DNA from: a virus
Lineage: Duplodnaviria; Caudoviricetes
Reading direction: 5' to 3' (one strand)
IMG/VR virus record: IMGVR_UViG_3300046697_000245
Coordinates: 1-58,757 of that record
Length of the DNA: 58,757 nucleotides
Positions 1 through 58,757 of the stretch are shown piece by piece. The notes beneath the pieces are model-generated. The model saw only the letters and a list, made by a program, of their open reading frames with translations. It was not told where the DNA came from and searched no databases. A program made the translations under genes and the position numbers. Within the stretch, counting starts at the first letter, position 1. Every line of letters begins with the position of its first letter.

Positions 1-322
1 GCTCAGGCTCGTCCACAATGCCCTGCGGTCGGCGGCGCTCAGGCTCGGCCACCATGCCCTGCGGTCGGCGTCGCTCAGGCTCGTCCACAATGCCCAGCGG
101 TCGGCGTCGCTCAGGCTCGTCCACCATGCCCTGCGGTCGGCGTCGCTCAGGCTCGTCCACAATGCCCTGCGGTCGGCGTCGCTCAGGCTCGTCCACCATG
201 CCCTGCGGTCGGCGGCGCTCAGGCTCGGCCACCATGCCCAGCGGTCGGCGTCGCTCAGGCTCGTCCACAATGCCCTGCGGTCGGCGTCGCTCAGGCTCGG
301 CCACAATGCCCTGCGTTCGGCC
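1..322. repeat. 36-bp tandem repeat, ~9 copies, runs off the left edge
   Basis: Unit GCTCAGGCTCG(T/G)CCAC(A/C)ATGCCC(T/A)GCGGTCGGCG(T/G)C repeats contiguously from position 1 with no spacers. Confidence 0.97.
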
Positions 323-360
323 AATAATTGTTTGATTTCACCAACAAGCTTTCTCTTCAT
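1..360 (-). CDS. Partial Trp-rich 12-aa repeat protein, 3' end outside the window
   Basis: ATG at 360, read by hand as MKRKLVGEIKQLLAERRALWPSLS-DADRRALWTSLS-DADRWAWWPSLS..., open to position 1. Same strand as its neighbours; absent from the ORF track because it has no stop. Confidence 0.65.
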   Translation of the reverse strand, partial: MKRKLVGEIKQLLAERRALWPSLSDADRRALWTSLSDADRWAWWPSLSAADRRAWWTSLSDADRRALWTSLSDADRRAWWTSLSDADRWALWTSLSDADRRAWWPSLSAADRRALWTSLS

Positions 361-387
361 CGCTTACCGCCTTTACTTACAGTTTAC

Positions 388-543
388 TTACAGGTTCGCG
401 CGCTCCGCAGCCAAACACTTCCGGCAGACCGGCTCGCGGCTGCTCTTGTTCTTGCCGCCCTTCTGGTTGACGAGAAATATCCAGGCGACCGCTTGTTCCT
501 CGCAGCGGCGGCACTTACGCCTGGTCTCCCTCTCCACCATCAT
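388..543 (-). CDS. Small CxxC...CxxC zinc-finger protein (51 aa)
   Basis: Manual translation MMVERETRRKCRRCEEQAVAW...EPVCRKCLAAERANL; ATGA overlap with the groES stop codon. Confidence 0.7.
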   Translation of the reverse strand: MMVERETRRKCRRCEEQAVAWIFLVNQKGGKNKSSREPVCRKCLAAERANL

Positions 544-1037
544 CGTGAAAAACTTCCGAGCCATGGTTTACTATCCTTTGCAAGGAGAACCGCATGAACC
601 GCACACTTATCAGCGATCGGCAACTCTAACTGGCGCGGCGTCGCCACGCTCGCCAGCCGCCCCACAATCTCCTCGTCGCGCAGCAGCAGGTACTCCTGGC
701 CGTCAATCCAGATCGGCGTGCCTGAATACTTGGCGAAGAGCACATGATCGCCGGGCCGCGCCTCGGGAAGCGTCAACACTCCGTACTCGAAGCGGCCGCG
801 CCCAGCCTTCAGCACCAGACCCTCCAGCGGCTGCTCCTTCTGGTTATCGGGTATCAGAATCCGTCCGCTTTGCGGCCCCGCCTCCGTGACCACATCCTGC
901 CTCACCAGCACCCGGTCTCCAAACGGCTCAAATGCTGGCCACTCGAGCGGGAGCGGCCCCGCCATCGGTTCATACGGCCCCGCCCCCGGTTCATAATCAC
1001 GCCGCCCCTGAATGCCTTCTCCAGTTTCACTCGCCAT
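540..1037 (-). CDS. groES: Co-chaperonin GroES (Cpn10) with N- and C-terminal extensions
   Basis: PFGDRVLV, GRILIPD..KEQP.EG.V..AG.G, GDHVLFAKYSGT, EYLLLRDEEIVG; GGAG-type SD upstream. Confidence 0.93.
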   Translation of the reverse strand: MASETGEGIQGRRDYEPGAGPYEPMAGPLPLEWPAFEPFGDRVLVRQDVVTEAGPQSGRILIPDNQKEQPLEGLVLKAGRGRFEYGVLTLPEARPGDHVLFAKYSGTPIWIDGQEYLLLRDEEIVGRLASVATPRQLELPIADKCAVHAVLLAKDSKPWLGSFSR

Positions 1038-1103
1038 GCCTGACTCCCCTCGTAACTGAATGCTGTTAACTGCCCATTGTTAGCTGACGGCTGTTAGCCG
1101 CTC

Positions 1104-1496
1104 TCACGGCTTCTTCATCAAGCTGTTGGTCGTTGGGTTCCAAACCCAGCCGGGATACTCTTTTTCAATGGCCAGAATCAGAGCGTTCCACTGTTCCTGC
1201 AGGTTCTGTTCCTGCTGTTGCAAAACCTGTTCCTGTTGCTTTGCCAGCGTGAACTTCAACTGGATATTCTCCATCTGCGTCTTCTTCAGTTCACTCAGCT
1301 CTGGCGGCAGCGCCGGCTGCACCGGCTTTGTGGCCGCTGGCGCCGCCGCTGGCTGCGCCGGTGTGGGTTGTGACGGCTTGGGCTGTGGCGCGGCAGCCGT
1401 AGCGGCGCTGGCGCCGCTCTTTTGCTGCGCGGGCTTGTCCTGGGCATAGGCCAGCATCGAACCAGCCAACAGTATTGCGATTGCAAACGTCTTCAT
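1104..1496 (-). CDS. Exported protein: signal peptide, Pro/Ala linker, Gln-rich coiled coil
   Basis: AAGGAG SD; MKTFAIAILLAGSMLAYA|QD has an AxA cleavage motif. Confidence 0.8.
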   Translation of the reverse strand: MKTFAIAILLAGSMLAYAQDKPAQQKSGASAATAAAPQPKPSQPTPAQPAAAPAATKPVQPALPPELSELKKTQMENIQLKFTLAKQQEQVLQQQEQNLQEQWNALILAIEKEYPGWVWNPTTNSLMKKP

Positions 1497-1532
1497 ATTC
1501 AGGGTCTCCTTGGTTGGGTTAGTGGTCAGTGT

Positions 1533-2010
1533 GCGCGCTCCGGCGACCGCCGCTGCTGCTGCCAAGATCAGTCGACACGATTCCTCGCGCCGCTGATGCG
1601 GTTCGCTGGGTGTGAATGGATTGTGTTAGGGGGTCAAACGAAGAGATTGCTTCGGGTGGGAGACCCGCCGCCAATGACCTGGCCGGCGGTTCTATTGGGT
1701 TCTTTCTGATGGCAGCGAACACGTCAAACCTCGCGGCCTCCGCCTGATATACTATCAGACTCGGCCCGGCAGCAGCAGCAGCAGTGTGTAGATACCCCGG
1801 CGCGAGGCCGCGGGTTGCGCGATGTACAGCAGATTCCACGCAACCCATCCTGTAGGTTTTGGCGGGGCTGCCGTGTTTGCAACGGCTCCCGGCGAAGAAG
1901 AAACGCGGCGCTGTATCGCAAACTCGCCCGCCTGTGCCCCGCCGGTACTACCCCATAATCTCGTTGCCGGGTTATCCATGACGCCCAGCCGGTAAACCGA
2001 GCGCGAAAAT
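1533..2010 (-). ncRNA. Candidate large structured non-coding RNA or leader (~475 nt), family not recognised
   Basis: Lies downstream of a sigma70 promoter, has no convincing ORF, and has many perfect helices: 1534-40/1999-2005, 1552-63/1768-79, 1732-40/1804-12, 1812-19/1839-46, 1861-68/1936-43. Confidence 0.55.
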
Positions 2011-2023
2011 GCAACTCTTCGCT

Positions 2024-2052
2024 ACATTAGATAGGCTGGGATTGTTTGTCAA
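2024..2052 (-). promoter_or_regulatory. sigma70-type promoter
   Basis: TTGACA-17 bp-TAATGT on the minus strand, preceded by a T-tract, in an AT-rich gap after terL. Confidence 0.75.
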
Positions 2053-2102
2053 GAAAAAAATGCGGGATTGTGCAAAAAAGATCATCAAAGACGCCAACGC
2101 TG

Positions 2103-3755
2103 CTATCTCCTGATCGGCAAATCCATCACCCCGCTGCCGCCCAGCGGCATTCCCAGCCCTTCGCGCCGCTCCGCCGCCTCCAATTCCCGCTCCTTCTTCC
2201 AGCGGTAGTGCGCCATGCTGGTCTCGTCCAGACCGCTTTGGCGCAGCTTGTCCAGCTCCTCCTCCAGCGCCACCCGCCGCGGCATCACGCTCTGCTCAAT
2301 CCAGGTGTTGTACCCATAGCGCGTCTCGTCCAGCACATCGTCCAGCGGGTCGCCGCGCAGCTTCTTGATCGCCCTCCGGTCGTCAATCACCCGCGAGCTC
2401 AGGCTCTTGTAGGTGCGCGGACAGGCCTTCGTAATCACCAGGTTCATGCTCGCCAGGCCGTTATAGAGATTCTGCGCGCTGGCCTGGCTGTTCTTGCTCT
2501 CGCCGCCGCATTTGATGCATGGAATTCCATGCTTGGCAAACATCTTCTGCATCATTTCGAAGACGCTCTCGCCCTGGCCCTGATGCTTGTCGTCGGCGGT
2601 GTCGTCCACCACATAGAGCACCTTGGGCGGCTCCGGATCGCTATCGTTCAGCTTCTTCAGCCATGCGGCCTGCTTCGGCGCCCGGGCCGTCGCTTCAAAG
2701 CCCTTCTCGCAGATCCCCTCCACAAAAGTCTTCAACGGCATCTTGGGCTCATCCCGCTCCCGCGTCTTGTACGTCCGCCCCAGCGGGCTGATCGCGTACA
2801 TGCCGGCCGCCGCGCTGCTGTTCCCAAAGCCGAAGTCGATGCTGATAAAGTGGTTCCACCACCACTGCTCTCCAATCGATTGCAGGGCCGGGCACATATC
2901 CGGCTGCATGAAGTCAAAGTAGATGCCCTCGGCGTTGCACCAGCAGCCATCCAATAACTGCTTGCGCAGCACCGCCGCCTGGCTCATCAGGCCCTTGATC
3001 TTCGCCTGATAGTAGCTGGGATTGTCCTGAATGAAGGCTGGGATAAAAGCCGTCGAGAACGCCACCGGCTCGCCCGTCGTCCAGGTCGCCCCGCCATAGA
3101 CCTTGCCCGGCACTGTACTGGTCTCCATCGGCAGGCTGTCGTCCGCCGGCGCGGGAAAATGAATCGGGCAGCGGTTGCGCATGAAGACCTGCATCTGCCA
3201 TCCATAGCCCATGCCGCCGGGATTGCAGGTGAACCTGCCCCGTACTCGCAGGCCTTTTGAGGGGTCCGCGACCAGCCATGCCAGCATTTTGCGCACGCGA
3301 TCTTCAGGATGCTGCCCGCTCTCGTCGATGCCCAGCCAACTGCGCGGGTTGCCCTGATGGTTATCCAGATCCCTGTCGGTGGCCAGGTAGCCATACTCCA
3401 CCGTGCCGCCAGCAGGGAAGACCCAGCTATGCTCGGCGCTCTTGTGTGTTGCGCCCATAGGCTTGTACATCTGATGCATCAGGTCTTTCAGCTCCGCCAT
3501 ATCCGTGCGTTGCTTCCTGAGCAGCAGCGCGTTCAGCGCCGGGTTGCGGCGCTCCTCGGCGGCGTCCATCACCAGCATCTGAGTCTTGCCGCCTCCCGAT
3601 GCGCCGCCATAATCCAGCAACTCCGCCCGCGAGCACAGCGCCGCCTGTTGAGCAGCGGACAGCGGCCACCAGCCCGTGTACCCGGCGGGCCGCGGCTCCA
3701 GCGGAGGAAAGTGGCAATCAATCATGGGCGCGCTCTCCTCGCGCGCAGTGGTCAT
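2103..3755 (-). CDS. terL: Terminase large subunit
   Basis: Walker A YGGASGGGKT, Walker B LGIDE, motif III TCNPGG, nuclease ISIDFG and C-terminal DDxxD. Confidence 0.93.
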   Translation of the reverse strand: MTTAREESAPMIDCHFPPLEPRPAGYTGWWPLSAAQQAALCSRAELLDYGGASGGGKTQMLVMDAAEERRNPALNALLLRKQRTDMAELKDLMHQMYKPMGATHKSAEHSWVFPAGGTVEYGYLATDRDLDNHQGNPRSWLGIDESGQHPEDRVRKMLAWLVADPSKGLRVRGRFTCNPGGMGYGWQMQVFMRNRCPIHFPAPADDSLPMETSTVPGKVYGGATWTTGEPVAFSTAFIPAFIQDNPSYYQAKIKGLMSQAAVLRKQLLDGCWCNAEGIYFDFMQPDMCPALQSIGEQWWWNHFISIDFGFGNSSAAAGMYAISPLGRTYKTRERDEPKMPLKTFVEGICEKGFEATARAPKQAAWLKKLNDSDPEPPKVLYVVDDTADDKHQGQGESVFEMMQKMFAKHGIPCIKCGGESKNSQASAQNLYNGLASMNLVITKACPRTYKSLSSRVIDDRRAIKKLRGDPLDDVLDETRYGYNTWIEQSVMPRRVALEEELDKLRQSGLDETSMAHYRWKKERELEAAERREGLGMPLGGSGVMDLPIRR

Positions 3756-4474
3756 CCATGACGCCTCCCCACTTTCACCTCCAGCGCCTCCAGCGGCGCC
3801 TCCACGGTCTCGACGGGTTGTGCCCCGTTCACCGCGGCTCTATCGCGATGAGCGGGCGGCTGTCCACTGTCCGCTGGCGCCGCCTCGGCTTCCCCGAAGA
3901 TCGGCGCCGCCTCCGCCGCGCCCATCATCCCCCGCTCAAAGAACGATCCCGGCACCTGCGCGCCTTGGCCAGGGCCGCCCCCCTCCGGCGGCATCATCCG
4001 CTCCGTGCCGTTGCGCCCGCTGCGAATCGTTCCCGCCACCACCAGCGCCAGCTTCAACACTTCCATGTGAATTGTGTGCGCCGCCTTCAAGTCCTTGGGA
4101 TCGGTCTCGATCAGCGCATTCAGCCTGCGCATCGCCCGGCGCTCGGTCTCCCGGCAGAGCATATCCTCCACCTCTTCGCGGCGGTTAATGTCGGAGGCGT
4201 CCAGCTTGGCCTGCTCCATGCGCAGTATCTGTTTTTGGATGGCCAGCTCGGCCTGCACATGAGGCCGTTTCAGGAGGGTTCGCGCGTGCTGCTCGGTCAT
4301 GCGCGCGCGGCGCGCGGCAACGCTCAACTTATCTTCCACCGCCCCATAACGCACGTACTGACGCACCAGAAACAGCTCCTGCGAGCTCAGCGACGGCGCG
4401 CGCTTGGGCGTTGCCCCGGTTTTGGCGTTGCTCTTACTCATCGGCACATCTCTTCGGCGCAGCTTTTTTTCCAC
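3752..4474 (-). CDS. Probable terminase small subunit
   Basis: ATGA overlap with terL; N-terminal LS.QE..FV..Y...AARRA....A..LLKRPHVQA helical pattern typical of TerS. Confidence 0.65.
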   Translation of the reverse strand: MEKKLRRRDVPMSKSNAKTGATPKRAPSLSSQELFLVRQYVRYGAVEDKLSVAARRARMTEQHARTLLKRPHVQAELAIQKQILRMEQAKLDASDINRREEVEDMLCRETERRAMRRLNALIETDPKDLKAAHTIHMEVLKLALVVAGTIRSGRNGTERMMPPEGGGPGQGAQVPGSFFERGMMGAAEAAPIFGEAEAAPADSGQPPAHRDRAAVNGAQPVETVEAPLEALEVKVGRRHG

Positions 4475-4533
4475 CGGGCTTTACCGGACTGACCACTGTT
4501 CACTGACAACTGACAACTGCGGCGCGCGCGCCG

Positions 4534-7500
4534 CTAGTACTCAATCCCCGCCTTGTCCAGCCGCGCCATCAGGCCGTCGGCGGCGGCGGCGCGCTTTTCC
4601 CCCACTTCCTTGATTGAATTCGTACCTTTTGTCTGCATAATCTTTTTCATTTCCTCTTTCTCGCCGGCATCGGCCCGCTTCCAAATCTCCAGCGCATCAT
4701 CCATTCCCAGATGGTCTACATCATACTGCAATGCTGTCATGCCGGCGCGTTTAACAATTGTCTCAAACTCGCTGTCAGTCCATTTTCCCGCACCTAATTC
4801 TTTCTGGGCTTCATCTGGCCAGCTTGACGTATCCGCGCCCACAGCGCCGGCTTTGCGCAGTTTCATGACCTCTTGCACAATCCGTCGCGACTCCGCCTGT
4901 TTATCCTCATCCTGCGGCTTGTCGGGGATATTGGCTATCCTCATCTTTGCCGCCTGGCGCTCCAGCGGCGTTCTGTAATTGTTCATCTGCAAACCCATGG
5001 CGGTAAAGAACCCATCCACCAGCCCCTCGCTCGACGTGTTCAGAACTTTTTGCACCGGGATCGGCGTACTCTGCTTTGCATAGTTTTTGAAAAAGCTGCT
5101 CTTGGTCTCCTGCCGGCCAAAGTTGTCTCTCCCTGTAATGAACTCGATAGTTGGCCTGACCGTCACCGGATTCAGACGGTTGTAACCCCACTCCACGGGG
5201 TCGGTGATCAGCCCGGCAATATCACCATACACTGTGCGCAGACTGATGCGTTTTCCACCCATAACCGATCCCCAGCGTTCCGGCGTCACCACAGCAAAAG
5301 CATCTTCCGGCTTCCAGTATCCTCCAGCCATTCCCTTGTCATGATTGATTGCCGCATTGACAATGCGGCAAGTCGCATACATCAGCACCGCGCCTCGAAT
5401 CAAGGCTAATCTCTGTTCCCCTCCATATTTTGAGAAGCCCTGCGCCACAAACTGCGCGCGCGCCTTGGTAAAGTCCGGGCTGAAAGTAAGCAGATGCTCG
5501 GCAGCTTTCCAGGTTCTTCCGCTCATAAAATCCAGATGCCGGAAAAACGCCGGATCCTGGCCGCTGAAAGCCGCATTGGTCTGGCTGGCGCTCATTGCGT
5601 GAATCTCATCCGGCGTCATCTTCGCCGCGTGTCCGGGCCTCACTCCGCCGTAGCGGTTCATGTTGCGATCGTCAATGATTTTGTAAGCCTTACCCTTGAG
5701 CCGCGGAATCCAGTCGCGGAAGAGATAACGCTTGTAACTCTGCATTCCCGGCAATCCGCTCAGCACTCCCTCCGGGTCAATGTGCAGCAGTTCCAGTCCA
5801 TGCTTCACGCCCTCCAGCACCTGCTGGTCTTTTGCCAGCACCTTCAAATCCGGCACGCTGAATGGATTGATAAAGTGATCGAGCGCATGGGTTCCTAACT
5901 GCACCTGATGGAAGCCGCTGCCGTAGAGAATTGCTCCCTTCACCTTTGCTCCCGCTGTTTGAGTCCCTCTCAGACCAGCTTTCATTACATTCACCGCGGC
6001 ATGTTCCGAGGGTGTCTTCAACCAGCTCTCCGCCAGCAGGTCGCTGATCCGCCCGGCATAATCCTTGTGAATCAGCAGGTCGCCGCGCATGGCCGCCCTC
6101 TTATCAGCGGGCACGGGAAAGTGTGTATCCTCCGGGCCAAAGAGCTTGCCTTGCTCGGTTTCGCTCATCTTGTCGTAGCCCGGCACCAGCATTTTGCGAT
6201 CAGCCTCCGTCATCTCCCACTCAAAGTTCTTGAGCTGGCTATAGGGCAGACGCACATAGTCGTTCATATCCAGTGGCCGTTTCGGCTGTTGCACAATGCG
6301 AGCATCGCCACTTGCATCCTTGTCCAGCATCGTCCAGCCCGCCCGCGACTCCAGCACGGCGATGGGCTTCAACTTCTCATGCTGATTCAGGTAATCCAAC
6401 ACCTCTTTTATCGCCGTCTCCTGGGTCTGGCCTTTGTTCGTAAACAGCGTGTCTTCCGGGCCTTTCACGTACCACATATCCTTGCCGTCGTCATCCTTGA
6501 GGCTGATGGGTTCAAAGCCCGTGGGCAGTTCCGTGTAGACCTTCGGCTTCTCCACCGTCCCGGTTAGCAGACTCTTGACAAAGCCGCGAGTCATAAATGC
6601 TTTTGTGAAGGAGTCGTGATACGCGCTCAGAATCTTGCCCGCATCCATCGTCTTGGGGTCTTCGCCATGCGCCAGCGCCTCAAAGAAGTTTGGCCAAACA
6701 CGTTCTTTCAGAAAGCCGGGGCTGGGCGCCAGTTCGCTCAGGCTGGCCGCCGCACGGATATTCCCCAGCATCGCCGGGTCACTGGCATACATGTGCATGG
6801 CATAGTGGCTGGCTCCGGCGGGCAGCAGCCCAGCATCAATGAGAATCTTGAGTTGTTGATCGAAGTAATCCCGATGCGCCGCCGCCACCGCTTTCTGTTC
6901 CGGCGTGAGGCGTAGCGCGTCTCTGAAGTCTTGCAGCCGTTTCTGCGCGGCGGGATTGGCCATGTGCCTGACTTCTGCCGCCCACCGCTTCAGTTCCTGC
7001 TCATCTTTGGCTTCGCTAAAAACGGTGATGGCGTTGCGCTCGCGCTCGCTGGGCGCAACGCGCTTCAACTCCTTCTGATAGGTGTCCACATCCATTGCGG
7101 ATTTGAACTCGGCGCCGCGCAGGTCACCCAGGTTCTTGAAGTAATCAGTCCACGGCGCGGGCTTGCTCCAACTGCTCCATGCACCAACGGAAGCGCCATG
7201 CACGGCGCCCAGGGCGCCTTGCAGTTTGGTGCGGCCTGTACCAAACGCATCCCGGCCGGCATCCGAGGCGGCGGTCACGCGCTCTTTCATGGTCATGGAG
7301 CGTTTAGGCAGCTTGGCCAGTTCGCTGATTGCATCTTCCAGCGCATGGCTGGTATCCAGCTTCGACGGTGTAGCGCCGGCCTCCCGGCCGGCTGTCGCGC
7401 GGGCGGCCTCGCCAGCGCGCTGAAACATCGGAAAGCCTTGCTGCATCGCGCTCTGGCGCATCGCGTCGGTCACCGGCAGGTAGGGCACGGTCATATCCGG

Positions 7501-10500
7501 TCCAGCTAAGTGAGTTTTGTATTCCTCGGCTGCCATTTTTGCTTGGTCCATCCTAAACACTGAGTTTGATCCGAAGAATTTAACAGGGGACCCGTCGGCA
7601 TCTTGGACTTCATATCCATTGCCAACCTGTTCAACCTTCAGCTTTGCGTGATCGCCGAGTCGCGTCTCCCCCACCCGCGCGCTCTTCAAAAACCATGTCG
7701 GCGCCTTGTCCAGGTCTGACCACTGATCGCTGATAGCTGAAAGCTGTTTTTGAAACAGGCTCGCCATCCCCCCCGCTTCCGTCCCGGCAAACAGCGGCGA
7801 CTCCCGCTCCATCCGCCCCGCCGCTCCGCTGATGCTCGGCCTGGGCGCAAGCAGCCGGTCAGAGAGTTGCAATCCCGTCTCTGAGAGGTTTCTGGCTTGA
7901 GCCACGTGCCGTAGTCTGATATGTTCTTCGAGCCGCTCTATATCTGCATCAAGTCGGTCTAATTCATCGTTGGCGCGGGCGAATTGTGCGGTGCCCTCAG
8001 GTGCGGCGGAGTACGCTCTAGCGGCTTTATCATGCTGCGTGTGCAAATCGGCAAGCTCTGCATCTAATGCGGTAACCGCCTCGCGTTCCCGCACAGCGCC
8101 CTCAAAGCCCGGCAGCGCCACCGCCTCACCCTGCAACGGCACAAACCCAGCGCGGCGCGCCCGCATCCGCTGGAAAAACCCGCTCCGCGCCGCCGGCACT
8201 TGCTGATCGCTGACGGCTGACGGCGGACGGCTGCTCTTCAGTTCACCTTCCTTCGCGCCCGCTCGCGCAGCACCTCGTTCATCACCTTTTGCCGTGGGTC
8301 GTGTTCCGGCGCCAGGCTCACGTGATACTCGCCCGGTTTCAGCGGCGGCATCTCCCGCAAATGCTTTGCCGCTATCTGGTCGAACTCTTTCTCGTGCTTC
8401 CGGTTCAGCGCCTCCCGGAATGCGCTGGTCATACTCCCTGCCATAGTCTGCCCCTTTCAGTTCATCAATAATCCGTTGCATCGACCGCTCCACCGGCGGC
8501 ATATCATCCAAAATCTCCGGCCCAAATTCATCCACAGCCGCCGTCAGAAAAGCGTGTGCCACGTCGACACGCTCCGCTTCAGTTGCATCCAGCGCCGGGT
8601 CGCCGGCCAGCGGTTTGGCCAGCAGCTCATGAGCCATCTCCCATTGCGCCGCCGCCGGATCGCCGGCGCCATACCCCAACTTACGCAGCCGCGCGGCCAT
8701 CTCCGCCACCTCAGGCCGGGTGGCAATCTCTCGCATGGCGTCGGAGTTCATTAGCTCATGCCGGATTGCCCAGCCGTGCCAGGCCTCCTCGCGCGCCGTG
8801 TCGTCGCGATAGTCGCCGCGCAGCACCGTGGTCAGCCCATCCTCACCCTTGGCCGCCGCCAGCGCCTTCGCCATCCGGTCGTAACCGTCCGCCGCCGTGT
8901 TCCGCCCATCCTTGCGCGCGGCGGCCGCCGCCTCCCGCATGATTGCCGCGCCTGTCCGGCTCACATGTTCCGGCAGCGTCATGCCCAGCCAGTCCTGCCC
9001 CGCGCCCAACGGGTTCCGTCCGGCGCTATCCGTCATCTTCGCAAAGGCCCGATGCCACAGCACCGCCGAATCCGCATCCAGCGCCACCGCCCGCCGCCCC
9101 GCCGCGTCTACCGCCTCCGGCCGCGCCGCCACCGCATTCTCATGCAGCCCGCGCCCCTTCGCCGCATCCTTGGCCTTGGTGAAGCGTGCAATCCGCAAAA
9201 CCTCAGACTCGCCGGCAGAGCGGGGACTCGGAACTCTGTTCCCTGCTTCGCCGGCATTTCTAACTCCTCCAGCCGCACTAACACTGCCCGTGCGGCCAGC
9301 ATCAGTATACGCCACATCCTGCGAACGCGCCACGGCTTCGCCGCCAGGCGGCATGGCAGGCGAGGTTGCTCCGGATGGTTCGGCTTTGCGCAGCGTGCCA
9401 TCCAAATCCACCAGAATAGGCTTGCCTTCATCGCCGGGGTTAGTGGTATGGCTTAATATGCGGCCAGTGTTGTGTTCCACATTTGAACTGTCGTCGTAGA
9501 TAGCCCCGTCTCCGGCATCCTTCACGTCAGTGATCGGCAGGCTCACCCCAAACTGCTCGCGGATTGCCGCATCAACGGCGCGGCGGTTGGCTTCGACCGG
9601 CTCCCTGCTGATGCGCCGCGTAAATATCTTTACGGGCAAACCTTTATCAATCCGCTCACGCACCAGTTTGGCAATGTCTCCGTCGATAGGCGCCCCTATC
9701 GGCGGCACTGTAGAGCCGGCATCCCCGCCCGCCGCCTGCTTCTCCGGCCACCGCACATACTTTGCGGGAATGTCGCGCAACGTGCTGCCGTCGGCAAGGT
9801 CCACACGGACCAATCCCGGTATTCCGTTCGTGGGCCTTGAGTAATGCCGCGCGGTGCCGCTCACCCAGCTTCCGTCTACCTTATTGCGCACCTCAACAGG
9901 CAACGCAATCTTGTTGGTCTGCCCGTTTGGAGGCCGCCATTCTACCTCTGCGGCTGGGGCGCTTCCGCTTCCGGCTGTGGTTGGGGCTGTAGGTCTGGGC
10001 GCTCCGGCTGGCTGGACTGGTCCGGCTGAAGCGCGAACCTCTCCTGCATTTCCTCTGGATGCGCCAGCGCCCACTGCACCGCGTCCCGCGCCCGCTGCTT
10101 GCTGGGGCTGACCCGCCGCGGCGAGCGTATCCGATTGGTTGAGGTCTGCAATGCCATGATGGAACTCCTCGTCTGTCAGTGTACTCCCAAATGCGTGATT
10201 GAAGGCGTCAAAAGCCTCTCCCCCGCCAAACATTCTTGTTGCGCCCGGCAGGTTCTGCTTCGCGTCTGTAGCAAAGTTCTGAAAGCGCGTCCTGACCGCA
10301 TTCGGCTTTTCGTCCAACACCTTTACCAGCGCGTCGACAACCGGATTCCGGCCCGGCCCAAAGATGCTTCGCTGGTTCACCGTCAGTTCTACCGTCGAGC
10401 CGTTCCGGGCAATCGTCGTGTGCTCAGCCACCGCGCGCAGCAGCGCCGGCCTAACCGCATAAATCAGGTTCCACTCATCCGGCCTCGAGCCAATCGCCGA

Positions 10501-13500
10501 GATCGACCCCAGGCTCTTCTCGATCTTGTCCTTGATCGACTTCGGCGCCGCGTCCAGCAGACGTGAATCGTTAAAGACCGACCCCATCATCGCCCGTTCA
10601 ATAAAGGTTTTGCCCTCTTCGCTCAGCGACTTGCCATCGGATTCAAGGTACTGCGGACGCTCCCGCTCGGTCAGCGCGCCGTCCTGCACCATCATCTGCA
10701 ATATCTCCGGGCCCTTGCGACCCAGCACCTCGCGCAGGCTGCTGTCATCCTCATTCTGCATCGCGCTCACGGTTTGCAGGGTCTCCGGCTTCAACTTCTT
10801 CCCGGCGCTCACCGCCCGCTCGCTCACGCCCAGCGCCCCGGTCATATTCTTGTTCAGCTCAGAGCCGATCCGCTGCGCCTCGTCCAGGCTGGCTGGCCGG
10901 TCAATCTGCCGCACCAGCACCGGATATTTCATGCCGACGACCTGCTCCGGCGTCAGGCCATAAGCCGCCGCATCCCGTCTCAAGGCGTCTCGATACGTCC
11001 CACCCCGGCCCTCAGCGTAAACCCGCTGCGTGCTCATTGCCCGCGAGTTGCCGCCCAGCACAGTCCCGTCCGGCGTAATCACCGGCGGGCCGTTCACCGC
11101 GTCCGGGTTGGTATTCACCGTGTAGGCCGGGTCGTAGTTTTGCGCCTGGTCGATCACCCGGTTCTGCGCCTCTTTGCTGCGCTTGTAATCCCGCTCCTGC
11201 ACACCGGCGGGGTACTCCGGATTCGGTTCAAAGCTCTGCGCATGATGGCTGGGTGCAAGGTCGCTCGCCTCTACCAGCCGATAGATCCCCGGCAGCTTCC
11301 GGGTCGGCGTCAGCACCTCCGTCGGCCGCCCATCGTGCCCGCCCACCGCCGGGCGCACAGGCAGTTTCTCCGGTTCCCTGACCGGCTGAACGTCAGGCGT
11401 TAAGTTGGCTGGCGGCTGCGCTTGCGGCCTCGGATTCCCCAGCATCGTTTGCTCGGCGCTGTCCTGCAACACCGCGCGCCCCTGATTCTCCGGCTGCTGA
11501 CCGCTGACCGCTGACGGCTGCGCTTTCTTGTGAATCTCCTCAATCTGCTTCCCCAGCCGGTCCGCCTCCGCCTGATCGCCGCGCGCCAGAGCCTCTTTCT
11601 GCTTCTCGTAGAGCGGGTCAGTCTCCTTCATCGCGTCGGCCTGGCCCTTGGGAACCACCTGCAACTCGCTGACCTGATTCGCCTCGCCCGCCGCGCCGGT
11701 CCGCACACCATACTGGTCCGCCTGCAACCCGTTCGAAGTGATCTTGTCGCGGCTCTCCACCGGCAACTGCTGCTCGACGTTCTGCCGCACGGCGGCCAGC
11801 GCCTCCGGCGTCTCCGCGCTCACCCGCGCCCCCAGATGGTCGATATTCGTCTCGGATGGCTTGCCGCGCGCTGCCTTGTTGGCCTGGCTCTCAGCATCCT
11901 TGACGCGGCTGCCCTCCACCTGCGCTCCCGGCACCCCGGCCACCGCCTGCTCCGCCATGCCTTGCAGCTTCGGCTCCTGCTCCGTCGCCGATGCGCGTAT
12001 CTCCGCCGGCTCCGCGCTCCCCTGCACCACCGGCCGCTCCGCCTCCGGCTGACCGCTGACGGCTGACGGCTGCTCCACCGTTTCACGTGGAACGCCCGCC
12101 GGCGCGGCCAACTCACCAGCCACAAGCCGTACAGGAGCCGGCACCGGAGCCACTGGAGCTTCACCACCGCCTGCCCGCCGCCCGCCAACCGTCAGCGACG
12201 CCGTGGGTCGTCCAGGCACCACCACACTGCCCTCTTCAGGGCTGTAAGAACCTTCCGGACCCGGCGCACGATAAGCTGGGCGGTAACCGGCACGCGCCTC
12301 GACCGGCCCCACACCTACGCGCACACCGCGCTCGCCGTAAGCTCCGGTGTAGCCTTTTCCCTTTGCGCCGAGACCACCGCCCAAAATGGCTCCCACATCT
12401 CCCGCCAGAGCCACGGTGTTAGCACTGGCTCCAATGGTTTGAGCGGCTTTGCTCGCCACCAGGCTGCCAATCGTTCCAAAAACCAGAACCGACGCCGTTA
12501 CTGGAGCATTTATAGCGGCGCCCGCTGCCATGGCCGGCTTGCCAAACGTCTCCATCGCTCCACTGACCGCCTGATGCGCGCCGCCTTCTCGCTCATCAAA
12601 GCTACGCGGGCGAATGCCCTTTCCGGCCAGTACGCGTACTACACCATCCGCTTCCAACTCAGGATACATTGCCGAGACCTTGGCGTAGGCGTCTCCGTAA
12701 TCCTGATCGGTCAACACTCGCATCCCGGCATCGAGGTTCTTTAAGCCTTCAATCGGATGGTAGGGAAGATCGATATGCTCTTCACGCGCAATCCGTGCGG
12801 CCTCGCTCTCGGTCGGTTCCAGGTGCAGCCCGCTAGATACCCCAGGAGCCATATCTTGCAGCGTGTGTCCGGCTTGGCTGTTAGCAAGCCACTCCCGCGC
12901 TTGCTCCAGCTTGCCCTGCTCCGGCGCGGCGCTCAGTTCTGCCTGCTCATGCCCGCGGCCAATCACCGGCGCGGATGGCACCAGTTGCGGCCCACCCTGG
13001 GCTGGCTCTAACGGCACCGCTGGCGCGGGCGTGGGCTTGAATGCATCTTGTGTGCCCAGCGCGGCGCGCGTCCTCTGCTGCAACTCCTCAGCGGCATTCT
13101 GCGGCACGGCCTTTTGCGGGTTCACAAAGGCGCTGGAGGTCATCTTGCTCTGGTCTGCCGGTCGCTGCGCGGGCGCGGGCATCAACTGCAGCCCCTGCCG
13201 CACCATCGGCGGCCGTGCGCGATCGATGGCTTCAACGCCGTAAAGCTGGCCCAGACTGCTCGCCGCTCCCGGCTGTGCCCCAGCCAAAGGCGCGGGCGGC
13301 GCTGTTGGCGCGCTCGGCGTGGCCACGGCCTGTGGTCCTGCGGTCGGCGTCGGCGCGGGAACTGGCGCGGGTGGTGCTTTCGTTTTTAGTGAAGCGATGT
13401 AAGTAGCATACGGATCATCCGCCGGCGTTGGCGGCGTTGGCGGCGCTTTCGTTTTCAGTGAAGCGATGTAGGCAGCATACGGATCTTGCGGTGGCGGCAT

Positions 13501-13572
13501 CCCGCCTGGGGGCGCATTGCTTGCCGTAACTGGTTGTACCGAAGCGTCCACTGTGCCCCCCTTGACTTTCAA
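4534..13572 (-). CDS. Giant (~3000 aa) polyvalent internal-virion/ejection protein: RelA/SpoT-like, DdrB-type ParB-like, SH3/Tudor-like, permuted HAD and zincin-like domains
   Basis: Last of three ejection-type ORFs. Motifs: SRVK...S...K, DHLGARV, ELQ; YRLVEASDL.PSH...QERDY...GPPV...G.VLGGNSR; DLDGTL; EEAWH. Real start is probably GTG at 13551 (SD AAGGGGG). Confidence 0.8.
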   Translation of the reverse strand: MKVKGGTVDASVQPVTASNAPPGGMPPPQDPYAAYIASLKTKAPPTPPTPADDPYATYIASLKTKAPPAPVPAPTPTAGPQAVATPSAPTAPPAPLAGAQPGAASSLGQLYGVEAIDRARPPMVRQGLQLMPAPAQRPADQSKMTSSAFVNPQKAVPQNAAEELQQRTRAALGTQDAFKPTPAPAVPLEPAQGGPQLVPSAPVIGRGHEQAELSAAPEQGKLEQAREWLANSQAGHTLQDMAPGVSSGLHLEPTESEAARIAREEHIDLPYHPIEGLKNLDAGMRVLTDQDYGDAYAKVSAMYPELEADGVVRVLAGKGIRPRSFDEREGGAHQAVSGAMETFGKPAMAAGAAINAPVTASVLVFGTIGSLVASKAAQTIGASANTVALAGDVGAILGGGLGAKGKGYTGAYGERGVRVGVGPVEARAGYRPAYRAPGPEGSYSPEEGSVVVPGRPTASLTVGGRRAGGGEAPVAPVPAPVRLVAGELAAPAGVPRETVEQPSAVSGQPEAERPVVQGSAEPAEIRASATEQEPKLQGMAEQAVAGVPGAQVEGSRVKDAESQANKAARGKPSETNIDHLGARVSAETPEALAAVRQNVEQQLPVESRDKITSNGLQADQYGVRTGAAGEANQVSELQVVPKGQADAMKETDPLYEKQKEALARGDQAEADRLGKQIEEIHKKAQPSAVSGQQPENQGRAVLQDSAEQTMLGNPRPQAQPPANLTPDVQPVREPEKLPVRPAVGGHDGRPTEVLTPTRKLPGIYRLVEASDLAPSHHAQSFEPNPEYPAGVQERDYKRSKEAQNRVIDQAQNYDPAYTVNTNPDAVNGPPVITPDGTVLGGNSRAMSTQRVYAEGRGGTYRDALRRDAAAYGLTPEQVVGMKYPVLVRQIDRPASLDEAQRIGSELNKNMTGALGVSERAVSAGKKLKPETLQTVSAMQNEDDSSLREVLGRKGPEILQMMVQDGALTERERPQYLESDGKSLSEEGKTFIERAMMGSVFNDSRLLDAAPKSIKDKIEKSLGSISAIGSRPDEWNLIYAVRPALLRAVAEHTTIARNGSTVELTVNQRSIFGPGRNPVVDALVKVLDEKPNAVRTRFQNFATDAKQNLPGATRMFGGGEAFDAFNHAFGSTLTDEEFHHGIADLNQSDTLAAAGQPQQAAGAGRGAVGAGASRGNAGEVRASAGPVQPAGAPRPTAPTTAGSGSAPAAEVEWRPPNGQTNKIALPVEVRNKVDGSWVSGTARHYSRPTNGIPGLVRVDLADGSTLRDIPAKYVRWPEKQAAGGDAGSTVPPIGAPIDGDIAKLVRERIDKGLPVKIFTRRISREPVEANRRAVDAAIREQFGVSLPITDVKDAGDGAIYDDSSNVEHNTGRILSHTTNPGDEGKPILVDLDGTLRKAEPSGATSPAMPPGGEAVARSQDVAYTDAGRTGSVSAAGGVRNAGEAGNRVPSPRSAGESEVLRIARFTKAKDAAKGRGLHENAVAARPEAVDAAGRRAVALDADSAVLWHRAFAKMTDSAGRNPLGAGQDWLGMTLPEHVSRTGAAIMREAAAAARKDGRNTAADGYDRMAKALAAAKGEDGLTTVLRGDYRDDTAREEAWHGWAIRHELMNSDAMREIATRPEVAEMAARLRKLGYGAGDPAAAQWEMAHELLAKPLAGDPALDATEAERVDVAHAFLTAAVDEFGPEILDDMPPVERSMQRIIDELKGADYGREYDQRIPGGAEPEARERVRPDSGKAFAGDAAAETGRVSREPGAGTRPTAKGDERGAARAGAKEGELKSSRPPSAVSDQQVPAARSGFFQRMRARRAGFVPLQGEAVALPGFEGAVREREAVTALDAELADLHTQHDKAARAYSAAPEGTAQFARANDELDRLDADIERLEEHIRLRHVAQARNLSETGLQLSDRLLAPRPSISGAAGRMERESPLFAGTEAGGMASLFQKQLSAISDQWSDLDKAPTWFLKSARVGETRLGDHAKLKVEQVGNGYEVQDADGSPVKFFGSNSVFRMDQAKMAAEEYKTHLAGPDMTVPYLPVTDAMRQSAMQQGFPMFQRAGEAARATAGREAGATPSKLDTSHALEDAISELAKLPKRSMTMKERVTAASDAGRDAFGTGRTKLQGALGAVHGASVGAWSSWSKPAPWTDYFKNLGDLRGAEFKSAMDVDTYQKELKRVAPSERERNAITVFSEAKDEQELKRWAAEVRHMANPAAQKRLQDFRDALRLTPEQKAVAAAHRDYFDQQLKILIDAGLLPAGASHYAMHMYASDPAMLGNIRAAASLSELAPSPGFLKERVWPNFFEALAHGEDPKTMDAGKILSAYHDSFTKAFMTRGFVKSLLTGTVEKPKVYTELPTGFEPISLKDDDGKDMWYVKGPEDTLFTNKGQTQETAIKEVLDYLNQHEKLKPIAVLESRAGWTMLDKDASGDARIVQQPKRPLDMNDYVRLPYSQLKNFEWEMTEADRKMLVPGYDKMSETEQGKLFGPEDTHFPVPADKRAAMRGDLLIHKDYAGRISDLLAESWLKTPSEHAAVNVMKAGLRGTQTAGAKVKGAILYGSGFHQVQLGTHALDHFINPFSVPDLKVLAKDQQVLEGVKHGLELLHIDPEGVLSGLPGMQSYKRYLFRDWIPRLKGKAYKIIDDRNMNRYGGVRPGHAAKMTPDEIHAMSASQTNAAFSGQDPAFFRHLDFMSGRTWKAAEHLLTFSPDFTKARAQFVAQGFSKYGGEQRLALIRGAVLMYATCRIVNAAINHDKGMAGGYWKPEDAFAVVTPERWGSVMGGKRISLRTVYGDIAGLITDPVEWGYNRLNPVTVRPTIEFITGRDNFGRQETKSSFFKNYAKQSTPIPVQKVLNTSSEGLVDGFFTAMGLQMNNYRTPLERQAAKMRIANIPDKPQDEDKQAESRRIVQEVMKLRKAGAVGADTSSWPDEAQKELGAGKWTDSEFETIVKRAGMTALQYDVDHLGMDDALEIWKRADAGEKEEMKKIMQTKGTNSIKEVGEKRAAAADGLMARLDKAGIEY
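12079..12094. promoter_or_regulatory. parS-like palindrome inside the giant gene
   Basis: CGTTTCACGTGGAACG matches the 14-bp core of the widespread chromosomal parS consensus TGTTNCACGTGAAACA. Confidence 0.7.
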
Positions 13573-13590
13573 TCATCCCCGGCTTATTAT
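13562..13590 (+). promoter_or_regulatory. sigma70-type promoter of the antisense moron
   Basis: TTGACT-17 bp-TATTAT, followed by SD GAGGTG and ATG at 13609. Confidence 0.75.
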
Positions 13591-13608
13591 CTGTTACCGA
13601 GGTGTTTC

Positions 13609-13956
13609 ATGCGCATTCGCTTGTTTGTAACCGCTCTCGCCTACGCCGTCTTTCTGCTCGCTCTGCTGGTCTTCCCACCCTTCCATGACGGCCTCCACCA
13701 TCTTTACACCTGGCGGCCTGCCGGTCTCCAGATCGAGGCCATGGTGCCCGATTGGGTCTCTCCCGGCTGGTATCTCGCTCACGTGGAATCCTTGACCCTT
13801 CCTGACCTTTTCCGCCTTCGCTTTGAAGCTCTTATCGGCCTGGTCTCAGCCGCGCTTCTCTTTCTGCTGCTTGAACTCACCGCCCGCTGGCGCTCCTGTT
13901 CTCCTAATTTGTGCCACTGGCGCACACTGCATGGCTTCCTCTTCCACACCCCGTAG
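13609..13956 (+). CDS. Two-TM membrane protein, moron antisense to the late operon
   Basis: Own promoter and SD; two hydrophobic segments; fills the gap between two ejection genes. Confidence 0.7.
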   Translation: MRIRLFVTALAYAVFLLALLVFPPFHDGLHHLYTWRPAGLQIEAMVPDWVSPGWYLAHVESLTLPDLFRLRFEALIGLVSAALLFLLLELTARWRSCSPNLCHWRTLHGFLFHTP

Positions 13957-13962
13957 AACGTG

Positions 13963-15432
13963 TTATGGAATCACGGTATGTCCAAGAGACGCGGCGTGCT
14001 CAATGATCTGTCTGTCCGTCTTGCCTTTATTCACCGGAAATGTGCGCGCTACGGATATTGGTATCCCAGGTTCCGCCGCCGCCGCCGGTGCCGAAGGTAC
14101 TGCGGTTCCGGCCGTCGCGCTGGCATCCGCGCCCGCCGCTCTTGTGCTCGCGAGCTGTCCATCCGGTTTGATCTCATAACCCATCTTCGATAGCTTGACG
14201 TTGTAACTCTTTCTGATCTGGTCGGCGGCGTTGACGTACTCTTCATTTGTCATGCTTTTATTTGTGTAATTATTACGCCATCTCCCTGTCGTTGGGTTCT
14301 GTATGAATCCAGCACGAAACTTTTCTAACTCGCCGCCAGCCTTTGCCCAAAGAGACTGAGCAACATCCTCGTTTTGCCCGCCACCCCCCGCCCTGCCGCT
14401 CGCATCTCTCACCACGCCCATGTATTCTTCATAGTTAAGTTTTCCGCCTTTCTCCTTCTCTTTGAGAGCCACACCGCGCGCCACGTTGATCTCTTCGGCT
14501 GTAGCCTGCCGCTGCTCACCGGGCTTCGGCATCTCTCCCGTCAGCAAGTAATGTGCCTGCGCTGCATCGCGCTGCGCCGCCGGCACCAGGTTAGCCACTG
14601 TTGGCCACAGCTGCTGCCGGTCAGCAAACATCGCCGCATCCTTCGCGGTCTGCTCACTCCCGGCCGCCGCCCCCTTGGCCTCCGGCGTGCTGTTGAGCTC
14701 CGACGCGCCCTTATTGCGCTCCTCCGCTGACTTGTTCAACTCGGTTGCCTGGAACTTGCGGCGCTCAATCGCGCTTTTCAGGGACTCAGTCATTGCCGGC
14801 CGCGCCGCTTCATCATAGGCCAGTGTCGCCGTCCGATCAGCCTCCGCCTGGTCGTACTTTTCATTAGGAGCGCCATACGCTTTTCCTCCCGGCTCCGCGC
14901 CGGGGCTGATTGCGCCATAAAGAGCTCCGGGTATTCCGTGCAAGGCTAATCCGACGCCGGCTCCTCTCAGGCCCCTCAAGATGCGTCGCCCCATGCTGGC
15001 CTGAAAGTTGGGGAGCGGTTTTCCGTCCGCATCCGTGCCGCCATGAAGTATCTTTCCCGTGCCTACACCCATATCCCCATCAGGCCGGTTCTCACGCATT
15101 TGTGTCGGTCTGTGTTCCTGTAGAATCTTCGTGTCCAGCGCGCTCAACTGTGAGGTGTCGGGCTGATAGTTAGCCGCCTGCTCGGCAGTCGTCAGGTCGG
15201 CATTCGCCGCCGCCACCTGATCAGCCGCCGTCAGCGCCGAGCCGCCCGTCATCCGTGGCGGCGCTGATGGCTGCGGGCTGTTGGCTGTTTCCTGCTCTGC
15301 CGGCCACGCCGCCCATTTTGATGCCACAAGCCGAGGCTTCAGCTGCTCCTCCGGATCCAGCGGGCTGCCCGCGCTGGGATACTCTCCATCTGGATCGTAT
15401 TGGGTCAGGTTGCTCGCAAAGTTATTACCCAT
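13963..15432 (-). CDS. Probable DNA-ejection protein (489 aa)
   Basis: Position before the giant gene; Gly/Ala-rich hydrophobic stretch followed by helical, charged sequence. Confidence 0.6.
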   Translation of the reverse strand: MGNNFASNLTQYDPDGEYPSAGSPLDPEEQLKPRLVASKWAAWPAEQETANSPQPSAPPRMTGGSALTAADQVAAANADLTTAEQAANYQPDTSQLSALDTKILQEHRPTQMRENRPDGDMGVGTGKILHGGTDADGKPLPNFQASMGRRILRGLRGAGVGLALHGIPGALYGAISPGAEPGGKAYGAPNEKYDQAEADRTATLAYDEAARPAMTESLKSAIERRKFQATELNKSAEERNKGASELNSTPEAKGAAAGSEQTAKDAAMFADRQQLWPTVANLVPAAQRDAAQAHYLLTGEMPKPGEQRQATAEEINVARGVALKEKEKGGKLNYEEYMGVVRDASGRAGGGGQNEDVAQSLWAKAGGELEKFRAGFIQNPTTGRWRNNYTNKSMTNEEYVNAADQIRKSYNVKLSKMGYEIKPDGQLASTRAAGADASATAGTAVPSAPAAAAEPGIPISVARTFPVNKGKTDRQIIEHAASLGHTVIP

Positions 15433-15521
15433 CAGATTCTCCCTTCATGGAGGTGAACCACCTCTCCGCCTTCTTGTGCGCGGCATTGAAGATCAGCCGG
15501 AAGATAGTTGCAGCCACAATT

Positions 15522-16082
15522 TTATCCTTGCGACATCGACCCATACGGACCTCCTTTTTCCCAGTAATCGGCAACTGGATTTTTAACAGCGGCAGCCTTC
15601 CCTTCGGTAGCCAATGCCTCTTGTGACAATGCGCCCTGCTGATTCGCCAGATTGCCCTGCATCTGCGGCAAAGCCTGGTAACCGCTTAGCGTCTTCTCGT
15701 TGTAACCCGCCTCTGCGCCGATGCGCTGCTGGTTGGCTGTGGCCTCTGCCTCGCCCAAAGTGCGCTGGCCCTGCTGCGCCACCTGCTCACTGGCCGCTAT
15801 CGCCTGCGCCGGGTTCGCTCCGCCATGCACAGCGGCGTCCTGCAACACCTGCGCGTTCGCGTTGGCGCCGGCGTTGGCAGTGTTGGCCAGCACCTGGTTC
15901 TGGCTGGTCGAGTACTCGCCGCCCTGCACATAGGGGTTTGCCCCGGAAAACTTCGCCAGTTGCGACTGGTATGTGCCAATGTCATTCTGCGCCGCGGTGA
16001 ACCCACTCTTCGCATCGGCATTATAACTCTGATTCTGCGAATTCGACTGACTTACAACATTTCCAATATCGCCTCTGCTCAT
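15522..16082 (-). CDS. Probable small DNA-ejection/pilot protein (186 aa)
   Basis: Ala/Gln/Asn/Gly-rich; SD GGAGG before MSRGDIG; podovirus-like gene order. Confidence 0.6.
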   Translation of the reverse strand: MSRGDIGNVVSQSNSQNQSYNADAKSGFTAAQNDIGTYQSQLAKFSGANPYVQGGEYSTSQNQVLANTANAGANANAQVLQDAAVHGGANPAQAIAASEQVAQQGQRTLGEAEATANQQRIGAEAGYNEKTLSGYQALPQMQGNLANQQGALSQEALATEGKAAAVKNPVADYWEKGGPYGSMSQG

Positions 16083-16122
16083 CTTCGCCTCCTGCTTGCG
16101 GTTAGGAAACTGATCATTTCTC

Positions 16123-16554
16123 TCACAGCCCCCGGTAAAAGTGAGCCAGGTAATCATCAAGCCGGTGCATTCCCATGCGGTCTTTCAAAGCTGCTTCCAG
16201 CGCGGCCAGATGGCGGCGCGGCGGCAGAATATGCAAATCCCTGTAACCCAGCCGGCGCAGCTCGTAGAAGATGCCCGGCGCTTCGTCCAGCACGGCGTCA
16301 AGCTCCTGCGCGCCGCCGCCAAAGCTCATGTACTCCAGCGTCCGCTCAAAGATGTGCGCCGCCGCCAGCCGCCCGCGGCTGTCAATCTCCGCCAGCGCCA
16401 GCGGCACATCCGCCAGCAGCTTTCCCGCGGCGTCGAAGATGCGCGGCACCCCGTAGCTGGTCCCGTCGCGACGGTTCTGCGCCGCGCAATGCCGCCGCGC
16501 CTGCGCCAGGTCTCGCGGCTCCAGCTCCCGGAATGTGAATCGCTCGCCCACCAC
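16123..16554 (-). CDS. GNAT-fold-like virion-associated protein
   Basis: FTFRELEPRDL start and AEIDSRGRLAAA strand-turn pattern; sits between tail and ejection genes as in many podoviruses. Confidence 0.5.
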   Translation of the reverse strand: MVGERFTFRELEPRDLAQARRHCAAQNRRDGTSYGVPRIFDAAGKLLADVPLALAEIDSRGRLAAAHIFERTLEYMSFGGGAQELDAVLDEAPGIFYELRRLGYRDLHILPPRRHLAALEAALKDRMGMHRLDDYLAHFYRGL

Positions 16555-16558
16555 TCCC

Positions 16559-16840
16559 TCACTGCTTCTTTTCAATCTTCTTGGCCACGCCATGCCGCCG
16601 AGCATAAGCGTGTGTGTGCGCGGCGCTTCCCTCAAGCTCCGCTATCTCCTGCCGGATAATCGCGTGCGGATCAATCTCGCCGGTCTCGGTCTTCGGCTTT
16701 ACATGGCCGCAGAGCGGGCAGCTATCATGTCCCAGGTAGATGCTCACATGATGCTGCGCGCCCGTCTGCGATTCCTCCAGCACCACATAATGCCGCTTCA
16801 GGGCCATGTCCACGTGTTCGCTCTTCTTTTCCCAGCTCAT
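16559..16840 (-). CDS. Hypothetical protein with CPLCGH motif (93 aa)
   Basis: ATGA coupling to the upstream gene. Confidence 0.65.
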   Translation of the reverse strand: MSWEKKSEHVDMALKRHYVVLEESQTGAQHHVSIYLGHDSCPLCGHVKPKTETGEIDPHAIIRQEIAELEGSAAHTHAYARRHGVAKKIEKKQ

Positions 16841-17652
16841 ATCGTTGTCAGCCTCCCGCCATTGCCGCCTTGCGCTCCGCCGCCGCCCGCCGCTCCGTTC
16901 ACGTTCCACTCTCCCACCGGCTCCCAATCGTCTTTCATCACTCCGGCGAGCGTGGGACTGGCGTGATACTCGCGGCCATCGTAAGCAATTACACCCTTTG
17001 TGCTGCCGGATGGGTTGATGATGGTCGCGGATGGACGTGTTACCTCCTGACCGCCAACAACCCGTACATAACCCGTGTAAGGTCCACCCGGACCACTGAC
17101 GGTTACCGTGGTGCTCACTCCGCCCCCAGGACTGGAACTTGCATTCACATTGGCGTAGTTAGTTTGGTTCAGCGCCAATGCGGCCACGCTCGCCGCGCTG
17201 GTCATCTTCCCCGCACTCACCGGCTGGGTTCCTGCGGCCTCGTATGCTGACCAGTTCTTTCCATCAAAACTCGATCTCCGCCGAAAATGCGCTGTCACCC
17301 CCGGCTGTGGAATTGTGATCTGCGAAGCTGTTGTCGGCGGCATCGTCGTCACCGGCGTGGTAAAACTCTTGGTCGCGGACCAGCTTACCTCGTGCCATAC
17401 CGTTCGCCCGTTCTGGCTTCCATTGTTGATCTGGACGGTGTGCGCTCCGTTTGCCCCGGTCACCGCCATGCTGACTCCGGCCGGAGCGGCCTGGCCGCCG
17501 GGCGTCAAAGCATTCTCGTTGGTGGCCATCTGCCCCTGCACCAGTCCCTCCGCCAGCCCGCGAAAGTCCTCCGCCGCGGCTCCATCCGTCTTGGCGATCG
17601 CGGCGCGCACATTCTCTATCTGCGCGGCAAATGGCATCGGGTTGCTAGGCAT
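16837..17652 (-). CDS. Virion/tail-associated protein with an FN3-like beta domain
   Basis: SD GGAGGG; Thr/Gly/Ser-rich beta sequence; follows the large tail gene. Confidence 0.6.
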   Translation of the reverse strand: MPSNPMPFAAQIENVRAAIAKTDGAAAEDFRGLAEGLVQGQMATNENALTPGGQAAPAGVSMAVTGANGAHTVQINNGSQNGRTVWHEVSWSATKSFTTPVTTMPPTTASQITIPQPGVTAHFRRRSSFDGKNWSAYEAAGTQPVSAGKMTSAASVAALALNQTNYANVNASSSPGGGVSTTVTVSGPGGPYTGYVRVVGGQEVTRPSATIINPSGSTKGVIAYDGREYHASPTLAGVMKDDWEPVGEWNVNGAAGGGGAQGGNGGRLTTI

Positions 17653-17678
17653 TTCCCCTCCCGTGCTTTGTGACTGAC

Positions 17679-20600
17679 CTACCGCGCCTGCCCTGCTTCC
17701 GTCTCGCCGCGGCCCTGGGTGATCGGCTGCCCATAAATCATCATCGTCTTCAGGCTGCACCAGGCGTCCGGCATCTTGTAGTTTGTGAACTCCACGCTCC
17801 AATACTCATCCGCCGGCGAGGTTCCCGGCGTCTTCCTTGTAATGCCCACATGCTGGTCCGGCGTCAGAACAAAATCATCCACCGGGACGGCGTTGCTCTT
17901 GCCGCCCGCGCCGTCGTCGCGATCGCGCGCGCCGTAGAATGCCGCGCTGATCCGGCCCATTCCGGTGGCGTTTAGGTTGAAGCCCTCCGGCTTGGCCACC
18001 GCCTGCATCCATCCCGCGCTCGATGTCCGGTAACGCCAGTCGATGCCCTCGCCATTGTCGTTGTAGATGCCCGGCGTCCGCGCCTGCACCGTGCCGTCAG
18101 CCGCGCTCGAGCCATAGAGCAGTTGCGTTACCCCAAAGCTCGAATCCGGCATCGTATCCCAGGCTGGCCCGTTCACGTATGCCGGCCCCAGCGGAAGCGT
18201 CCGCTTTACCCGCCGGATCACATTCGCCGAAATGTCGTTGAAGCTATAGCGCCGCGCCGCCTCCATCGTAATCTCATTCTGCATAAACGTGGAGAAGTGC
18301 AGCGGATTCTGCCAGCCCTCCAGATAACTCAAAAAGATCACCATATTGGGCGTCGTGCTCGCGCCCGTAGGCACAGAGACCAGCACCTGTTTGGTATTCT
18401 CGTCGATGTACACTTCGATGGTCTTCTTGGCCAGCCAGTTAATCTGCGACCACATCCGCGGCACTTCTTTGCTCATCAGATCGTCGTCGCCCTCTTCATA
18501 CTTGTAGATACCGGTCACATCCACAAAGATGATGAACTTGGCGCAGGCCGCCCAGGCCTTCGGTCCGCAGGCTCCATGGCCGCCGCCTGGGCCCTCGCCG
18601 CCCCAGCGCCGCGTCGCCCGCCAGCTTGAGGGGCTTGCCGTGTTGGGCGTCACGCTCCAGCCTGACCCTGAGCAAATGGCCATAAGCCCGCCCTTGAATT
18701 TGTCGGTAAATCCGTAGCAGGCCTCGCCATTATTCACAATCGGCAGCGGCCCGGTGTCGCCCCTGAAACTTTCCAGTTCGCCCGGAATCGAGAGCACACC
18801 GCCGTTGGTGTAGCCCAACGCGCCGGTCAGCGCCAGCACACCCGCCGTGTCCAGATAGTCCACCCTCACCGCCTCCGGCGGCGCCATCAATTGCAGCCGG
18901 TCGGTCACGTCGTTTGAATCCATCAGATAGGTGTCATCAAAGTTAAAGGTGGCCGAGGTGGTCACATTGTCCAGAATCAACGTGGCGGTCTCGGTTACAG
19001 TTCCACTCAACTGGGTTTGCGGATAGACCCAGTTCTGCTCTGTCGCCAGGATGTTCACACGTCCAATCCAGTCGAAAGGTCCGTCCACCGTGCCATCGGC
19101 CACCGCAAAAGATACTGCCCTGCCGATGGTATTGGCCGGCCCGGTCAGGATATTGAAGGCGGCCAGCTCCCAGCCATCCTCGTCCACCGTGCAGCTCGAG
19201 ATCGCCGCCACGGTAAAGCCGCTGAAATACTGGTTTTGGTTGATAAACACCGGCACGCCATAGCGATAGCCCTGGCTCCCGCCTATTCCTCCGGTTGTCG
19301 TGTCCATCGCAATGTTGCCGCCTGGCCCGGTGGTATTCGATGCGTGAGGATTCGGGCCGGTTGCGCTGTTCAGGATGAAGGGTGTGTCGGTAGGCTGATA
19401 ATAGCCGACCAGCGCAAATGCGCCCGGCAAAGGCGCTGAGCCTCCCGTCGGCACGTCGGCTTCGTAGATCCCAACCGAGGCAATGGTGTAAAGATCAACA
19501 TTGTTTTCGTCCTGAGGCACGGCCACCGTCACCATCACAGCATCATTGCTGTTTGTGTTGATGATGGCGGATGCGGGACCGGCGGGCGTCTCACCCGCGC
19601 CGTTTGTGTAGGTTTGGCGAAAATAGATGTCGCGCCCGGCTGGAAAGGTTCCCGTGGGCAGCGTGGCGGTATTTGCTGTCGGCGGCGGCCCGCTAGGGCC
19701 GGTCTCAGTGACGATAGGCGATGCGCCGAGGGCGTAGGATCCCACCAAGCCAAACAGTGTGGTGTCAGGGATTGGAGATCCCTCGTTCACGCCTCTGGAA
19801 TAGACTTTGACCCCGGTCACGGTTGGTCCATAATTGCTGGCAAGGCTGACTTGGACACCTTGACCGTCAATCGTGGTGGTGATATTCGCCAGTGCGCCAG
19901 GTGTCGTCTCGCCGGCCGCATTGGTCAGAGTCAGCAGAATATAGACGGTCTGCCCATGTGGAAACAGCCCCGCGCCGTTCACCAGGCTCAATCCCGGAGC
20001 GCCTGGAGGATTCACCGTGCTGCCCGCCGGAAATCTCTGAATATCCGGCATCGTATCCGGTATCGGCAACTGGCCCGGTGTGATGCGCGCGGTGGTCAGC
20101 GCCGGCGCGGTTACCGCGCTTGCGGCCGTTGCGGGGATGGTATAGTTTCCTCCCAGCGCCTCTCCCGCGGAGGCCTGCTCATAGGCGGTCTGCGACGGCA
20201 GCGGGTTGCCGCTGGCCACATCGGCTTCGTAAACATTCACGCCGGTAATCGCGTAGGGCGATACCAGTTGCGTCAGCCAGCCGGGCAGCGGATTGCCTAT
20301 CGCTGGAGCCGCGGGCATCGCCGCATTCACTCCCTGATTCGCATCTGTGGTGGTAATGGACGCCATCGCCCCAGCCGTGGTCTCGCCCATGCCGTTCGTC
20401 AGGGTCAGATAGACGCAGACCGTTTGGCCGGCCGGGAAGGTTCCACCGCCGTTTACCAGCGTCAGCACCGGCGCGGGCGGCGTGGGCAGCCGGTTGGCCA
20501 GCACCATCGTCAGCTCTTTCCAGATCACCCCGTTGTCGTTGTAGGTCTGGCCCTCGACCTCGTTGACAGGAGCAAAAGCTGGAGAATTTAAGCCGGTCCT

Positions 20601-21209
20601 TCCGGAGTTCAGCGCCTGGTAGGTGTGGCCATTGCCGCTGGGCGGCGTGGCGGGCGTGCAGACTTCACCGGCGCGCACAGCGATGTTGGGCTGCCAGTGC
20701 CAGCCAAAGGGCTTCATCCCCAGCGGCCACACCGTCAGCGCCCCAGGGTCAATCGCCGCCGGGGGAGAAAGCGGAATCTTCAAATCGCTGAATCCCGCAT
20801 AATATCGATTGGAGGCGCTCGCGCCCAGCATGTGCGCGCCGGCGGGCAGGCTGAGTCCGCCCGGCGTGGCCGGGAACGCAACACCGCGTCCGGAACCCAG
20901 CGGAAATTCATAGAAGAGCGTTCCCGCCTCATCGAAGCCGATAGGCCGCTCAAAGTAGGCGTCGAGGGCGGTTTGCGGCTGATGCACAAAGCCTTCAAGG
21001 CCGGTGATCGCGGCCTTGTTTGGTCCCTGGATGGCCAGGTTGATTCCAGCGCGGGTGCATCCGGAGGTCACACCGCCGTTGTCGCGCGTGAACTCGGTAT
21101 TGCGGCAAACAGTGGCGCATCCGGGCGGCAGGTTGGTTGGATCGTCACAGTCCACCTGCCCCAGCGACCGCTTGAACGGTTGGCCCTTCCCGCTAAACCA
21201 TAGTGCCAT
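17679..21209 (-). CDS. Large tail protein (nozzle/tubular-B-like) with three inserted repeat modules
   Basis: N-terminal DDPTNLPPG....CRN pattern; three FPxG...Y..LT.TNxxGET repeats; position after the adaptor. Confidence 0.65.
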   Translation of the reverse strand: MALWFSGKGQPFKRSLGQVDCDDPTNLPPGCATVCRNTEFTRDNGGVTSGCTRAGINLAIQGPNKAAITGLEGFVHQPQTALDAYFERPIGFDEAGTLFYEFPLGSGRGVAFPATPGGLSLPAGAHMLGASASNRYYAGFSDLKIPLSPPAAIDPGALTVWPLGMKPFGWHWQPNIAVRAGEVCTPATPPSGNGHTYQALNSGRTGLNSPAFAPVNEVEGQTYNDNGVIWKELTMVLANRLPTPPAPVLTLVNGGGTFPAGQTVCVYLTLTNGMGETTAGAMASITTTDANQGVNAAMPAAPAIGNPLPGWLTQLVSPYAITGVNVYEADVASGNPLPSQTAYEQASAGEALGGNYTIPATAASAVTAPALTTARITPGQLPIPDTMPDIQRFPAGSTVNPPGAPGLSLVNGAGLFPHGQTVYILLTLTNAAGETTPGALANITTTIDGQGVQVSLASNYGPTVTGVKVYSRGVNEGSPIPDTTLFGLVGSYALGASPIVTETGPSGPPPTANTATLPTGTFPAGRDIYFRQTYTNGAGETPAGPASAIINTNSNDAVMVTVAVPQDENNVDLYTIASVGIYEADVPTGGSAPLPGAFALVGYYQPTDTPFILNSATGPNPHASNTTGPGGNIAMDTTTGGIGGSQGYRYGVPVFINQNQYFSGFTVAAISSCTVDEDGWELAAFNILTGPANTIGRAVSFAVADGTVDGPFDWIGRVNILATEQNWVYPQTQLSGTVTETATLILDNVTTSATFNFDDTYLMDSNDVTDRLQLMAPPEAVRVDYLDTAGVLALTGALGYTNGGVLSIPGELESFRGDTGPLPIVNNGEACYGFTDKFKGGLMAICSGSGWSVTPNTASPSSWRATRRWGGEGPGGGHGACGPKAWAACAKFIIFVDVTGIYKYEEGDDDLMSKEVPRMWSQINWLAKKTIEVYIDENTKQVLVSVPTGASTTPNMVIFLSYLEGWQNPLHFSTFMQNEITMEAARRYSFNDISANVIRRVKRTLPLGPAYVNGPAWDTMPDSSFGVTQLLYGSSAADGTVQARTPGIYNDNGEGIDWRYRTSSAGWMQAVAKPEGFNLNATGMGRISAAFYGARDRDDGAGGKSNAVPVDDFVLTPDQHVGITRKTPGTSPADEYWSVEFTNYKMPDAWCSLKTMMIYGQPITQGRGETEAGQAR

Positions 21210-21301
21210 TGAGCCCACCCCAGCCGCCAAAGCGGCCCGTCACGCGGCGGCATCGTCTTCCCTGCCGCCGCTCACTGACTTCTGATCACCAGCCTCTGTT
21301 C

Positions 21302-21685
21302 CTACACCTGCATCTGCGGAATGCGCACTGTGAGCAGCGTTGACCCCGCCAGCACACCGGCCGGAAGCGGTTGCCCGGTCGTCGCCTCTGTGCCGCCCGC
21401 GCTGTAAACATGCAGTGCGCTGTTCTGTAGGGTTGTGCCCAGATGAAACTCGGTGTAGGCGCCGCCAAGATCATCTGTCCCTTCGGCAGAGATTTTGGGC
21501 GGCGTGTCCAGATACGGCGGCCCCAGCAAATTGGGATCGGTGAATCCATGCGGGTTCGCGCCTGAAACCGGCGCCAGATTCAGCAGTTCAGGGCCGGCAT
21601 AATTGCCGCTGTAGCTGACTTTGAATAACAAGGTGTCCGGATTGCTCGCCGGACCTCTGCCTACAAGTTGAATCGTGTTTGCCAT
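21302..21685 (-). CDS. Small virion structural protein (127 aa)
   Basis: SD AGGAGG; lies in the head-tail block. Confidence 0.6.
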   Translation of the reverse strand: MANTIQLVGRGPASNPDTLLFKVSYSGNYAGPELLNLAPVSGANPHGFTDPNLLGPPYLDTPPKISAEGTDDLGGAYTEFHLGTTLQNSALHVYSAGGTEATTGQPLPAGVLAGSTLLTVRIPQMQV

Positions 21686-21766
21686 CGTGATCCTCCTGGA
21701 TCGTGGTTTCTGGTTAAAATCTCCTACCGGCTTTTACCGGCTTTTACCGGCGCTTTGAAGCTGTCT

Positions 21767-22468
21767 TTAACTCCACCTGAACCCGTAACCGCCGCGCGCG
21801 TCCATCCTTCCCACCCGCATACCCATTCCCTGCTTCTGCCTTACCAGCTCAGCGGCTATGTTCTGCAAGCCGATCTCCGCCTGCTCTTTATACTCCATCA
21901 GCAGCGCCGGGTTAGATTGCGCCACGCCGACAATTGAGGCTGCCTTCAGCGCGGTAACGCTCTGCATATCCGGGCTGGCGTAGAGCACATCCGTGTCTTT
22001 CACCAGAGGCCCGGGATTAAAGCGCCCTATCACCTCAATGTCCACCGGCTCAGACGGAGGAGTTATCAGAAGTTGATTGCCGAGCCAGCAGTAGCTCAGC
22101 ACCGTTCCCGGCAATCCCTGCGGCTGCATTGGCGGCGCAACGTGCGCCGGATACCGCCGCTCTCCCGCCTGCCGATAATAGTTTGGCGGCATTCCCGCCG
22201 GCTTTGACCATATCTCCAGCACCGTGTAGAGCCCGCAGAGCGGCTCGCCCACCGCCTGAAATGCATAGAGTGACGTGGTGCCGGCCGATACGTCCGGCAA
22301 CAGCACCACGCCCTCCAGATTCTGCCCGGTAGCATTTTTGAGAGCAATCACCTGCAAACGGTAGGCGGTGTTGATCGGCGTGCTGATAAAGCCATCGTTG
22401 GCCCACGTACCGTTAGGATCGCCAACCAGCCCTCTCAGTTCCGTCTTCACATCGCCAAAGGTGTTCAT
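21767..22468 (-). CDS. Probable head-tail adaptor
   Basis: MNTF.DVK..LR.L.GD....W.......INTAY start and L.I.PP motif typical of podoviral adaptors. Confidence 0.6.
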   Translation of the reverse strand: MNTFGDVKTELRGLVGDPNGTWANDGFISTPINTAYRLQVIALKNATGQNLEGVVLLPDVSAGTTSLYAFQAVGEPLCGLYTVLEIWSKPAGMPPNYYRQAGERRYPAHVAPPMQPQGLPGTVLSYCWLGNQLLITPPSEPVDIEVIGRFNPGPLVKDTDVLYASPDMQSVTALKAASIVGVAQSNPALLMEYKEQAEIGLQNIAAELVRQKQGMGMRVGRMDARGGYGFRWS

Positions 22469-22493
22469 TGCTCACTCCGTTCGCAGCTATCAG

Positions 22494-23612
22494 TTAGCTC
22501 TTCGCCAGCTTCTCGCGCCCCTGCCGCCGCTCCTTCTGCTTGAGCAGGTGCTCCATCACTTCCTTGTAGTGCGCTTCATCCAGCGTGTCGATAAAACTCT
22601 CCGCCACGGGGAAGCCTCTTTTGACAGCCTCCACCGCGCAGTCGGCATTGTAGGGAGCCTTGCAGCTCGGGCACAGCAGCATCTCCGGGTCAATGGTGTT
22701 CTCCCGGCATACCGGGCAAATCTTGCGCGCTTCGGCGCTTGCGTTGGCGTTGGGCAGCCGCATCATCCACGGCGCCTTCTCCAGGTAGCCCACCTCCACG
22801 CCAAACTCGCCCCAGCGCCGCATCGGCTCGGTGATCGCGCTGCGCTTCTCCTCATCCTTCGAGTTGAAGCATTCATAAGCCTTCTGCGAGATCCGGTTCA
22901 GGTAATCCTTCTGCAGTTCGATGGTCTGGTTCAACATCTCGCCGAAATCATGCCTCACCAGCTTCATGGCCAATAAACCATTGGCGCCCGGAATCAGGTG
23001 TCCTTCAGGCACCAGCACCGTGCCCTTGCTCTTCTCCAGGCGCTGCTTGTCGAGCTCGTGAACATCGCCGTCGAAGATCAGCACCCCGCCCATCAGCGGC
23101 GCGCTGCCCGCCTCGGTCATGTGCTCCCGCCAAATGTGCCAGCAGACCATGCCCGGCCGCATGTAGCGCGGAGTCAGAGACGGCTGCGCCCAGCCTATCT
23201 CCACATACTCGGTGTGACCACCCGGTGAAAGCCAAAACTCCGGCTCGGTCACCGTCAGCACATGCCCTATGTGCTCCCGGCCGCCCCGCATAAAGAGCTT
23301 CTTGTTTCTCGTCAGCTTGTGATTTTCGTCGTAAATGCCGCCCCAATCAAAGGGAGGAACATTCACCTTCATGCCGCCGCCGATTTTGAGCCAGCAGGGG
23401 TTAAGGTTGATGATCGTGCAGGGCTGCATCGGTCCCTGCAGCCGCCCATCCTCGTTGCGAAACGTCTCCGCCTTCAACTGCTCGTGCAGCGCAAGCATGG
23501 CTGTCTGGTTGGCCTTGTTGGCCGCCCCCAAAGCCGTTTGCACTTTCAGCACTGCCTCCGGGCTCACCGGCTCACTTAGCGCGATCACTCGTTCTGCTAT
23601 TTGTTCCGCCAT
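22494..23612 (-). CDS. Hypothetical protein with C-terminal double zinc ribbon (372 aa)
   Basis: CPVC...CPSC; SD AGGGAGG. Confidence 0.75.
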   Translation of the reverse strand: MAEQIAERVIALSEPVSPEAVLKVQTALGAANKANQTAMLALHEQLKAETFRNEDGRLQGPMQPCTIINLNPCWLKIGGGMKVNVPPFDWGGIYDENHKLTRNKKLFMRGGREHIGHVLTVTEPEFWLSPGGHTEYVEIGWAQPSLTPRYMRPGMVCWHIWREHMTEAGSAPLMGGVLIFDGDVHELDKQRLEKSKGTVLVPEGHLIPGANGLLAMKLVRHDFGEMLNQTIELQKDYLNRISQKAYECFNSKDEEKRSAITEPMRRWGEFGVEVGYLEKAPWMMRLPNANASAEARKICPVCRENTIDPEMLLCPSCKAPYNADCAVEAVKRGFPVAESFIDTLDEAHYKEVMEHLLKQKERRQGREKLAKS

Positions 23613-23651
23613 TGCGTTACTCCCTCCCTTGAATTGCGTTGCTCTTTCGCT

Positions 23652-24323
23652 TCACGCTACACCCAGATACCAATCCTCGCCGCCAATCTCCACCGCCAGC
23701 CGGTTGCGAATCCTCTGCGCCGCCTGGCTCACCGATCCCATCAGCGGAAGTGCCGTCTGCCGGCCAATCATCGCTGCATGTTCCTCGTAAGCCTGCGCCT
23801 GCCGCTCCCGCTCCAGCATCTCGCTATCCAGCGCGGCGCGCAGATAGTTGGCCCAATCCACCGGGCGCTCCTGCTGCGCACGCACCTGCGCGCGAATCGC
23901 TGCCTTCATATCCTCCTCCGCCGGCATCGACGGCCAAGGGCCGCCCATCAAGAAATAATCCCCATTCCGCGGCCAGGCGGCGCGCATCTGTGTCCGGTTA
24001 TCCGGCCCGCTCTTCTGTTCCCGCCACTCTGACTCCGTGCCCCACGTCTCCGGCGGAAACCACCGCTCCAGCACCCATCCCGCGTCGATGTAGCGTCGCT
24101 CCCAAAAAACTCCTTCTTCGATGCGCAGAGGCGTGGCGTCCTCTGCAACAATCCCCTGCGGCATCGTGGTCATCATCCCGGAGATTCGCACCCGCCGGTT
24201 CGCGGCCTTCACCAGCCGCCACAATGGCCGCCCATCCGGAGTGCGGCCGCCATACCCCGCCAGCATCATTCGCACGCGCGGCGGCGTATCCTTCTCCGGC
24301 CGGTCCTCGTAAGTCGTCTGCAT
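23652..24323 (-). CDS. Hypothetical protein downstream of the capsid gene (223 aa)
   Basis: SD AAGGAG; WVLERW.PPE.WG...W motif. Confidence 0.7.
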   Translation of the reverse strand: MQTTYEDRPEKDTPPRVRMMLAGYGGRTPDGRPLWRLVKAANRRVRISGMMTTMPQGIVAEDATPLRIEEGVFWERRYIDAGWVLERWFPPETWGTESEWREQKSGPDNRTQMRAAWPRNGDYFLMGGPWPSMPAEEDMKAAIRAQVRAQQERPVDWANYLRAALDSEMLERERQAQAYEEHAAMIGRQTALPLMGSVSQAAQRIRNRLAVEIGGEDWYLGVA

Positions 24324-24386
24324 TGCTTTACTCCTTGCGGCGGGGTTTTTCACGCCCCGCCGCTCCCTGAGAACTGTGAACTGCTC

Positions 24387-25685
24387 TTACGCGGCCAGCG
24401 CCAGCGAAGCGTCGATGCCCAGGTTGTGGCCCACCGCGTGCTTCCACGCATTCCGCGAGTACACTTCCCAGCTATCCTGGAAGTGTGCGTCGTAGGTCGT
24501 GGAGTGTTGGTTGTTGATCATGCGCTGATACCAGAAGCCCTCGATGGGTCCGGTCATGAACTTCATCGAGTTCGGGTAACGCGCCTTGCCCAGCATCGAC
24601 GGCACGATGTCGTAGATATAGTCCGTCGCCGCGCACGAGTCTTCCATCACTTCAAGGCCGCCAATGGTCCACCGCATTGAAGCTGCCGGGGCAATGTCCA
24701 TCAACGGCTGCTTGCCGTTGTCGGTCAGCATCATTACCTTGGCAAAGCCCAACCTCTCCGCGGTCACCCGCTGCACGGTGTTCGTGTAGTAGAAGTGATC
24801 GCCGATGTTGGATCCCATGCCGATGCTCAGTGCGCGCCTGGCGTTCATTGCGCTGATAACTCCCAGGCTTAGCGTCGAGCCGCCCGCATTCACGCTCGCG
24901 GATTGCACCTGGCTCAGGGTCCGCTCAAGTCCAAACTGGTCAAATGCCTGGCTGGCTGTGATCAGATACTGCAAGCCGGCCGGTCCAACCGGCGTCGCGC
25001 TGGCGTAGTTTAACGGGATGAAGTAACATCCCGCTCCCCAGCTTGCCGAGTTTGGAAGCTGATCCAGCGTCACCGTATCCACTGTCGATGGACTCGGCTT
25101 CGACTTGTCCAGCACCGTCACCGTGCCCAGCACGTTCATGTTGGCGTCGGTCACCTGGTAGGCGTTGTTGAGGTTCAACAGCCGCGCCCCAAAGCTGGGG
25201 TTGGCCAGTTGCACCGTGTTGCCGCTGACGTAGGTGGCGTCCACCGTCGCCAGAATGCCTTGGTTGTAGCCCTGAAGCAGGCAGTTGCGGAAGTGGCTCA
25301 TGCCGATCGAGGTTCTTCCAATCAACTTTGAAATCACGTCGACGACAATGGTGCGTTCCCCGCCCGCCTTGGAGATGCGGTTCAGCAGGTCAGTCGAGGT
25401 GATCGCCACCTCATGGCACTTCGGCACAATGATGAACTGCAGATACTCAGGACCAGTGCCTTGCAGCAGAACTCCACCGTCGGGGTTGGAACCGCCAACC
25501 TGGCCGCCGCTGTCTAACTGCACCGGCGCCCTGAACTTCTCGGTGCCCACGTCGTATGCGGAGATAGCCGCGATTCGCTTATCCAGACCCTGCTCGGCAT
25601 TCTGGACCAGCTCAATATTGATGTCGATCACTTGCTTCATGACGGCCACAGTACTGGCGGCCATGTAATTGGTTGGTGCAGGCAT
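24387..25685 (-). CDS. Major capsid protein
   Basis: 432 aa following portal and scaffold; PAGLQY/FGLERT and C-terminal strand pattern compatible with an HK97 fold. Confidence 0.75.
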   Translation of the reverse strand: MPAPTNYMAASTVAVMKQVIDINIELVQNAEQGLDKRIAAISAYDVGTEKFRAPVQLDSGGQVGGSNPDGGVLLQGTGPEYLQFIIVPKCHEVAITSTDLLNRISKAGGERTIVVDVISKLIGRTSIGMSHFRNCLLQGYNQGILATVDATYVSGNTVQLANPSFGARLLNLNNAYQVTDANMNVLGTVTVLDKSKPSPSTVDTVTLDQLPNSASWGAGCYFIPLNYASATPVGPAGLQYLITASQAFDQFGLERTLSQVQSASVNAGGSTLSLGVISAMNARRALSIGMGSNIGDHFYYTNTVQRVTAERLGFAKVMMLTDNGKQPLMDIAPAASMRWTIGGLEVMEDSCAATDYIYDIVPSMLGKARYPNSMKFMTGPIEGFWYQRMINNQHSTTYDAHFQDSWEVYSRNAWKHAVGHNLGIDASLALAA

Positions 25686-25830
25686 AGTCCACCTCTGAAA
25701 AACAGCCGTCAGCTTTCAGTTATCCGCTGTCCGCTGTGCGCTGTACGTTGTTTGGCGCTGCTGTGTTGCTCGCTGGGTGGGGCCAATTTGCCTGCGAATA
25801 TCCCCACCCGCTCCGTTGTGTTCACGCTTT

Positions 25831-27522
25831 TTAGCTTCCGTACTTCACCGTCGTCCGAGCCACCATCAGCATCGTTCGCCGGTCATTCTCGTCCGCGGCC
25901 TTCCAGCGCGCATCCCGCTGCACCAGCGCCATCGCCTTCTCCTGAATCTGTTCCTCGGTCAGGTTGGGCTGCGGCCCGGCTGTGGCCGCCGTCTGAGGCT
26001 CCGTCCGCGCCACTTTGCTGATTTTGCCCCGGCGTTCCTCCTCAGCTTTCTGGCTCTGCCGGATTCCGTCCTGGATAGCCTTCACGTTCTTCCGAATAAT
26101 CGGCTCCAGGTAAGTGGTGCGCAAGCGCGCGTCGTTGGCGTCTCTCAGTTGCTGCCCCGCGGGACCAAGGCGCACCAGCCGTTGAATTTCGTTGCGCTCC
26201 TTCGTCATCCCCATCACCGCGGCGTCAAACTCGTTCAACACGGTCACCGCGAAGGCTGATACGTCCATCTGCTGCTTGGTTTGCGGGTCAACCCATTTCT
26301 GCTGGATGTGGTAGTCAGAGACCACCTCGCCGCGCTCCTTGGCCGCGGTCAGGTATTCATCAATAGCTTTTCCCACACCACCCTGCCAACTGAAGCGCCG
26401 CTGCGTCTCGAAGGCCTTTACATCCGCGATCTGCTTGCCTTTGCCGGAGGCCTCCCGTTCCTTGTCGAGATCCGCCTTCAACCGCTCCAGCCGCTCCTGA
26501 GTGGCCCTCTGCGCCGGCGTGGCGTCCGCCGGCAACGGCGGCAGCGCCGTCTCGCCTGTGCCGCCCTCCATCTTCAACAGCTCCAGAGTCCAGCCAAGAG
26601 CCTCCTGATCGTCTTTGAGATCATCCAGGCGCTTCTGGTCTGCCTCTTTTGCCTCCTCACTCGGGTAGTAGCCCTTCAGCTTCTGTTCCAGCGCGGTGAC
26701 GGTGGCGGCCATCCGCTGCTGAATCCCGCCCAGCTTCTCGCTGGCCGCCGGCGTCAGCAGGCAAAGGTCATAATCCCTGCCCATCATCGGCTTGCCGTCA
26801 GCGTCCAGCATCGGCTGGCCCTTGTCGTCGGTCTCGATAAACTGGTTGCGCAGCCCCGTCAAAAACTCGCCTCGCGCGTCTGGATTCTCCACACCCAGCA
26901 GCGCATTGTGCCGCAGGTCGAGCATGGTGTTGGCGTGCATGGACATGAACTGGGCGTCTTCAACCGTCGGCACAATCTCGAGCACCGGCCGCGCGGCTTC
27001 AAGCTGGCGCGCTGAGTCCATAATCAGCTTTTGGGCTGTGGGGTTGGCCTCCAGCGCCGCCTTCAGGGTGGCATCGCCGTTGATCGCCGCTTCAAACTCC
27101 ACCGGCAATGGCCCGGCGGGCTCGGCGGCCTCTCCTGCTGCTTCCGGTTGAGCCGCGGCCACTTCCTCCGCGGGCTGCTCCGCCGCTGCTGGCTGCTGCC
27201 CTTCGCCCTCCGGCGTTGCCGGTTTGGGGTTGGCCTCGGTCCAGGCATCGTGATCGCGCACAAACTGCGATACTCCATCCTCGGTTGGCGGATAATTCGC
27301 CGCCTTGGGCTCCGGCTGTGCGGCGGCGGGAGCTGCTGGCGCCGGTTGCTGACCGGCTGACTCGCTGACTGGCTGACTTACCGCTGCTGCGCCGGTCTCT
27401 TGGCCGGCTGTGCTGGGGGCCGCCTGGCCCGCGGCAGGTTGACTTGACGGTGCGGGGGCGGGCGCTGGGGCTGCCACCGCGGGCGCTGCTGGCGTTGCTG
27501 TTACGGGCGTTGCTGTTTCCAT
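25831..27522 (-). CDS. Probable capsid scaffolding protein
   Basis: Long Ala/Pro/Glu-rich N-terminus plus coiled coils, between portal and capsid genes. Confidence 0.65.
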   Translation of the reverse strand: METATPVTATPAAPAVAAPAPAPAPSSQPAAGQAAPSTAGQETGAAAVSQPVSESAGQQPAPAAPAAAQPEPKAANYPPTEDGVSQFVRDHDAWTEANPKPATPEGEGQQPAAAEQPAEEVAAAQPEAAGEAAEPAGPLPVEFEAAINGDATLKAALEANPTAQKLIMDSARQLEAARPVLEIVPTVEDAQFMSMHANTMLDLRHNALLGVENPDARGEFLTGLRNQFIETDDKGQPMLDADGKPMMGRDYDLCLLTPAASEKLGGIQQRMAATVTALEQKLKGYYPSEEAKEADQKRLDDLKDDQEALGWTLELLKMEGGTGETALPPLPADATPAQRATQERLERLKADLDKEREASGKGKQIADVKAFETQRRFSWQGGVGKAIDEYLTAAKERGEVVSDYHIQQKWVDPQTKQQMDVSAFAVTVLNEFDAAVMGMTKERNEIQRLVRLGPAGQQLRDANDARLRTTYLEPIIRKNVKAIQDGIRQSQKAEEERRGKISKVARTEPQTAATAGPQPNLTEEQIQEKAMALVQRDARWKAADENDRRTMLMVARTTVKYGS

Positions 27523-27558
27523 GTTCAATTCTCCTTATGGTTTCTCGTTACCTGTTTC

Positions 27559-30102
27559 TTACTTGGCCGCTAGCTTCACACCTTCGATGGCTGCTTCCAC
27601 AATCTCTTTGCCGGCAGCCACCTGTGCTGTCGCCGTTCCCTTGGTTAAGTTCGGATCAGTCTGCGCCAGTTGCAGCAGCCGTTGAATTGCCGGTCCGGCC
27701 ACCTGCAGCAACTGCTGCATCTCGCCCTGCACTGCCGGGTCAAGCCCCTGTTCGGGAGGCTTGCTGGCCGCCTGTACCGCCTGCTCCCGCTTGGCCTGCG
27801 CCGCCCGCTTGGCCGCGTCCAGATCCCGCGCCTGCTCCAGGTATCGCTGGCAACGCTGCCAGCTTCCATCCAAAGCAGTCTTCATCCCGCTGGCGTGCTC
27901 TTGCAGATACTTCTCGCAAGTTGAAATCGCCTCCGGCAGATTATCGCTCAGGTCCGGCTCAGCCGCCAGCGCCGCCGCTCCGGTCGGGTCGCCATCCTGC
28001 TCGCAGAGTGTGGTCAGGTCGCCCAGCGTCTTATCCCGCTGGCTCTCGGTCGGCGCGGTCATCCCCGGAGCCATGCTGCTGATCATCATCTCCGCGTTGG
28101 CCGGCTCATCCACAATCTGAATTGCCGCCGGGTTCTGGTTGCCTCCACACTCTTTGAAGATCATCTCCATCACCTGCCGCAACTGCTCCGGCGTCGCCGG
28201 CAAGCCCTGGTCCTGGTCATCGGCAAATTCCACATTGCCCATCAGGTCGTCAGCGGTGATTGTGGATGGGGTGAAGGCCCCGCCGCGCGCCTTTTTTACC
28301 TCCCATATTTCCTTGATTGCGCCGACTTTAGCCAGTTTTTGCAGCCAATAATAGATATTGGCGTCAGCCTCGGCCTGCTCTTCCTTGGCCATCCCCCACA
28401 GCCCGCGGAAGACAGCCATAGCCCGCTCCAGCTGCTGCTGCTGGCCGCCCATGGTCGGCACATCTTCCTGCGTCCCTCCACCGCTCAGTTGCGGCGGCAG
28501 CAGCGCCACCAGCATCATCTGAGTGATAATCCGCATCGGGTAATCCCACATCTGCGCATCAATCGGCAGGTCGTAGTGGGCTACGATATTGCCGATGGGC
28601 TGGTCTTTGCCGCCCAAGCTGGTCGGCACCGGCGTCAAGCGGCCGGGCGGCATCTGCCTCTTATTCATCTTGTCGGTGTCGAGGTATCCCGCCGCTGCCA
28701 GATTCAGGCCCGTCGACGAACGGCGGGCATGATCGTCCACTATCTCGTTGGCGCGGTTTAGCGCCATGTTGAAGGGAACAATCCGCTCCGCCGGCGAGGG
28801 CGGATAGGCTCCGTAGCCCTTCATCACCGGGCAGTGCGTCCACTCCTTCACCACCTCCGCCGGCTCAATCTCCGTGGTTGTCTCGCTATAATTCACCATG
28901 CGCAGGCCTTGAGGAAAGGCCTCACGCATTCGGTCGCCAAACTCCAGATCGCCGGTGCGATAGAATGAGCCGGGCTGCATCCACGCCTCGGAGCAGGTCA
29001 CCGTGCCCTGGCTGACGTCCACCGTCTGCGTGCCGCTCGCACTGGAAATCTCCTGGCGGCGCAGCTTTTCCAGCTCCGCCTGCGGGCTGGTCGCCGAGCT
29101 CATTCCTCCGGTAATGGTGTCGGCGACATCGGGGTTCAGCATCTTGGCCTCACCCACATCAATCTCACGATCCCATACCAGAATCGGCGACTCGCTCACT
29201 GTCTCCGCCCAGGGCGCCATGTCCACCCTCATCGGAGTCTCAATCGAGATGCGCACCCCGGCGCGCGGCGTCTGAGTCATCCCTGTCATCTTGAGGCTGG
29301 TGTAGGCGCCCTCGCCCTCGCCGTAGTAGCACTCCGGCCCCAGAGCCGCGGCGCACTGCGGGCAGCTCATCGCCTGTCCCGCGCCCAGCGTCTTCCCGTC
29401 TACGGGCGTTTCCGTGCCGCACTTGGGGCACTTCATGCGAGGTCCAGGATTTACATCGAAGTCGGCATAGGCAGCTTGCTGGTCCCATCCCGCCAGGTCT
29501 CCGCTGGTCACCGCGCGCACATGGCGGAAGTAGCAGCCAAAATCAAATTGAGACTCAAACTGCTTCTGCACCAGCCCGGCTATTTTGTTCCGCTTCTGCA
29601 CAATCCGGATCGCCGTGGCGGCCTTTTTGGCGGAGCGCACATCGGCCGGCTCCCTCCAATTCGTCGGGGTGGGCACAGTCTGCGGCGTCGCGCCCGTCAG
29701 CGTCGTTGTATAGATCATGCAGCTGGCCAGCGTCACGTTGCTGATGAAGGGTTCGAGGTTGGTGTCCTCGCCTTCGTGTTCGCCGCTCTTGCGGTACTCG
29801 GCCAGAGCGTCAATCCAGTTATTGTTTCCCGGATCCCATACAATGTACTGAATCCCCTTGCGAAAGAGCGCGTTACGGCTCCATATCCTGAATCGTTCAA
29901 TCCGGTCCGGACTCCACGATGTTCGGTAAAGCCGCAGGATCTCCAGCAGCTTCCGGCGGTCCTCATCGCTTACCCCAATGTCGGAGAAGTCTTTGGCGTT
30001 GGGTTTCGGTTTTTGCTCCAGCTCGCGGCGCGGGGATGCGGTCGGAAAACTCACTCCGCCCGGCCCGCCCATATTGATTGCACTCGTACCCATGCCGCTC
30101 AC
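27559..30102 (-). CDS. Portal protein with zinc-ribbon insertion
   Basis: 847 aa heading the head module; N..F.KG.QY, D...A..A helix, Gln-rich C-terminal region; CPKC...CPQC insert. Confidence 0.75.
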   Translation of the reverse strand: MSGMGTSAINMGGPGGVSFPTASPRRELEQKPKPNAKDFSDIGVSDEDRRKLLEILRLYRTSWSPDRIERFRIWSRNALFRKGIQYIVWDPGNNNWIDALAEYRKSGEHEGEDTNLEPFISNVTLASCMIYTTTLTGATPQTVPTPTNWREPADVRSAKKAATAIRIVQKRNKIAGLVQKQFESQFDFGCYFRHVRAVTSGDLAGWDQQAAYADFDVNPGPRMKCPKCGTETPVDGKTLGAGQAMSCPQCAAALGPECYYGEGEGAYTSLKMTGMTQTPRAGVRISIETPMRVDMAPWAETVSESPILVWDREIDVGEAKMLNPDVADTITGGMSSATSPQAELEKLRRQEISSASGTQTVDVSQGTVTCSEAWMQPGSFYRTGDLEFGDRMREAFPQGLRMVNYSETTTEIEPAEVVKEWTHCPVMKGYGAYPPSPAERIVPFNMALNRANEIVDDHARRSSTGLNLAAAGYLDTDKMNKRQMPPGRLTPVPTSLGGKDQPIGNIVAHYDLPIDAQMWDYPMRIITQMMLVALLPPQLSGGGTQEDVPTMGGQQQQLERAMAVFRGLWGMAKEEQAEADANIYYWLQKLAKVGAIKEIWEVKKARGGAFTPSTITADDLMGNVEFADDQDQGLPATPEQLRQVMEMIFKECGGNQNPAAIQIVDEPANAEMMISSMAPGMTAPTESQRDKTLGDLTTLCEQDGDPTGAAALAAEPDLSDNLPEAISTCEKYLQEHASGMKTALDGSWQRCQRYLEQARDLDAAKRAAQAKREQAVQAASKPPEQGLDPAVQGEMQQLLQVAGPAIQRLLQLAQTDPNLTKGTATAQVAAGKEIVEAAIEGVKLAAK

Positions 30103-30118
30103 CCTTAGCCCCTGCTCT

Positions 30119-30460
30119 TCAGTTCATCTTCCCCTGCTCAATCGCCCGCCGGCGCACATGTCTGTCACCCCAGGCCAGCACATCGTCTATCGTCACCCTC
30201 AGGTTCTCCGGCTCTGTAACCCTGTCATCCTGAGCGGAGTTCGCAACGGCCAGCGGAGCCGAAGAACCCGCGGTTACAGCCGTGTTTTCCATCTCGCTCC
30301 CAGACTCGGTATAAACAATCCGAAAGCCGCCCTTCTCCGCCAGGCGATTCAGCAGCAGCCGCCGCTCCGTCTCCAGATCGGCGCACCGCTGCTCGATCAA
30401 CCTGTACAGCTTCCGGCTTACCCAAGGCAGTTCCATCGCCAGTCCCTCGCTCACTTCCAC
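30119..30460 (-). CDS. Hypothetical protein with a short coiled coil
   Basis: ORF tightly packed upstream of the portal gene. Confidence 0.6.
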   Translation of the reverse strand: MEVSEGLAMELPWVSRKLYRLIEQRCADLETERRLLLNRLAEKGGFRIVYTESGSEMENTAVTAGSSAPLAVANSAQDDRVTEPENLRVTIDDVLAWGDRHVRRRAIEQGKMN

Positions 30461-30894
30461 TCAGTCAGCAGCACGCCGGTTGCCGTCGCGCCCGCCGAGG
30501 TCAGCAGCAGCACACATGCCCCCGCTGCGCCAAGTCCCTCGCCGTAGCCGGCATGAATCCTCAGCCAGTCGCCCAGCTCAATCGGCTGGTAGGCCTGGCC
30601 TAAGCCGGGCCCCGCAAGCCACTTCTGCAGCACGTTGGGCGTCAGCGCGCCCAGAGCTATCAGCCCCGCCAGCACCTGCGCCGCCGTCGAGCCTTGTGCT
30701 GTGAAATAGTCCATCACCGCCTTTGTGGCAATGCTTGGGTCCACGTAATAGCCCACCAGCCCCTGCCCGAAGCCGGCATTGCTGGGATCCTCCTGCACGG
30801 CAGCGCGCGCGGTCTCGGGAGCAGTCAGATTGATCGCCACAAAGCCGCCATTCAACGCCGGTACAGTAATCTTCGTTACCTTCGGATTGACCAT
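30451..30894 (-). CDS. Hypothetical protein (147 aa)
   Basis: SD GGAGG before MVNPKV. Confidence 0.6.
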   Translation of the reverse strand: MVNPKVTKITVPALNGGFVAINLTAPETARAAVQEDPSNAGFGQGLVGYYVDPSIATKAVMDYFTAQGSTAAQVLAGLIALGALTPNVLQKWLAGPGLGQAYQPIELGDWLRIHAGYGEGLGAAGACVLLLTSAGATATGVLLTEWK

Positions 30895-30904
30895 CGCACC
30901 CTCC

Positions 30905-31324
30905 TCAACTCTTCCACCAAATAACCTCTTGCGCGCGCCGCGCCACCAGGCCCGGCAAAATCTTTCCCTTCGCATACACCCAGCGCGGCAACTGCTCCGG
31001 AACCTGATCGATGCCATGCCTCAGCATCGTGCGCAGCCTGTAGATCCCCAGGTTGTAAATGAAGCTGGTCAGCGCGTCATACTGGCCTTGCGTCCAGCAT
31101 CCCAGCGCCGTCACCTGAGCCTCAAATCCGGCAATGTCCTTATCAAAAAGCGTTTCCGCATCAATCGCGGTGATTCCGTTCACGTAGAGGCCGCTTTCAA
31201 CCTCCGCGCCAGTGAGCTTATGGCCATAGCCGATGGTGGGGTTGCCGTTCGCGTCCAGGTAGATTCCGGTGCGCAAACCCTCCCACTCCATAATCATTGC
31301 CCGGCATGTTTCGCTCGACTGCAT
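30905..31324 (-). CDS. Endolysin, GH24 phage lysozyme
   Basis: EG....Y.D..G..TIGYGH triad; Q.QYDAL.SF.YNLG; LPGLVARRAQE. Confidence 0.95.
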   Translation of the reverse strand: MQSSETCRAMIMEWEGLRTGIYLDANGNPTIGYGHKLTGAEVESGLYVNGITAIDAETLFDKDIAGFEAQVTALGCWTQGQYDALTSFIYNLGIYRLRTMLRHGIDQVPEQLPRWVYAKGKILPGLVARRAQEVIWWKS

Positions 31325-31506
31325 CTTCCACTCCTGTTAAATTGCGCGGCCTCCTGTTTCTCAGGGGCGGCTCATTCTATGGTTGGGCCTAAGCCCGCCG
31401 CGCAAACTATGCCCTTCCCCCACGCCGGGCCAGCGTTTACAGCTAACGCGGGTGCGTTAGGCGGGGGTGCGCGGGCCGGATTGGTTACCGGCACCGCGCA
31501 TACTGG

Positions 31507-31602
31507 TTAGGTGGCCTTGCTCACTCCAGTCAGCTTCGCCACAAGCGACGCTACAGGAGCGAGGATTCGTTGCCACCACTTCAACTTAGGTTGATCCGCC
31601 AT
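31507..31602 (-). CDS. 31-aa cationic amphipathic peptide
   Basis: Manual translation MADQPKLKWWQRILAPVASLVAKLTGVSKAT; overlaps the end of the upstream gene. Confidence 0.5.
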   Translation of the reverse strand: MADQPKLKWWQRILAPVASLVAKLTGVSKAT

Positions 31603-31843
31603 GTAACCCCATTGGACCACTGAACTTGAACGTCTTGGCCGCGTCTGCAATCTCTTTCACCGCATCAGCGATCTCTTGACCATTACCAGCCAAAGCACAC
31701 TCCGCCATTGGAACTGAGGAACTGATAGCTTTCATTGCAGTTGTAATCGCGTCCGCTGCCTCGCCGATCTTCTCCACCGTCGCTGTCAACTGAGTAACCA
31801 GCGCAGCCAGGTCTGCATCGGTGATGGTGATCTGACTAGCCAC
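31586..31843 (-). CDS. Ala-rich helical protein in the lysis block
   Basis: ORF starts 3 bp after the previous stop. Confidence 0.6.
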   Translation of the reverse strand: MASQITITDADLAALVTQLTATVEKIGEAADAITTAMKAISSSVPMAECALAGNGQEIADAVKEIADAAKTFKFSGPMGLHGGST

Positions 31844-31846
31844 AGG

Positions 31847-32281
31847 TTAGACCTTTGCAGCGGGAGCGCCCGCCGTGCCGGTGATGGCTGTGGCAGCAGC
31901 TTTGGCAGCGGTGATCTCTGCTTCAAGCTCGGCAAACCACGCCTTAGCCTCGGCCACAACTGCTTCCGCTACGAGCACAACCTTGACTCCTGCGCCTGCC
32001 GGCAACGCCGATTCCGCAGTCTTTACGATGGCCTGGAACTCAGCGTTGGTGAAGTCCAAAGTCTTGTTGAGGGCGCCGACAAGTTCCGCGCCCAGGTTCG
32101 CAAAAGCCGCTACTTCCGGCCCGACAGGGCCAAGGAACGGAGCCATGCTTGCGCCGTCCGTGAGCAGCTTTTCGATGGTGGGAGCTTCCGTGTCAACGAA
32201 CACGGCGGCTTTGTTCAAATTGCCCAATACGAAGGCCAGCACGATGCCGCCCCAATGCTTGATAGTTGTGAAAAACTTCAT
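31847..32281 (-). CDS. Ala-rich amphipathic/membrane protein in the lysis block
   Basis: SD AGGAG; hydrophobic N-terminal segment. Confidence 0.7.
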   Translation of the reverse strand: MKFFTTIKHWGGIVLAFVLGNLNKAAVFVDTEAPTIEKLLTDGASMAPFLGPVGPEVAAFANLGAELVGALNKTLDFTNAEFQAIVKTAESALPAGAGVKVVLVAEAVVAEAKAWFAELEAEITAAKAAATAITGTAGAPAAKV

Positions 32282-32322
32282 TTTGCGTCTCCTGTATTGC
32301 GGTTGTGCGCCGGTGCGCGGGG

Positions 32323-32646
32323 TTACTTCGTTGTGGCCGCGTCTACCTCTGCGGCTGTGGGAGCGATAGCCGGGTTCTTGTCGCTCCTGATAAAGTTCGC
32401 CGTCGCCAGCGTGCCCGCTGCCGAACTGGAGTGGCTGTAGTTGCGCCAGAGAATCACGCCAGCCACGATGTTAGCCGCCAGCACTCCGACCTTCGTCACG
32501 ATCATCGGATAGCCAACGAGGAGGGTTGCGATGTAGTCTCGCAAGGCCGGCGACTTGGTGTACGCAAAGGCGAAGACTATGATTGCCCCGCCGACGGTGT
32601 GTGTAGTGATGTTCTTCGATCTGAACCACGCTTCGATTTTGTTCAT
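32323..32646 (-). CDS. Putative holin
   Basis: 107 aa, two or three hydrophobic segments, upstream of the endolysin. Confidence 0.55.
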   Translation of the reverse strand: MNKIEAWFRSKNITTHTVGGAIIVFAFAYTKSPALRDYIATLLVGYPMIVTKVGVLAANIVAGVILWRNYSHSSSAAGTLATANFIRSDKNPAIAPTAAEVDAATTK

Positions 32647-33095
32647 GGTATCCTCTCCTTCTTCAGGGATGGTGAGTGGCCGCCTTCGCGGGTGGCGTGG
32701 TTAGGTTTCGCCCAGTAGTTGAGTTCGTTCCTGCTCTGCGGCTGGGAGTAGTGATAGTAAATGTCCTGCGAAGTTCCCGGCCCCACGTCTGGAATGTGGA
32801 GCTTGAAGAGAACCTTCCCCATATTTACGTCTGTTCGATCCTGCATCATTTCCAGCCGGTCAAGTTTCTTCTTTATTTCTGTCTGAGCTTCCGAAAGAGA
32901 CGTAAGCGATTCAGCCCAAAGAGTTCCTTGCGTGGCTTGGTTCTGCTCGATCTTGCTGATTCGGCCCAAAATGCTGTACGTGAAACTTGAGATCGAAATA
33001 GCAACGAGAACCAGACCGGCAAAAAGAATCCTTGCGGCCTTGATCGCAACAGGCAGAGGAACCTCAATATCCTTAATGTCGGTCATCTCATCCAT
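32643..33095 (-). CDS. Single-TM protein with coiled coil, lysis-associated
   Basis: TM at aa ~22-43, then heptads; ATGA coupling to the putative holin. Confidence 0.65.
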   Translation of the reverse strand: MDEMTDIKDIEVPLPVAIKAARILFAGLVLVAISISSFTYSILGRISKIEQNQATQGTLWAESLTSLSEAQTEIKKKLDRLEMMQDRTDVNMGKVLFKLHIPDVGPGTSQDIYYHYSQPQSRNELNYWAKPNHATREGGHSPSLKKERIP

Positions 33096-33158
33096 CTCCG
33101 TCTCCTTTGTGCGTCCCGGCCATTACTGCCGAACCCGCGTTTGTGTTCCAACTGCCGG

Positions 33159-33278
33159 CTACTTCCAAGTCCTGCAACTCGTATGCCAGATCAAGAGCCG
33201 TCTTCTCCAGACGCGGCGGAACTTCCAAAGCATTCCGGCTATCGCCAGAACCATGCCTATCGCTTCCCACTTCCACAT
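33159..33278 (-). CDS. 39-aa Trp/Arg-rich membrane peptide
   Basis: Manual translation MWKWEAIGMVLAIAGMLWKFRRVWRRRLLIWHTSCRTWK; G-rich SD-like sequence upstream. Confidence 0.45.
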   Translation of the reverse strand: MWKWEAIGMVLAIAGMLWKFRRVWRRRLLIWHTSCRTWK

Positions 33279-33301
33279 CCCCTGCCCCCGTTCCGCTTGC
33301 G

Positions 33302-36300
33302 CTACGGCACTGTGCTGCGTTCAAACAACACGTAATTCGTGCTGAGGGTGACGCTAGAAGAGCCTGTAAGCGTCACAGCAGACCATCCGCCAGCATACAT
33401 ATTGCTCGTCGGCAAACTTCCGATTGTTACGCCTGTGCCGCAAACTTCAACTCCGGGATTCCCAATATACCAGTGCATCTTGGTCCCGTCACTGTAAAGC
33501 GAAAGCATAGTCCATGCGAGTGTCGCCGCAGTACCACTGTCTGTGTAGGTTGAGCCGTACTGGCAGTACCAGTCATTCGGCACTCCATTTGCGCTGGATA
33601 GATAGAATCCTATCGCGGTCGTCCACGGATTCGCCGTGATCACGTGAACCAACCCCGCCTGATACGCTGAGGCGGTTGTACCCGGTAGTACAGAAGGATA
33701 TACAGCCGTTGACCATCTGTAAGCCGGAGCCGTGTTGAGCGAAGCGATGCTGTTAATACTGCCGTAGTAGGACGCCTCGCCTGCCCCTGACACTGTCCCA
33801 CTTGTCAATAGACAGTTCCCTGGATGGTTTGCGTCCAGGTTAGTCACCGATTGTGCAAATGCGTTCCCTGTTGGCGATCCTATAGGGGTTGCACCCACAA
33901 TGACACAGGTAAAAAAGTGGTCATCCAGCAGAGCCGTCGGACCACCCAAACTGCCGCTGTTAGGGAAGAACCCCGGCGCGTACTCAGGGTTGGTATATTT
34001 ATTTGAGCTTGCGGCTAGTTCCGGCACCTTTGTTGTATCCACGTTCACCGTGACTGTCCCAGTCGTCCCCCCCCCCGTTAAGTCGGTTCCCGCGGTGACG
34101 CCTGTGATCGTACCACCGCCTGCAAGCGCAGCGCAGCCAGTTGCGTTTCCGTTCGCCGAGATTCCCGTAGGCGCATAGCCTGTCGAGCAGGTTGACGGCG
34201 CAGCAGCCAGAGCCGTCGCTGTCGCGATATTCCCACCACTCGCGTTAATTAACTTCCCAGTAGAATCTGTCCCTAGAATTGTTGTAGAAACCGGCACAAC
34301 CAGCGGAGACGCTTGCGGAAAATATTGCTTAATCAACTGCGCGTAGGTGATGACTCTGACCGCGCCGCCCTTAGACGCGATATAAGCCATCAGCGAAGTG
34401 AAGTCGGCGGTATCCCACTGCTGTCCGTTTGTTGGCGTGGTCACAATGTCATGGAATATCATTGGGACAATCGAGTTAGTTGCTATGCCAGCATCCACGC
34501 AGGCTTCCGCCGCTGCAAGCGTGGTTTGAGTGGGTGGACCATCTATTCCACACGCTGGCATATTGTACTGGTAGCTTGTGGGATCAAATAGGTATGGAAC
34601 AGCCGTGTTATATAAAGAGGTCGTAGAGCGGGCAAGGTAAAAATACTTCGCCACTTCTTGCTCCACCACCGGATTATATGACCCTTGCGGGTAAGCGATT
34701 GAGCGGCTTCGATTCAGGTTATCAACATCATCCATAGCGAAGCACGCCCGTAGCTCCGCGTCGATGATAGCCGCTGGCAAGTACGCCAGAGCCGCATGAC
34801 TCTCAGTGTGGCATCCAATGTCCCATCCAAAATCATTCTGTAAAGATTTCAACTGGGCGCTGGTCATATAGCTTGCCTTGTTAATCATCGAGGTTATAGC
34901 AAAAGCGGTCGCCGGAAAGTTGTAGGGATACATCAGCGGTCTTACAGTACTCCAAACAGATTCATAAGCGTCATCAAAGGAGATGAGGATGGTCGCCTGA
35001 TTGTTTGGATTTGCAACCGCGTATAGTCCACCGAAACTGACGTTTACCACCGTTCCCGCTGTGCTGGTGGTTCCAACCCTGAATTTTGTTATTGTTGCCA
35101 GATTCGGAGAGCCAGTTTGAGAAAAGTAAGCTATCGGCAACGTAATAGAGTTCCAGCCATTAAACAGTGTTGAGGCTTGCAAATTCACCGGATTCGGAGA
35201 AGCAGCGTAATAGTTAGACCCATCCGTGAAGATGTAGCAACTAAGCTGTCCTAAATTCGCCACATTGTCTACGTAAAAATCTATTCGGATTCCCACGGTC
35301 CCAGCAAGACTAAGAGAGACCGTCTTATCCATCCTGGAAACAACAGCATTTGTGCTGGTGACTTTAATAGTCTGATTCCCGTTGAGAGTATTCACTGTAT
35401 CGTTTACGGGTGCGGTTCCGGTTGCCGTCACCCATTCCGTTCCGGCGCCCCCCTCAAAGAGAGACAGGACTGTACGATTCGCGGTGGAGAGTGGGCTGCT
35501 GCTTGCGGTGTGGAGCGTGTAATCTGTAGCTGTCGGTAGCTGGGTTGTTCCCACGTTCAGCGTGTCAGTAGTTATGTTGCCGCCGTTCAACAGGTTCAAA
35601 GCTACGCTAGATACAACTCCAGTCATTCCGCTATAACCGCCCGGAAGAATCTCAAAATCAGATGTATCGGCGCAGGTGATCGAAGAGGTCTGCGCGGTTA
35701 CTGTTCCTAAGACGACATTGGGAAATTCTACTCCACACTGAGACACAATGAGTGTCCCACTCGTCGCCGTCGCTGTCAAAACAAGCTGCACGCGATTCCC
35801 CGGCACTTGCAATGTCGGCGCATGGTAAGTGAGCGGGCCTGCTGTCGGAGTGCCTGTGGAGAGAGTAATGGTGCCATTTCCACCGCATGTCCAGCTTGTT
35901 CCCAATGTCCAGCCAGTGCAGGAATTGTCTATAGTTCCCACTGTCGAAGCAACCTGCGTATCCATTGCCAGAGAGCTTTGCATCGTCTGCGGAGTGGTCA
36001 GCACAGAGGATACCCCGCCCAGGTTTGCCAGCGCCACAGCCGCCGTAGTAGCGCCCGTGCCGCCGTTGGCTACGGTAAGCGGGTTACCTAAACTCAACCC
36101 CTCCATCTTCATTGACTTCGAAGCATCGCCGAGAGCCGAGCCGTCGCCCACGTTGATGTAGTTATTCGTACTGTCGATGGAGAAGCATACAGCAGGCATG
36201 GCTTGTGAGTTTTCTCCGCCTGATGCTGGATTCCAGCAAAGCGGACGTGTGCCGGGAAGCAAATCAGAAACCGGATATGGAGGTACGTTATATCCAAACA

Positions 36301-37900
36301 TCGCGGCGACGTGAGAGTACCCGTAAGCTCCGGCGTGCCATATTAACTCGCCAGTATCAGCATATGGATTCCCCGGTGTTGGCGTTGAATTTATTTCCGC
36401 TCCTCCGAAACCAAGGTCAGCAGCCCATCCATTTAGCGCAAGTTGGGGATTGGAACTTGTAAAAACACTATTCTGGTCAAGTCCGGGGCAGTTTCCGTTC
36501 GCGTTGCAGTTGAACTTCGGTAGTACAGCGCCGTTGTCTGTCATGGCCGCGTTGAAGAGCGGCGCGAGAATCGCCGTGCCACCGGGCAGAAAGTACCCAT
36601 TCGCTCCTGTGGTGAAAACTCCATCGTTATTGTCGGTGATGACCGTTCCTACATCGACGAGGCTGTCCCAGTAGGCTCCGGCTGGCTGAGTAATTCCCGT
36701 TGTGCTGGCCGACTTTCCTTGTCCCCGTTTCCAGGCTTCGACTGCATCATAGTCAGCCTTTGTCCCGCAGGTGAAAAGGCCATAAGCAGCACTCTTGTTC
36801 GTCGCCTGCACGATCTTCCAGCCGTCAACGTGCGCCTGTTCCCACACGGATTGGTAGTCAGCTTTTATCGCCGCCTGAGTGCAAGGCGCATTTTGTATCC
36901 TGTCCTGATCCCCGGCCAGAATCAGGAAGCCGGGATTGCCGGTGATAGCTGGGCTGATCGGATGCAGCACTGCCGCATAGCCGGTTGCAGCCAGATAGTC
37001 AATCACGCCCGGATGCACAAACACTGTGCCGTGATTTTTGAATTGAGGCTGCTGCATGATCTGGAACGGCAGATAGTTGTTCGCCGTGTAGATCGTGCCA
37101 CCAGTGCCGGTGCCGGTGTTGAGGGTGTACGCGAACTCGAATTGTGTGGTGGTCAGTCCCGTAGCCAGAACTTGGAAGAGGCAGACGCCGGTGATCTGGC
37201 AGTTACCGCCACCAGCCAGAAACTCCGGCGAAGCGAGCCATCCGGTGTCAATCCTATCGCCCGCCGCAAGGCCATTTACGCCGGAGTTTGTGACGGAGCA
37301 GATGGTCCCGTTGCAGCTAACAGCCGTGACGGTGATTGGAAGACTGAGATCGTGATTGTCGCTGCCAATATTCGAGTCGCCGACGACGGCATAAGTGGTG
37401 GTAGGAAGATTGTACAGAACAGCGCCCGCGTTAGTCCCAGCACAGGTCAGCACTCCCGTCGTGCCGTTGACGGAGCAGTTGGTCCCGTCGGGCTTCACGC
37501 CGCCCAGAATAGAAGTTGTGGCGATTGGCAGAGTGTAGCTAGTCCCAGCACAGGTCAGCACTCCCGTCGTGCCGTTGACGGAGCAGTTGGTCCCGTCGGG
37601 CTTCACGCCGCCCAGAATAGAAGTTGTGGCGATTGGCAGAGTGTAGCTAGTCCCAGGCTGCGGGCAGCTTGTGACTGGCGTCCACTGGTTCAGCCCCGCG
37701 TTGAGGCCATAAAGCGCAATCGGCTCAGGCGTTGCCGCGCTGGCTAGTGCAGTCGAACTGTTAGGGCAGGCGACAAATGCGTTTGCTGTGGTGCTCCAGT
37801 AATAGAGCGCCTGGCTGTTTGGCTGCACACCGATCACCTGCGCCCCCGCCATCGGCAGTAGAGCGACAAACCCGGCCAGTATTCTCAGCATCCGTCCCAT
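33302..37900 (-). CDS. Fibre/spike-like protein (1532 aa): signal peptide, SGNH-like domain, NodB-type polysaccharide deacetylase domain
   Basis: MLRILAGFVALLPMAGA|Q; YTLPIATTSILGGVK fibre repeats; VVGDS; ISFDD...IGCHTESH...AYPQG...IFH. Confidence 0.8.
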   Translation of the reverse strand: MGRMLRILAGFVALLPMAGAQVIGVQPNSQALYYWSTTANAFVACPNSSTALASAATPEPIALYGLNAGLNQWTPVTSCPQPGTSYTLPIATTSILGGVKPDGTNCSVNGTTGVLTCAGTSYTLPIATTSILGGVKPDGTNCSVNGTTGVLTCAGTNAGAVLYNLPTTTYAVVGDSNIGSDNHDLSLPITVTAVSCNGTICSVTNSGVNGLAAGDRIDTGWLASPEFLAGGGNCQITGVCLFQVLATGLTTTQFEFAYTLNTGTGTGGTIYTANNYLPFQIMQQPQFKNHGTVFVHPGVIDYLAATGYAAVLHPISPAITGNPGFLILAGDQDRIQNAPCTQAAIKADYQSVWEQAHVDGWKIVQATNKSAAYGLFTCGTKADYDAVEAWKRGQGKSASTTGITQPAGAYWDSLVDVGTVITDNNDGVFTTGANGYFLPGGTAILAPLFNAAMTDNGAVLPKFNCNANGNCPGLDQNSVFTSSNPQLALNGWAADLGFGGAEINSTPTPGNPYADTGELIWHAGAYGYSHVAAMFGYNVPPYPVSDLLPGTRPLCWNPASGGENSQAMPAVCFSIDSTNNYINVGDGSALGDASKSMKMEGLSLGNPLTVANGGTGATTAAVALANLGGVSSVLTTPQTMQSSLAMDTQVASTVGTIDNSCTGWTLGTSWTCGGNGTITLSTGTPTAGPLTYHAPTLQVPGNRVQLVLTATATSGTLIVSQCGVEFPNVVLGTVTAQTSSITCADTSDFEILPGGYSGMTGVVSSVALNLLNGGNITTDTLNVGTTQLPTATDYTLHTASSSPLSTANRTVLSLFEGGAGTEWVTATGTAPVNDTVNTLNGNQTIKVTSTNAVVSRMDKTVSLSLAGTVGIRIDFYVDNVANLGQLSCYIFTDGSNYYAASPNPVNLQASTLFNGWNSITLPIAYFSQTGSPNLATITKFRVGTTSTAGTVVNVSFGGLYAVANPNNQATILISFDDAYESVWSTVRPLMYPYNFPATAFAITSMINKASYMTSAQLKSLQNDFGWDIGCHTESHAALAYLPAAIIDAELRACFAMDDVDNLNRSRSIAYPQGSYNPVVEQEVAKYFYLARSTTSLYNTAVPYLFDPTSYQYNMPACGIDGPPTQTTLAAAEACVDAGIATNSIVPMIFHDIVTTPTNGQQWDTADFTSLMAYIASKGGAVRVITYAQLIKQYFPQASPLVVPVSTTILGTDSTGKLINASGGNIATATALAAAPSTCSTGYAPTGISANGNATGCAALAGGGTITGVTAGTDLTGGGTTGTVTVNVDTTKVPELAASSNKYTNPEYAPGFFPNSGSLGGPTALLDDHFFTCVIVGATPIGSPTGNAFAQSVTNLDANHPGNCLLTSGTVSGAGEASYYGSINSIASLNTAPAYRWSTAVYPSVLPGTTASAYQAGLVHVITANPWTTAIGFYLSSANGVPNDWYCQYGSTYTDSGTAATLAWTMLSLYSDGTKMHWYIGNPGVEVCGTGVTIGSLPTSNMYAGGWSAVTLTGSSSVTLSTNYVLFERSTVP
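37432..37656. repeat. Exact 108-bp tandem duplication in the fibre gene
   Basis: TSYTLPIATTSILGGVKPDGTNCSVNGTTGVLTCAG twice, identical at DNA level. Confidence 0.95.
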
Positions 37901-37996
37901 CGCACGTTCTCCTCATTGGAGTATTCAGTGGCCAGCTATCAGAGATCAGCTGATCTTTATGACTGAAAACCGATAACTGACCACTGTCAACCGTAC

Positions 37997-39964
37997 CTAG
38001 TTGCCGGCGCACATCCACTGGATCACGTCAGACGCGCCAGTGGTGTCGGTGATGGTGGCCGTGGTTCCTGATGCCGGAACCATCTGCACCGGGTTAGTCC
38101 TGGTCGTCACATCGTTGGCCGTGCAGAAAAACGTGCTGGTCGATGTGAACGTGTTCGGGAAGGTGATGGTAGCTGTGCTTCCACTTAATGTTGAGCTACC
38201 CACGTAAATCTGCTGCTTGCCGTTGGCTGCCGACGGGGAGCATGTCTGGTTGCCGGTGCCGGTTGCTCCGCAAGAGAAAACAGGCACCAAACCACCGGCA
38301 TAAACCGCCAGCGTATCCGTGATGCTTCCCAATGCGCCGGTCGGAGGAGCCAGCGTAATCGTGCCGCTGGTGGCGTTGTTGAAGATCGCCTGGCCAACCG
38401 CACTCCCCGCCGTACCCAACACCAGCGATGCTGTCGGAGTAATTGTGATCGGCTGCGTGAACGACTGAGCCAGGTTCAGCTCTGCCACTGTGCCTGTGTT
38501 TGCAGGCAGCGTCGCCGTCACGCTTCCCAGCGCGCCCGCCGCCGGTGCCAGAGTCACCGTGCCGCTGGTGCCATTATTGAAGATCACTTGACCAACCGCG
38601 CTGCCGGATGTACCTAGAACCAGCGATGCTGTCGGAGTAATTGTGATCGGCTGCGTGAACGACTGAGCCAGGTTCAGCTCTGCCACTGTGCCTGTGTTTG
38701 CAGGCAGTGTCGCCGTGTAAGCGGCTGTGGACGTTGCCGGGGTAAGGCTGACGCTTCCGGCCGCCCCACTGGAATTGATCTTCAGGATGCCCGTTGTGGA
38801 TCCAGCCACGCCAAAGTTGGTGGTGGCCGCGCTGAATACGTTGGCGGCCGAGAAGGTGTTAGCCACCCCCAGCATGGCGAAGGTGTCAGCCGCGCCCAGC
38901 ACTGGAATGGTGGCGGTGTAACTGCCGGTGGGTGTCGTCGCGGGCTGAATTGTGGTGGTAAAGGCCGCGCCCGAGCTATACAGCCTCAGCGTTCCGGTCG
39001 TGCCGGCGGATACGCCAAAAGAAGTTACAGCGTTCTGAAAATTATTGATCGCTGTGTACGTGTTGACTCCCGCCAAAGTGGGCGACGCGCCAACACCCGC
39101 CACGGCGTATACCGTGCCCGACCATGAGTACCAGGTCCACGGCGTGGTGGTGGTATCAACGATCTGCACCTTGGTCGAGCCTGGCGCGGCCGTGGAGGTA
39201 ATCACCGTATTGGTGACCTGCGGCCCCGGCAGTGCGGCCATCTGCCTATACCAGTTGGCGTCCAGCATCACATTGGTCTCATACGTGGTTCCGCCAAGGT
39301 TGGCATTGTTTTGCAGCGCCTCGTAGAGGCCGGCGGTCCCTGAGCTTACCCAGAAAGTTACATGGCTGTTCGTTGGCGAGCCGTTGAATCCGCACGTCGA
39401 TCCGGTCAGGCTGGTGCTCGATGGAGTGAATACCTCGCTCAGTGCGGGCGTCGCATCGCGGATGTACTGTGGATATGGATGCGCGGTCGGGCCAAAGACA
39501 AAGAACGGCGATGCTCCATTGAGCGGCGTCACCGCGCAACTGCCCGGACTCGGTGCTGATCCCATGCTCCAGGTGTAGGTATTCGGCTGCTGCCCCATCA
39601 GGTTGCTGTACGCATAGTCCGTTGCCCATGCAAAGCGCACCTGCACCTGCTGCGCCGATGCCACCGCGCTGCTCAGCAGCAACGCCATCAGCAACATCAC
39701 GGCCACCACGGTGCTCTTCAGGCCGTTCACGGCCACATGCCGCAGCTCGCGCACCTTCATCAGCGGGCCGGCCTTCTGATCCGCGGCCTCCGGATCCAGA
39801 TAGACCAGGTCCACATGCTCCTCTACCGGCAGCACATTGCCGTCAAGGTCTTTCATCGGCTGGTTATTCGCCGGGTTATGGGGAGCAATCTCAATGCTCC
39901 GCGCGACAAGTGCGCTTACCACTTGCCCCTTAGCCTCAATCTCTACCACGTCGCCATATCTCAT
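37997..39964 (-). CDS. Fibre-like protein (655 aa) with internal signal/TM segment, 66-aa repeats and a gp53-like C-terminal domain
   Basis: SD AAGGAG; VVAVMLLMALLLSSAVASA|QQ; ~89-bp identical repeats at 38421 and 38619; TITFPNTF...IQWMCAGN end. Confidence 0.75.
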   Translation of the reverse strand: MRYGDVVEIEAKGQVVSALVARSIEIAPHNPANNQPMKDLDGNVLPVEEHVDLVYLDPEAADQKAGPLMKVRELRHVAVNGLKSTVVAVMLLMALLLSSAVASAQQVQVRFAWATDYAYSNLMGQQPNTYTWSMGSAPSPGSCAVTPLNGASPFFVFGPTAHPYPQYIRDATPALSEVFTPSSTSLTGSTCGFNGSPTNSHVTFWVSSGTAGLYEALQNNANLGGTTYETNVMLDANWYRQMAALPGPQVTNTVITSTAAPGSTKVQIVDTTTTPWTWYSWSGTVYAVAGVGASPTLAGVNTYTAINNFQNAVTSFGVSAGTTGTLRLYSSGAAFTTTIQPATTPTGSYTATIPVLGAADTFAMLGVANTFSAANVFSAATTNFGVAGSTTGILKINSSGAAGSVSLTPATSTAAYTATLPANTGTVAELNLAQSFTQPITITPTASLVLGTSGSAVGQVIFNNGTSGTVTLAPAAGALGSVTATLPANTGTVAELNLAQSFTQPITITPTASLVLGTAGSAVGQAIFNNATSGTITLAPPTGALGSITDTLAVYAGGLVPVFSCGATGTGNQTCSPSAANGKQQIYVGSSTLSGSTATITFPNTFTSTSTFFCTANDVTTRTNPVQMVPASGTTATITDTTGASDVIQWMCAGN

Positions 39965-40004
39965 CGTCGCTCTCCTTGGTCCGTGTTCACTTCATTCACA
40001 TTCT

Positions 40005-42032
40005 TTACAGCGGCAGCTCAACCCAGGAGTGTAGAACCGGCGTTGGACTGGTTCCATAATTGGCCAAAGTCACGCTGTACGTGTATCCCGCGGGTACGAG
40101 GAACGTCACGGTGGCAAGGCTGGGCCCGGCGGCATCGCAGTTGTAGACGCCATTTGCTCCGACGTTGACGCCGTTGCTCCACCCGGTGATGACGAATCCA
40201 GAACCAGTGCATGCCTGATCCTCGCTACCAACAACTTCAACCAAGATTGGCATTGCGCCCGCAGTATAGGGTGAGCCAAATGCGCGCGACGAGGTGACAT
40301 TCGTCTGGGTGACGCCCAGCGCAGCACCGTTGGTTGCCGCTGTCACTCGCCCATCCGCACCTACGGTGATGTTCGAGTTGGTGTAGCTCCCGGCCGTGAC
40401 GCCACTATTGGCGATGCCGATGGTGGTTTGTGCGGGCTCGGATGAGTCGGTTACTGAGAACTGCGTTGAGAAGTTGAGGACGGGCCGCTGATTCTGCGCT
40501 GTTCCGTCGCTGGCGACTGTATGGTAATAGATTGAGCAGTCAGCTGGGGTGTTATAAGCCGTGCCGTCCGATATCAGGCATTGGCCCGCTGTTCCGCCGT
40601 CGCTGTTCAGCAGGTAGCCGCCTTTAGCGTTCACCTGCCCCAGCGTTCCTGCGCCCTCCACATCCACGCCCCAGACCGGCGTTGCCGTGCCCACGCCTAT
40701 CATGCCCACGCTGTAAAGGTTGTAACTGGACAGGCTGATTGAGCTGGTGATCGATTGTGTGTTGTGATTATAGGGAGTGGTCAGCACCGGGATAGGATAG
40801 GTTGTCGAGCCATTCCAAAGCGGCATCCCATTCGCCAGATTGTAGGTCGAACCCGGTCCTAGAAACTGTACCTGCTTGGGAAAGCCCGGCAGCGCGTTCC
40901 CGCCGGCGTCCAGCAGTGTTGCCATGTAACCCGCAATCGGCCATGCCGCATCGTTGGCCACCGCCTGGCATACCGTGCCATTGATAATCGGCGGAGCCGC
41001 TCCGGCAGCCAGTGGAGTTGTGATCGTAAAGCTCGCCGTCGGGCTGACGGTCTGCCCCTGGTAGGCCAGTGCGCCGCCCTGCAGGCCGATGTAGATATTC
41101 ATGCCCAGCGCCTGCGCCGGCGCGCCACTCACCGGCGGCGAAATGGTAAAGCCGCCCGCGCTTGTCAGTTGCTTGTTGACCACCGGGCTGGGCAAGGTCT
41201 CATGCCCATAGGTGTCGTACCAGGTAATCTGTATCTGATAGTTTCCGCTGGGCAGCGTTCCTGAAAAGAGCGCCGCGGCCACCGCTGAAGTCAGCGGGTT
41301 AAACAGTCCCACCACCGCTCCGTTCCTGTCCGTGGAACAGTTTGCGGAGCTAACCGCAACCATCGTGCCGCCCACATACATCACTTGTGTCGGCGTCAGG
41401 TTGAGCGCGTAGTTAGCCGCCGGCATCCCGTTGGCGCTGCCAATGTGCCCCGTCAGGCCCACATAAGGCGGCGTGTACTGCGCCAGGGACGGAAGCACAA
41501 CCGCCAAACAAAGCAAAGCGTGGAGCAGCGTTCCCCGCGCCGCTCCACGCCCCATGGCAACCAGATTCCCAACCGGATCAGATTTCATCTTCTCAGCTTC
41601 TCCCCGCGTTGTCAAGCGCCCGGTCTTCCGCCATCTGCCATCTTTGCAAGCCTCGTCGCACTCATTACCACAGGCCGCCCAATCCTGGCCACCCATGTCC
41701 AGGCCGCACATCGCCACCGCGTCACTGCCCAGCGCCGGCCTTCCACAATGCCGGCAACGCCTGAACTCCGTCTCCAGCACACGGGGATTACCACCCGCCT
41801 CGCGGTCCGTGCGCTCCAGCAGACGCGCATCGCCCGGCAGCAGCCACACAAACTCTTCGCCGGTGCTCAAGCCCCTGATCGCCCGCTTGCGCGCCCATTC
41901 GGGTATCGCGATCAGCTCCGGCTCCACTCGCCGCGCCATGCGCTGGCGCCGCTCCTTGATTCCCAAAGCCTGACGCCTTGCCTTCGCCGCTCGCCGCGCC
42001 TTCCGGCGAAAGAAAACTGCCCGCTCACTCAA
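40005..42032 (-). CDS. Tail fibre with signal peptide, in frame with an N-terminal basic Cys-rich region; second start likely at ~41588
   Basis: LLHALLCLAVVLPSLA|Q; GVTAGSYT..ITV.ADGRVTAA shaft repeat; NVTSSRA.G..YT...PI.V...FLVPAG.TYSV...W.EL fibre tip. Confidence 0.75.
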   Translation of the reverse strand: MSERAVFFRRKARRAAKARRQALGIKERRQRMARRVEPELIAIPEWARKRAIRGLSTGEEFVWLLPGDARLLERTDREAGGNPRVLETEFRRCRHCGRPALGSDAVAMCGLDMGGQDWAACGNECDEACKDGRWRKTGRLTTRGEAEKMKSDPVGNLVAMGRGAARGTLLHALLCLAVVLPSLAQYTPPYVGLTGHIGSANGMPAANYALNLTPTQVMYVGGTMVAVSSANCSTDRNGAVVGLFNPLTSAVAAALFSGTLPSGNYQIQITWYDTYGHETLPSPVVNKQLTSAGGFTISPPVSGAPAQALGMNIYIGLQGGALAYQGQTVSPTASFTITTPLAAGAAPPIINGTVCQAVANDAAWPIAGYMATLLDAGGNALPGFPKQVQFLGPGSTYNLANGMPLWNGSTTYPIPVLTTPYNHNTQSITSSISLSSYNLYSVGMIGVGTATPVWGVDVEGAGTLGQVNAKGGYLLNSDGGTAGQCLISDGTAYNTPADCSIYYHTVASDGTAQNQRPVLNFSTQFSVTDSSEPAQTTIGIANSGVTAGSYTNSNITVGADGRVTAATNGAALGVTQTNVTSSRAFGSPYTAGAMPILVEVVGSEDQACTGSGFVITGWSNGVNVGANGVYNCDAAGPSLATVTFLVPAGYTYSVTLANYGTSPTPVLHSWVELPL

Positions 42033-42235
42033 GCGGCAGGTCTCACATTCTCGGCTTGCGGACCCTTCTTGCCTTGCACAATATCAAACTCCACCGGCTC
42101 ATCCATCGCCAGCGACTTGTGCCCGGCAGCCTGAATCCCTGTGTAATGCACAAACAAGTCCTGGCCGCCCGCGTCGTTTGAGATAAAGCCATAACCCCTG
42201 GAATCGTTAAACCACTTCACCCTGCCTGTCGCCAT
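42029..42235 (-). CDS. Cold-shock protein (CspA family)
   Basis: GRVKWFN, RNP1 RGYGFI, RNP2 LFVHY, KGPQAENV. Confidence 0.95.
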   Translation of the reverse strand: MATGRVKWFNDSRGYGFISNDAGGQDLFVHYTGIQAAGHKSLAMDEPVEFDIVQGKKGPQAENVRPAA

Positions 42236-42280
42236 CGCTTCCTTCTCTTTCTCTGATCAGCTCTTCGCTGTTCGCTGTGT

Positions 42281-42469
42281 TCACTGTCCACTAGCGTTTC
42301 TTGCGCCTTGCGCCATCCGCTGCGCATCTGGGCCATGCTTGCCGGCCAGCGCCTCACGCCACTTATCCGCGGGGATCGGCTGATCCTCCGGCACATCCAG
42401 AGCGCGGTGCATCCGCCCCTTATGGCTCTTTTTGAAGACCTCGCGCGAAAACTTCTTTTCCTCAGCCAT
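42281..42469 (-). CDS. Small basic phage protein (62 aa)
   Basis: HKGRMHRALDVPEDQPIP resembles a G.LH..LGVP....IP motif I recall from small phage proteins. Confidence 0.65.
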   Translation of the reverse strand: MAEEKKFSREVFKKSHKGRMHRALDVPEDQPIPADKWREALAGKHGPDAQRMAQGARNASGQ

Positions 42470-42691
42470 AACGCGCTCCAAACGCAAAAATGCGCCCGCC
42501 CGTGGAAAAAGTGTTCCCAGCGAACCGGCCCGTGCGTTGCGTTGATTGTTTCGGTTCTGCCTCCCGGCACAACGGGGAGGCCAGCAGCAGGCAATCCAGG
42601 CTCAAACTTCAGTGGTCAACGGTCAGTCAACCGCTGCTCACTGCGCAGGCGCTCTCCTGTGCGGGTAGAGCGCAGCCTCAATTGCTGGTTC

Positions 42692-42724
42692 ATTTTGACC
42701 ACAGGCGAGGATTGTTTGTCAAGA
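42692..42724 (-). promoter_or_regulatory. Probable late-operon promoter region
   Basis: TCTTGACAAACAATCC is identical to 2039-2054; the best -10 candidate (CAAAAT) is at 19-bp spacing. Confidence 0.5.
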
Positions 42725-42732
42725 GAATAATT

Positions 42733-43376
42733 TTAGAGGCCTATTTCAAGCCACGCTTCGATGAACGCTTGCGCCGCTGGGAGACAGATTGCGTCGCCGT
42801 ACAGGCGAAGCCGTCCCACTCGGGCGGGACTCCCATGAGCCAACGGCTGTATGCCGGGTCCAGTTGGCCGCCACTTGCCGTCGCGGCCGTACCACCAATC
42901 GCAGTCGGCCCAGAAGCCGCGAGTTGCGCCTGCCTCGGCAACTGATCGAGCCGCGAGCGGGTCGAGCCATCCAGGTCTGTGCAAACAAGGTCGAGCCAGC
43001 CATGTCCAATCGCGGCAGCAACCTGCTCTCCAAAGAGGCTTGCAGGGCGGCGCTCGCGGATGAGCCGTGCCCATTCAGGCCAGAGGTGACGAGGATCTGC
43101 AAACCCTTCCCCTTTGCCCGCTGCGCTAAAGCTGGGGCAGGGACAGCTTCCCGTCCACACGGGCCGGTCGTCGGGCCATCCGGCGTCGCGCAGGGCGCGG
43201 CTCCAGAATCCTCCGCCGGCAAAGAAGTGGCATTGGGTATATCCCACAAGCTCTGCTGCTTTGACATCGGCAATGCTCCTCTCATCCACGTCGCCGGGCG
43301 CAATCGCGCCGGCCTTGATCGCCTCGCGGATCACCTCGGCCTTGAATGGATCGATCTCGTTGTAGTAAGCCGTCAT
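42733..43376 (-). pseudogene. C5-cytosine DNA methyltransferase, internally deleted and frameshifted, with remnants of an overprinted ORF
   Basis: AYYNEID, HFFAG.G, GSCPC..FS, FGEQV are in one frame; FW...DW...RDGK.RP...GRLRLYGDAI are in another; motif VIII is absent. Confidence 0.7.
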
Positions 43377-43383
43377 AGTTCGC

Positions 43384-44559
43384 TCAGTCCCTGGTCCCGA
43401 GGCCCTTGATCTTCGCCGCCCAGGCCTCCAGCATCTCGCGCCGCTCAGCCGCGTAGGCTGCTCGATTGTACACCCCGCGCACCCCGCCAATCTCGTGCCC
43501 TAACGCCTTTTCCACCACCTCAGCCTTCCATCCCGCCTCGGTCAGCAGCGTCGACGCCGTGCGCCTCAAGTCATGCACCGTGAAGTGCTCCACATGCGCC
43601 GCCCGCGCCACCTTGGCCAGCGTCCGGTTCAGCGCCCCAGCCCACAGCGGCCACGTCAAAGCCTCCCGGCCAGGCAACACCATCTCCACCCGCGGCCCCT
43701 GCATCGCGCGCAACTCCCGCAAACACTCCAGCGATCCATCGCTCAGCGGCACCAGCATCTCCCGGCCCATCTTCGTCCGCCCCGCCGGTATCACCCACTC
43801 CGCCCGCTTCAAATCTACCTCCACCCAGCGCGCCAGCCGCAACTCGCTCTTGCGCACCATCGTCAGCAAAAGCAGCCGGATCGCGTGCCTGTGCGCCTCC
43901 GGAACATTGCGTAATTTCTGCTTGAGTGCTCTTAATACCCGCCTCAGCTCTTCCTCGCTCAGCGCCCGATCGCGCGCCTTGCGCCGCGCCACATAGCGCA
44001 GCGGAGTGGATATTGCCGGGTTGCTGTCGGCCACGCCGCAGACCATCGCATAATCCCAAACCCGCTTGCACAGGCCGCGCAACTTGGCCGCCGCCGCCGG
44101 CCTGCCCGCTTCCAGCTTCCCAAAGATCAACGCCTGCAGCTCCCGCGCCGTCACCTTGTCCATCGGCCGCGCGCCCAGCCGCCGCACAATCTCCCGCTCC
44201 AGCGGCCTGCGCACCGCCGCCATATCCTTGCGCGCCCCGCGAGCTTCCAGGTTCTTCAGGTAGCGCGCCGCAAACTCCTTCACCGTCACCCTGGCCCCGT
44301 AGCCCTGCCGCCGCGCCTGCTCCACGCTGCGCGGATCCTCACCCTGAGCCAACGCCTCCGCCAACTCCCGCGCCCGCTCCCGCGCCGCCGCCAGCGTCAT
44401 CGCCGGGTAGGCGCCCAGCGTGATTCTGGTTGGCTGACTGCTGGCGGCTGACTGCTGGCTGCTGTACCTCCACCGCCAACTCTTTCTCCCCGTAGGCATT
44501 ACCTCCATCTCCAAGCCTTCGCCAAAACCCTGAGTATAGCGGCTCTCGCGAGTCTTCAA
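43384..44559 (-). CDS. int: Tyrosine recombinase/integrase, P4-like with arm-binding domain
   Basis: G.GL...V...G.KSW..RY, ITLG.YP...LA.AR; catalytic R (VRKSE), K (TKMG), HDLRRT, LGH, YN. Confidence 0.93.
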   Translation of the reverse strand: MKTRESRYTQGFGEGLEMEVMPTGRKSWRWRYSSQQSAASSQPTRITLGAYPAMTLAAARERARELAEALAQGEDPRSVEQARRQGYGARVTVKEFAARYLKNLEARGARKDMAAVRRPLEREIVRRLGARPMDKVTARELQALIFGKLEAGRPAAAAKLRGLCKRVWDYAMVCGVADSNPAISTPLRYVARRKARDRALSEEELRRVLRALKQKLRNVPEAHRHAIRLLLLTMVRKSELRLARWVEVDLKRAEWVIPAGRTKMGREMLVPLSDGSLECLRELRAMQGPRVEMVLPGREALTWPLWAGALNRTLAKVARAAHVEHFTVHDLRRTASTLLTEAGWKAEVVEKALGHEIGGVRGVYNRAAYAAERREMLEAWAAKIKGLGTRD

Positions 44560-44741
44560 TTCTGCCGGGTTTGGATACCTCTTGTTAATTTAACTATCCC
44601 CTTTCCTATAAGGTTTTCCCCTTAAAATCCAGCGGCCAGCGGGCGGTGGCCAACCCTCAGACCTTCCGGGCATTTGACCGACAACCGACAACTGGCAACT
44701 GTGACCCGCGCGGCCCTCCGGCGGCGCCCACGTCCACCGGC

Positions 44742-44870
44742 ATGTCCACAGCGGAACAGTTTTTGACTATAACACACGTTCCACGTGAAACATCATCTCT
44801 CCCATAAGAGAATATCGCCTCTGTTGATAAATAAAAGAAGTTGTCCACACCTTCCACAACTTTTTCCACA
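44742..44870. promoter_or_regulatory. DnaA-box cluster in the int/early divergent region
   Basis: TTTTCCACA 44862-70 (perfect TTWTNCACA), TTGTCCACA 44841-49, CCTTCCACA 44850-58, TGTTGATAA 44822-30, ATGTCCACA 44742-50. Confidence 0.7.
44777..44792. promoter_or_regulatory. parS site, chromosomal type
   Basis: CGTTCCACGTGAAACA, 15/16 to TGTTNCACGTGAAACA, intergenic. Confidence 0.85.
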
Positions 44871-44878
44871 TTATTTAC

Positions 44879-44918
44879 TTGACAACATTGTCATCATTGT
44901 CGTAATGTTCATCATGTA
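44879..44918 (+). promoter_or_regulatory. Promoter of the + strand operon, overlapped by operator-like repeats
   Basis: TTGACA-18 bp-TAATGT; GACAA-CA-TTGTC palindrome; 9-bp-period repeats CATTGTCAT/CATTGTCGT/AATGTTCAT. Confidence 0.6.
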
Positions 44919-44939
44919 GTGAATCAGGAGGTTCAACCC

Positions 44940-45134
44940 ATGACCACCCGCGAACAGATGATCTCTGAGTTTCTTCGCCAGGCCGAGCGCGAGGCTGCTG
45001 GCATTGAGGAACCGATCATCGTACTGATTCCTTGCGCCATCACGGCGCCCAACTCTAACCCTTGTGTTCAAGCCGCCAGAGAGCGCGTCTACGCCCTCGA
45101 GCTTGAACTGGCCGACGCCTGCCCCTGTTGCTGA
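44940..45134 (+). CDS. Hypothetical protein (64 aa)
   Basis: SD AGGAGG; first ORF after the promoter. Confidence 0.6.
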   Translation: MTTREQMISEFLRQAEREAAGIEEPIIVLIPCAITAPNSNPCVQAARERVYALELELADACPCC

Positions 45135-45146
45135 AAGAAGATAGCT

Positions 45147-45479
45147 ATGCCGCCGCTGCCCGATTCCAATATCCACGCCAACCTGCTCAAGCGCATCGCC
45201 GATGCGGAGACGCTGCTGGTCTCCCTCAGGCACAGCGTCCGCGCCCTGCGCAATGATGTTTTGCTGGCCAGCAATGCCGGCGCAGCGCACGATGACGGCG
45301 GGGCCGCTCCAGCCAGCAATGAAATCCAGAGCCTGGCTGTAATTGAAAAGGCTTGCATCCTGAATGCTCTGGCCGCCTGCAAAGGCAACGCCTTTAAAGC
45401 CGCCGCCCGGCTGGGCATCGGCAAAACCACCCTCTACCGCAAACTCAAAGAGTACGCGGCTGAGGATTCACACATCTAA
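45147..45479 (+). CDS. Fis/NtrC-type HTH DNA-binding protein
   Basis: EK..I.NAL....GN..KAA.RLGIGKTTLYRKLKEY. Confidence 0.9.
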   Translation: MPPLPDSNIHANLLKRIADAETLLVSLRHSVRALRNDVLLASNAGAAHDDGGAAPASNEIQSLAVIEKACILNALAACKGNAFKAAARLGIGKTTLYRKLKEYAAEDSHI

Positions 45480-45501
45480 CCCTGATACCTGAAAGCTAAT
45501 C

Positions 45502-45810
45502 TTGCCAGATAACCCACATTCCGTTCTCTCTGAAATTCTCGCCCGGCGCCAGCCTCTTGATGGTGAACAAGCCTTTCGCGACTGGCTCGCCGAGCTCTGC
45601 TCCAGCCTGATAGGCAAGCGAGTTGCCGAGGCTGTCGGCCTCGCGCCAACACGCCTCTCCCGCCTCATCCATGGCCGAGAAGCTATCAGCCCCGGCATCC
45701 TCGCCCGCTTCGGCTTCCATCGCGTGATCAGCGTCGCCTACGTGCCCGAGGAGCAGCCGTCAGTCGTCAGTGGTCAGTTGTCAGCACCGCCGCCCGAGGA
45801 GCAGCCATGA
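45502..45810 (+). CDS. XRE/Cro-like HTH protein
   Basis: VAEAVGL.PTRLSRLIHGR..ISP.IL.RFG. Confidence 0.7.
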   Translation: MPDNPHSVLSEILARRQPLDGEQAFRDWLAELCSSLIGKRVAEAVGLAPTRLSRLIHGREAISPGILARFGFHRVISVAYVPEEQPSVVSGQLSAPPPEEQP

Positions 45811-46091
45811 GCACCATCAGCGGCCCCGAGAGCGTGAATGTCAATTGGGCGCCACGGCTAACCCGGCCAGGCCTGCGCGGACGCCGCCGGATCAGGATGT
45901 GCTGGAACTTCCACCCCATCCCCCCCAGCGAACTGATCATGCTGCCCGGCCACTGGCGCTGCCGTGAATGTGGAACCGTGCAGCGCCGCTGGGTCTGGCT
46001 CTGCGCACCGCTCTCGCTTGAGGCCTGGGAGTGGCTGCTCTGGGGTTTGAAAAATTTGAAAGGAGTAATTCGATGTGTGAGTGCAAAATGA
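45807..46091 (+). CDS. Small zinc-finger protein
   Basis: C..FH...W.CREC; ATGA coupling. Confidence 0.55.
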   Translation: MSTISGPESVNVNWAPRLTRPGLRGRRRIRMCWNFHPIPPSELIMLPGHWRCRECGTVQRRWVWLCAPLSLEAWEWLLWGLKNLKGVIRCVSAK

Positions 46092-46462
46092 CTGACCAAG
46101 CGATGTATCCTGACTGGCGAGAGATATGCGCCCGCCAGAACCGCCTCGACGCCACCGGCCTGCCGGAGCTTGGCATCTGCCGTGACCTCTTCGCCAGCCA
46201 GCCCGACTGGCCCAATGAGCCGCCCGTGAGCCCGGACCCGCTCGCCAACATCCTGCTCCATGAGCCGTGGGGCGAGTTCCTCGGCCGCCTGCTTGTCCAG
46301 ACCAGCTACATCGCCCTGCTGATCGTCTGGGGTTTGATTCTCTGTCCACTGATCGGCTTGATCGCGCTGGCCTTCGCTTATATGCGCGATCACTGGCAAA
46401 GCGTCGCGCGCATCCTTCTCTGGACCGCGATCTTCTTCATCTGCCTGGCGCTGGCGCTCTAA
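46073..46462 (+). CDS. Membrane protein
   Basis: SD AAGGAG; hydrophobic C-terminal half. Confidence 0.6.
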   Translation: MCECKMTDQAMYPDWREICARQNRLDATGLPELGICRDLFASQPDWPNEPPVSPDPLANILLHEPWGEFLGRLLVQTSYIALLIVWGLILCPLIGLIALAFAYMRDHWQSVARILLWTAIFFICLALAL

Positions 46463-46495
46463 CCCATCCCACTGAAGCACGGAAAAGGAGAATTG

Positions 46496-46678
46496 ATGAT
46501 CTATCTCGCTTGGATTTTAGTCGCTGTTCTGTTCGTGTTGGTTATCTTCGCACTGCGCGAAGTAAGATGGGCCGAGCGCAGCAAACGGTACTGGGAAGCA
46601 GTCGAGACCGAGCAAGATAAGCGGGACGCATTGGCCGCGAAACGATTCAACAACGCTGTTCTCAACCGCGAGGATTGA
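46496..46678 (+). CDS. Small single-TM protein
   Basis: SD AAGGAG; N-terminal TM then charged tail. Confidence 0.65.
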   Translation: MIYLAWILVAVLFVLVIFALREVRWAERSKRYWEAVETEQDKRDALAAKRFNNAVLNRED

Positions 46679-46714
46679 CAACCGGCAGCTGTTAGCTGTT
46701 CACGAAAGGAACCC

Positions 46715-46921
46715 ATGCGCACCACTCCGTACCGCACCGTCCGCTGCCCGCAATGCCACGCCTCGCCTAACTCGCCCTGCCACGATCAGCAACGCCGCGT
46801 CATGCAGGGCGTCCACTTCCAGCGCATCACCTCCGGCCGCCGCGAGTTTGCCGCCGCCCTCCACCTGCTCTACGCGCCGCTCAATCCAGTGGTCAGACAC
46901 CAGTTGACCATTGTCAGTTAA
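46715..46921 (+). CDS. Phage zinc-finger protein
   Basis: V.CPQC.A.P..PC...H..R. Confidence 0.7.
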   Translation: MRTTPYRTVRCPQCHASPNSPCHDQQRRVMQGVHFQRITSGRREFAAALHLLYAPLNPVVRHQLTIVS

Positions 46922-46933
46922 AGGAAAGTCGCC

Positions 46934-47323
46934 ATGCAGCAGCAATTCGCTCTCGACTTCACGCAGACTATCCCGCCCGCCACCCAGGAGCGCATCGCCG
47001 CCGGAATGCGCCAGGCCGACGAACACGCCGACCCCCGCTGGCGCCACATCTTCGATGCCTGCGTTCTCGCCGCCGCCCGTAAGCGGCCGGAGATCACCAG
47101 CGACGATGTGCTCGCCGAGATCGAGGCGCTGCCCAACCCACCATCCACCCATAACCTCGCCGCCATCGGCCCGGCTATGAAGCGCGCGGCGCAGATGGGG
47201 CTGCTGATCTACTCTGACCGCGTGAAGCGCAGCGAGCGGCCAGAGAAACACGGCAACCGGCAGAATGTTTGGGTGAGTAAGCAATGGACCGGGATTTCAA
47301 CCGCTCCATCAGCCAAAAAGTAA
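46934..47323 (+). CDS. Conserved-type phage protein, probably winged helix
   Basis: A...W...T.DDV...A.G..M..AA..G.I.......S.R...HG....VW.S pattern. Confidence 0.7.
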   Translation: MQQQFALDFTQTIPPATQERIAAGMRQADEHADPRWRHIFDACVLAAARKRPEITSDDVLAEIEALPNPPSTHNLAAIGPAMKRAAQMGLLIYSDRVKRSERPEKHGNRQNVWVSKQWTGISTAPSAKK

Positions 47324-47360
47324 CCCGGCAACCTGCGCAACAGGTACAAGGAGAGTTAAG

Positions 47361-48023
47361 GTGAAAGAGATAGGAATCCTGTTTACGCCCGACAACATCC
47401 GGGCAATCCGCGAACTCCGCAAGACGCAGACGCGGAGGGTAGTTCAACTCCCGTCCCACTTCAAATGTCCAGTGACGATGCAGAAATATCCACTTCCAGT
47501 GGACCTATGGAAACCCACCTCCTATGGCTCACAGGGAACCTTCCGTTTTGTTAAGGGCGAAAGAGTTACCGTTCCCGAATCACCGGGGATGTGGAATGAC
47601 AAGGGAGCAACGCTGATCGGCGCTCCGTATGCGGTCGGCGACCGGCTCTACATCAAGGAAGGCATCATCCGGCACGCATCCATCCCGCAGCTTGTCGGGT
47701 ACTACATGGACGGTTGCCGAGTTACAGAGCACTGGGAGAAGCGCGTGACGGCCATGTTCATGCCGAAATGGGCAGCGCGTACCTGGCTGGAGATCACGGA
47801 CGTTCGCGCACAGCGGTTGCAGGACATCAGCGAAGCGGACGCCATGGATGAAGGAACTGGAGTCTGGTTTGAATCGCACAATCTCCATGAGGAGTGGGAC
47901 GGCGACCCTGATCAGTATCGCAAGGGATACCGCGAACTCTGGGACTCCATCAACGCCAAGAAGCACCCGTGGGCCAATAATGACTGGGTGTGGGCAATCA
48001 CATTCAGAAAGGTAACCCCATGA
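47361..48023 (+). CDS. ASCH/PUA-like phage protein
   Basis: ILF....RAI...RKTQTRRV, PY.VGDRLY.KE, FMPKWAAR..LEIT.VR..RLQDISE.DA..EG, W..N.WVW.I.F. Confidence 0.85.
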   Translation: MKEIGILFTPDNIRAIRELRKTQTRRVVQLPSHFKCPVTMQKYPLPVDLWKPTSYGSQGTFRFVKGERVTVPESPGMWNDKGATLIGAPYAVGDRLYIKEGIIRHASIPQLVGYYMDGCRVTEHWEKRVTAMFMPKWAARTWLEITDVRAQRLQDISEADAMDEGTGVWFESHNLHEEWDGDPDQYRKGYRELWDSINAKKHPWANNDWVWAITFRKVTP

Positions 48024-48511
48024 CCCATTCCAATCCACGTGAAACCACGCTACTCGTCACCAGTTGCCTCGCGCTTCAGCGCGCCTACTGCCTCGCCATC
48101 GAGGCCCACTTCGGCCAGCTCGACAAGGCCGGCGAACCCTACCTATGGCACGTCCTGCGCGTCGGCTTCTCCCTGCTTCCCGACGTGGACGCGGCCCGGC
48201 TCGGCATCCTGCACGATGTGCTCGAAGACGCGGGCGAGATCGACACATCCTGCCTGCTTCTCGCCCTCAATGGCGACGAGGAACTTTATCAGGATCTGCT
48301 CGCGCTCACCCGCGGCGCCAGCGAGTCCTATGAAGACTACATCCAGCGCGTCAAGGCCCGCCCGCGCGCCGCCATCGTCAAACTCGCCGACCTCGACGAC
48401 AATCTCAACCTCGGCCGCTACGAACTCGCCATCGCCCGCGGCGCTGAACCTGTTTTCATGGCGGCCTTGCGTGGGCGCTACATCACCGCCCGCGCCAGAC
48501 TGCTTAGCTGA
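48020..48511 (+). CDS. Small alarmone-hydrolase-like HD protein (RelA/SpoT HD, Mesh1-type)
   Basis: AH.GQ.DKAG.PY..H..RV, LHDVLED, LT....Y..YI, VKLADL.DN. Confidence 0.88.
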   Translation: MTHSNPRETTLLVTSCLALQRAYCLAIEAHFGQLDKAGEPYLWHVLRVGFSLLPDVDAARLGILHDVLEDAGEIDTSCLLLALNGDEELYQDLLALTRGASESYEDYIQRVKARPRAAIVKLADLDDNLNLGRYELAIARGAEPVFMAALRGRYITARARLLS

Positions 48512-48547
48512 GGCTCTTTGCCGGCGCGACGGAGGGAGCAGGAACCT

Positions 48548-49066
48548 TCAGGCTCCTGACCTTTCAATTTCAACGGAATGCGTCAAATGCCACTTCCCGT
48601 TGCCTTTCGGCACACAGTGCTCAATGAGCCACGGCACTAAATCCTTTGACCATTGCGTGAGCGGTATCCAGCCACCAATGCACATGGCGTTCACGTCGAA
48701 GATTTGCGGCTCAGTATCGCCCTCCGAGCGGACAACCGCTACCCAATGAGTATGGCGATAGCGAACCCGCATAGGCACTCCCGGTTCCGTCCATGGCCCC
48801 TCCCACTGTACCCTTGCAAGTCCGTATGTGGGCCACTGTACGCCGCCCGGAGTGGCCTTCTGCATACGCCAATGAAGGCCGAGGCTGTTGAGGATGCTCC
48901 ACATGAGCGTAGGATTCGTGTATCGCTTCGCCTCGAAATCCCCTAGATGTGGCCGCAGTTCAGACAGCGACAGACCACAAATGGCTGCAACCGCCGCTGG
49001 TCCGCAATTAAGGCCCCATTCGTCGGATGCTGCCTCGGCTTCGCTTATAGTGAATCGGAGCTTCAT
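48548..49066 (-). CDS. Papain-fold (C39-like) peptidase-like protein
   Basis: NCGPAA.A, THWVAV, IFDVN give Cys-His-Asp order. Confidence 0.6.
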   Translation of the reverse strand: MKLRFTISEAEAASDEWGLNCGPAAVAAICGLSLSELRPHLGDFEAKRYTNPTLMWSILNSLGLHWRMQKATPGGVQWPTYGLARVQWEGPWTEPGVPMRVRYRHTHWVAVVRSEGDTEPQIFDVNAMCIGGWIPLTQWSKDLVPWLIEHCVPKGNGKWHLTHSVEIERSGA

Positions 49067-49091
49067 GACTTCATTTCTCCAATCAGGGGCT

Positions 49092-49373
49092 TTAGCCCTG
49101 GGCCGCATCCAAAGCTGTGAGTGGGTCTGTCGCCCAGCCGCGCCAGATCACCTCAGGCGGATGGAGTAAGTCGCGGAAGCGGCCACTCCACCTGCGGGCG
49201 GCCTTATCACTCCACCTGCAGGCGACCTTGTCCTGGGATAAAAAGAGTGTGGGGTCCAGGTCCAATCCTTCCGGCTTCACAAGCCTCTGGCCGCCCTCAT
49301 ACTCCAGCACTTCAAACCTTTCCAGGTTCGATGTATCGATCAGGTTCAACTCACCGACAATTTTCCCTATCAT
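49092..49373 (-). CDS. Hypothetical protein (93 aa)
   Basis: SD GGAGGG before MIGKIVG. Confidence 0.6.
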   Translation of the reverse strand: MIGKIVGELNLIDTSNLERFEVLEYEGGQRLVKPEGLDLDPTLFLSQDKVACRWSDKAARRWSGRFRDLLHPPEVIWRGWATDPLTALDAAQG

Positions 49374-49398
49374 AATCCCCTCCAACTGACCACTGTAC

Positions 49399-50019
49399 TC
49401 AATTCCATAGCCGGCAGAGCCGCTCGATGCCCACAATCGCGTTGCCCGGCATCTCCATATCCGACGAACTCTCCAGCAGCTCCTCGGCGGTGCGCGAGGC
49501 CTCGCAGAATTCCTCCGTCGACCGGAAATGGAATTGGCTTTTGTGCTTTCCCGCACCCATGTTGGCGCGCCACAGCACCGGCAACTTCTTTTCCGGCAGT
49601 TGCTCCGGCTTCGCCGCGCGCGGCTGTTTATTTCCTTGCTGCCGTGTGGATACGTCAGGATGCCGCGCGGCAGGGGGTCTGTGGGCTGGAGCGCCCAGGG
49701 AACCGTTCGACTCTGGACCCTCTCCTGTATGTGCTGTTATGCTGGCCGCGGTGGCCTTCGCCGCGCGCCGCAATCTCTCTTCCCGCGTGATGTTTCCCAC
49801 TGTCTTGCTCCTCTCCGCCGGGGTCTCCGGCCCGCCAATCCCACGCTGAAGCGCAGGGCTTATTCGCTCGACTTGCTGACGGCTGCACGGTACTCCAGCG
49901 TCGCAATCAAAGCATAGATGCGTCTTGCCGCCGTTGGCGGTCACCAGGCCGGCGCAGTAGTGCCCGCGCGCCCGGCAATCGTCGCAAGCAGGAGTCGGCG
50001 CCGCGATCACCTGGCCCAC
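49399..50019 (-). CDS. Hypothetical protein with Cys-rich N-terminus
   Basis: CDDC...C...C..C....C followed by a low-complexity linker. Confidence 0.6.
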   Translation of the reverse strand: MGQVIAAPTPACDDCRARGHYCAGLVTANGGKTHLCFDCDAGVPCSRQQVERISPALQRGIGGPETPAERSKTVGNITREERLRRAAKATAASITAHTGEGPESNGSLGAPAHRPPAARHPDVSTRQQGNKQPRAAKPEQLPEKKLPVLWRANMGAGKHKSQFHFRSTEEFCEASRTAEELLESSSDMEMPGNAIVGIERLCRLWN

Positions 50020-50233
50020 CAGTCCTTCACCGCCGCCAGGCTGAATCCCGCCAGCGCCAGCAGCACAACTCCAACAACAAAAACCTGTTCAGCCATGGCT
50101 CACTCCGTTGCTGTGGTCAGTGATTTTAATTCGTAAAAGCGTTCCAAAAAGGCTTGCTCCGCATTTTGAGGAGACATGGGCGTCAGGATGCCGCGCGGCA
50201 GGGGTTCTGTGGGCTGGAGCGCCCAGGGAACCG
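49653..50233. repeat. 53-bp direct repeat, 49653-49705 and 50181-50233, one mismatch
   Basis: CGTCAGGATGCCGCGCGGCAGGGG(G/T)TCTGTGGGCTGGAGCGCCCAGGGAACCG. Confidence 0.95.
50007..50096 (-). CDS. 29-aa single-TM peptide
   Basis: Manual translation MAEQVFVVGVVLLALAGFSLAAVKDWWAR; fills the gap between two genes. Confidence 0.5.
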   Translation of the reverse strand: MAEQVFVVGVVLLALAGFSLAAVKDWWAR

Positions 50234-50660
50234 ACGGCTGCATCAGGTCGCGCTGCTCCCAGAGCATTATGTAATCGTCGGCAGCCTTGACCGCCGGCGG
50301 CTCCTCAAGCGGCAGCAGGTTGAATCGATCACAGACAGCGGCCATCACGCGCTGCTCAACCAGCCTGTATTCCGCGCCAAGTTTGCTGAATCTCTTGATG
50401 GGGCGCGGCAGATCAACCAGATAAGCCTCCGCGGCATCGTGGAGCAGGCCCCAGAGAGCAAGCCTCGGCTCTTGAAAGCAATCACTCACGCGCAGGGAGT
50501 GTTCGCCGACGCTGTAAAAGACGCGCACATGGCCGCCGAAGCGGCATTGCAGTGACAGCGCGTGCGCAATGTCCACGATAAATATCTCCTCGGACCGAGG
50601 ATCGATGGGCCAAAACTGCCGCCCGGTGTAAGTCTGCATCCAATCGCCTTTACGCTTCAT
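50100..50660 (-). CDS. HD-domain 5'-deoxynucleotidase-like phosphohydrolase (YfbR-like phage family)
   Basis: W.QTYTG, DIAHALS..CRF.GH...FYSV.EHS, LLHDA.EAY..D.P.P.K, VK.AD. Confidence 0.9.
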   Translation of the reverse strand: MKRKGDWMQTYTGRQFWPIDPRSEEIFIVDIAHALSLQCRFGGHVRVFYSVGEHSLRVSDCFQEPRLALWGLLHDAAEAYLVDLPRPIKRFSKLGAEYRLVEQRVMAAVCDRFNLLPLEEPPAVKAADDYIMLWEQRDLMQPSVPWALQPTEPLPRGILTPMSPQNAEQAFLERFYELKSLTTATE

Positions 50661-50937
50661 CTTCTGCCTCGCCTTCCCTGATCTCTATTCCCTGTTCCCT
50701 AACCTCTGTTTGCGCCATCAGCGGCGGCGTGCCGTTGATCTCGCGCAGATCCAGCCGCAGGCTTCGCTGGCCCACCAGCTTGGGATCCTTGCAGTCCTTG
50801 TGGCGCACCGACAGCACAGTGTAATGCTCATGCTTGTGAATCGCGCCCTTGCAGGCCTCGCAGCGCAGCCGCCCGTCCATAACTCGCGCCGCGCCGCGCG
50901 CCCGCCGTATCTCGAAGTTCCAGCCAAAGAGGTTCAT
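50650..50937 (-). CDS. Small zinc-binding protein
   Basis: CEAC...H..C. Confidence 0.6.
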   Translation of the reverse strand: MNLFGWNFEIRRARGAARVMDGRLRCEACKGAIHKHEHYTVLSVRHKDCKDPKLVGQRSLRLDLREINGTPPLMAQTEVREQGIEIREGEAEDEA

Positions 50938-52349
50938 CGGTCGTTCGCCTCCAGTGCACAGCCGTCATCTACCTGCTTACATCCGCCGGTTGTCATAGGT
51001 TCCTTGCGCGGCGCTGAGTTGTTTTGTCCAGAAAGTTTCCCAGCGCCGGCGCAAGCCTCTTCTTTCTCCTGGGCGGAGGTGCCCCAAGGTTGATCGGACG
51101 ACAAAACAATAACTTCATTGAACATCGGCGCCGCCGCGCGGATGCGCTTCTCGGCGAGCGCGGCGTAGGGCGGCCATTCGTCTATGCCGATAAAGTTCAT
51201 GCCTTCGAGCATGGCGGCAATGCCTGTCGTGCCCGATCCCATAAGGGCGTCCAGCACGGTTCCGCCGGGGCGCGTAACCAGGCGCACAAGATAGCGCATC
51301 AGGTCCAGCGGCTTGACGGTGGGGTGATTGTTGCCGCGCTCATGGACTCCTCGATTGCGCGGATTGTCGCCGCCGGGGTTTCCGTCCTTTCGAGAACCAT
51401 CCGTTTTTTGGGGGGTAACATCGTAGCAGCCAGCCTCGCGCTCCGCTTTGTCAGCCTTGGCAGTGTAGAAGAAGCGGGCGGCGGTCCCCTTGTCACCGTA
51501 GGAAATCATTGGAGTCCCAGCTGACCGGCTTTCCGCGCCATAAGATGAGCCCGTGTTGCCTTTGTTTTCAGCGCCCGTCTCTCGCTTCACAGTGTTGCTT
51601 CCAGACTGCGACTCCGGAAACCGGCTCACCACTTCCTCGCTGCCGTCGTGGATCACGTTGGCCGGCCAGCGGCCAGAGGGATGCGGCTCTGTCTTGTATT
51701 CGGAGGCATCGGGCGACCCCACAAAAGTACGATCGGGATTGACAGTCTTATTGCTGCTTCCCCACACGCCATCCATCGGCCCCTCAACCCGGCAACCATC
51801 GATGTTCAGTGCCCCGGTGCCGTGCGCCAGCACGTTAGCTGCGACGGTTCCAATCAAAGGCTTCCGCGCCACGCAGATCGGCTCGTGCGCGGGCTTGAGC
51901 GCCGTTCCCCAGCCGGACCAGTGCTTGGCTTCGCCTGGAGTGAATCGTCCAAGTGCGTTCGTATTCGAGGAACCAACGCCCCCGGAAATCCTTGGCCGCT
52001 CCACCCCCGCCGCCTTGTCAATCGCCTTGCTCACGTCCAGCGACTTTGGAAAGCCGCTGCCATAAATCCACATGATCTGATCGCGCACCTCGAATCCGGC
52101 ATCCTCAATGGCGCAGGCCATGCGGTGATAGGTGCGGCTTCCGCCAAAGCTGAGCAGGTATCCACCGGGCCGGAGTACGCGCAGACACTCACGCCACATC
52201 GGGACCGAGTAGGCAATGCCAGTGGAGTCCCACGCCTTGCCCATGAAGCCGAGTTCGTAGGGCGGATCGGTCACGATGGAGTCCACCGACGCCTCCGGCA
52301 GCTCGCGCAACCGCTCCAGCACGTCGCCGATCAGAATAGTTGCTTTCAC
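50934..52349 (-). CDS. DNA N6-adenine/N4-cytosine methyltransferase (beta class)
   Basis: TDPPY, GFE.RD.I.W.YGSGFPKS, GWGTALKPAHEPI, HPTVKP, VLDALMGSGTTG. Confidence 0.93.
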   Translation of the reverse strand: MKATILIGDVLERLRELPEASVDSIVTDPPYELGFMGKAWDSTGIAYSVPMWRECLRVLRPGGYLLSFGGSRTYHRMACAIEDAGFEVRDQIMWIYGSGFPKSLDVSKAIDKAAGVERPRISGGVGSSNTNALGRFTPGEAKHWSGWGTALKPAHEPICVARKPLIGTVAANVLAHGTGALNIDGCRVEGPMDGVWGSSNKTVNPDRTFVGSPDASEYKTEPHPSGRWPANVIHDGSEEVVSRFPESQSGSNTVKRETGAENKGNTGSSYGAESRSAGTPMISYGDKGTAARFFYTAKADKAEREAGCYDVTPQKTDGSRKDGNPGGDNPRNRGVHERGNNHPTVKPLDLMRYLVRLVTRPGGTVLDALMGSGTTGIAAMLEGMNFIGIDEWPPYAALAEKRIRAAAPMFNEVIVLSSDQPWGTSAQEKEEACAGAGKLSGQNNSAPRKEPMTTGGCKQVDDGCALEANDR

Positions 52350-52588
52350 TTGTGAACCTCTGACTGCTGACCGCTGACGGCTGATAGCGGACCATCGTCT
52401 TCCCTCTCCCACCACGTATCGATCATCACGCTGCCCATCCGCTTCTTTTCGCAGTGATCGCCCTCATGGCCGCGGCGCCGCGTGCAAGCCTTGTAAGGCC
52501 ACACCGGCTGACGGTGGCCGCAGAGCGGGCCGGTGGGCTTCGCCGGCTCCTCAGACCACATCGTTGCGTTGCTGGTATTATTGCCCAT
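52346..52588 (-). CDS. Small Cys/His-rich protein
   Basis: C...CT...GH.G.H motif; overlaps both neighbours. Confidence 0.6.
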   Translation of the reverse strand: MGNNTSNATMWSEEPAKPTGPLCGHRQPVWPYKACTRRRGHEGDHCEKKRMGSVMIDTWWEREDDGPLSAVSGQQSEVHK

Positions 52589-53042
52589 CGTTCACCGTTG
52601 GCTGAAAGCGGATCCCTTTCCTCGGCCCTCTCTTGCGCTCGGTGGCGAGTTTGAGCATTTCCAGAATATGCGCCGGCTTGCCGCAATCGCAGACGCGAAC
52701 GAAAACCCCGCCATCCAAACCCTCCTTCGATGAATTGCACTCCACCTGGGTTTTGTCAACCTTGTTGGCCACCGAGATTACTGGGTTGCCCATCCAGATC
52801 GGCCGGGGATCGCGGAGCGGGGCCAGCAGCTCCTCCGCCTCGGCAAGCTCGGTTACATAGATCAGCAGGCCTTCGGGCGGCGCGCCGGCATGTGTGGCAT
52901 CATCGCCGGCCAGCCGTCGATGCAGCTCCGCCTTGTCAGAGACCGCGATGGCGATGTAGCCGGCGATCTGCAGCGCATAGCGTTTGATCGACGCCTGGTT
53001 AAAGTCGGCGCAGTAGATAAGAATCTTTTTCTTCGGTCTCAT
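52578..53042 (-). CDS. Degenerate receiver-domain protein with C-terminal RKRGPRK (AT-hook-like) motif
   Basis: MRPKKKIL....N.....K.Y.L...GY; acidic-pocket and phospho-acceptor Asp residues replaced. Confidence 0.65.
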   Translation of the reverse strand: MRPKKKILIYCADFNQASIKRYALQIAGYIAIAVSDKAELHRRLAGDDATHAGAPPEGLLIYVTELAEAEELLAPLRDPRPIWMGNPVISVANKVDKTQVECNSSKEGLDGGVFVRVCDCGKPAHILEMLKLATERKRGPRKGIRFQPTVNDGQ

Positions 53043-53093
53043 GAATTGAGTTCCTTCAGGCTGATCTTGCCGCCGTTTCGGTTAACTCCCATC

Positions 53094-53348
53094 TCAAGCC
53101 GGCTGGTTCCATGCCCGGCGCAGCTGGTAGCCGGCGGCGTCGAGCGCCGCCCCGGGCACGCCCATTGCGAGGGCGAAGCGGGCGAGTTCATCGGCGTCGG
53201 CAAAGGCGGCAATGCGGCCGTCCTCGGTTGAAGCCAGCGCCATGAGCGCCAGCGCATACGAACGGCGCCAGGCGGCCAGAGCAAAGGCAGGGTTGGAGTT
53301 GGCATCATAATCCTCGGTAAAAACCCTTTCGAGTAAAGCGTTGGCCAT
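53094..53348 (-). CDS. Hypothetical protein (84 aa)
   Basis: SD GGAG; within the operon. Confidence 0.5.
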   Translation of the reverse strand: MANALLERVFTEDYDANSNPAFALAAWRRSYALALMALASTEDGRIAAFADADELARFALAMGVPGAALDAAGYQLRRAWNQPA

Positions 53349-53508
53349 GGCGGCGCTCTCCGTAGGCCGCCCAGCGCAACAACGTGGGATCTAGACGGCC
53401 TGTGTCCTGCTTATCGGCGACCCGCTCAGAGAACTTGAGAAAAACTTTGAGCACAACCCAGGCGGCCAATAATAGCACGAATCCGATAAGGAGCACGTAA
53501 CCTGCCAT
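53305..53508 (-). CDS. Small single-TM protein
   Basis: N-terminal hydrophobic helix. Confidence 0.55.
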   Translation of the reverse strand: MAGYVLLIGFVLLLAAWVVLKVFLKFSERVADKQDTGRLDPTLLRWAAYGERRHGQRFTRKGFYRGL

Positions 53509-53525
53509 AACAGACCGCCTTGGGG

Positions 53526-53687
53526 TTAGAAAGAGTTAACAGCCATGTGGTCTGTGCTCTTCTTTCTGATTTCAGTGAGTCGCCAGTACAGTCCACACGG
53601 GCTGGTTTCCGGGCCTTCGAGGGTAAAGATCAGAGGCGCGCTCCAGCCCGGCTTGTACACCTCAATGTTAAGTCTCCAACGCATCAT
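53526..53687 (-). CDS. Hypothetical protein (53 aa)
   Basis: SD AAGGAG; manual translation MMRWRLNIEVYKPGWSAP... Confidence 0.5.
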   Translation of the reverse strand: MMRWRLNIEVYKPGWSAPLIFTLEGPETSPCGLYWRLTEIRKKSTDHMAVNSF

Positions 53688-53704
53688 AACTCCTTGGTCG
53701 GTGG

Positions 53705-53953
53705 TCAGTTGTCAGTTGAAGTTTCATGACCTGGGCATCCGTGTTTGTAATCGAATCCCTCGCAAGGTTCGCCGAGCGGTAATTTCTCATGCCCTGCGGC
53801 CAATTCGTCCATTAGTGAATTCTTGAACTCAGCTACAGAAACATAGCGCGTTCCGTCGTTCTTCGTTATACTCTTCAGATTGCGGCGCGTTTCTGCTTCA
53901 GACCAATGCAGCATTCCGCGAACAGAAATACACATATGAGTGGTTGTGCTCAT
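53705..53953 (-). CDS. Conserved-type small phage protein
   Basis: HMC.SVRG.L...L.DEL..G...LP...C..FDY..GCPGH; ATGA coupling. Confidence 0.75.
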   Translation of the reverse strand: MSTTTHMCISVRGMLHWSEAETRRNLKSITKNDGTRYVSVAEFKNSLMDELAAGHEKLPLGEPCEGFDYKHGCPGHETSTDN

Positions 53954-55140
53954 CCGCGCACCTCCGGAAAGGCCTTGTGCTCCACGCCGTCAAGCAGCGA
54001 GCCCGCGGCCTTCTTGCCGACTTTGTCCATTGCTTCCGCTTTTCCATCCCACCATTCGCCCTGCTGGCCCCATACACCATCCGGCCGCAAGAAGATGCCA
54101 CCGCCCGTGTATTTATCCCTAACCGGCTCAGACTTCGTCGGGGCCCACTCGCCCCACTGTTTGAAGAAGAAGGCCGTGCCGGCCGCCGCGCACTGATCGC
54201 GCAGACTCCGCGCCCAGTCGGGGTGCATGGGACGCGCTCCGGGGCCGCTCTCGCCGCCAGCGATCACCCAGTCGAGACCACCAGGAGTTTCCCCATTGAA
54301 GTCATGCCAATCCCACCCTGCGTACTGACCGGCTTCTGGTAACCATCGGGCTGGCACATCGACCTTCCATAAATCCAACAACCCCAGCAACGGCTCGCAA
54401 CTCACATACCGCACCGCCGCCGGCGTCTGAAGCAGCAAAGGTACGCGCTCATCCGCAGCAGTCTGATTCTCAGCCGTCACGCCCAGCCAGATGTTGGGAA
54501 GGGGCCAAGGCCGCTCGGAGCTATGGCGCCATTTCTCAGGATCGAGTCCCCCATACCCGCGCAAGGCGTTCACGAAGATAATCTCTCCGAGGCGGTTCCG
54601 TGCGGTAAGAATGTACGCCAGCATCCGCTCTGGCCGCTTGGTCAGCACCTGGAAGATATGCTGCGGGCAAAGCGCCATCACCGCGAAGATACGGTCCAGC
54701 ATCTCATCCGTCACCCACTCGGCGAAGAGGTCCGACTGGTTCTCGACAAAGATTTTGCGCGGCTGTGCGGGATCACGGCCCACCACTTTTCCAGTTTCAG
54801 CGTCATAGAGCGGCCTACCTGGCTTCCACCCCAACGGCTGCAAAAGCACCTTCTCATCCACAAACGCCTCGACCAGATCGCGGCTACGCCGATCATAGGG
54901 CAGGCCGGTGCCGTTTCCCGGCAGGCAGCGGTGGTTATTGGTCTCCGCATAGCAGTGCTCGCAGCCAAGCCAGGGGACGTGTTCGCAGTGCTGGCCCACG
55001 TGGCCGGCCATCTTCTCCGCAATTGAAACCAGCGACGTATAACCTTTGGCGCGGGCGATCTCAGCCGCGTCCGCCTTCACCCTCACCCTGATCGGTGACC
55101 AGGTGCTATCCGTCCATTCAATGCCCGTCTTAGCTCCCAT
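53950..55140 (-). CDS. Phage Gp37/Gp68 family protein (DUF5131)
   Basis: TGIEWTD.TW.P, C......GCEHCYA, IFV...SDLF, FQVLTKRPER, NIWLGV..E.Q, SCEPLL, WVI.GGESG..ARPM.P.W.RSLRDQC, FFFKQWG. Confidence 0.93.
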   Translation of the reverse strand: MGAKTGIEWTDSTWSPIRVRVKADAAEIARAKGYTSLVSIAEKMAGHVGQHCEHVPWLGCEHCYAETNNHRCLPGNGTGLPYDRRSRDLVEAFVDEKVLLQPLGWKPGRPLYDAETGKVVGRDPAQPRKIFVENQSDLFAEWVTDEMLDRIFAVMALCPQHIFQVLTKRPERMLAYILTARNRLGEIIFVNALRGYGGLDPEKWRHSSERPWPLPNIWLGVTAENQTAADERVPLLLQTPAAVRYVSCEPLLGLLDLWKVDVPARWLPEAGQYAGWDWHDFNGETPGGLDWVIAGGESGPGARPMHPDWARSLRDQCAAAGTAFFFKQWGEWAPTKSEPVRDKYTGGGIFLRPDGVWGQQGEWWDGKAEAMDKVGKKAAGSLLDGVEHKAFPEVRG

Positions 55141-55192
55141 CAACTTCCCTCCAACGCCCGCCACAAGAATCCCCTGCGGCCCTCACCCCGGT

Positions 55193-55495
55193 TATTACCG
55201 GGTAAATACCTTATATAAATACCCGTAGTAGCAGTAGTTTCCTGTGGATAAGTGGAGATTCAAGCCAAACCGTTTATTGTGAGCAATTTTGACCACCCCC
55301 AGCCTGTGCATCCTTTTGTGGATAGTTTCTGCAAAATTGGAAAACTCCACCTTATCTCCCACGTTGCGGCCATCCTTTCCACACCTTCCACACCCCCCAC
55401 CTATTCCCCCTGTGCATCCTTCGGATAACTCAGTACAAATACACCTATCTCTTACATTATTATAGGTTTTCAATCCCCTGTTTTTCCACACCCTC
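55193..55495. other. oriC-like replication origin: AT-rich tract, DnaA-trios and DnaA boxes
   Basis: TTATATAAAT 55211-20; TAG-TAG-CAG-TAG 55226-37; TGTGGATAA 55243-51; TGTGGATAG 55317-25; CTTTCCACA-CCTTCCACA 55375-92; TTTTCCACA 55482-90. Confidence 0.75.
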
Positions 55496-55831
55496 CAAGG
55501 CCGACTGCTTTTTCTCAACCCTTATATTCCAGCCGGTTTTAGGGGTCTTCTTGATGGTCAATCCGCTTTGAGATTGCCACCGGGAGACCGTGTTGCGATG
55601 CACTCCCATCCTGCGCGCCGCCACACACTGGTTTCCATTGGCACGAATCAACTCCGCCGCTAGCCACTCCCTGCGCCACATTTCCATGGCGATTTTGTAG
55701 GGGACCTTCCACTCGGTCAGGCGCCACACCACACTGCACAGCTTCTCTGTAATCTCCTCAACCTCGCCCACCACATGCCTCCATGCAGTTATCAGCCTAT
55801 GCGGCCCTGGCCGCCATCCCGAGGCCCTCAC
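55460..55831 (-). CDS. Fis-like HTH protein (real start probably downstream, ~55765)
   Basis: Y..A...W.R.....L....GNQC.AARRMGVHRNT.SR. Confidence 0.8.
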   Translation of the reverse strand: MRASGWRPGPHRLITAWRHVVGEVEEITEKLCSVVWRLTEWKVPYKIAMEMWRREWLAAELIRANGNQCVAARRMGVHRNTVSRWQSQSGLTIKKTPKTGWNIRVEKKQSALEGVEKQGIENL

Positions 55832-55875
55832 AGCGACAATTACTCATCGCCGTGAGGGCTCAGCCTGCCCGCCGG

Positions 55876-56526
55876 CTACTCCTGCTCTTCTTCAGCCACA
55901 ATCACGTCTACAACCTCCGCGGCGGCCGGCAAAGACTCTATCTGCTCGCTATGTCTCGCGGCTAGACGTTGCTGAGCGAGCGCAATGTAGTTTTGGCCGG
56001 CTGGGAGCTCCAGCACGCTCATCGGCGCCTGTATCTTTTGGCCCACCTTCCACCCCGTCACTTTCGGACTGCGCGGCGCGCGCGTCCTGACAGGCTTGAC
56101 GGCCGCTTGCTGTGCGTGGAAGTCGCGCAGCCTGGACGGTGCGCTGGTCTTCATCTTGCTGGCCGTTTTCGCTGGAGTGCTGGCTGGCGATGCGGCCTTT
56201 CTCGCCTTCGCCCAGCGCTTCTTCTGCGCCGCGGCAATGCGCTTGCGGCCCTCCGGCGTAATCTGGCCTCTCTTCGCGGCGGCCGGCGCAACGGGTTTTT
56301 GCTGGGCCTTACCCGCCGGCTTCTTGCCGGACAGCTCTTTGCGCTGTTTAACTGCCGCCTGACGGCTGACCGTCGCCGCCGCCGCCGTCTGTTTCTCGCG
56401 GCTGGGGGGAGGCTCCTGCTCAGTTAACTCGTAGATCAGTTGCGCGGCGGCTTGCAGTTTTTGCCGGCGCTCATTCAGAGCGGCAATCTCCCTCTCCACT
56501 TTTCTGATGAGGCGATAGATGATCAT
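55876..56526 (-). CDS. Basic histone-like protein
   Basis: N-terminal coiled coil, Lys/Ala-rich linker, ITPEGRKRIAAAQKKRWAK motif. Confidence 0.75.
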   Translation of the reverse strand: MIIYRLIRKVEREIAALNERRQKLQAAAQLIYELTEQEPPPSREKQTAAAATVSRQAAVKQRKELSGKKPAGKAQQKPVAPAAAKRGQITPEGRKRIAAAQKKRWAKARKAASPASTPAKTASKMKTSAPSRLRDFHAQQAAVKPVRTRAPRSPKVTGWKVGQKIQAPMSVLELPAGQNYIALAQQRLAARHSEQIESLPAAAEVVDVIVAEEEQE

Positions 56527-56625
56527 TCCTTCTCCTTCTGTGTGTGGTTAGACTGTGAACAGCTTCCAGCTGTCAGCTCTCAGTTGACCGCTGCTTCCTG
56601 TTGATTACCGGTTTGCGATTGTGTT

Positions 56626-56970
56626 TCAGTTATAATTCCCCCTTGCCCGGTCCTCCTCGGCCAATGTATCCAGATCGGAGGCGGTTGGCAGACCGGCGAC
56701 CTCCACCTCTTGCGCCCGCCAGGCCCGGCCTTTCTTTGGCGGGTAGACCCTGAAGCGTAGTTGCGCGCCCCTGTGCCACAGGTGCGTGGGCACTTCAGTC
56801 ACCCGCACAAAGATATGTGGCTTCCCCGGGCCTATATAGATAAAGCCAAAGCCGCCATCTTTGATCGTGAGCAGCGTTCCGCTCATCCAGGCGCCCGCTT
56901 CAAAGGGAGGCTTCTTGCCTCCAGGCTCCAGCTTGCCCTCACCGCGCACACCATCGCTTTGCATTGTCAT
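56626..56970 (-). CDS. Cold-shock-like OB-fold protein
   Basis: G.L......GFGFI......IFV....V...F.......G..A..V. Confidence 0.7.
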   Translation of the reverse strand: MTMQSDGVRGEGKLEPGGKKPPFEAGAWMSGTLLTIKDGGFGFIYIGPGKPHIFVRVTEVPTHLWHRGAQLRFRVYPPKKGRAWRAQEVEVAGLPTASDLDTLAEEDRARGNYN

Positions 56971-56999
56971 TCTCCGTCCTTCGCTTATGTGGTCTGCGC

Positions 57000-58679
57000 T
57001 TACCGGTTTTGGCTTTGCGGCGCAGACGCGGCCGCCGCCGGCGTGTAAACCGCCGCCTCGCTGGTCAGCACCAGGGCGGCAATTGACACCGCCTTCTCCA
57101 GCGCCACCCGCACCACCTTCACCGGGTCCACAATGCCACTCTCCATCAGATCCTCGTAGTGGCCCGTCGCCGCGTTCAATCCGTAACTGTCGCCCGGGGT
57201 GCTGTATTCAAGGCTTTTTTTCACCTCATCCAGCGCCACGTCAGGGCTGATGCCGGCGTTGGATGCAATCTGCCGCAGCGGGGCTTCAAGCGCCTCAATC
57301 ACCACCTCAACGCCCATCCGCGCCGCCTGGCTCATCTTCCCCAATTCATATTCACGCGCCTTGATGGCCTGCGCCGCCTTCAGCAGCGTGATGCCGCCGC
57401 CCGGCACCACCCCCTCAGCCTTGGCCGCCTTGGCGCTGTTGACCGCATCCTGCACCCGCGCCTTCGTCTCATCCAGGGCTGTGCGCGTCAGGCCGCCCAC
57501 ATGCAAAATCACCACACCCTCGCTGAGCCGCGCAATCCGCTGCGAGAGCATCTCCTTCTCAAAGTCGTCATCGGTGGCCGCGCGCAGCGTGCGCAGCTCC
57601 TCGGCCCGCTGCCGCGCCGCCTCCACAATCTCATCCTTGCCTTTGGCGGCATGTTCCACGCCCACTTCAATCAGCTCTGTCCGGTCGGGATGCACCACCG
57701 CCAGCGCGCAACTTCCCAGCTCCTTCAGGCCAAAACGAGATAGAGCGTTGCCCATATCGGGCGAGTAGACCGTTGCCCCGGTCGCCTCGGCCAGATCCCG
57801 CAGGCACTCCTTGCGCCGCGCTCCCACCCCCGGCGCCGTCACCGCGCAGCTTTGCAGCGTGCCCCGCGCCACGTTATGCACCATCATCGTCAGCGCATCG
57901 CCAGCCACCTTCTCCGCCACCACCAGCAGCGGCCGCCCCGTCGGCGCCACACACTCCAGCAGCGGCAGCAGGTTCATCGGGCTGTTCGGCGTCCTCGGGT
58001 CCGCCTGCGCAACCTCCCGCTCGCTCAGCAGGATGTAAGGCCGCTCCAACACACAGTCAGCGCCCCGGTTCACAAAGGCCGGATGCACCCAGCCCGCATC
58101 CCACTGAAAGCCCTCGCGCAACTCTGAATGCGTCTCCCGCCCCAGCGCGTCATCGATGATGACCATGCCTTCCGGCCCCACCCGCTCCACCGCGTCGGCT
58201 ATATGGCGCGCAATCTCCGCATCGCCGTGCAGGCTCACCGTAGCTGTTTGGGCAATCAGTTCCGGAGTGGCCTCTATCCGAGCCTCGGCAATGCGCTCCT
58301 GTGCCCACCCGGCAGCAACTTTCAGCCCTTCGGCCAGCTCCAGGCGATCCACCCCGCTGGCCACCAGCTGCATTCCCTTGTGCAGCATCGCCGCGGTCAG
58401 CACCACCGCCGTCGTGGTGCCGTCGCCAACGGCTTCATCGGTGGATGCCGCCACCTGCCGCAGCAGGCGCGCCCCGGCCGCCTCCAGCGGCTCCTCAGGC
58501 TCAATCTCCTTCACCACCGATACCCCATCCAGCGTCGCCCGCGGCGCCCCAAACGCACTGCAAATCAGAACGGGCCGGCCCTTGGGCCCCAATGTCGTCC
58601 GCACCGCCTCCGCCACCGTCATCACACCGCGCATCACCGCCTCGCGCGCCTCATTGCCCTTCGCTATCTTGTTTGACAT
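57000..58679 (-). CDS. groEL: Chaperonin GroEL (divergent Cpn60)
   Basis: TLGPKGR, GDGTTTA, APG.G..RK..L.DLA..TG, GVVPGGG, P.RQIA.NAG, GI.DP.KV.R.AL..A.S.A; no GGM tail. Confidence 0.95.
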   Translation of the reverse strand: MSNKIAKGNEAREAVMRGVMTVAEAVRTTLGPKGRPVLICSAFGAPRATLDGVSVVKEIEPEEPLEAAGARLLRQVAASTDEAVGDGTTTAVVLTAAMLHKGMQLVASGVDRLELAEGLKVAAGWAQERIAEARIEATPELIAQTATVSLHGDAEIARHIADAVERVGPEGMVIIDDALGRETHSELREGFQWDAGWVHPAFVNRGADCVLERPYILLSEREVAQADPRTPNSPMNLLPLLECVAPTGRPLLVVAEKVAGDALTMMVHNVARGTLQSCAVTAPGVGARRKECLRDLAEATGATVYSPDMGNALSRFGLKELGSCALAVVHPDRTELIEVGVEHAAKGKDEIVEAARQRAEELRTLRAATDDDFEKEMLSQRIARLSEGVVILHVGGLTRTALDETKARVQDAVNSAKAAKAEGVVPGGGITLLKAAQAIKAREYELGKMSQAARMGVEVVIEALEAPLRQIASNAGISPDVALDEVKKSLEYSTPGDSYGLNAATGHYEDLMESGIVDPVKVVRVALEKAVSIAALVLTSEAAVYTPAAAASAPQSQNR

Positions 58680-58757
58680 GGTTCGCCTCGCTCCCTCTGT
58701 TCGGTTCGTTATCTGAAAGGGAATTATCCCTTTGACTCTCGTGAAAATTTATCGTTT

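What the first reader, a model, noticed from the sequence alone, without database searches (positions are those of the whole stretch)
1533..2010. Candidate novel ~475-nt structured RNA with a 12-bp pseudoknot, upstream of the groES operon
Seen: a TTGACA-17-TAATGT promoter fires into ~500 nt with no credible ORF. The two ends pair (1534-40/1999-2005). Internal helices: 1732-40/1804-12, 1744-49/1753-58, 1812-19/1839-46, 1861-68/1936-43, 1665-73/1680-89. A (GCA)n tract at 1768-79 lies in the loop of the 1732/1812 stem and is perfectly complementary to 1552-63 outside it, which makes a long-range pseudoknot. I see no RNase P, tmRNA, tRNA or intron hallmarks. Inference: an unclassified large phage ncRNA, or a complex leader controlling the exported-protein/groES genes.
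Basis: partly seen in the sequence, partly recalled or inferred. Interest (0 to 1): 0.8.

Follow-up and report, generated by a model that had tools for sequence, protein, structure and literature searches.

The report
Patchwork leader of a phage accessory-gene cassette
The gene-free 600 bases after the phage's terminase gene are the promoter and long, patchwork untranslated leader of an inserted accessory-gene cassette, not one large folded RNA, although a short hairpin-bearing stretch inside it is shared with a related phage.

Summary

- **Known RNA families:** Rfam and ARAGORN find nothing.
- **Folding:** 200-nt windows fold no better than shuffles or than the coding flanks. Helices of 7-9 bp are at chance level. 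The whole-length fold reaches z = -2.2, and the 12-bp (GCA)n/(GCT)n complement is a modest excess (1 of 60 shuffles).
- **Relatives:** one phage with terL 81% identical (L044) goes straight from terL to groES and lacks the whole cassette. L048 and L043 (terL 85/83%, near-identical to each other) share only three things with the window: the TTGACA-17-TAATGT promoter, a ~140-nt block (window 1790-1651, nhmmer E = 6.5e-10) and perhaps ~22 nt more.
- **Near-identical strains:** one contig carries 1297 extra bases at 1531/1543, which removes the 3' arm of the "ends pair" helix.

Best reading: this is a moron-like cassette (own promoter, long mosaic leader, exported-protein gene) at a hypervariable site between terL and groES. 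Inside the conserved block, a 12-bp hairpin keeps its shape although its inner 8 pairs are all different. It is followed by a near-invariant 24-nt core. This may be a small cis-acting leader RNA. A 67-codon ORF starting in the block lacks coding signatures.

Interest is low to moderate.

The parts
2103..3755 (-). terL (large terminase), the gene upstream of the region
   Evidence: PHROG 979 terminase large subunit, E = 4.8e-26. 242 homologues, the best 86% identical.
2024..2060 (-). Sigma-70-type promoter of the cassette: T-run 2060-2054, -35 TTGACA 2052-2047, 17-nt spacer, -10 TAATGT 2029-2024. The inferred start is near 2017.
   Evidence: Pattern match: 2 in the window against 0.27 expected. 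The same hexamers and spacing, with a different spacer sequence, lie just after terL in L048 and L043. It is found in 2 of 44 related loci, and only in those that share the cassette.
1791..2016 (-). 5' part of the leader, specific to the window.
   Evidence: No confident counterpart in L048/L043 or in any other locus. No coding signal.
1651..1790 (-). Conserved block A of the leader
   Evidence: nhmmer of L048 920-2010 against the window: E = 6.5e-10, window 1850-1651, confident from about 1790. Local alignment score 99 against shuffles 27 +/- 2.7, maximum 36.
1732..1768 (-).
   Evidence: Window -20.1 kcal/mol, z = -3.07. L048 at the same place -19.0 kcal/mol, z = -2.40, with an entirely different inner stem. 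Weaker on the antisense strand, z = -1.49 and -1.16.
1709..1732 (-). Near-invariant 24-nt core: GAGG, a 6-7-nt spacer, a GTG (ATG in L048) start codon and the first four codons.
   Evidence: Alignments.
1661..1693 (-).
   Evidence: Kept in L048 with two one-sided changes to G-U. The folds are not significant on their own, z = -1.47 and -0.89.
1519..1722 (-). 67-codon open frame that starts in the core. Probably not a protein gene.
   Evidence: G+C by codon position is flat, 0.59/0.62/0.60. Differences from the L048 frame fall 8/8/9 over codon positions in the first 24 codons. The profile has 1 marginal hit among 1.84 billion representatives.
1552..1586 (-). Short block B, possibly conserved. 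Its 3' end is the (GCT)3GCC arm at 1552-1563.
   Evidence: Roughly 20 of 22 nt (my count) match L048 from 1700 on. The alignment score of 34 is within the shuffle range, maximum 36.
1768..1785 (.). (GCA)5 tract, complementary to 1546-1563 (12 bp perfect; 18 nt at 89%)
   Evidence: One repeat unit is missing in a contig of run X4. The tract is imperfect in L048.
1104..1496 (-). Cargo gene: a 130-aa protein that reads (by eye) as a signal peptide, a Pro/Ala-rich linker and a Gln/Glu-rich tail. AAGGAG lies at 1511-1506.
   Evidence: ORF and sequence. No Pfam or PHROG family. 41% identical to the L048 ORF. Absent from L044.
540..1037 (-). groES-like co-chaperonin gene, the next conserved gene
   Evidence: Pfam Cpn10, E = 8.7e-19. 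In L044 it follows terL after 141 nt.

Best explanation
The stretch is the promoter and long 5' leader of a moron-like accessory cassette (own promoter, leader, exported-protein gene). The cassette sits at a hypervariable site between terL and groES in an uncultured phage of peat soils, whose host is probably an acidobacterium of the order Terriglobales.

Inferred: a sigma-70-type promoter at 2052-2024 starts a transcript near 2017, which runs about 520 nt to the cargo gene's ribosome-binding site (AAGGAG at 1511-1506, ATG at 1496).

The leader is a mosaic:
- About 225 nt are unique to this phage.
- A ~140-nt block is shared with the nearest cassette-bearing relative.
- A further ~22-nt stretch may also be shared.
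- The segments between these are places where relatives carry small genes or extra DNA.

The shared block holds a stable hairpin (H1), a near-invariant 24-nt core containing a Shine-Dalgarno-like GAGG and a start codon, and a second hairpin (H2). I infer that this block acts in cis on the RNA, through transcript stability or translation of what follows, while the rest of the leader has no defined fold.

For: **Presence and absence of the cassette**
- L044 (terL 81%) goes from terL to groES in 141 nt, with no promoter, leader or cargo gene.
- L048/L043 (terL 85/83%) have the promoter, block A, three small ORFs and then the cargo homologue.
- L003 (terL 66%) has different genes between terL and groES.

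**Promoter**
- It is conserved in hexamers and spacing while the spacer sequence differs.
- It occurs only in cassette-bearing loci, 2 of 44.
- The one other TTGACA-N18-TAATGT in the window lies in a divergent intergenic region.

**No coding signal:**

**Only partial conservation of the leader:**

**Variation among near-identical strains**
- One contig has 1297 nt inserted between 1531 and 1543.
- One contig lacks a GCA unit.
- 1543-1813 is otherwise identical in the X3 contig, while that contig's cargo-gene stretch (1050-1531) has 9 differences.

**Hairpin H1**
- It is kept in shape with all 8 inner pairs changed.
- It is more stable on the transcribed strand in both phages.
Against: - No transcript ends were mapped, so promoter use and the leader's extent rest on sequence alone.
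- The -10 hexamer is weak (3 of 6), and the tool's promoter scan missed the site.
- No intrinsic terminator closes the cassette, although classic morons have one.
- The whole-length fold is somewhat better than shuffles (z = -2.24), and a 12-bp complement is uncommon (1 of 60 shuffles). Some long-range pairing may therefore be real.
- Only two independent sequences carry block A (L043 and L048 are near-identical), so the hairpin conservation is an anecdote, not a statistic.
- A metatranscriptome contig covers only 1713-1881 of the 1000-2600 laid. That would also fit a discrete, stable RNA.
Confidence: 0.6

Rival explanations
1. One reading: one discrete ~475-nt structured non-coding RNA with paired ends and a 12-bp pseudoknot.
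For: - All listed helices exist.
- The whole-length fold on the - strand gives z = -2.24, with 1 of 100 shuffles as good.
- The 12-bp complement is matched by only 1 of 60 shuffles.
- No ORF has a coding signature.
Against: - No Rfam family matches.
- Local folds are no better than shuffles or coding flanks.
- Helices of 7-9 bp are at chance level.
- The 5' 225 nt and the terminal helix have no counterpart in L048/L043.
- L044 lacks the region entirely.
- A near-identical strain has 1297 nt inserted in the 3' arm of the terminal helix.
- The repeat tract varies in length and is imperfect in L048.
- The pseudoknot competes with hairpin H1 for 1735-1738.
Confidence: 0.06
2. Block A (about 1790-1651, perhaps extending to 1881) is a separate, stable small RNA that acts in trans or is processed out of the leader. 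It would not be merely part of an mRNA leader.
For: - The RNA run X21 holds one 169-nt contig identical to 1713-1881. Its only other piece in 1000-2600 is a 38-nt match with 7 mismatches.
- Block A is conserved.
- Hairpin H1 is shape-conserved and strand-biased.
Against: - A single short contig at depth 5.2 in a library that may contain DNA is thin evidence. Contigs show neither ends nor strand (the tool's own caveats).
- The contig extends 90 nt beyond the conserved block and stops inside the invariant core.
- No terminator lies downstream.
- The block as a whole folds no better than shuffles, z = -1.14 and -0.59.
Confidence: 0.12
3. The core of block A is the start of a real small protein gene (67 aa here, 53 aa in L048). 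The 'leader' would then be a gene plus its flanks.
For: - GAGG, a 6-7-nt spacer and a start codon are conserved, and the first six residues are identical apart from the start codon.
- The frame stays open for 67 and 53 codons.
- 6 of 18 changed codons in the first 24 are synonymous.
Against: - Differences fall 8/8/9 over the three codon positions.
- G+C by codon position is flat at 0.59/0.62/0.60, where real genes here show about 0.6/0.45/0.7-0.8.
- Similarity ends after about codon 24, and the tails differ in length and sequence.
- A profile search of 1.84 billion representatives gave 1 marginal hit, E = 8.2e-4, to a 2138-aa protein matched in 14 stretches.
- No Pfam or PHROG family matches the overlapping 109-aa frame.
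Confidence: 0.1
4. The conserved pieces work as DNA, not RNA. They would be palindromic protein-binding sites, or short boundary sequences at which accessory genes are swapped by recombination.
For: - H1's inner stems are perfect or near-perfect palindromes in both phages.
- The site is a proven hot spot. It shows absence in L044, three extra ORFs in L048 each preceded by a repeated ribosome-site motif, and 1297 extra nt in one strain.
Against: - H1 is more stable on the transcribed strand in both phages, because of G-U pairs.
- The palindrome sequence itself is not conserved. A shared DNA-binding protein would require it to be.
- H1 lies about 250 nt from the promoter in the window.
Confidence: 0.1

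Closest known systems
Phage morons: independent transcription units inserted between genes of a phage operon. Source: 'The moron comes of age', PMC3594210, of which I saw only the start of the abstract in the listing. The lambda/HK97 examples are recalled.
   Same: - The cassette is present in some close relatives and cleanly absent in another (L044).
- It sits between two conserved late-region genes.
- It carries its own promoter-like site.
- Its cargo is a small exported protein of unknown family.
   Different: - No intrinsic terminator was found after the cargo gene.
- The leader is unusually long, about 520 nt.
- Expression from a prophage, or lysogeny at all, is not shown.
Cis-acting leader RNAs placed just after phage promoters, such as the put antitermination RNAs of phage HK022 (recalled, not tested here).
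   Same: In L048, block A begins about 30 nt after the inferred transcript start. It holds two stem-loops, one of which keeps its shape while its sequence differs.
   Different: - The two hairpins are separated by about 40 nt, including a 24-nt invariant core.
- In the window, block A lies about 225 nt from the inferred start.
- No downstream terminator was found for it to override.
- No Rfam family matches.
Hyperplastic regions of T4-type phages, with repeated promoter/stem-loop boundaries between small accessory genes (recalled, not tested here).
   Same: - Small genes come and go at one site.
- Short conserved non-coding pieces, and in L048 a repeated ribosome-site motif, flank them.
   Different: - This is a different phage group.
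- The repeated L048 motif appears in the window only as a doubtful remnant near 1880-1868 (score at chance level).

Membership tests
Any described RNA family (Rfam 15: RNase P, tmRNA, introns, riboswitches, phage RNAs) | Covariance-model match at or above the family's gathering score | tested here: not met
   0 matches in the whole window. At E <= 10 in 1300-2300 there were 2 weak matches, both inside the cargo gene and far below gathering. 0 tRNA or tmRNA genes.
Large structured non-coding RNA (generic criteria) | Folding energy clearly below that of composition-matched shuffles | tested here: inconclusive
   Whole length z = -2.24, with 1 of 100 shuffles as good. The 200-nt windows give -1.9 to +1.2, like the coding flanks. 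Block A alone gives -1.14 and -0.59.
Large structured non-coding RNA (generic criteria) | The whole architecture is conserved in relatives, with covarying helices | tested here: not met
   Only about 140 + 22 nt are shared with L048/L043. The region is absent from L044. There is no match in 40 of 40 viral loci, in the phage collection, or (beyond 3 chance-level short matches) in 401 Terriglobales genomes. The terminal helix is interrupted in one strain.
Phage moron | Present or absent as a unit between conserved genes in close relatives | tested here: met
   L044 compared with the window and L048/L043.
Phage moron | Own promoter | tested here: inconclusive
   A consensus-like site is conserved with the cassette, but there is no transcript-start data, and the -10 matches only 3 of 6.
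Phage moron | Own terminator | tested here: not met
   No terminator-like site on the - strand between 2102 and 1037.
Phage moron | Expressed from the prophage and of benefit to the host | not testable with these tools
   The phage is uncultured, and contigs of an RNA run cannot show this.
Small protein-coding gene | Codon-position pattern of composition and substitution, and homologues at the protein level | tested here: not met
   Flat G+C by codon position and 8/8/9 differences. 1 marginal hit in 1.84 billion representatives.

The most novel reading that the evidence does not exclude
The ~140-nt block at 1790-1651 is a new cis-acting leader RNA of accessory-gene cassettes in acidobacterial phages. 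It has a 12-bp hairpin whose inner stem is fully compensated between relatives, an invariant 24-nt core holding a ribosome-binding-like site and a start codon, and a second hairpin. It would set the stability or translation of the cargo message, or be released as a stable small RNA, as the lone metatranscriptome contig hints.
Probability: 0.2. Interest if true: 0.45.

Novelty: new member of a known kind. Interest (0 to 1): 0.22.

Why it matters
- **False-positive pattern for the scan.** In a 62% G+C phage genome, a 500-nt gene-free stretch will always offer several 7-9-bp helices. The decisive test was comparison with close relatives.
- **What remains.** The example is ordinary but clean. It is an accessory-gene insertion hot spot next to the terminase gene in uncultured peat-soil phages, with a conserved promoter.
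- **A testable piece.** A short conserved leader element could be tested as a regulatory RNA. Almost nothing is known experimentally about gene control in phages of Acidobacteriota (a statement from my own knowledge, not searched).

Tried and rejected
- **Known RNA families:** none.
- **A second copy in the same genome:** only a 29-nt match at 86%.
- **Similarity in the GenBank phage collection:** none.
- **terL as a single query in viral contigs:** no relative found.
- **terL-anchored viral loci:** none of the 40 has the region. Six-frame comparison gave only short weak matches, apart from the piece later recognised as block A.
- **Genome collection:** the best terL relative is 50% identical, which is of no help.
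- **401 Terriglobales genomes:** 3 short matches of 32-42 nt at E about 7e-4 per genome, two of them on the repeat arm. I read them as chance.
- **Two exact-pattern scans of viral contigs with block-A motifs:** 0 hits each.
- **Cargo protein as an anchor in viral contigs:** 143 pattern matches, none of them a relative.
- **Small-ORF idea:** see the rivals.
- **Anti-Shine-Dalgarno idea:** the 8-nt run just after H2 is complementary to the cargo gene's ribosome site in the window, but the pairing is not kept in L048 (read by eye). Dropped.
- **Long-range pair 1583-92/1798-1807** (10 bp): I found no counterpart in L048 by eye.
- **Covariance model of block A:** not built. MAFFT puts the two H1 hairpins one column out of register, and only two distinct sequences exist.
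- **Parts of 1000-2600 without cover in the RNA run:** these prove nothing.
- **Earlier notes of this scan:** none exist for this genome or sequence.

Full report
**Setting**

The window is a 58,757-base virus record, estimated 89% complete. Around the finding, all genes lie on the - strand:
- A large terminase at 3755-2103 (PHROG 979, E = 4.8e-26).
- A gene-free stretch at 2102-1497.
- A 130-aa protein at 1496-1104, which reads (by eye) as a signal peptide, a Pro/Ala-rich linker and a Gln/Glu-rich tail. It has no Pfam or PHROG family.
- A GroES-like gene at 1037-540 (Pfam Cpn10, E = 8.7e-19).

The host is probably an acidobacterium of the order Terriglobales. Two sources name Terriglobales for terL relatives that are about 50% identical. 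Near-identical DNA turns up in peat, permafrost and lake metagenomes.

**The observation**

All the listed helices are present (read). The repeat finder lists 1732-40/1804-12 exactly. It also lists longer imperfect pairs that contain the 12-bp complement and the terminal arms. The TTGACA-17-TAATGT site is at 2052-2024 on the - strand.

No reading frame in the stretch shows the codon-position G+C pattern of the neighbouring genes. "No credible ORF" therefore holds.

On whether the helices exceed chance:
- Sixty shuffles of 1497-2012 give a longest perfect inverted repeat of 8.5 bp on average, so 7-9-bp helices are expected. Only 1 of 60 shuffles reaches 12 bp.
- The window holds seven (GCA)n tracts of at least three units and three (TGC)n tracts. 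Finding the longest GCA tract within 220 nt of a TGC tract is mildly unusual, about 0.03 by my rough estimate from those counts.
- The full-length - strand fold has z = -2.24, with 1 of 100 shuffles as good. The + strand has z = -1.22.
- 200-nt windows across the region give z from -1.9 to +1.2 on the - strand. That is the same range as the coding flanks, which reach -2.5 and -3.1.
- The minimum-energy fold uses the repeat tracts as a nested helix and does not form the 1732/1812 stem. The pseudoknot is therefore only a possibility.

Rfam gives nothing at gathering thresholds over the whole window and nothing relevant at E <= 10. ARAGORN finds no tRNA or tmRNA.

**Relatives**

I collected loci through terL.
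- Forty viral loci with terL 38-66% identical have no DNA similarity to the stretch.
- The closest of them, L003, has unrelated genes, several on the other strand, between terL and groES.
- Six metagenome loci were decisive.
  - L044 (terL 81%) runs from the terL stop to the groES start in 141 nt. It has no promoter, no leader and no exported-protein gene.
  - L048 and L043 (terL 85% and 83%, near-identical to each other) carry TTGACA, a 17-nt spacer of different sequence, and TAATGT, 32 nt after the terL stop.
  - After that comes a block matching window 1790-1651. nhmmer gives E = 6.5e-10, and the local alignment scores 99 against a shuffle maximum of 36.
  - Then L048 has three small ORFs that the window lacks, each preceded by a repeated ribosome-site motif, and then a homologue of the exported protein, 41% identical.
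  - A second short match, window 1586-1552 against L048 1700-1742, has about 20 of 22 nt identical (my count). Its score is within the shuffle range.
- The window's 5' 225 nt (2016-1791) has no counterpart anywhere.
- The promoter motif occurs downstream of terL in 2 of 44 loci with enough sequence, and only in L043 and L048.

**Near-identical strains**

- Contigs from three DNA runs cover the region with very few differences. Two are in one low-depth contig, at 1910 and 1933.
- One contig lacks a GCA unit at 1769.
- One 2050-nt contig is identical over 1543-1813. It then carries 1297 other letters in place of the 11 nt between 1531 and 1543, and resumes in the cargo gene with 9 differences over 1050-1531.
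- One RNA run holds a 169-nt contig identical to 1713-1881. Its only other piece in 1000-2600 is a 38-nt match with 7 mismatches. By the tool's own caveats this is only a weak hint of transcription.

**Inside the conserved block**

- **Hairpin H1** (1768-1732) folds at -20.1 kcal/mol with z = -3.07. L048 has a hairpin at the same place, between the same GGCC flanks, at -19.0 kcal/mol with z = -2.40. All eight inner pairs are different. Both hairpins are weaker on the antisense strand, z = -1.49 and -1.16. That fits an RNA made from the conserved promoter.
- **Core.** A 24-nt core follows H1 and is nearly invariant (1732-1709). It reads as GAGG, a 6-7-nt spacer, a start codon and four codons.
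- **Hairpin H2** (1693-1661) is kept with two one-sided changes to G-U, but it is not significant on its own.
- **Sample size.** With only two independent sequences this is suggestive, not statistical.

The frame that opens at the core runs 67 codons here and 53 in L048, but it does not look like a gene:
- Differences in the first 24 codons fall 8/8/9 over the three codon positions.
- G+C is flat across codon positions.
- Similarity ends after about codon 24.
- A profile of the two frames found only one marginal hit among 1.84 billion representatives.

**Conclusion**

The stretch is best read as the promoter and mosaic leader of a moron-like cassette at a hot spot for accessory genes. It contains one short conserved element that may act on the RNA. 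The abstract start of PMC3594210, seen in the listing, describes morons as independent transcription units spread among phages by horizontal transfer.

Two moron features are missing or untested. No terminator was found, and expression is unknown.

It passes only weakly on whole-length folding. Supplementary files of papers were not consulted and do not bear on these claims.

Noticed in passing
L048:2011-2409 (+), 3' end open at the contig end: The homologue of the window's exported protein starts with a signal-peptide-like segment and a Pro/Ala-rich linker. Its residues 80-133 then match GroEL residues about 303-356 (best E = 6.8e-13, PDB 1iok). This is either a natural fusion with a chaperonin fragment, next to a phage groES, or a chimeric assembly. 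The window's own protein shows no such match.
   Followed up: partly
window 44879-44908 (+): This is the only other TTGACA-N18-TAATGT site in the window. It lies in the gap between a - strand gene (43384-44559) and a + strand block that starts at 44919. The -35 hexamer is part of a 6-2-6 palindrome, read by eye, which looks like an operator over an early promoter.
   Followed up: no
window 1-321: A 36-nt tandem repeat of 8.9 copies with 93% matches runs to the contig end. It is in frame within a - strand ORF that starts at 360, giving a 12-residue protein repeat. The contig end falls inside this array.
   Followed up: no
L048 1303-1321, 1521-1540, 1673-1692: Three near-identical ribosome-site motifs precede three small ORFs (56, 40 and 76 aa). 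Their G+C content is lower than that of the flanking genes. This looks like a set of shuffled mini-cassettes.
   Followed up: no
window 4534-13572 (-): A single 3012-aa ORF lies two genes upstream of terL, before the 240-aa ORF at 4474-3752. It was not examined.
   Followed up: no
terL homologues P0062, P0076, P0078, P0082: Several terL relatives are 687-923 aa long and carry Pfam PF14528. This suggests insertions in the terminase gene in some members of this phage group. The window's terL has none.
   Followed up: no

Follow-up and report, generated by a model that had tools for sequence, protein, structure and literature searches.

Three consecutive genes on the minus strand of a 58,757-nucleotide viral sequence (IMGVR_UViG_3300046697_000245, hereafter the window), which derives from an uncultured soil phage with a probable acidobacterial host, code for large fibre-like proteins, each with a hydrophobic leader that ends in a small-x-small motif followed by Gln. 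These genes, ORF1532, ORF655 and ORF675 (Table 1), were found as an earlier, sequence-only reading of the window had described them, together with the fibre motifs and close Cys pairs that it quoted. We propose that they encode modular host-recognition proteins which would be exported, folded in the periplasm and joined to the particles at lysis, a reading for which we hold belief and doubt to be evenly balanced.

Table 1. Positions of the three genes, their parts and the adjoining lysis block in the window.
Feature	Position	Strand	Basis
ORF1532, 1532 aa	37900..33302	-	
ORF655, 655 aa	39964..37997	-	
ORF675, 675 aa	42032..40005	-	
ORF1532 leader, residues 1-20, MGRMLRILAGFVALLPMAGA before Gln	37841..37900	-	Sequence reading; leader in 8/8 ORF1532-like genes
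ORF1532 conserved N-module, residues 21-80	37661..37840	-	Alignment A2
ORF1532 variable body, many Cys pairs	33302..37660	-	Sequence; body not conserved in homologues
ORF1532 polysaccharide deacetylase (NodB/CE4) domain, residues 965-1086	34643..35008	-	Pfam PF01522, PDB matches
ORF655 N-domain, residues 1-82, small beta-barrel	39719..39964	-	Homologues; AF2 pLDDT about 78
ORF655 internal leader or membrane span, residues 83-104, ...STVVAVMLLMALLLSSAVASA then QQ	39653..39718	-	Aligns with N-terminal leaders of homologues
Mature ORF655, 551 aa, 6 Cys	37997..39652	-	Alignments, AF2
ORF675 in-frame N-extension, codons 1-148, basic, C-x2-C ... C-x3-C	41589..42032	-	tblastn in related loci
ORF675 leader from ATG 41555, MGRGAARGTLLHALLCLAVVLPSLA, predicted cut before Gln185	41481..41555	-	Sequence; leader in 42/46 homologues
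RNA hairpin, 16-17 bp, then U-rich run, within the ORF675 leader-coding part	41514..41554	-	Folding
Mature ORF675, 491 aa, 6 Cys	40005..41480	-	Alignment A1, AF2 model, Pam2 match
Small membrane proteins and phage lysozyme without leader (31324..30905)	30905..33324	-	Spacing, Phage_lysozyme E 9e-29, membrane spans

All three leaders show a charged n-region, an uncharged hydrophobic core and small residues at positions -3 and -1, as judged by reading the sequences and by simple rules of our own, which do not amount to a SignalP-grade prediction. In ORF1532 the leader stands at the N-terminus of the product, behind a well-placed ATG with a GAGGAG Shine-Dalgarno sequence 8 nt upstream. The ORF675 leader, ...LLHALLCLAVVLPSLA, ends at residue 184, is followed by Gln and lies behind a 148-aa N-terminal part; it is N-terminal only if translation starts at one of two in-frame ATGs, codon 149 (41588) or codon 160 (41555). 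The leader of ORF655 ends in ASA before Gln105 and has a hydrophobic stretch of about 17-20 residues. Its best start is the ATG of the long ORF, 82 residues upstream of the leader and preceded by an AAGGAG Shine-Dalgarno sequence, and for this reason the leader is possibly internal and might act as an anchor without being cleaved. The crude leader rule flagged 8 of the 69 minus-strand ORFs in the window, mostly membrane proteins of the lysis block; the classical leaders before Gln among these eight were those of ORF1532 and of a 153-aa protein (1565..1104). The leaders of ORF655 and ORF675 lie too deep inside their long ORFs to come under this test, and no leader was found by the crude rule in the other large window proteins.

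The leaders exceed what chance would give, and they are retained in relatives. Among 46 homologues of ORF675, 42 show, immediately ahead of the conserved mature start (Q-Y/F-x-x-P-Y), a hydrophobic segment that is free of charges and has small residues at -3 and -1; in two more the leader precedes a different mature start, and the last two are clipped. The family comprises 919 cluster representatives (E<=1e-3). From a further sample of 145 representatives of 50% clusters we excluded 20 N-terminal fragments, and 109 of the remaining 125, all with an intact N-terminus, passed the crude leader test; the 16 misses were mostly visible leaders or clipped starts. In 10 related loci, 13 ORF655-like genes begin directly with M-R/K...A-x-A and then Q. 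Across related loci, 8/8 ORF1532-like genes have a leader, which ends before Q-V-I-G or Q-G-I-V. The survey of homologues for conserved signals that had been suggested by the sequence-only reading bore out both the leaders and the predicted cut before Gln. Leader sequences diverge while the mature N-termini stay conserved, and on these alignments it is the property of having a leader that is kept, and not the leader's sequence.

Gln occupies the +1 position in all three window proteins, in 48 of 64 leader-bearing matches of the ORF655 search and in 15/15 sequences having the ORF655 region. A preference of this kind, the Q-rule for signal peptidase I substrates, is described as Bacteroidetes-specific (PMC5837995; PMC10653852), and a term search of the main text of PMC5837995 gave no occurrence of 'Acidobacteria'. 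The window proteins and most of their homologues resemble Q-rule substrates in their +1 Gln, and differ from them in their acidobacterial setting, where Gln is enriched without being in the majority: in two Acidobacteria metagenome-assembled genomes (MAGs) with related loci (363 kb), 12/40 crude leader calls had Gln at +1, as compared to 3.9% Gln overall. Of these two MAGs, both candidate hosts, one codes for a glutaminyl cyclase (PF05096, 318 bits).

ORF1532 contains close Cys pairs at 196/201, 234/240, 465/471 and 661/672. The mature Cys count is even in 42/42 relatives of ORF675 (range 4-14), and the Cys count is even in 64/64 leader-bearing matches of the ORF655 search; among the complete genes of the related loci it is even in 6/6 ORF1532-like and 11/12 ORF655-like proteins. 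In contrast, odd counts were found in 5 of 8 Cys-containing leaderless large proteins of the window. The window ORF1532 itself has an odd mature count, 31. In its N-module the partner of an invariant Cys stands at one of two places, and each homologue keeps exactly two Cys. Even mature counts point to disulfide folding outside the cytoplasm and, together with the shifting partner in the N-module, suggest that the Cys residues act like disulfide partners, in agreement with the oxidative folding that had been postulated. With leaders and paired Cys on three proteins, folding outside the cytoplasm is very probable.

The mature parts are built like modular fibres. ORF675 has an N-terminal part of conserved beta-sandwich domains and a variable C-terminal part with a tail-fibre motif; its AF2 model has a pLDDT of 65 overall, high for residues about 40-260, and a 34-aa stretch matches, at 73.5% identity, a protein of Pseudanabaena phage Pam2 that is annotated as tail fiber. 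ORF655 consists of a conserved alpha/beta N-domain, shaft repeats of about 66 aa and a tip that holds two Cys pairs, and a near-identical protein (P0001) has one extra repeat. In ORF1532 a fibre motif is duplicated (residues 86-99 and 122-135). Its deacetylase domain scored 50.7 bits against PF01522 (cut-off 23.1), matched PDB deacetylases (E 4e-5) and shows F-D-D, H-T-E-S-H and F-H-D stretches. CE4/NodB enzymes have a metal-binding Asp-His-His set and catalytic residues. In 90 records of cultured phages, residues 761-1203 have matches among minor tail proteins and genes labelled 'glucosaminyl deacetylase'.

A conserved N-terminal and a swapped C-terminal part were found in all three families, and family members with a leader carry at their ends a Gp53-like_C tail-fibre tip, a glycine-rich domain or Peptidase_S74, the matches to Gp53-like_C and Peptidase_S74 being above cut-off. 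No Pfam or PHROG fibre family was found in the three window proteins themselves (Phage_head_fibr gave 20 bits in ORF1532, under the cut-off of 24.6), and in fold searches both models resembled phage tail parts weakly (TM 0.1-0.2, Z 5-6). As had been claimed, the proteins look like receptor-binding proteins, here with a modular build. They share with canonical tail fibres and tailspikes a conserved N-terminal and an exchangeable C-terminal part, the fibre motifs and the Gp53-like_C/Peptidase_S74 tips, and the enzyme domain of ORF1532 also occurs in minor tail proteins of cultured phages. The difference is that canonical fibres carry no leader and are assembled in the cytoplasm, whereas the families described here have a Sec-type leader and mostly even Cys counts. 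A 1183-aa protein encoded elsewhere in the window (21230..17679) may be a further receptor-binding candidate.

The complex predicted for the N-terminal part of ORF675 with the ORF1532 N-module scored 0.48 (best of 3 controls, 0.00), on a scale where the mark adopted is reached by 58/80 solved complexes and 2/110 mismatched pairs but, at scores of 0.60 or below, by only 7/80 solved complexes and by both mismatches. Agreement of contacts between runs was 77% or more, with a partner pLDDT of at least 63. This model hints that the two N-terminal parts may pre-assemble.

The fibre genes share their orientation with the lysis genes and with a conserved head-gene block, with tight spacing and with synteny in a related locus (L010). 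The lysis block directly follows ORF1532 with overlaps or short gaps, and the TerL of the window was confirmed (phrog_979, E 5e-26). A pattern scan found no strong terminator downstream of the fibre genes, which by itself is not evidence of function, and the spacing of the lysis genes is tight. On the other side, where integrase and methylase genes adjoin, the fibre genes are parted from the integrase by a terminator-like hairpin. It starts at the ATG of ORF675 codon 160 and has an MFE of -46.8 kcal/mol (z -3.1; 1 of 200 shuffles equally stable). A hairpin and U-run of different sequence occur at the same place in four related loci (L002, L004, L008 and L014). The shared orientation and tight spacing suggest late expression of the fibre genes alongside the lysis and head genes.

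A comparable set of genes is present in Cellulophaga phage phi18:3 (Pachyviridae, NC_021794). Its consecutive gp085, gp086 and gp087 (547-785 aa), just upstream of the endolysin and lysis genes, each begin with a host-type leader whose end is followed by Gln, and their record entries describe them as virion/tail proteins detected by MS/MS; nine other MS-detected virion proteins of this phage have no leader. Like the window, phi18:3 has three leader-bearing proteins before the lysis genes, giant virion proteins and a phage-encoded GroES, and is a short-tailed phage. The likeness is not one of sequence, since a tblastn search with all 69 ORFs of the window, covering 28-71 kb of the record, returned only GroES (E 0.002). 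Unlike the window proteins, gp085, gp086 and gp087 have 0, 1 and 3 Cys in total, with no disulfide signature, and the host belongs to the Bacteroidota rather than to the Acidobacteria. We know of no text that discusses the leaders of these three proteins. On its record annotation, which covers virion association and not leader removal, phi18:3 may serve as a precedent for the presence of leader-bearing proteins in a virion.

The export evidence would be identical if the proteins were exported without becoming part of the virion, that is, if they were released or envelope-bound fibre-like enzymes or adhesins that modify or mask host surface polysaccharide, for example by deacetylation, and thereby block superinfection, free progeny from debris or alter the surface of a lysogen. 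The polysaccharide deacetylase domain of ORF1532 fits such a role, as do the adjoining integrase and methylase genes, a common site of conversion genes. Lysogenic-conversion (moron) genes carry a promoter and terminator of their own and stand apart from late genes. A cellular precedent is offered by the MAT fibres of Bdellovibrio bacteriovorus, which resemble phage tail fibres: the signal peptide leads directly into a beta-rich N-domain that is conserved, and the fibre ends in tips that vary and in some cases include an S74 chaperone (PMC10769870). They indicate that phage-like trimeric fibres can be made via an export route, and differ from the proteins studied here in being chromosomally encoded by a predatory bacterium and displayed on the cell, not produced from a phage late operon (PMC10769870). 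Phages of P. gingivalis also encode unknown proteins with host-type leaders, which were read as surface modifiers (PMC10367356). However, a conserved N-terminal and a swapped C-terminal part in three large proteins are consistent with docking onto a partner that is itself conserved, the situation in virion fibres; the genes are packed with lysis and head genes and have the strong hairpin towards the integrase side; the finds of the family were confined to phage-like contigs (12 viral loci plus 2 integrase-carrying contigs from MAGs); and the leader-bearing proteins of phi18:3 are annotated as found in the virion. We consider a non-virion role rather unlikely.

A second alternative concerns at least the fused ORF655, which could be an inner-membrane protein acting as a tether or sensor rather than as a free fibre; its Tudor/SH3-like N-domain would lie in the cytoplasm and its fibre part, beyond a single uncleaved span, in the periplasm. 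The position of the best ribosome-binding site, at the long ORF, and the length of the hydrophobic stretch, long for a leader, agree with this, as does the fusion of the N-domain in seven close homologues (P0001-P0004, P0006, P0008 and P0009), with different linker lengths and no stop. The N-domain barrel matches Tudor/SH3-like folds, some of them RNA-polymerase-binding, at a middling Z of 5-7; by the fold-search tool's own caution, Z < 8 is common by chance for such small barrels. Moreover, the 13 homologues in 10 loci that begin with a plain leader lack the N-domain, in L010 it is a separate ORF, and the A-x-A before Q is kept in every fused form. A membrane-anchored ORF655 is thus improbable. 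The 148-aa N-extension of ORF675 has as its counterpart a separate gene with its own stop, ending just past '...KDGRWR', in 10/10 related loci, and C93, C96, C121 and C125 are invariant (alignment A4); by this comparison it is a separate Zn-ribbon gene in relatives, and a search for its family found none. Both N-terminal parts are, judging from the related loci, adjacent genes that have become joined in frame to the fibre genes in this lineage, and the suggestion that they may regulate export is therefore unsupported. The ORF655 N-domain would remain in the cytoplasm.

That the leaders do not serve export at all, being start-codon artefacts, hydrophobic assembly segments or pro-peptides cut by a cytoplasmic phage protease (prohead proteases were suggested to remove capsid 'signal peptides' in P. 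gingivalis phages; PMC10367356), is very improbable in view of a leader property kept without sequence conservation over hundreds of clusters, host-like -3/-1 residues with Gln at +1, near-universal even Cys counts, a well-placed ATG with Shine-Dalgarno sequence at the ORF1532 leader and the lack of leaders in other large window proteins.

In the preferred reading, the products are three fibres, of which the long one has a sugar-deacetylase domain, and they would be made late, with the lysis and head genes, each carrying a host-type Sec leader. From the leaders we infer that all three would be exported and cleaved: Sec would carry them through the inner membrane, and cleavage by signal peptidase I would fall before Gln, which, once exposed, may cyclise to pyroglutamate. 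Whether translation began internally or the chain was cut behind the leader, the fused ORFs would yield the same mature fibre. The proteins would then fold in the periplasm with all Cys in disulfides, possibly pre-assemble there via their conserved N-terminal parts, and meet the fibre-less cytoplasmic particle only once holin and the leaderless lysozyme merge the two compartments. Their attachment to the virion, suggested by analogy with phi18:3, is the least certain step. A broader version, possible but doubtful, is that the whole host-recognition apparatus is built outside the cytoplasm: the exported, disulfide-bonded proteins would form a branched periplasmic complex, with the ORF1532 N-module docked on the first domain of ORF675, that is clipped to particles still lacking fibres only when holin opens the membrane, and the block would be switched on by read-through of the hairpin in the leader-coding sequence of ORF675, the first fibre gene.

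No paper on exported tail fibres turned up in a literature search. By textbook accounts, tailed phages are assembled complete in the cytoplasm, and their canonical fibres have no leader. Ordinary bacterial secretion signals on all three fibre-like proteins of this phage would mark a departure from that mode of assembly.

The three consecutive fibre-like genes that the sequence-only reading had described, ORF675, ORF655 and ORF1532, can be read from the window sequence as claimed. The N-terminus of ORF1532 is MGRMLRILAGFVALLPMAGA, followed by the Gln at which the predicted mature part begins, and a GAGGAG Shine-Dalgarno sequence lies upstream of it. The leader of ORF675 occupies residues 160-184, with in-frame ATGs at codons 149 and 160. 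In ORF655 the leader corresponds to residues ~83-104, and the well-placed AAGGAG site belongs to codon 1. These leader calls were made with our own crude rule together with a survey of homologues. A lipoprotein signal in ORF675 was considered and dropped, as no lipobox precedes the Cys of the leader.

Features of the window, with their coordinates and supporting matches
Feature	Coordinates	Strand	Remarks
GroES	1037..540	-	family support
153-aa leader protein	1104-1565	-	between terminase and GroES
Large terminase (TerL)	3755..2103	-	phrog_979, E 5e-26
3012-aa protein	4534-13572		ddrB-like ParB domain, residues 758-890
489-aa protein	13963-15432		precedes the 3012-aa protein
212-aa protein	15522-16160		precedes the 3012-aa protein
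1183-aa protein	21230..17679		
372-aa protein	23612..22494		Prok-RING_1 and PHD matches, both below cut-off
Phage lysozyme	31324..30905	-	family support; without leader
ORF1532	37900..33302	-	fibre-like
ORF655	39964..37997	-	fibre-like
ORF655 shaft	within 37997-39652		~66-aa repeats
ORF675	42032..40005	-	fibre-like
Hairpin and U-rich run	41554..41514	-	begins at ATG of ORF675 codon 160
Zn-ribbon-type extension of ORF675	41589-42032		148 residues ahead of the leader
C5 methylase		-	family support; between integrase and ORF675
Integrase	44559..43384	-	family support
GroEL	58679..57000	-	family support

Single-protein scans of viral contigs revealed no relative; relatives surfaced only with an alignment search. 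For the ORF675 family, a search gave 47 proteins at E≤1e-3, the window's own included. In 42 of the 46 homologues, an uncharged hydrophobic stretch with small residues at -3/-1 stands directly before a Q-Y/F-x-A/P-P-Y mature start; in two others the leader is followed by a different mature start, and the remaining two are clipped. When 1.84 billion cluster representatives were searched with a profile, this family grew to 919 representatives at E≤1e-3; of these, 523 reach ≤1e-10 and 300 reach ≤1e-30. Among the 145 new representatives listed, 20 were N-terminal fragments; of the other 125, 109 passed the crude leader test, and a visible leader or a clipped start is seen in most of the 16 that failed. 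Likewise, 13 ORF655-like genes in 10 related loci begin directly with a classical leader, and all eight ORF1532-like genes begin with a leader, which is followed by Q-V-I-G or Q-G-I-V. The survey of homologues found the signals kept in all three families. The mature N-termini are conserved and the leader sequences are not, which is the pattern of a cleaved signal.

The Cys content of the mature parts was determined in the same families. An even number was counted in 42/42 ORF675 relatives (range 4-14), in 64/64 leader-bearing hits of the ORF655 search, in 6/6 complete ORF1532-like genes of the loci and in 11/12 complete ORF655-like genes of the loci, figures that are inflated by kinship among the sequences. 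The single odd case is a shortened paralogue. Even numbers persist although the variable C-parts belong to different kinds. The mature window proteins contain 6, 6 and 31 Cys; ORF1532, with 31, is the exception to the pattern, with one Cys predicted to be unpaired. Of the window's large proteins without a leader, eight contain Cys, and the number is odd in 5 of them. The 60-aa N-module of ORF1532 has exactly two Cys in 9/9 sequences, the partner of the invariant Cys being found at either of two places. This comparative evidence supports well the claim of the sequence-only reading that the fibres are exported and disulfide-folded, which we consider highly probable for all three proteins.

The N-terminal domains of ORF655 and ORF675 had also been proposed to regulate export, and this proposal found no support in the comparison with relatives. 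The segment ahead of the ORF675 leader is a conserved Zn-ribbon-type gene, which in 10/10 related loci is an ORF with its own stop, placed in the same frame with one stop between, in another frame, or 1.4-4 kb off. Its relatives stop right after '...KDGRWR', the point at which the window reads on; the fused form is present on a second contig of the window's protein cluster. This gene, next to the integrase side, has lost its stop only in the window's lineage, where it reads through a hairpin into ORF675. No family or structure match beyond generic zinc-ribbon noise was obtained for it. The 82 residues ahead of the ORF655 leader are modelled as a small beta-barrel (pLDDT ~78) with middling Tudor/SH3-like matches (Z 5-7). 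This barrel is fused in 7 close homologues, with linkers of different length, is a separate ORF in one related locus (L010), and is lacking in all 13 leader-first genes. Neither extension had a usable match in the ESM Atlas. Since the extensions are separate or absent in relatives, neither is needed for leader or fibre. The mature fibre would be the same despite the fused extensions if translation began internally or if the product were cut behind the leader, and this may be the reason why such fusions are tolerated.

The hairpin in the leader-coding sequence of ORF675 (16-17 bp, followed by a U-rich run) has, with 17 pairs, the longest stem of the terminator-like sites in 30000-45500, where 19 such sites were counted vs. 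12.4 ± 4.3 in shuffles. Its z-score is -3.1, with 1 of 200 shuffles equally stable, and just -1.6 when a longer segment is scored. Hairpins with U-runs, of other sequence, were observed at the matching gene position in four related loci (L004, z -6.4; L014, -3.2; L002, -3.1; L008, -4.0; own mononucleotide shuffles), and at that position none stands out in L003, L005, L007 and L015 (z +1.0 to -0.25). Two stem positions differ between L004 and L014, with pairing kept. We regard this element as a lead. Its candidate roles, at a place between the integrase side and the block of fibre, lysis and head genes, are termination and masking of the start codon, and it may act as a gate for the late block; such a reading would fit late expression.

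Gln is predicted at +1 in all three window proteins and in 15/15 aligned ORF655-type sequences; among the 64 leader-bearing hits from the ORF655 search, 48 have it. Related loci are held by MAG contigs named Terracidiphilus and Acidobacteria bacterium. In 363 kb from these two genomes (Acidobacteria MAGs, L017-L036), 290 ORFs were passed through a crude detector, which called 40 leaders; 12 of these 40 have Gln at +1, as compared to 3.9% Gln overall, and one of the MAGs contains a glutaminyl cyclase gene (PF05096, 318 bits). The published Q-rule is described as Bacteroidetes-specific, and the word Acidobacteria does not occur in the main text of that paper (PMC5837995). The Gln count and the cyclase gene together hint at a Q-rule-like habit outside Bacteroidetes.

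The fibre-like proteins of the window gave no direct match to any fibre family. ORF675 shares a 34-aa motif with the annotated tail fiber protein of Pseudanabaena phage Pam2, and in its family the leader-bearing members have a Gp53-like_C tail-fibre tip or a glycine-rich domain at the C-terminal end. One leader-bearing hit of the ORF655 search has Peptidase_S74 at its C-terminal end. Residues 761-1203 of ORF1532 contain a polysaccharide deacetylase domain (PF01522, 50.7 bits) and match genes annotated as minor tail protein or glucosaminyl deacetylase in 90 cultured phage records. Across 14 related loci, the N-part is kept and the C-part exchanged in each of the three families, the build usual for receptor-binding proteins that attach to a conserved partner. 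As modelled by AF2, ORF675 (pLDDT 65, with residues ~40-260 confident) consists of beta-sandwich domains, and a fold search with the model gave weak matches (TM 0.1-0.2) to Ig/FN3-like parts of structural phage proteins. For ORF655, the mature N-domain (pLDDT 80-90) matched N-parts of tailspikes and tail complexes at Z 5-6, with nothing stronger, and Foldseek returned no match for the ORF655 model at E≤0.001. The shaft of ORF655 is built of ~66-aa repeats. Repeat number varies between near-identical phages, because P0001, a homologue 98% identical to ORF655, carries one more copy (721 vs. 655 aa).

The window, an IMG/VR virus record, is linear (58,757 bases), with a CheckV completeness estimate of 89%, and nearly all its long ORFs are on the minus strand. 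Host DNA at the contig ends was considered and dropped: GroES and GroEL, at opposite ends and in operon order, fit a permuted circular phage genome, which suggests that the window is a nearly complete, circularly permuted genome. The order on the minus strand is integrase, methylase, ORF675, ORF655, ORF1532, 4-5 small membrane proteins, lysozyme and head block. The gaps between the three fibre genes are 40 and 96 nt, and the genes further downstream overlap or almost touch. Family support in the window is limited to TerL, GroES, GroEL, lysozyme, integrase and methylases. The labels 'portal', 'scaffold' and 'capsid' are guesses drawn from size and order; the proteins of these sizes matched neither a family nor a PDB entry. 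No Pfam or PHROGs family was obtained for ORF655, ORF675 or 9 of the 10 putative head/tail proteins scanned, the 372-aa protein being the exception. In tblastn against cultured phages, ORF655, protein P0041, the 1183-aa protein and the 847-aa portal-sized protein had no match; sequence searches of the PDB yielded nothing of use for the latter two proteins or for the TerL-like and capsid-sized ones. The 3012-, 489- and 212-aa proteins recall, by size and order, the virion proteins gp120, gp121 and gp123 of Cellulophaga phage phi18:3, to which no sequence similarity was found. The leader of the 153-aa protein is classical, with A-Y-A ahead of the Gln; its C-part is coiled-coil-like, and a homologue occurs in locus L015.

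Attachment to the virion at lysis would be the most likely fate of the three proteins, considering the gene order, the modular build and the annotation of one cultured phage. In phi18:3, gp085, gp086 and gp087 are encoded directly upstream of the endolysin, and each begins with a leader followed by Gln. The record of this phage annotates all three as virion structural/tail proteins 'based on experimental MS/MS proteomics analysis'. Nine other virion proteins of phi18:3 detected by MS have no leader. Except for GroES, no similarity between the window and phi18:3 was detectable, so that phi18:3 is a functional parallel and not a homologue. A cellular parallel is found in the Bdellovibrio MAT fibres, described as having a signal peptide, then a conserved beta-rich domain and variable tips (PMC10769870). 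Phages of P. gingivalis are reported to encode unknown proteins carrying host-type leaders (PMC10367356). In literature drawn mostly from outside subscription journals, we found no published description of exported tail fibres of tailed phages.

The N-module of ORF1532 is present where the ORF675 homologue has the full Q-Y-x-A-P-Y-V start (9 loci) and missing where that start is shorter (5 loci), an association that is confounded because the loci are related to one another. Complex prediction with the ORF675 N-part and this N-module scored 0.48, as compared to 0.00 for the best of 3 controls. The score mark is reached by 58/80 solved complexes and 2/110 mismatches; only 7 of the 80 solved complexes, but both of the mismatches, reach it with 0.60 or under. 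Agreement between the runs is at least 77% of contacts, with a partner pLDDT of at least 63. These models weakly suggest a pre-assembly of the N-parts of ORF675 and ORF1532.

In the textbook view, assembly of tailed phages is a cytoplasmic process. If the fibres mature in the periplasm, the final assembly step would take place at or after lysis, and the fibres could draw on disulfides and a blocked N-terminus to stay stable in soil. An export route would then be required to produce such receptor-binding proteins heterologously, and annotation pipelines that equate a signal peptide with "not structural" would misjudge whole families of phages.

Follow-up and report, generated by a model that had tools for sequence, protein, structure and literature searches.

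The control region at positions 44742-44870, between the integrase gene (int) and the first early gene of a phage genome, contains a parS palindrome and a cluster of DnaA-type boxes. These sites are present, exceed chance expectation, are conserved and match the host-type consensus. From the sequence evidence it is proposed that host ParB and host DnaA bind this region and make int and early transcription follow the cell cycle of the host, a proposal judged to have about an even chance of being right. The original prediction was thus supported in part. The sites are conserved in relatives, so the phage family probably uses host chromosome-maintenance proteins. The phage itself is temperate and integrase-bearing, from peat, and its host is probably among the Acidobacteriota.

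The window (i.e., the whole stretch of DNA that was analysed) was an entire linear IMG/VR record of 58757 bp, with a completeness of 89% by CheckV. A read-run search found the window's stretch in peat metagenome runs. Small shares of the stretch were also found in lake water, bioreactor, and wetland sequencing runs, which took no part in the analysis. Pfam and PHROGs identified four features on the minus strand: the large terminase TerL (2103-3755), an apparently split C5 methylase (42733-43490), a DUF5131 protein (53950-55164), and GroEL (57000-58679). The minus strand also encoded a 3012-aa polyvalent virion protein (4534-13572) and a tyrosine integrase of 391 aa with a TTG start (43384-44559; Pfam Phage_integrase, Arm-DNA-bind_3 and Phage_int_M). 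Its N-terminal domain is of the arm-binding kind, and the N-terminus aligned from residue 1 with that of a 77%-identical relative. Other genes named by Pfam and PHROGs were an N6/N4 methylase and small HTH proteins; most of the remaining genes had no family in either collection. On the plus strand, the first early ORF (44940-45134; 64 aa from ATG, with AGGAGG 7 nt upstream) was followed by a Fis-type HTH gene (45147-45479).

Int and the first early gene are separated by a divergent regulatory spacer of 380 bp (44560-44939). No Rfam family matched the spacer, and small minus-strand ORFs lying over its sites look non-coding. The host-type parS CGTTCCACGTGAAACA occupies 44777-44792, where 15 of 16 positions match TGTTNCACGTGAAACA and the 14-bp core is perfect. 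The 15/16 parS that the original prediction placed between int and a TTGACA promoter was confirmed; at two or fewer mismatches the window held three parS matches, against 0.07 in shuffled sequence. Position 1 is C rather than T in both parS copies of the window described here. The half-site GTTCCAC, an arm recognised by P. aeruginosa ParB according to the available text of PMC5961200, occurred 12 times in the window against 5.9 expected, a weak excess. A reading of the palindrome as a restriction or methylase site was rejected: CACGTG occurred 9 times against 17 expected, and was neither confined to parS nor strongly avoided.

By consensus match, a promoter is predicted on the plus strand with TTGACA as its -35 hexamer (44879-84), a gap of 18 nt and a poor -10 (TAATGT). 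An alternative promoter-like pair, TTGTCA-16-CATCAT, was predicted at 44888-44915 on the same strand. Between the site cluster and int, a consensus scan predicted a terminator-like hairpin followed by a T run (44634-44655, minus strand).

Five DnaA-box-like 9-mers had been claimed for this region. Boxes were scored against TTWTCCACA, except for the minus-strand TTATCAACA, which was scored against the DnaA box TTATCCACA. All five sites were present: a weak box ATGTCCACA at 44742-44750 on the plus strand (two mismatches); TTATCAACA at 44822-44830 on the minus strand, in an AT-rich stretch (one mismatch); and three plus-strand boxes, TTGTCCACA starting at 44841 (one mismatch), CCTTCCACA at 44850 (two mismatches), and TTTTCCACA at 44862 (no mismatch). 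The last three boxes run head-to-tail over 44841-44870, with starts 9 and 12 bp apart, directly upstream of the TTGACA hexamer. The centres of these putative boxes would lie ~50-77 bp upstream of the transcription start, a typical position for an activator. As a count of convincing boxes the claim was too generous, with two of the five being good matches and the rest weak; as a cluster it went beyond simulation. Six TCCAC words on one strand fell within 140 bp (44733-44865), the densest such cluster of the window, and none of 300 first-order Markov simulations reached even five. Across the whole window, TTATCCACA at no more than one mismatch occurred 18 times, against 5.2 expected.

The second-densest TCCAC cluster of the window was located at 55244-55387, within the region that had been put forward as an origin. 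The 15-mer TCCACACCTTCCACA, reported as identical at the two loci, is indeed the same at 44844-58 and 55378-92. This identity is not significant alone because 35 stretches of at least 15 nt are repeated in the window.

A 4.1-kb contig from another peat run, 97.4% identical over 44300-45200, showed 10 differences in the spacer, none of which fell within the block holding parS, the boxes and the -35 (44756-44893; p = 0.011). Two more variant contigs covered this block in part and were unchanged there. The three-box stretch 44841-44870 was invariant in natural variants.

The family comprised 35 IMG/VR records recovered with a degenerate DNA pattern built on a single TerL peptide that is specific to the family. 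The peptide pattern replaced a TerL-alignment scan, which had been swamped by distant marine phages (~30% identity). Six family members were complete genomes with terminal repeats, of which G006 and G008 were near-duplicates. Otherwise, TerL homologues were purely metagenomic, often on contigs of 55-72 kb. Close integrase relatives (77-83% identity) were found on short contigs only. When int and the Fis-type HTH protein were each run as the sole query against viral contigs, no relatives were found, and a metagenome scan with int gave one close relative that was too short, with 101 bp upstream of int. Exact matches to the 15-mer and to the parS 15-mer were present in at least 117 and at least 128 stretches of viral contigs, respectively; none of these was related to the window by blastn, and they look like background.

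At no more than one mismatch, the parS core GTTNCACGTGNAAC was present in seven of the 35 family records and in five of the six complete genomes (i.e., four of five lineages). The reversed pattern was found in one of the 35 family records. The control set of 50 phage records (1.97 Mb; 30 complete) drew 10 records from distant TerL relatives and 40 from phages whose integrase is related. Five of the 50 control records, and four of the 30 complete ones, held the core at no more than one mismatch (Fisher p = 0.002 for complete genomes against the family). Most control matches had a broken central CACGTG, and only one had the core exact. The density of the exact core was 7.9 per Mb in the family and 0.5 per Mb in the controls. 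By this comparison the palindrome is a selected, host-type parS and a trait of the family rather than a chance match.

Scanning related phages for parS and boxes next to int had been put forward as a check on the prediction. Either parS or a single box was found at comparable places, never both together, and the composite of parS and three boxes was not found in the relatives. A 15/16 palindrome lay ~25 bp before the start of the methylase-int operon in G001 and in the metagenome contig L328, and G026 carried its second parS in a small gene at the edge of the early region. A single perfect TTTTCCACA box preceded a TTGACA by 19 bp in G002 and by 30 bp in G003, and another lay in the early spacer of G001; the early promoter region of G026 was without a box. 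The complete genome G015 had neither the parS core nor a TTWTCCACA box. From these comparisons, a box at the early promoter recurs in relatives, but the triple array together with parS is confined to this phage and to strains nearly identical to it.

A second parS of the window, which the original prediction had missed, lies inside the giant gene. This site, CGTTCCACGTGAAACG (12079-12094, minus strand), the third of the three matches counted above, matches TGTTNCACGTGAAACA at 14 of 16 positions with a perfect 14-bp core, has the same 15 bases as the copy at 44777-44792, and codes for V-P-R-E-T at residues 494-498. A parS at the equivalent place of the giant gene, read as V-P-R-[G/E]-T, was found in G000, G002, G003, G006/G008, G026, and G032. 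Among six genomes, pairwise identity was 87.5% within the 16-mer and 33% in the flanks of ±60 nt. The codons GTT (Val), CCA (Pro) and CGT (Arg) were kept in six of six, six of six and five of six genomes; the general usage of these codons in the giant gene was 16%, 14%, and 9%, and the codons frozen at the site are thus rare ones. At a conserved peptide 10-30 residues downstream, [RK]PV[VL][QH], synonymous codons varied. Taken together, the frozen codons, the identity of the 16-mer relative to its flanks and the varied codons nearby point to selection on the DNA word and not on the peptide alone. VPR occurs once in the 3012-aa protein and is therefore not a repeated cleavage motif. As judged from its codons, the parS of the giant gene is held by selection at the DNA level.

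These comparisons bear on whether the matches could have arisen by chance in a GC-rich phage spacer. When very many windows are scanned, some rare matches are bound to turn up by chance, and the shared 15-mer is not significant. Set against this are the shuffle and simulation controls, the conservation of the frozen codons and the lack of variation in natural variants. A chance origin is close to refuted by the comparative data and is scarcely credible.

Candidate hosts were assigned by the binning of phage-like contigs into metagenome-assembled genomes (MAGs) only. TerL relatives of the phage were binned in three Acidobacteriota MAGs (Terriglobales, Terracidiphilus and 'Acidobacteria bacterium') and in one gammaproteobacterial MAG. 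Tandem parS sites of the form TGTT[CT]CACGTG[AG]AACA, the same variants as in the phage, were present in all four of these MAGs, whose status as hosts rests on binning. In the three Acidobacteriota MAGs the parS clusters were 1.4-1.6 kb from parB. The phage palindrome equals the MAG parS over 14-16 bp. The view that the phage parS is of the chromosomal host type draws support from its retention across the family and, as far as the binning holds, from its match to the parS clusters of the candidate host MAGs. A host ParB recognising a different parS had been named as grounds for abandoning the prediction; the parS variants of these MAGs, taken as hosts from binning, were the same as those of the phage.

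The phage had also been said to lack parA and a canonical parB. ParB_N (PF02195) was absent from all four family genomes searched, and HTH_ParB (PF17762) was absent from the window; one sub-threshold six-frame match to the latter in G001 was not reproduced by a Pfam scan. No ParA-type match was found among the 55 ORFs of the window (PHROGs) or among the Pfam-scanned ORFs. The claim needs amending in one respect: a DdrB-like domain of the ParB superfamily (PF18763) is present in the giant protein at residues 758-890 (~10903-11301; E 1.8e-18). The domain was found in three of 36 records (G000, G002, and G032) and forms part of a conserved ~310-aa unit that is present in 5056 proteins. PDB sequence searches with this DdrB-ParB module gave no match, nor did a profile comparison of the module with host ParB, neither outcome weighing for or against a role at parS. 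With this domain, the giant protein counts among the polyvalent virion proteins as PMC5512222 defines them.

The parS could accordingly be read by this domain, delivered with the injected polyvalent protein, and not by host ParB. The distance from parS to the module agrees with such a role, being 0.8-1.4 kb upstream within the same gene in G000, G002 and G032. Several lines of evidence argue against it. A self-encoded reader was rated unlikely because the domain is confined to three of 36 records, with G003, G006/G008 and G026 keeping the giant-gene parS without it. The giant protein of the window has no HTH_ParB. PMC5512222 treats the family as probably an NTP-regulated, non-specific DNase of polyvalent proteins that is unrelated to partition. 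Recognition of parS by the phage's own domain is quite unlikely.

The region proposed as an origin was found to have the DnaA box, spacer and trio layout of chromosomal origins. The origin-like element (55214-55490) is made up of an AT-rich run that includes the 18-mer TATAAATACCCGTAGTAG (55214), four trios (TAG TAG CAG TAG; 55226-55237), a 5-nt spacer, and boxes, the first being TGTGGATAA at 55243-51, 5 nt past the trios. Further boxes follow and include the shared 15-mer at 55378-92. The orientation of the element is, we take it, the same as that at E. coli oriC. The 18-mer was exact in eight of 36 records and present with one or two mismatches in two more; G001, G006, G008, and G015 were without the element. 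All 10 loci with the 18-mer had 4-8 TCCAC/GTGGA boxes within 330 bp, and in eight of them the order was the same: AT-rich run, CCCG, (TAG/CAG)x4, 5-nt spacer, TGTGGA[AT]A. The basal unwinding system of chromosomes, in the available text of PMC8287927, comprises a DnaA box, a spacer of at most 16 bp and at least three NAN trios with the consensus 3'-GAT-5'. The box, spacer, trios and AT-rich run of the 55.2-kb element agree with that description in eight of 10 family loci.

The selected word in these arrays is the full 9-mer DnaA box and not TCCACA alone. Among eight non-duplicate genomes, 17 of 51 TCCAC sites in the origin-like arrays were perfect matches to TTWTCCACA and 33 of 51 were within one mismatch, whereas in the rest of the same loci none of 54 were perfect and two of 54 were within one mismatch. 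The genes neighbouring the box array differed among genomes, which argues for a host reader over an adjacent phage HTH protein. In two candidate host MAGs, perfect boxes were 2-4 times commoner than a control word but were not clustered near dnaA, and origin boxes of the hosts themselves were therefore not confirmed. No DnaB_C, DNA_pol_A or Prim-Pol domain was found in seven near-complete genomes of the family, and none of the 55 window ORFs matched an initiator, helicase, primase or polymerase in PHROGs; the early genes are mostly without a family and may include a novel initiator.

The array and the palindrome might instead be operators or iterons for phage regulators, either the HTH protein adjoining the origin-like element (55460-55831) or the Fis-type HTH protein (45147-45479), their likeness to DnaA boxes and parS being convergence or mimicry. 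The int spacer is a classical place for a phage operator, the same words occur at two control regions, and an HTH gene lies directly beside the origin-like array in G000 and G026. In G002, however, the array lies beside other genes, and the 5-kb locus gave no homologue of that HTH gene. The bases on either side of the box words complete the 9-mer DnaA consensus, the array has the layout of a chromosomal origin, and the palindrome equals the parS of the candidate host MAGs over 14-16 bp and is also kept in a coding region far from any promoter. Operators for phage regulators are considered unlikely.

The 44.8-kb cluster could act on host DnaA rather than on a promoter, serving as a sink of the datA or DARS kind or as another origin; titration as at datA had been offered as an alternative in the original prediction. 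Three adjacent boxes and weaker ones lie within 130 bp there, together with an AT-rich run at 44823-44840. No TAG-type trio array was found beside 44841-44870 in the orientation seen at 55.2 kb, where there was only a permissive NAN run 16 nt off, and for this reason the cluster was not read as a second origin. A single phage copy with two to five boxes would make a small sink, and the boxes abut a promoter-like -35, which suggests transcription control. An action on the DnaA pool or as an origin is distinctly improbable.

The TCCACA repeats were also considered as arm-type integrase sites lying in attP, in view of the arm-binding domain of the integrase and the frequent position of attP next to int. 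The same word, however, builds a conserved array 10 kb away and is far from int in relatives, and relatives with 55-77% identical integrases were without a cluster of TCCAC words near int. When the spacer was searched against the four MAGs for attB or host DNA, the matches were of 15-26 nt only (best E = 0.003); attP was not located, and the candidate hosts yielded nothing resembling attB. Arm-type sites are a highly improbable explanation of the repeats.

ParB-type sites scattered over a mobile genome, some of them at promoters, are known from the dispersed centromere sites of the plasmid-prophage N15 and from the KorB operators of RK2. Both N15 and RK2 encode their own ParA and ParB homologues. 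Unlike these elements, the present phage has no detectable ParA or ParB of its own. No paper on host-type parS in temperate phages, or on phage origins resembling oriC, came up in the literature search.

A near precedent is found in the Bacillus phages phi29 and Nf. In phi29, according to the available text of PMC2731898, five parS sites of the host type work with the Spo0J of the host, and boxes for the host regulator Spo0A lie at promoters. As far as that text goes, the present phage resembles phi29 and Nf in having several copies of a parS of the host-chromosome type with no ParB of its own (ParB_N and HTH_ParB were not found), and in having boxes for a host master regulator by early promoters, with host proteins deciding, here by proposal, the fate of the infecting genome. 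It differs in that phi29 is small, virulent and protein-primed, has a spore-forming host, and uses parS for prespore trapping, while the present phage is ~59 kb, temperate and integrase-bearing. Its host is probably a non-sporulating member of the Acidobacteriota, the second host factor would be DnaA (putative) and not Spo0A, and one of its parS copies lies inside a coding region where the codons are frozen.

In phage lambda, DnaA boxes near the pO and pR promoters are protected by DnaA, and transcription is stimulated by DnaA (PMC3985674, available text). Host DnaA sites are likewise predicted beside promoters of the present phage, and in lambda, as described there, DnaA serves a phage in the role of transcription factor, with its sites near replication control. 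Lambda encodes an initiator (O/P) and has its boxes downstream of pO, whereas in the present phage the three tandem boxes precede the -35 and a phage initiator is not recognisable. The likeness to chromosomal origins, within the available description of these, consists of the DnaA box, the 5-nt spacer, four TAG-type NAN trios and the AT-rich run at 55.2 kb, in eight of 10 loci. Unlike those origins, the 55.2-kb element lies between phage genes with no dnaA nearby, and the 44.8-kb cluster is without trios. In P. aeruginosa, ParB represses promoters next to parS3 and parS4 (PMC5521831, available text). This account indicates that ParB at parS can lower the output of an adjacent promoter, in another phylum and in a chromosomal context as against the phage promoters considered here.

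Under the preferred reading, in which host ParB and host DnaA act on the int/early control region, the host's own ParB would recognise parS, load as a clamp, and spread over int and the early promoters. Spreading of ParB would silence or organise the local phage DNA, and could possibly position or segregate unintegrated genomes. Host DnaA on the three boxes upstream of the -35 would set the output of the early operon by the state of replication initiation, with a slight lean towards activation through contact with RNA polymerase. As the same box motif builds the 55.2-kb oriC-like unwinding element, replication and early transcription would both be coupled to host DnaA.

A wider and more tentative reading, well short of an even chance, is that this family of temperate peat phages, of ~60 kb each, imitates a small chromosome of its host. 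Its members would have an oriC-type origin fired by host DnaA, host-type parS (one copy of it inside a virion-protein gene) through which ParB, with ParA and/or SMC, would organise or segregate the unintegrated genome, and no initiator, helicase, polymerase or partition protein of their own. In the present phage both host proteins would also sit on the int/early switch, and the choice between quiescence and growth would track the replication cycle of the host.

The codon-frozen parS illustrates cleanly how a DNA site can take precedence over codon choice, and it offers an easy marker with which further phages of this kind could be found and the parS type of their hosts guessed. If host ParB and DnaA act at the sites described here, the control region of the phage would be wired to the proteins that time and organise bacterial chromosome replication, and neither a repressor-operator system nor partition genes of its own would be needed for such control. 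If true, the precedent of phi29 would be extended to temperate phages of slow-growing soil bacteria, and the family would offer a testable case of a phage genome that is replicated and positioned like a minichromosome of its host.

The conserved origin-like element of the window (55214-55500) was also found at family loci L541-L550, and comprises an 18-mer, trios and boxes. The 18-mer was matched exactly in eight of the 36 family records. Next came TAG/CAG trios and, after a spacer of 5 nt, four to eight DnaA boxes; this layout is that of a chromosomal unwinding module. No recognisable replication genes were found on the phage bearing this element.

A second parS site (12079-12094) was located within the 3012-amino acid gene of the window. 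Its codon positions were the same in six family genomes, with rare codons frozen. The product of this gene (4534-13572) is a polyvalent virion protein, in which residues 758-890 form a DdrB-like domain of the ParB superfamily. In the 3897-amino acid counterpart from family genome G001 (L393), a RelA/SpoT-like stretch (E 5e-5, under the cut-off) was present in place of the DdrB-like domain. The domain order of the giant protein varied among family members.

The C5 cytosine methylase gene (42733-43490) was split across two overlapping frames, with ORFs of 249 and 113 amino acids that both matched phrog_363; a frameshift, an error in sequencing or decay of the gene could explain the split. The 16-mer GGATTGTTTGTCAAGA was identical in two spacers (2039-2054 and 42709-42724), one copy lying after the terminase gene and the other before the methylase gene, and may be a signal common to both. 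A phage-encoded GroEL-type chaperonin (57000-58679; Cpn60, E 1e-67) was kept in family genomes G002 and G026. At 49653-49705 and 50181-50233, minus-strand genes contained direct repeats 24 and 28 nt long, spaced 528 bp apart.

A tandem repeat (1-321; 36-bp unit, 8.9 copies, 93% identity) lay within a minus-strand ORF and extended to the end of the contig. This is probably where the assembly broke, and the missing portion of the genome may therefore be small.

The closest integrase relative (L327, 77% identity) carried a perfect TTATCCACA at 1326-1334, approximately 85 bp past the int stop codon. Contig C177 of G039, an Acidobacteria MAG, contained two perfect DnaA boxes separated by 27 bp, with a 15/16 parS match 18 kb from that pair (positions 12431, 16290, 16317, 34879). 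Contig C177 may represent another phage of the window's kind.

Follow-up and report, generated by a model that had tools for sequence, protein, structure and literature searches.

A noncoding gap with DnaA boxes and DnaA-trio-like repeats in an uncultured peat phage: a candidate replication origin opened by host DnaA

How does a large phage with no recognizable replication gene begin to copy its DNA? The question is raised by a noncoding gap of ~300 bases (55193-55495) in an uncultured peat phage contig of 58,757 nucleotides, the whole of which was analyzed and is referred to here as the window. The gap reads like the unwinding system of a bacterial chromosome origin, and a first-pass annotation had proposed that the phage replicates as a mini-chromosome initiated by host DnaA alone. 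The contig genes include terminase, lysozyme, integrase, and tail-like genes, which indicates a virus and not a chromosomal oriC setting. The contig ends within a 36-nt tandem repeat, and its CheckV completeness is 89%, with ~11% of the genome missing. Most of its non-structural open reading frames (ORFs) have no known function.

Read on the + strand, the gap runs from an AT-rich tract through ACCCG, the triplets TAG TAG CAG TAG, and TTTCC to a perfect DnaA box, which is followed by further boxes. The features of this module and two genes close to it are as follows.

53950-55164, - strand: DUF5131 (Gp37/Gp68) gene, the first gene downstream of the module
55196-55227, no strand assigned: inverted repeat enclosing the AT-rich tract, TACCGGGTA (55196-55204) and TACCCGTA (55220-55227)
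55203-55221, + strand: AT-rich tract, presumed unwinding element, 17 of 19 positions A/T, including TTATATAAAT at 55211-55220
55212-55231, + strand: conserved 20-mer core TATATAAATACCCGTAGTAG
55221-55225, + strand: ACCCG
55226-55237, + strand: four DnaA-trio-like triplets, TAG (55226-55228), TAG (55229-55231), CAG (55232-55234), and TAG (55235-55237)
55238-55242, + strand: 5-nt spacer TTTCC from the trios to the proximal box
55243-55251, - strand: proximal DnaA box, perfect, TGTGGATAA on the + strand and TTATCCACA on the - strand
55251-55259, - strand: weak second box AGTGGAGAT, 3 mismatches, abutting the perfect box, with base 55251 common to both
55303-55325, - strand: box pair, a degenerate box within the 13-mer CCTGTGCATCCTT (55303-55315) and then CTATCCACA (55317-55325, 1 mismatch)
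55375-55392, + strand: abutting boxes in the opposite orientation, CTTTCCACA (55375-55383, 2 mismatches) and CCTTCCACA (55384-55392, 3 mismatches)
55409-55428, - strand: second copy of the 13-mer CCTGTGCATCCTT and then box TTATCCGAA (55420-55428, 2 mismatches)
55482-55490, + strand: distal box TTTTCCACA, 1 mismatch, overlapping the -35 element of a promoter-like site on the - strand
55488-55459, - strand: promoter-like site, TGGAAA (55488-55483), 18 nt, TATAAT (55464-55459)
55460-55831, - strand: Fis/NinH-like helix-turn-helix (HTH) gene, with its 3' end inside the module

Only one 20-nt window of the contig is richer in A/T than the AT-rich tract, which is short (~19 nt), and the proximal box is the only perfect DnaA box that our scan found in the contig. 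The gap holds one perfect box, two boxes with 1 mismatch, and two with 2 mismatches. The earlier count of at least four more perfect or near-perfect boxes stands if 2 mismatches are allowed and falls at a stricter cutoff. Among 5000 dinucleotide shuffles of the 303 nt, three or more boxes at ≤1 mismatch were reached with P = 0.0002, and five or more at ≤2 mismatches with P = 0.012; direct reading confirms the succession of AT-rich tract, triplets, short spacer, and box that had been reported. No 300-nt stretch of the contig is denser in DnaA boxes, and the contig as a whole carries 18 boxes at ≤1 mismatch against 5.2 expected, a number reached in 0 of 100 shuffles. The contig also has a second cluster.

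44822-44908, + strand: second DnaA-box-like cluster, TTATCAACA (- strand), TTGTCCACA, CCTTCCACA, and TTTTCCACA

This cluster has the 15-mer TCCACACCTTCCACA in common with 55378-55392. It lies directly upstream of TTGACA-18-TAATGT, after which come a 64-aa ORF (44940-45134) and a Fis-family gene (45147-45479). No box cluster was seen close to the corresponding Fis-like gene in the related genome G003.

Two other uses of the gap were considered and dropped. Folding of 55165-55452 was no better than that of shuffles on either strand (z of -0.08 and -0.61) and neither Rfam families nor tRNAs matched in the window, which disposes of a structured RNA. An attP, pac, or cos site was dropped because, in G003 and G005, integrases and terminal repeats are found at other places. 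GC skew falls steadily across the contig, and in G003 and G005 it does not turn at the module. The skew is dominated by gene strand.

In Bacillus subtilis incC, where the basal unwinding system (BUS) of chromosome origins was defined, it consists of DnaA boxes 6 and 7, DnaA-trios, and an AT-rich region (Richardson 2019, PMC6669920; Pelliciari 2021, PMC8287927; Pelliciari 2023, PMC10721633). The published search rule, as worded in the accessible part of its source, asks for a box with ≤2 mismatches, a spacer of 0-16 nt, and (NAN)≥3, the trio consensus being 3'-GAT-5' (PMC8287927). In the phage module, we find a box within 2 mismatches of TTATCCACA, at least three middle-A trios, and an AT-rich region beyond the trios. 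Compared with the BUS as those excerpts describe it, the module has the box, the short spacer, the trios (mostly TAG), and the AT-rich tract in the same order and orientation, with more boxes on the box side; it differs in sitting away from dnaA/dnaN, in a phage, and in that its AT-rich tract is short and framed by an invariant ATACCCG and an inverted repeat. A chromosomal oriC is the one origin of a cellular replicon and usually has dnaA/dnaN as neighbors; in this virus contig, no match to the DnaA family was found.

We searched bacterial genomes for the pattern TAGTAGNAGTAG-N3-7-TGTGGATAA; at least 120 stretches matched, and 80 loci were kept. An ORF with DnaA signature motifs (dnaA-like) is present in 49 of the 80, and its end in most of these 49 lies no more than ~1 kb from the pattern. 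With respect to the box, the trios of the phage module have the side and strand that they have in the 80 chromosomal loci and in Escherichia coli oriC, so the likeness to a chromosomal unwinding system that had been claimed is borne out by these data. The spacing differs: the chromosomal spacer is 4 nt (or TAG plus 4) in 71/80 loci, 3 or 6 nt in 7/80, and 5 nt, as in the phage, in only 2/80, neither of which is within 1 kb of a dnaA-like gene. The 5-nt phage spacer is within the published range of 0-16 nt and rare among chromosomal matches, and it is constant in all six phage versions of the module.

E. coli oriC (NC_000913.3, 3925744-3925975) contains an AT-rich unwinding element, R1 TGTGGATAA, a box array, and an inverted R4 TTATCCACA. 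Similarly, TGTGGATAA at 55243 is followed in the window by an array that extends to an inverted TTTTCCACA at 55482. Unlike E. coli oriC, the module lacks the 13-mer triplet and the GATC cluster, its trios are explicit TAG repeats, and it has no identifiable IHF or Fis sites, though the phage encodes Fis-like proteins. The trio-plus-box pattern was also found in 44 viral contigs, including complete Microviridae. None of the 44 has a DnaA-signature gene nearby, which argues that they are not fragments of host origins.

Whether the module could be a copy of the origin of its own host was also considered. The MAG containing the related contigs L246 and L281 is labelled Terracidiphilus, a host assignment made by binning only. 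No dnaA match was found in that MAG, and the 12 dnaA loci of its relatives have no box cluster or trio element within ~1 kb. A pattern scan of the candidate host family gave matches in 4/151 genomes, compared with 8 control matches, and in 7/61, compared with 6, and the matches that were inspected were due to chance. A copied host origin was dropped because chromosomes of the one candidate host family (host by binning) did not yield the element.

Related phage contigs, reached through a 1183-aa structural protein, contain six distinct versions of the module, flanked by differing genes. The exact 20-mer TATATAAATACCCGTAGTAG is present in the window, G003, G005, L278, and L281, and L305 and L311/L342 have a near-identical core; one further match to TATATAAATACCCGTAGTAG, in L282, has no boxes and was taken as chance. 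The core is present in a single copy per genome, and protein identity among these phages is only about 25-60%. Lack of conservation of the trios and boxes in relatives had been named beforehand as a sign against the first-pass reading; the trio-box arrangement is conserved, with a 5-nt spacer (TTNCC or TTCTC) in all six versions. Counting boxes with ≤2 mismatches, each version has 4 to 9 in the 350 nt on the box side and 0 or 1 on the other.

Box positions and orientations recur in part across the versions. A box of opposite orientation lies ~144-154 nt from the core in 4/6 of them, and the 13-mer CCTGTGCATCCTT falls opposite TGTGGATC-type boxes when the relatives are aligned (alignment A2). 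The second co-oriented box beside the proximal one, which has 3 mismatches in the window (AGTGGAGAT), has 1 mismatch in its L311/L342 equivalent, AGTGGATAA. The repeat ACGGGTA..TACCCGT flanks the AT-rich tract in G003/L281 and L278 as well, and in the three genomes compared the tract takes 2nd, 4th, and 5th place for AT richness among 20-nt windows. In a strain ~95% identical from another peat sample, the one change listed within 55158-55295 is C>T at 55232, which converts CAG to TAG and yields four TAG trios. Some of the boxes in the window differ in the X3 strain. Habitat is given as peat only, sequencing runs with small shares having been set aside.

Beyond this group, the module had no DNA match among cultured phages and plasmids, and the nearest cultured TerL is ~25-30% identical; no relatives came from single-sequence scans in which the HTH protein and TerL served as queries. 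A synteny search through DUF5131 covered 25 viral, 16 genomic, and 80 metagenomic loci, none of which has kept the gap with boxes upstream; in L056, the closest partial match, genes are packed where the gap would be. The neighbors of the module in the window are the HTH gene, a K/A/P-rich 216-aa ORF, and DUF5131. DUF5131 is also directly downstream of the module in L278 and L311/L342, where HTH homologues lie just upstream, and is not so placed in G003 or G005. A Fis-like gene ending inside the region had been reported at the outset and is indeed there (55460-55831); its product may act in early regulation or as an accessory factor.

No recognizable replication gene emerged when the ORFs called in the window were scanned against Pfam, PHROG, and NCBIfam. 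Nine replication families were also searched at genome level. DnaB_C, DNA_pol_A, phrog_270, Prim-Pol, and Bac_DnaA_C were found in 0/5 records (the window and four complete relatives, that is, genomes with terminal repeats), and Phage_rep_O, DnaB_2, IstB, and Toprim_2 in 0/6. As far as these searches reach, which for the window is the 89% that is present, the original statement that no replication gene is recognizable stands, and neither the window nor the four complete relatives yielded the phage initiator or replication family that would have spoken against it. Walker A motifs in the window occur in the terminase and in the Fis-like HTH protein (the latter by chance) and in no others.

The same kind of search does detect a weak initiator-like ORF in another relative, G001. 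This genome lacks the core and has in the same place, after GroEL and a cold-shock-like gene, a winged-helix ORF that matches "replication initiation protein" weakly (E = 2.4e-5) and contains two DnaA boxes and GGCCAC-type repeats. G001 would thus represent a module swap, with an initiator-like gene where its relatives have the module. Two further relatives, G002 and G006, lack both the module and a recognized initiator, so the absence of recognizable replication genes is not peculiar to module carriers.

Taken together, the anatomy of the gap, its statistical excess of boxes, its chromosomal-type layout, its single-copy conservation, and the lack of recognizable replication genes point to a phage replication origin built like a BUS and dependent on host DnaA, a reading to which we give a probability of about 0.55. 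From these sequence features, we infer DnaA binding, unwinding, and origin function at the module. Host DnaA would bind the box array, spread over ~250 bp on one side, and from the perfect proximal box its oligomer would extend over the 5-nt spacer to the TAG trios on one strand, opening the adjoining AT-rich tract framed by the short inverted repeat. Because the phage group carries no recognizable helicase, primase, or polymerase, the host enzymes would complete replication. The upstream promoter-like site would send transcription across the module, which could assist opening or gate it, and the neighboring Fis-like protein may serve as an accessory factor.

That host DnaA alone suffices for initiation, as the first-pass annotation had it, is a more tentative proposition and in our estimate a doubtful one. 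Layout, conservation, and the lack of recognizable replication genes are in its favor. Two results speak against a plain oriC copy: the 5-nt register, which is rare in chromosomes and sets the trios one base off the usual position, and the failure to find the element in chromosomes of the candidate host family. Also weighing against the origin reading are the shortness of the AT-rich tract, the GC skew without a turn at the module, a placement that would also suit a promoter under DnaA control, and the relatives that have neither module nor recognized initiator. The invariant ATACCCG has no role in the known BUS, which suggests that another factor may read it. The uncharacterized ORFs and the missing ~11% of the genome leave room for a novel initiator. 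Finally, an integrase is present, and an origin that needed only DnaA would stay live in a prophage, which calls for an explanation.

Alternatively, the module could be a DnaA-responsive promoter or control region and not an origin. The operon of DUF5131 and the genes after it would be turned on or off by DnaA occupying the proximal box (about -42) together with the upstream array, and phage expression would track the replication or energy state of the host. The module always precedes the next gene by 20-110 nt and faces in the direction of transcription. The proximal box sits where an activator could act, its center ~42 nt ahead of a -10-like AT hexamer that lies ~25 nt after the box, and AT-rich hexamers (TATATA/TATAAG, - strand) lie ~42 nt before the DUF5131 start. 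The second cluster abuts a strong sigma-70-like promoter, so boxes beside promoters do occur in this phage, and the known regulation of the lambda pR promoter by DnaA offers a precedent. We nevertheless consider this rather unlikely. It leaves unexplained the best-conserved part, the stretch from the box to the -10 (exact CCCGTAGTAG, trios, and fixed 5-nt spacer), and the match of that stretch to the chromosomal trio element. Moreover, the -10-like hexamer is not kept in L305, no usable -35 is present, with the promoter search giving only the distal site, and how these phages begin replication is not accounted for. RNA run X24 gave no coverage of the gap, a result that favors neither side.

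It is also conceivable, though improbable, that the origin is fired by an unrecognized phage initiator with DnaA as a helper. P1 oriR, pSC101, F, RK2, and lambda ori (within gene O) are mobile-element origins that have DnaA boxes and use the host replisome, and they are defined by iterons and an adjoining cognate Rep or O gene. In the style of P1 oriR, pSC101, and F, the ATACCCG and the inverted repeat, which resembles a dimer site, would be the site of the initiator. Such a protein would account for the invariant core, which the BUS does not; many ORFs lack a known function, a Fis-like HTH gene often adjoins the module, and G001, which does resemble the iteron/Rep type with DnaA boxes, pairs an initiator-like gene with boxes. 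In contrast to those origins, no Rep- or O-type family was found here: phrog_270, Phage_rep_O, and DnaB_2, families that would mark a cognate initiator of the Rep, O, or RepA type, had zero matches in the window and the four complete relatives. Nor are there iterons distinct from DnaA boxes, since the only exact repeat, the 13-mer CCTGTGCATCCTT in two copies, aligns with DnaA boxes of the relatives. No gene is consistently linked to the module, as its neighbors differ in the window, G003, and G005. The sole window gene confined to the module carriers G003 and G005 (1104-1565) looks secreted or membrane-bound and has a low-complexity region.

The array could instead soak up DnaA, as datA does, and thereby stall or reprogram host replication, with no role in phage replication. 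The dense boxes and the second cluster at 44.8 kb suit such a sink; however, trios, fixed spacer, and AT-rich tract are not needed for it and yet are the most conserved parts, and five boxes per phage copy make a small sink, so we regard this as very unlikely. Least credible is a chance resemblance or a decaying, functionless relic of captured host origin DNA, which the off-register spacer and the several degenerate or strain-variable boxes might suggest but which is already disfavored by the exact 20-mer kept among such divergent phages, as well as by the shuffle result and the failure to find the element in the candidate host family.

Another phage origin thought to run on host factors alone is that of lactococcal phage c2. 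It replicates without phage proteins and depends on transcription and RNA priming, not on the boxes and trios that the window has. Pseudomonas phage vB_PseuGesM_254 has an AT-rich noncoding stretch with DnaA boxes, an Ori-Finder style putative origin; unlike the window, it encodes its own primase and DNA polymerase, and the available part of the report mentions neither trios nor conservation (PMC11512268). The literature that we searched contained no description of a virus-borne DnaA-trio origin.

It is tempting to go further and regard this temperate peat phage family (~60-66 kb) as DnaA-controlled minichromosomes, although we consider the proposal speculative and on balance doubtful. With a portable BUS module of boxes, TAG trios at a phage-specific 5-nt register, and a hairpin-framed AT-rich tract, host DnaA would need no partner to open the DNA and load the helicase of the host, and the phage would need no initiator, helicase, loader, primase, or polymerase of its own. 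The same solution would have arisen or spread in other viruses, among them complete Microviridae and several low-GC tailed-phage contigs, making it a general and so far undescribed mode. The trio-plus-box pattern is a simple key to candidate origins in uncultured viruses, as in the 44 contigs above, and the boxes might hint at host range. The natural 5-nt register variant would be useful for testing how strictly the DnaA filament depends on box-trio distance. If the reading is correct, this would be the first virus-borne DnaA-box/DnaA-trio unwinding system. It would couple phage replication to the host DnaA-ATP cycle, raising the question of how the origin is silenced in the prophage, and would mean that a large tailed phage can leave initiation wholly to the master initiator of its host.

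The non-coding gap at 55193-55495 has the layout read by the first-pass annotation, with an AT-rich tract, ACCCG, trios, TTTCC and a DnaA box in that order. The elements of this module are as follows.

55203-55221, AT-rich tract, then ACCCG
55226-55237, trios TAG TAG CAG TAG, then the TTTCC spacer
55243-55251, TGTGGATAA, the window's only perfect DnaA box
55317, further DnaA box, 1 mismatch
55375, further DnaA box, 2 mismatches
55384, further DnaA box, 3 mismatches
55420, further DnaA box, 2 mismatches
55482, further DnaA box, 1 mismatch

The evidence best supports reading the module as an origin for the phage, built like the basal unwinding system (BUS) and recruiting host DnaA (probability roughly 0.55); that it binds DnaA in some role is highly probable. 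The gap has the highest box density of any 300-nt stretch in the window, which as a whole contains 18 DnaA boxes at ≤1 mismatch against 5.2 expected. Two copies of CCTGTGCATCCTT in the module align onto TGTGGATC-type boxes of relatives and are not separate iterons. RNA folding of the gap was no better than that of shuffled sequence, and no Rfam family matched within it.

A BUS with box and trios is outlined in the work of Richardson, Pelliciari, and colleagues (excerpts of PMC6669920, PMC8287927, and PMC10721633). In Escherichia coli oriC, an AT-rich element is followed by TGTGGATAA (R1) and then by an array ending in inverted TTATCCACA (R4), and the module has the same polarity. When one genome per prokaryote species was scanned with the pattern TAGTAGNAGTAG-N3-7-TGTGGATAA, at least 120 stretches matched, and 80 loci were retained. 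In 49 of the 80, an ORF bears both the Walker and the C-terminal motifs that mark DnaA, its end mostly within ~1 kb of the pattern, as in Bacillus subtilis; the trio-plus-box pattern is therefore a signature of the BUS. The chromosomal spacer was 4 nt or TAG+4 in 71 loci; another 7 had 3 or 6 nt, and only 2 had 5 nt, neither of them with a dnaA-like gene inside 1 kb. The window's spacer, in contrast, is 5 nt, and being off-register is a real weakness of the origin reading.

Homologues of the neighboring DUF5131 gene were found, with no conserved gap beside them; true relatives were identified by alignment of a 1183-aa structural protein. These were G001, a 39.9-kb fragment, and G002, G003, G005, and G006, which are 61.8 to 66.6 kb, all carry terminal repeats, and are rated complete. 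Their structural genes are syntenic at ~25 to 65% identity, and their early regions are mosaic. In both G003 and G005, a compact cluster of boxes proved on reading to be the same module, and the 20-mer TATATAAATACCCGTAGTAG is identical in both and in the window. Collection scans for the core added contigs L278 and L281, the latter a near-copy of the G003 version in a metagenome-assembled genome (MAG) labelled Terracidiphilus; L305 and L311/L342 came from a wider scan. L282, a match without boxes, was taken as due to chance.

All six distinct versions share the core and trios, a 5-nt spacer (TTNCC, or TTCTC in G005), and a proximal TGTGGA box. Within 350 nt, the box side holds 4 to 9 boxes and the opposite side 0 to 1. 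Box positions recur, with an inverted box ~144 to 154 nt away in four of the six; the core is single-copy per genome, and in three versions the AT tract is framed by the inverted repeat ACGGGTA..TACCCGT. The neighbors vary: an HTH gene and DUF5131 in the window, a small membrane ORF and a phrog_997 gene in G003, and ORFs of no assigned function in G005. The module is also kept in a ~95% identical strain from a second peat run, where CAG to TAG is the only change among those listed at 55158-55295, a point of little weight. Conservation thus strengthens the observation made by the first-pass annotation; its interpretation is plausible and partly supported, and the origin function itself is what we infer.

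The main rival, a DnaA-dependent promoter, is possible but has a distinctly smaller chance of being right. The module always lies 20 to 110 nt ahead of the next gene, an AT-rich hexamer stands ~42 nt beyond the proximal box, and a strong promoter adjoins a second cluster of boxes elsewhere in the window (44822-44870). However, the most conserved part is exactly the one that a BUS needs and a promoter does not.

That second cluster comprises four DnaA-box-like sites at 44822-44908, opposite the integrase. Immediately downstream of them is a strong sigma-70-like promoter serving a 64-aa ORF and a Fis-family gene. The cluster has an exact 15-mer (two abutting boxes) in common with 55378-55392 and appears to put an operon on the lysogeny side under DnaA-linked control.

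The window is the entire assembly, a single 58,757-nt contig that is catalogued as viral and has an estimated completeness of 89%. It begins within a 36-nt tandem repeat, which probably made the assembly break there; about ten such repeats (12-aa units) occupy 1-360, within an ORF running off the contig. The minus strand carries nearly all genes. The recognised genes, on either strand, are as follows.

540-1037, GroES
2103-3755, large terminase
4534-13572, 3012-aa polyvalent protein with a ddrB-like ParB domain, just upstream of the terminase genes
30905-31324, lysozyme
fibre-like protein, 1532 aa, with a polysaccharide deacetylase domain
C5-methylase-like ORF
43384-44559, tyrosine integrase
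45147-45479, plus strand, Fis-family protein, in a short plus-strand block
HD hydrolase, in the short plus-strand block
dNMP phosphatase
N6/N4 methylase
53950-55164, DUF5131
55460-55831, Fis/NinH-like HTH protein
K/A/P-rich ORF, 216 aa
cold-shock-like ORF
57000-58679, GroEL

The window comes from a temperate, uncultured peat phage whose terminase is ~25 to 30% identical to those of the nearest cultured phages; a DnaA-fired origin inside a prophage is the second real weakness of the origin reading. Both GroES-like and GroEL-like chaperonins are retained in most relatives, and their genes are adjacent in G003, which suggests that the piece missing between the window's two ends is small. G002 and G006 have homologues of the ddrB-ParB ORF that measure 3.7 to 3.9 kaa. 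Two neighboring genes, a 206-aa ORF of no assigned function and the dNMP phosphatase, share a 53-nt direct repeat whose copies (49653-49705 and 50181-50233) are 98% identical.

Among the window's called ORFs, the terminase alone has a Walker A motif, apart from a chance occurrence in a Fis-like HTH protein. In the complete relatives, the carriers are terminases, a SNF2/methylase fusion, GroEL, polyvalent proteins, a BCS1-like AAA protein (G005), a ParA-like ORF (G006), and a small number of further, uncharacterised large ORFs. DnaB_C, DNA_pol_A, phrog_270, Prim-Pol, and Bac_DnaA_C had no match in five records, nor had Phage_rep_O, DnaB_2, IstB, and Toprim_2 in six, in searches sensitive enough to detect a weak initiator-like ORF in G001 (E = 8.5e-8). 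G002 and G006 have neither the module nor a recognised initiator, so unrecognisable replication genes do not equal absent ones. That a phage-encoded initiator of no recognised family reads ATACCCG is a less likely possibility. Service of the module as a DnaA sink is very unlikely, and chance is the least likely explanation; in shuffles of the module's own 303 nt, three or more boxes at ≤1 mismatch arise with P = 0.0002.

Binning provides the sole host lead, two related contigs in one Terracidiphilus-labelled MAG. No dnaA match was found in this MAG, no box-trio element at the dnaA loci of its relatives (15 of 16 genomes counted, among them G021, which is flagged unpublished), and only control-level matches in pattern scans of 151 and 61 candidate-host-family genomes. 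The module is therefore no copy of a dnaA-adjacent origin from that family; the host is a different organism, or it has an origin of another appearance. In one genome of the family (G064, locus L296), TAGTAGCAGTAG is separated by an 8-nt spacer from two TGTGGA boxes in tandem, in a non-coding-looking stretch that may be another origin-like element.

In viruses, TAGTAGNAGTAG-N3-7-TGTGGAWAA occurred in 44 contigs, none with a DnaA-signature gene in the locus, and the 5-nt spacer was commoner there (7/44) than in chromosomes (2/80). Twenty-six are small circular genomes of ~4.3 to 6 kb (within L299-L341, e.g., L312, L340, L299, L301, and L308) and carry an AT-rich stretch, (TAG)5, a 4-nt spacer, TGTGGAAAA, and repeated TGTTGAAAA-like sites, a canonical chromosome-type element. 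All five of these that were tested are complete Microviridae (capsid F family); the element may act in priming of the complementary strand or in opening of the origin. Others of the 44 are unrelated, mostly low-GC tailed-phage contigs with the canonical 4-nt spacer and many perfect TGTGGATAA boxes (L304/L307/L339, L306, L320, L327, and L335; also L315/L325 and L331). The L335 record has a DnaB-type helicase gene ~6.5 kb from the element; L327, a complete 41-kb genome, had no DnaB_C match.

In the library searched, work on DnaA-trios and phages included no title or abstract start on a phage origin among the matches listed; nothing paired Microviridae with "DnaA box," and oriC-like, phage, and DnaA box together gave lambda only. 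Excerpts of PMC11512268 describe a phage with a putative DnaA-box origin and its own primase and polymerase. The module's layout resembles a known kind, the BUS, and its function as a phage origin is a plausible proposal.

The small PHROG 997 gene, labelled "replication terminator," is present in all five relatives, following the module in G003 (50232-50612) and the initiator-like ORF in G001 (3301-3870); it was not found in the window. That winged-helix ORF (L003, 2505-3515) comes after GroEL and a cold-shock-like gene, where the window has the module, and weakly matches "replication initiation protein" as well as a DnaD-like loader. Inside this ORF lie two DnaA boxes, TTGTGGAGAA and TTATCCACA, and GGCCAC-type repeats (GGCCACATGTGGCCCC-type), an origin-within-initiator layout like that of lambda O. 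Between the window and G001, replication modules thus look to have been swapped at one genomic position.
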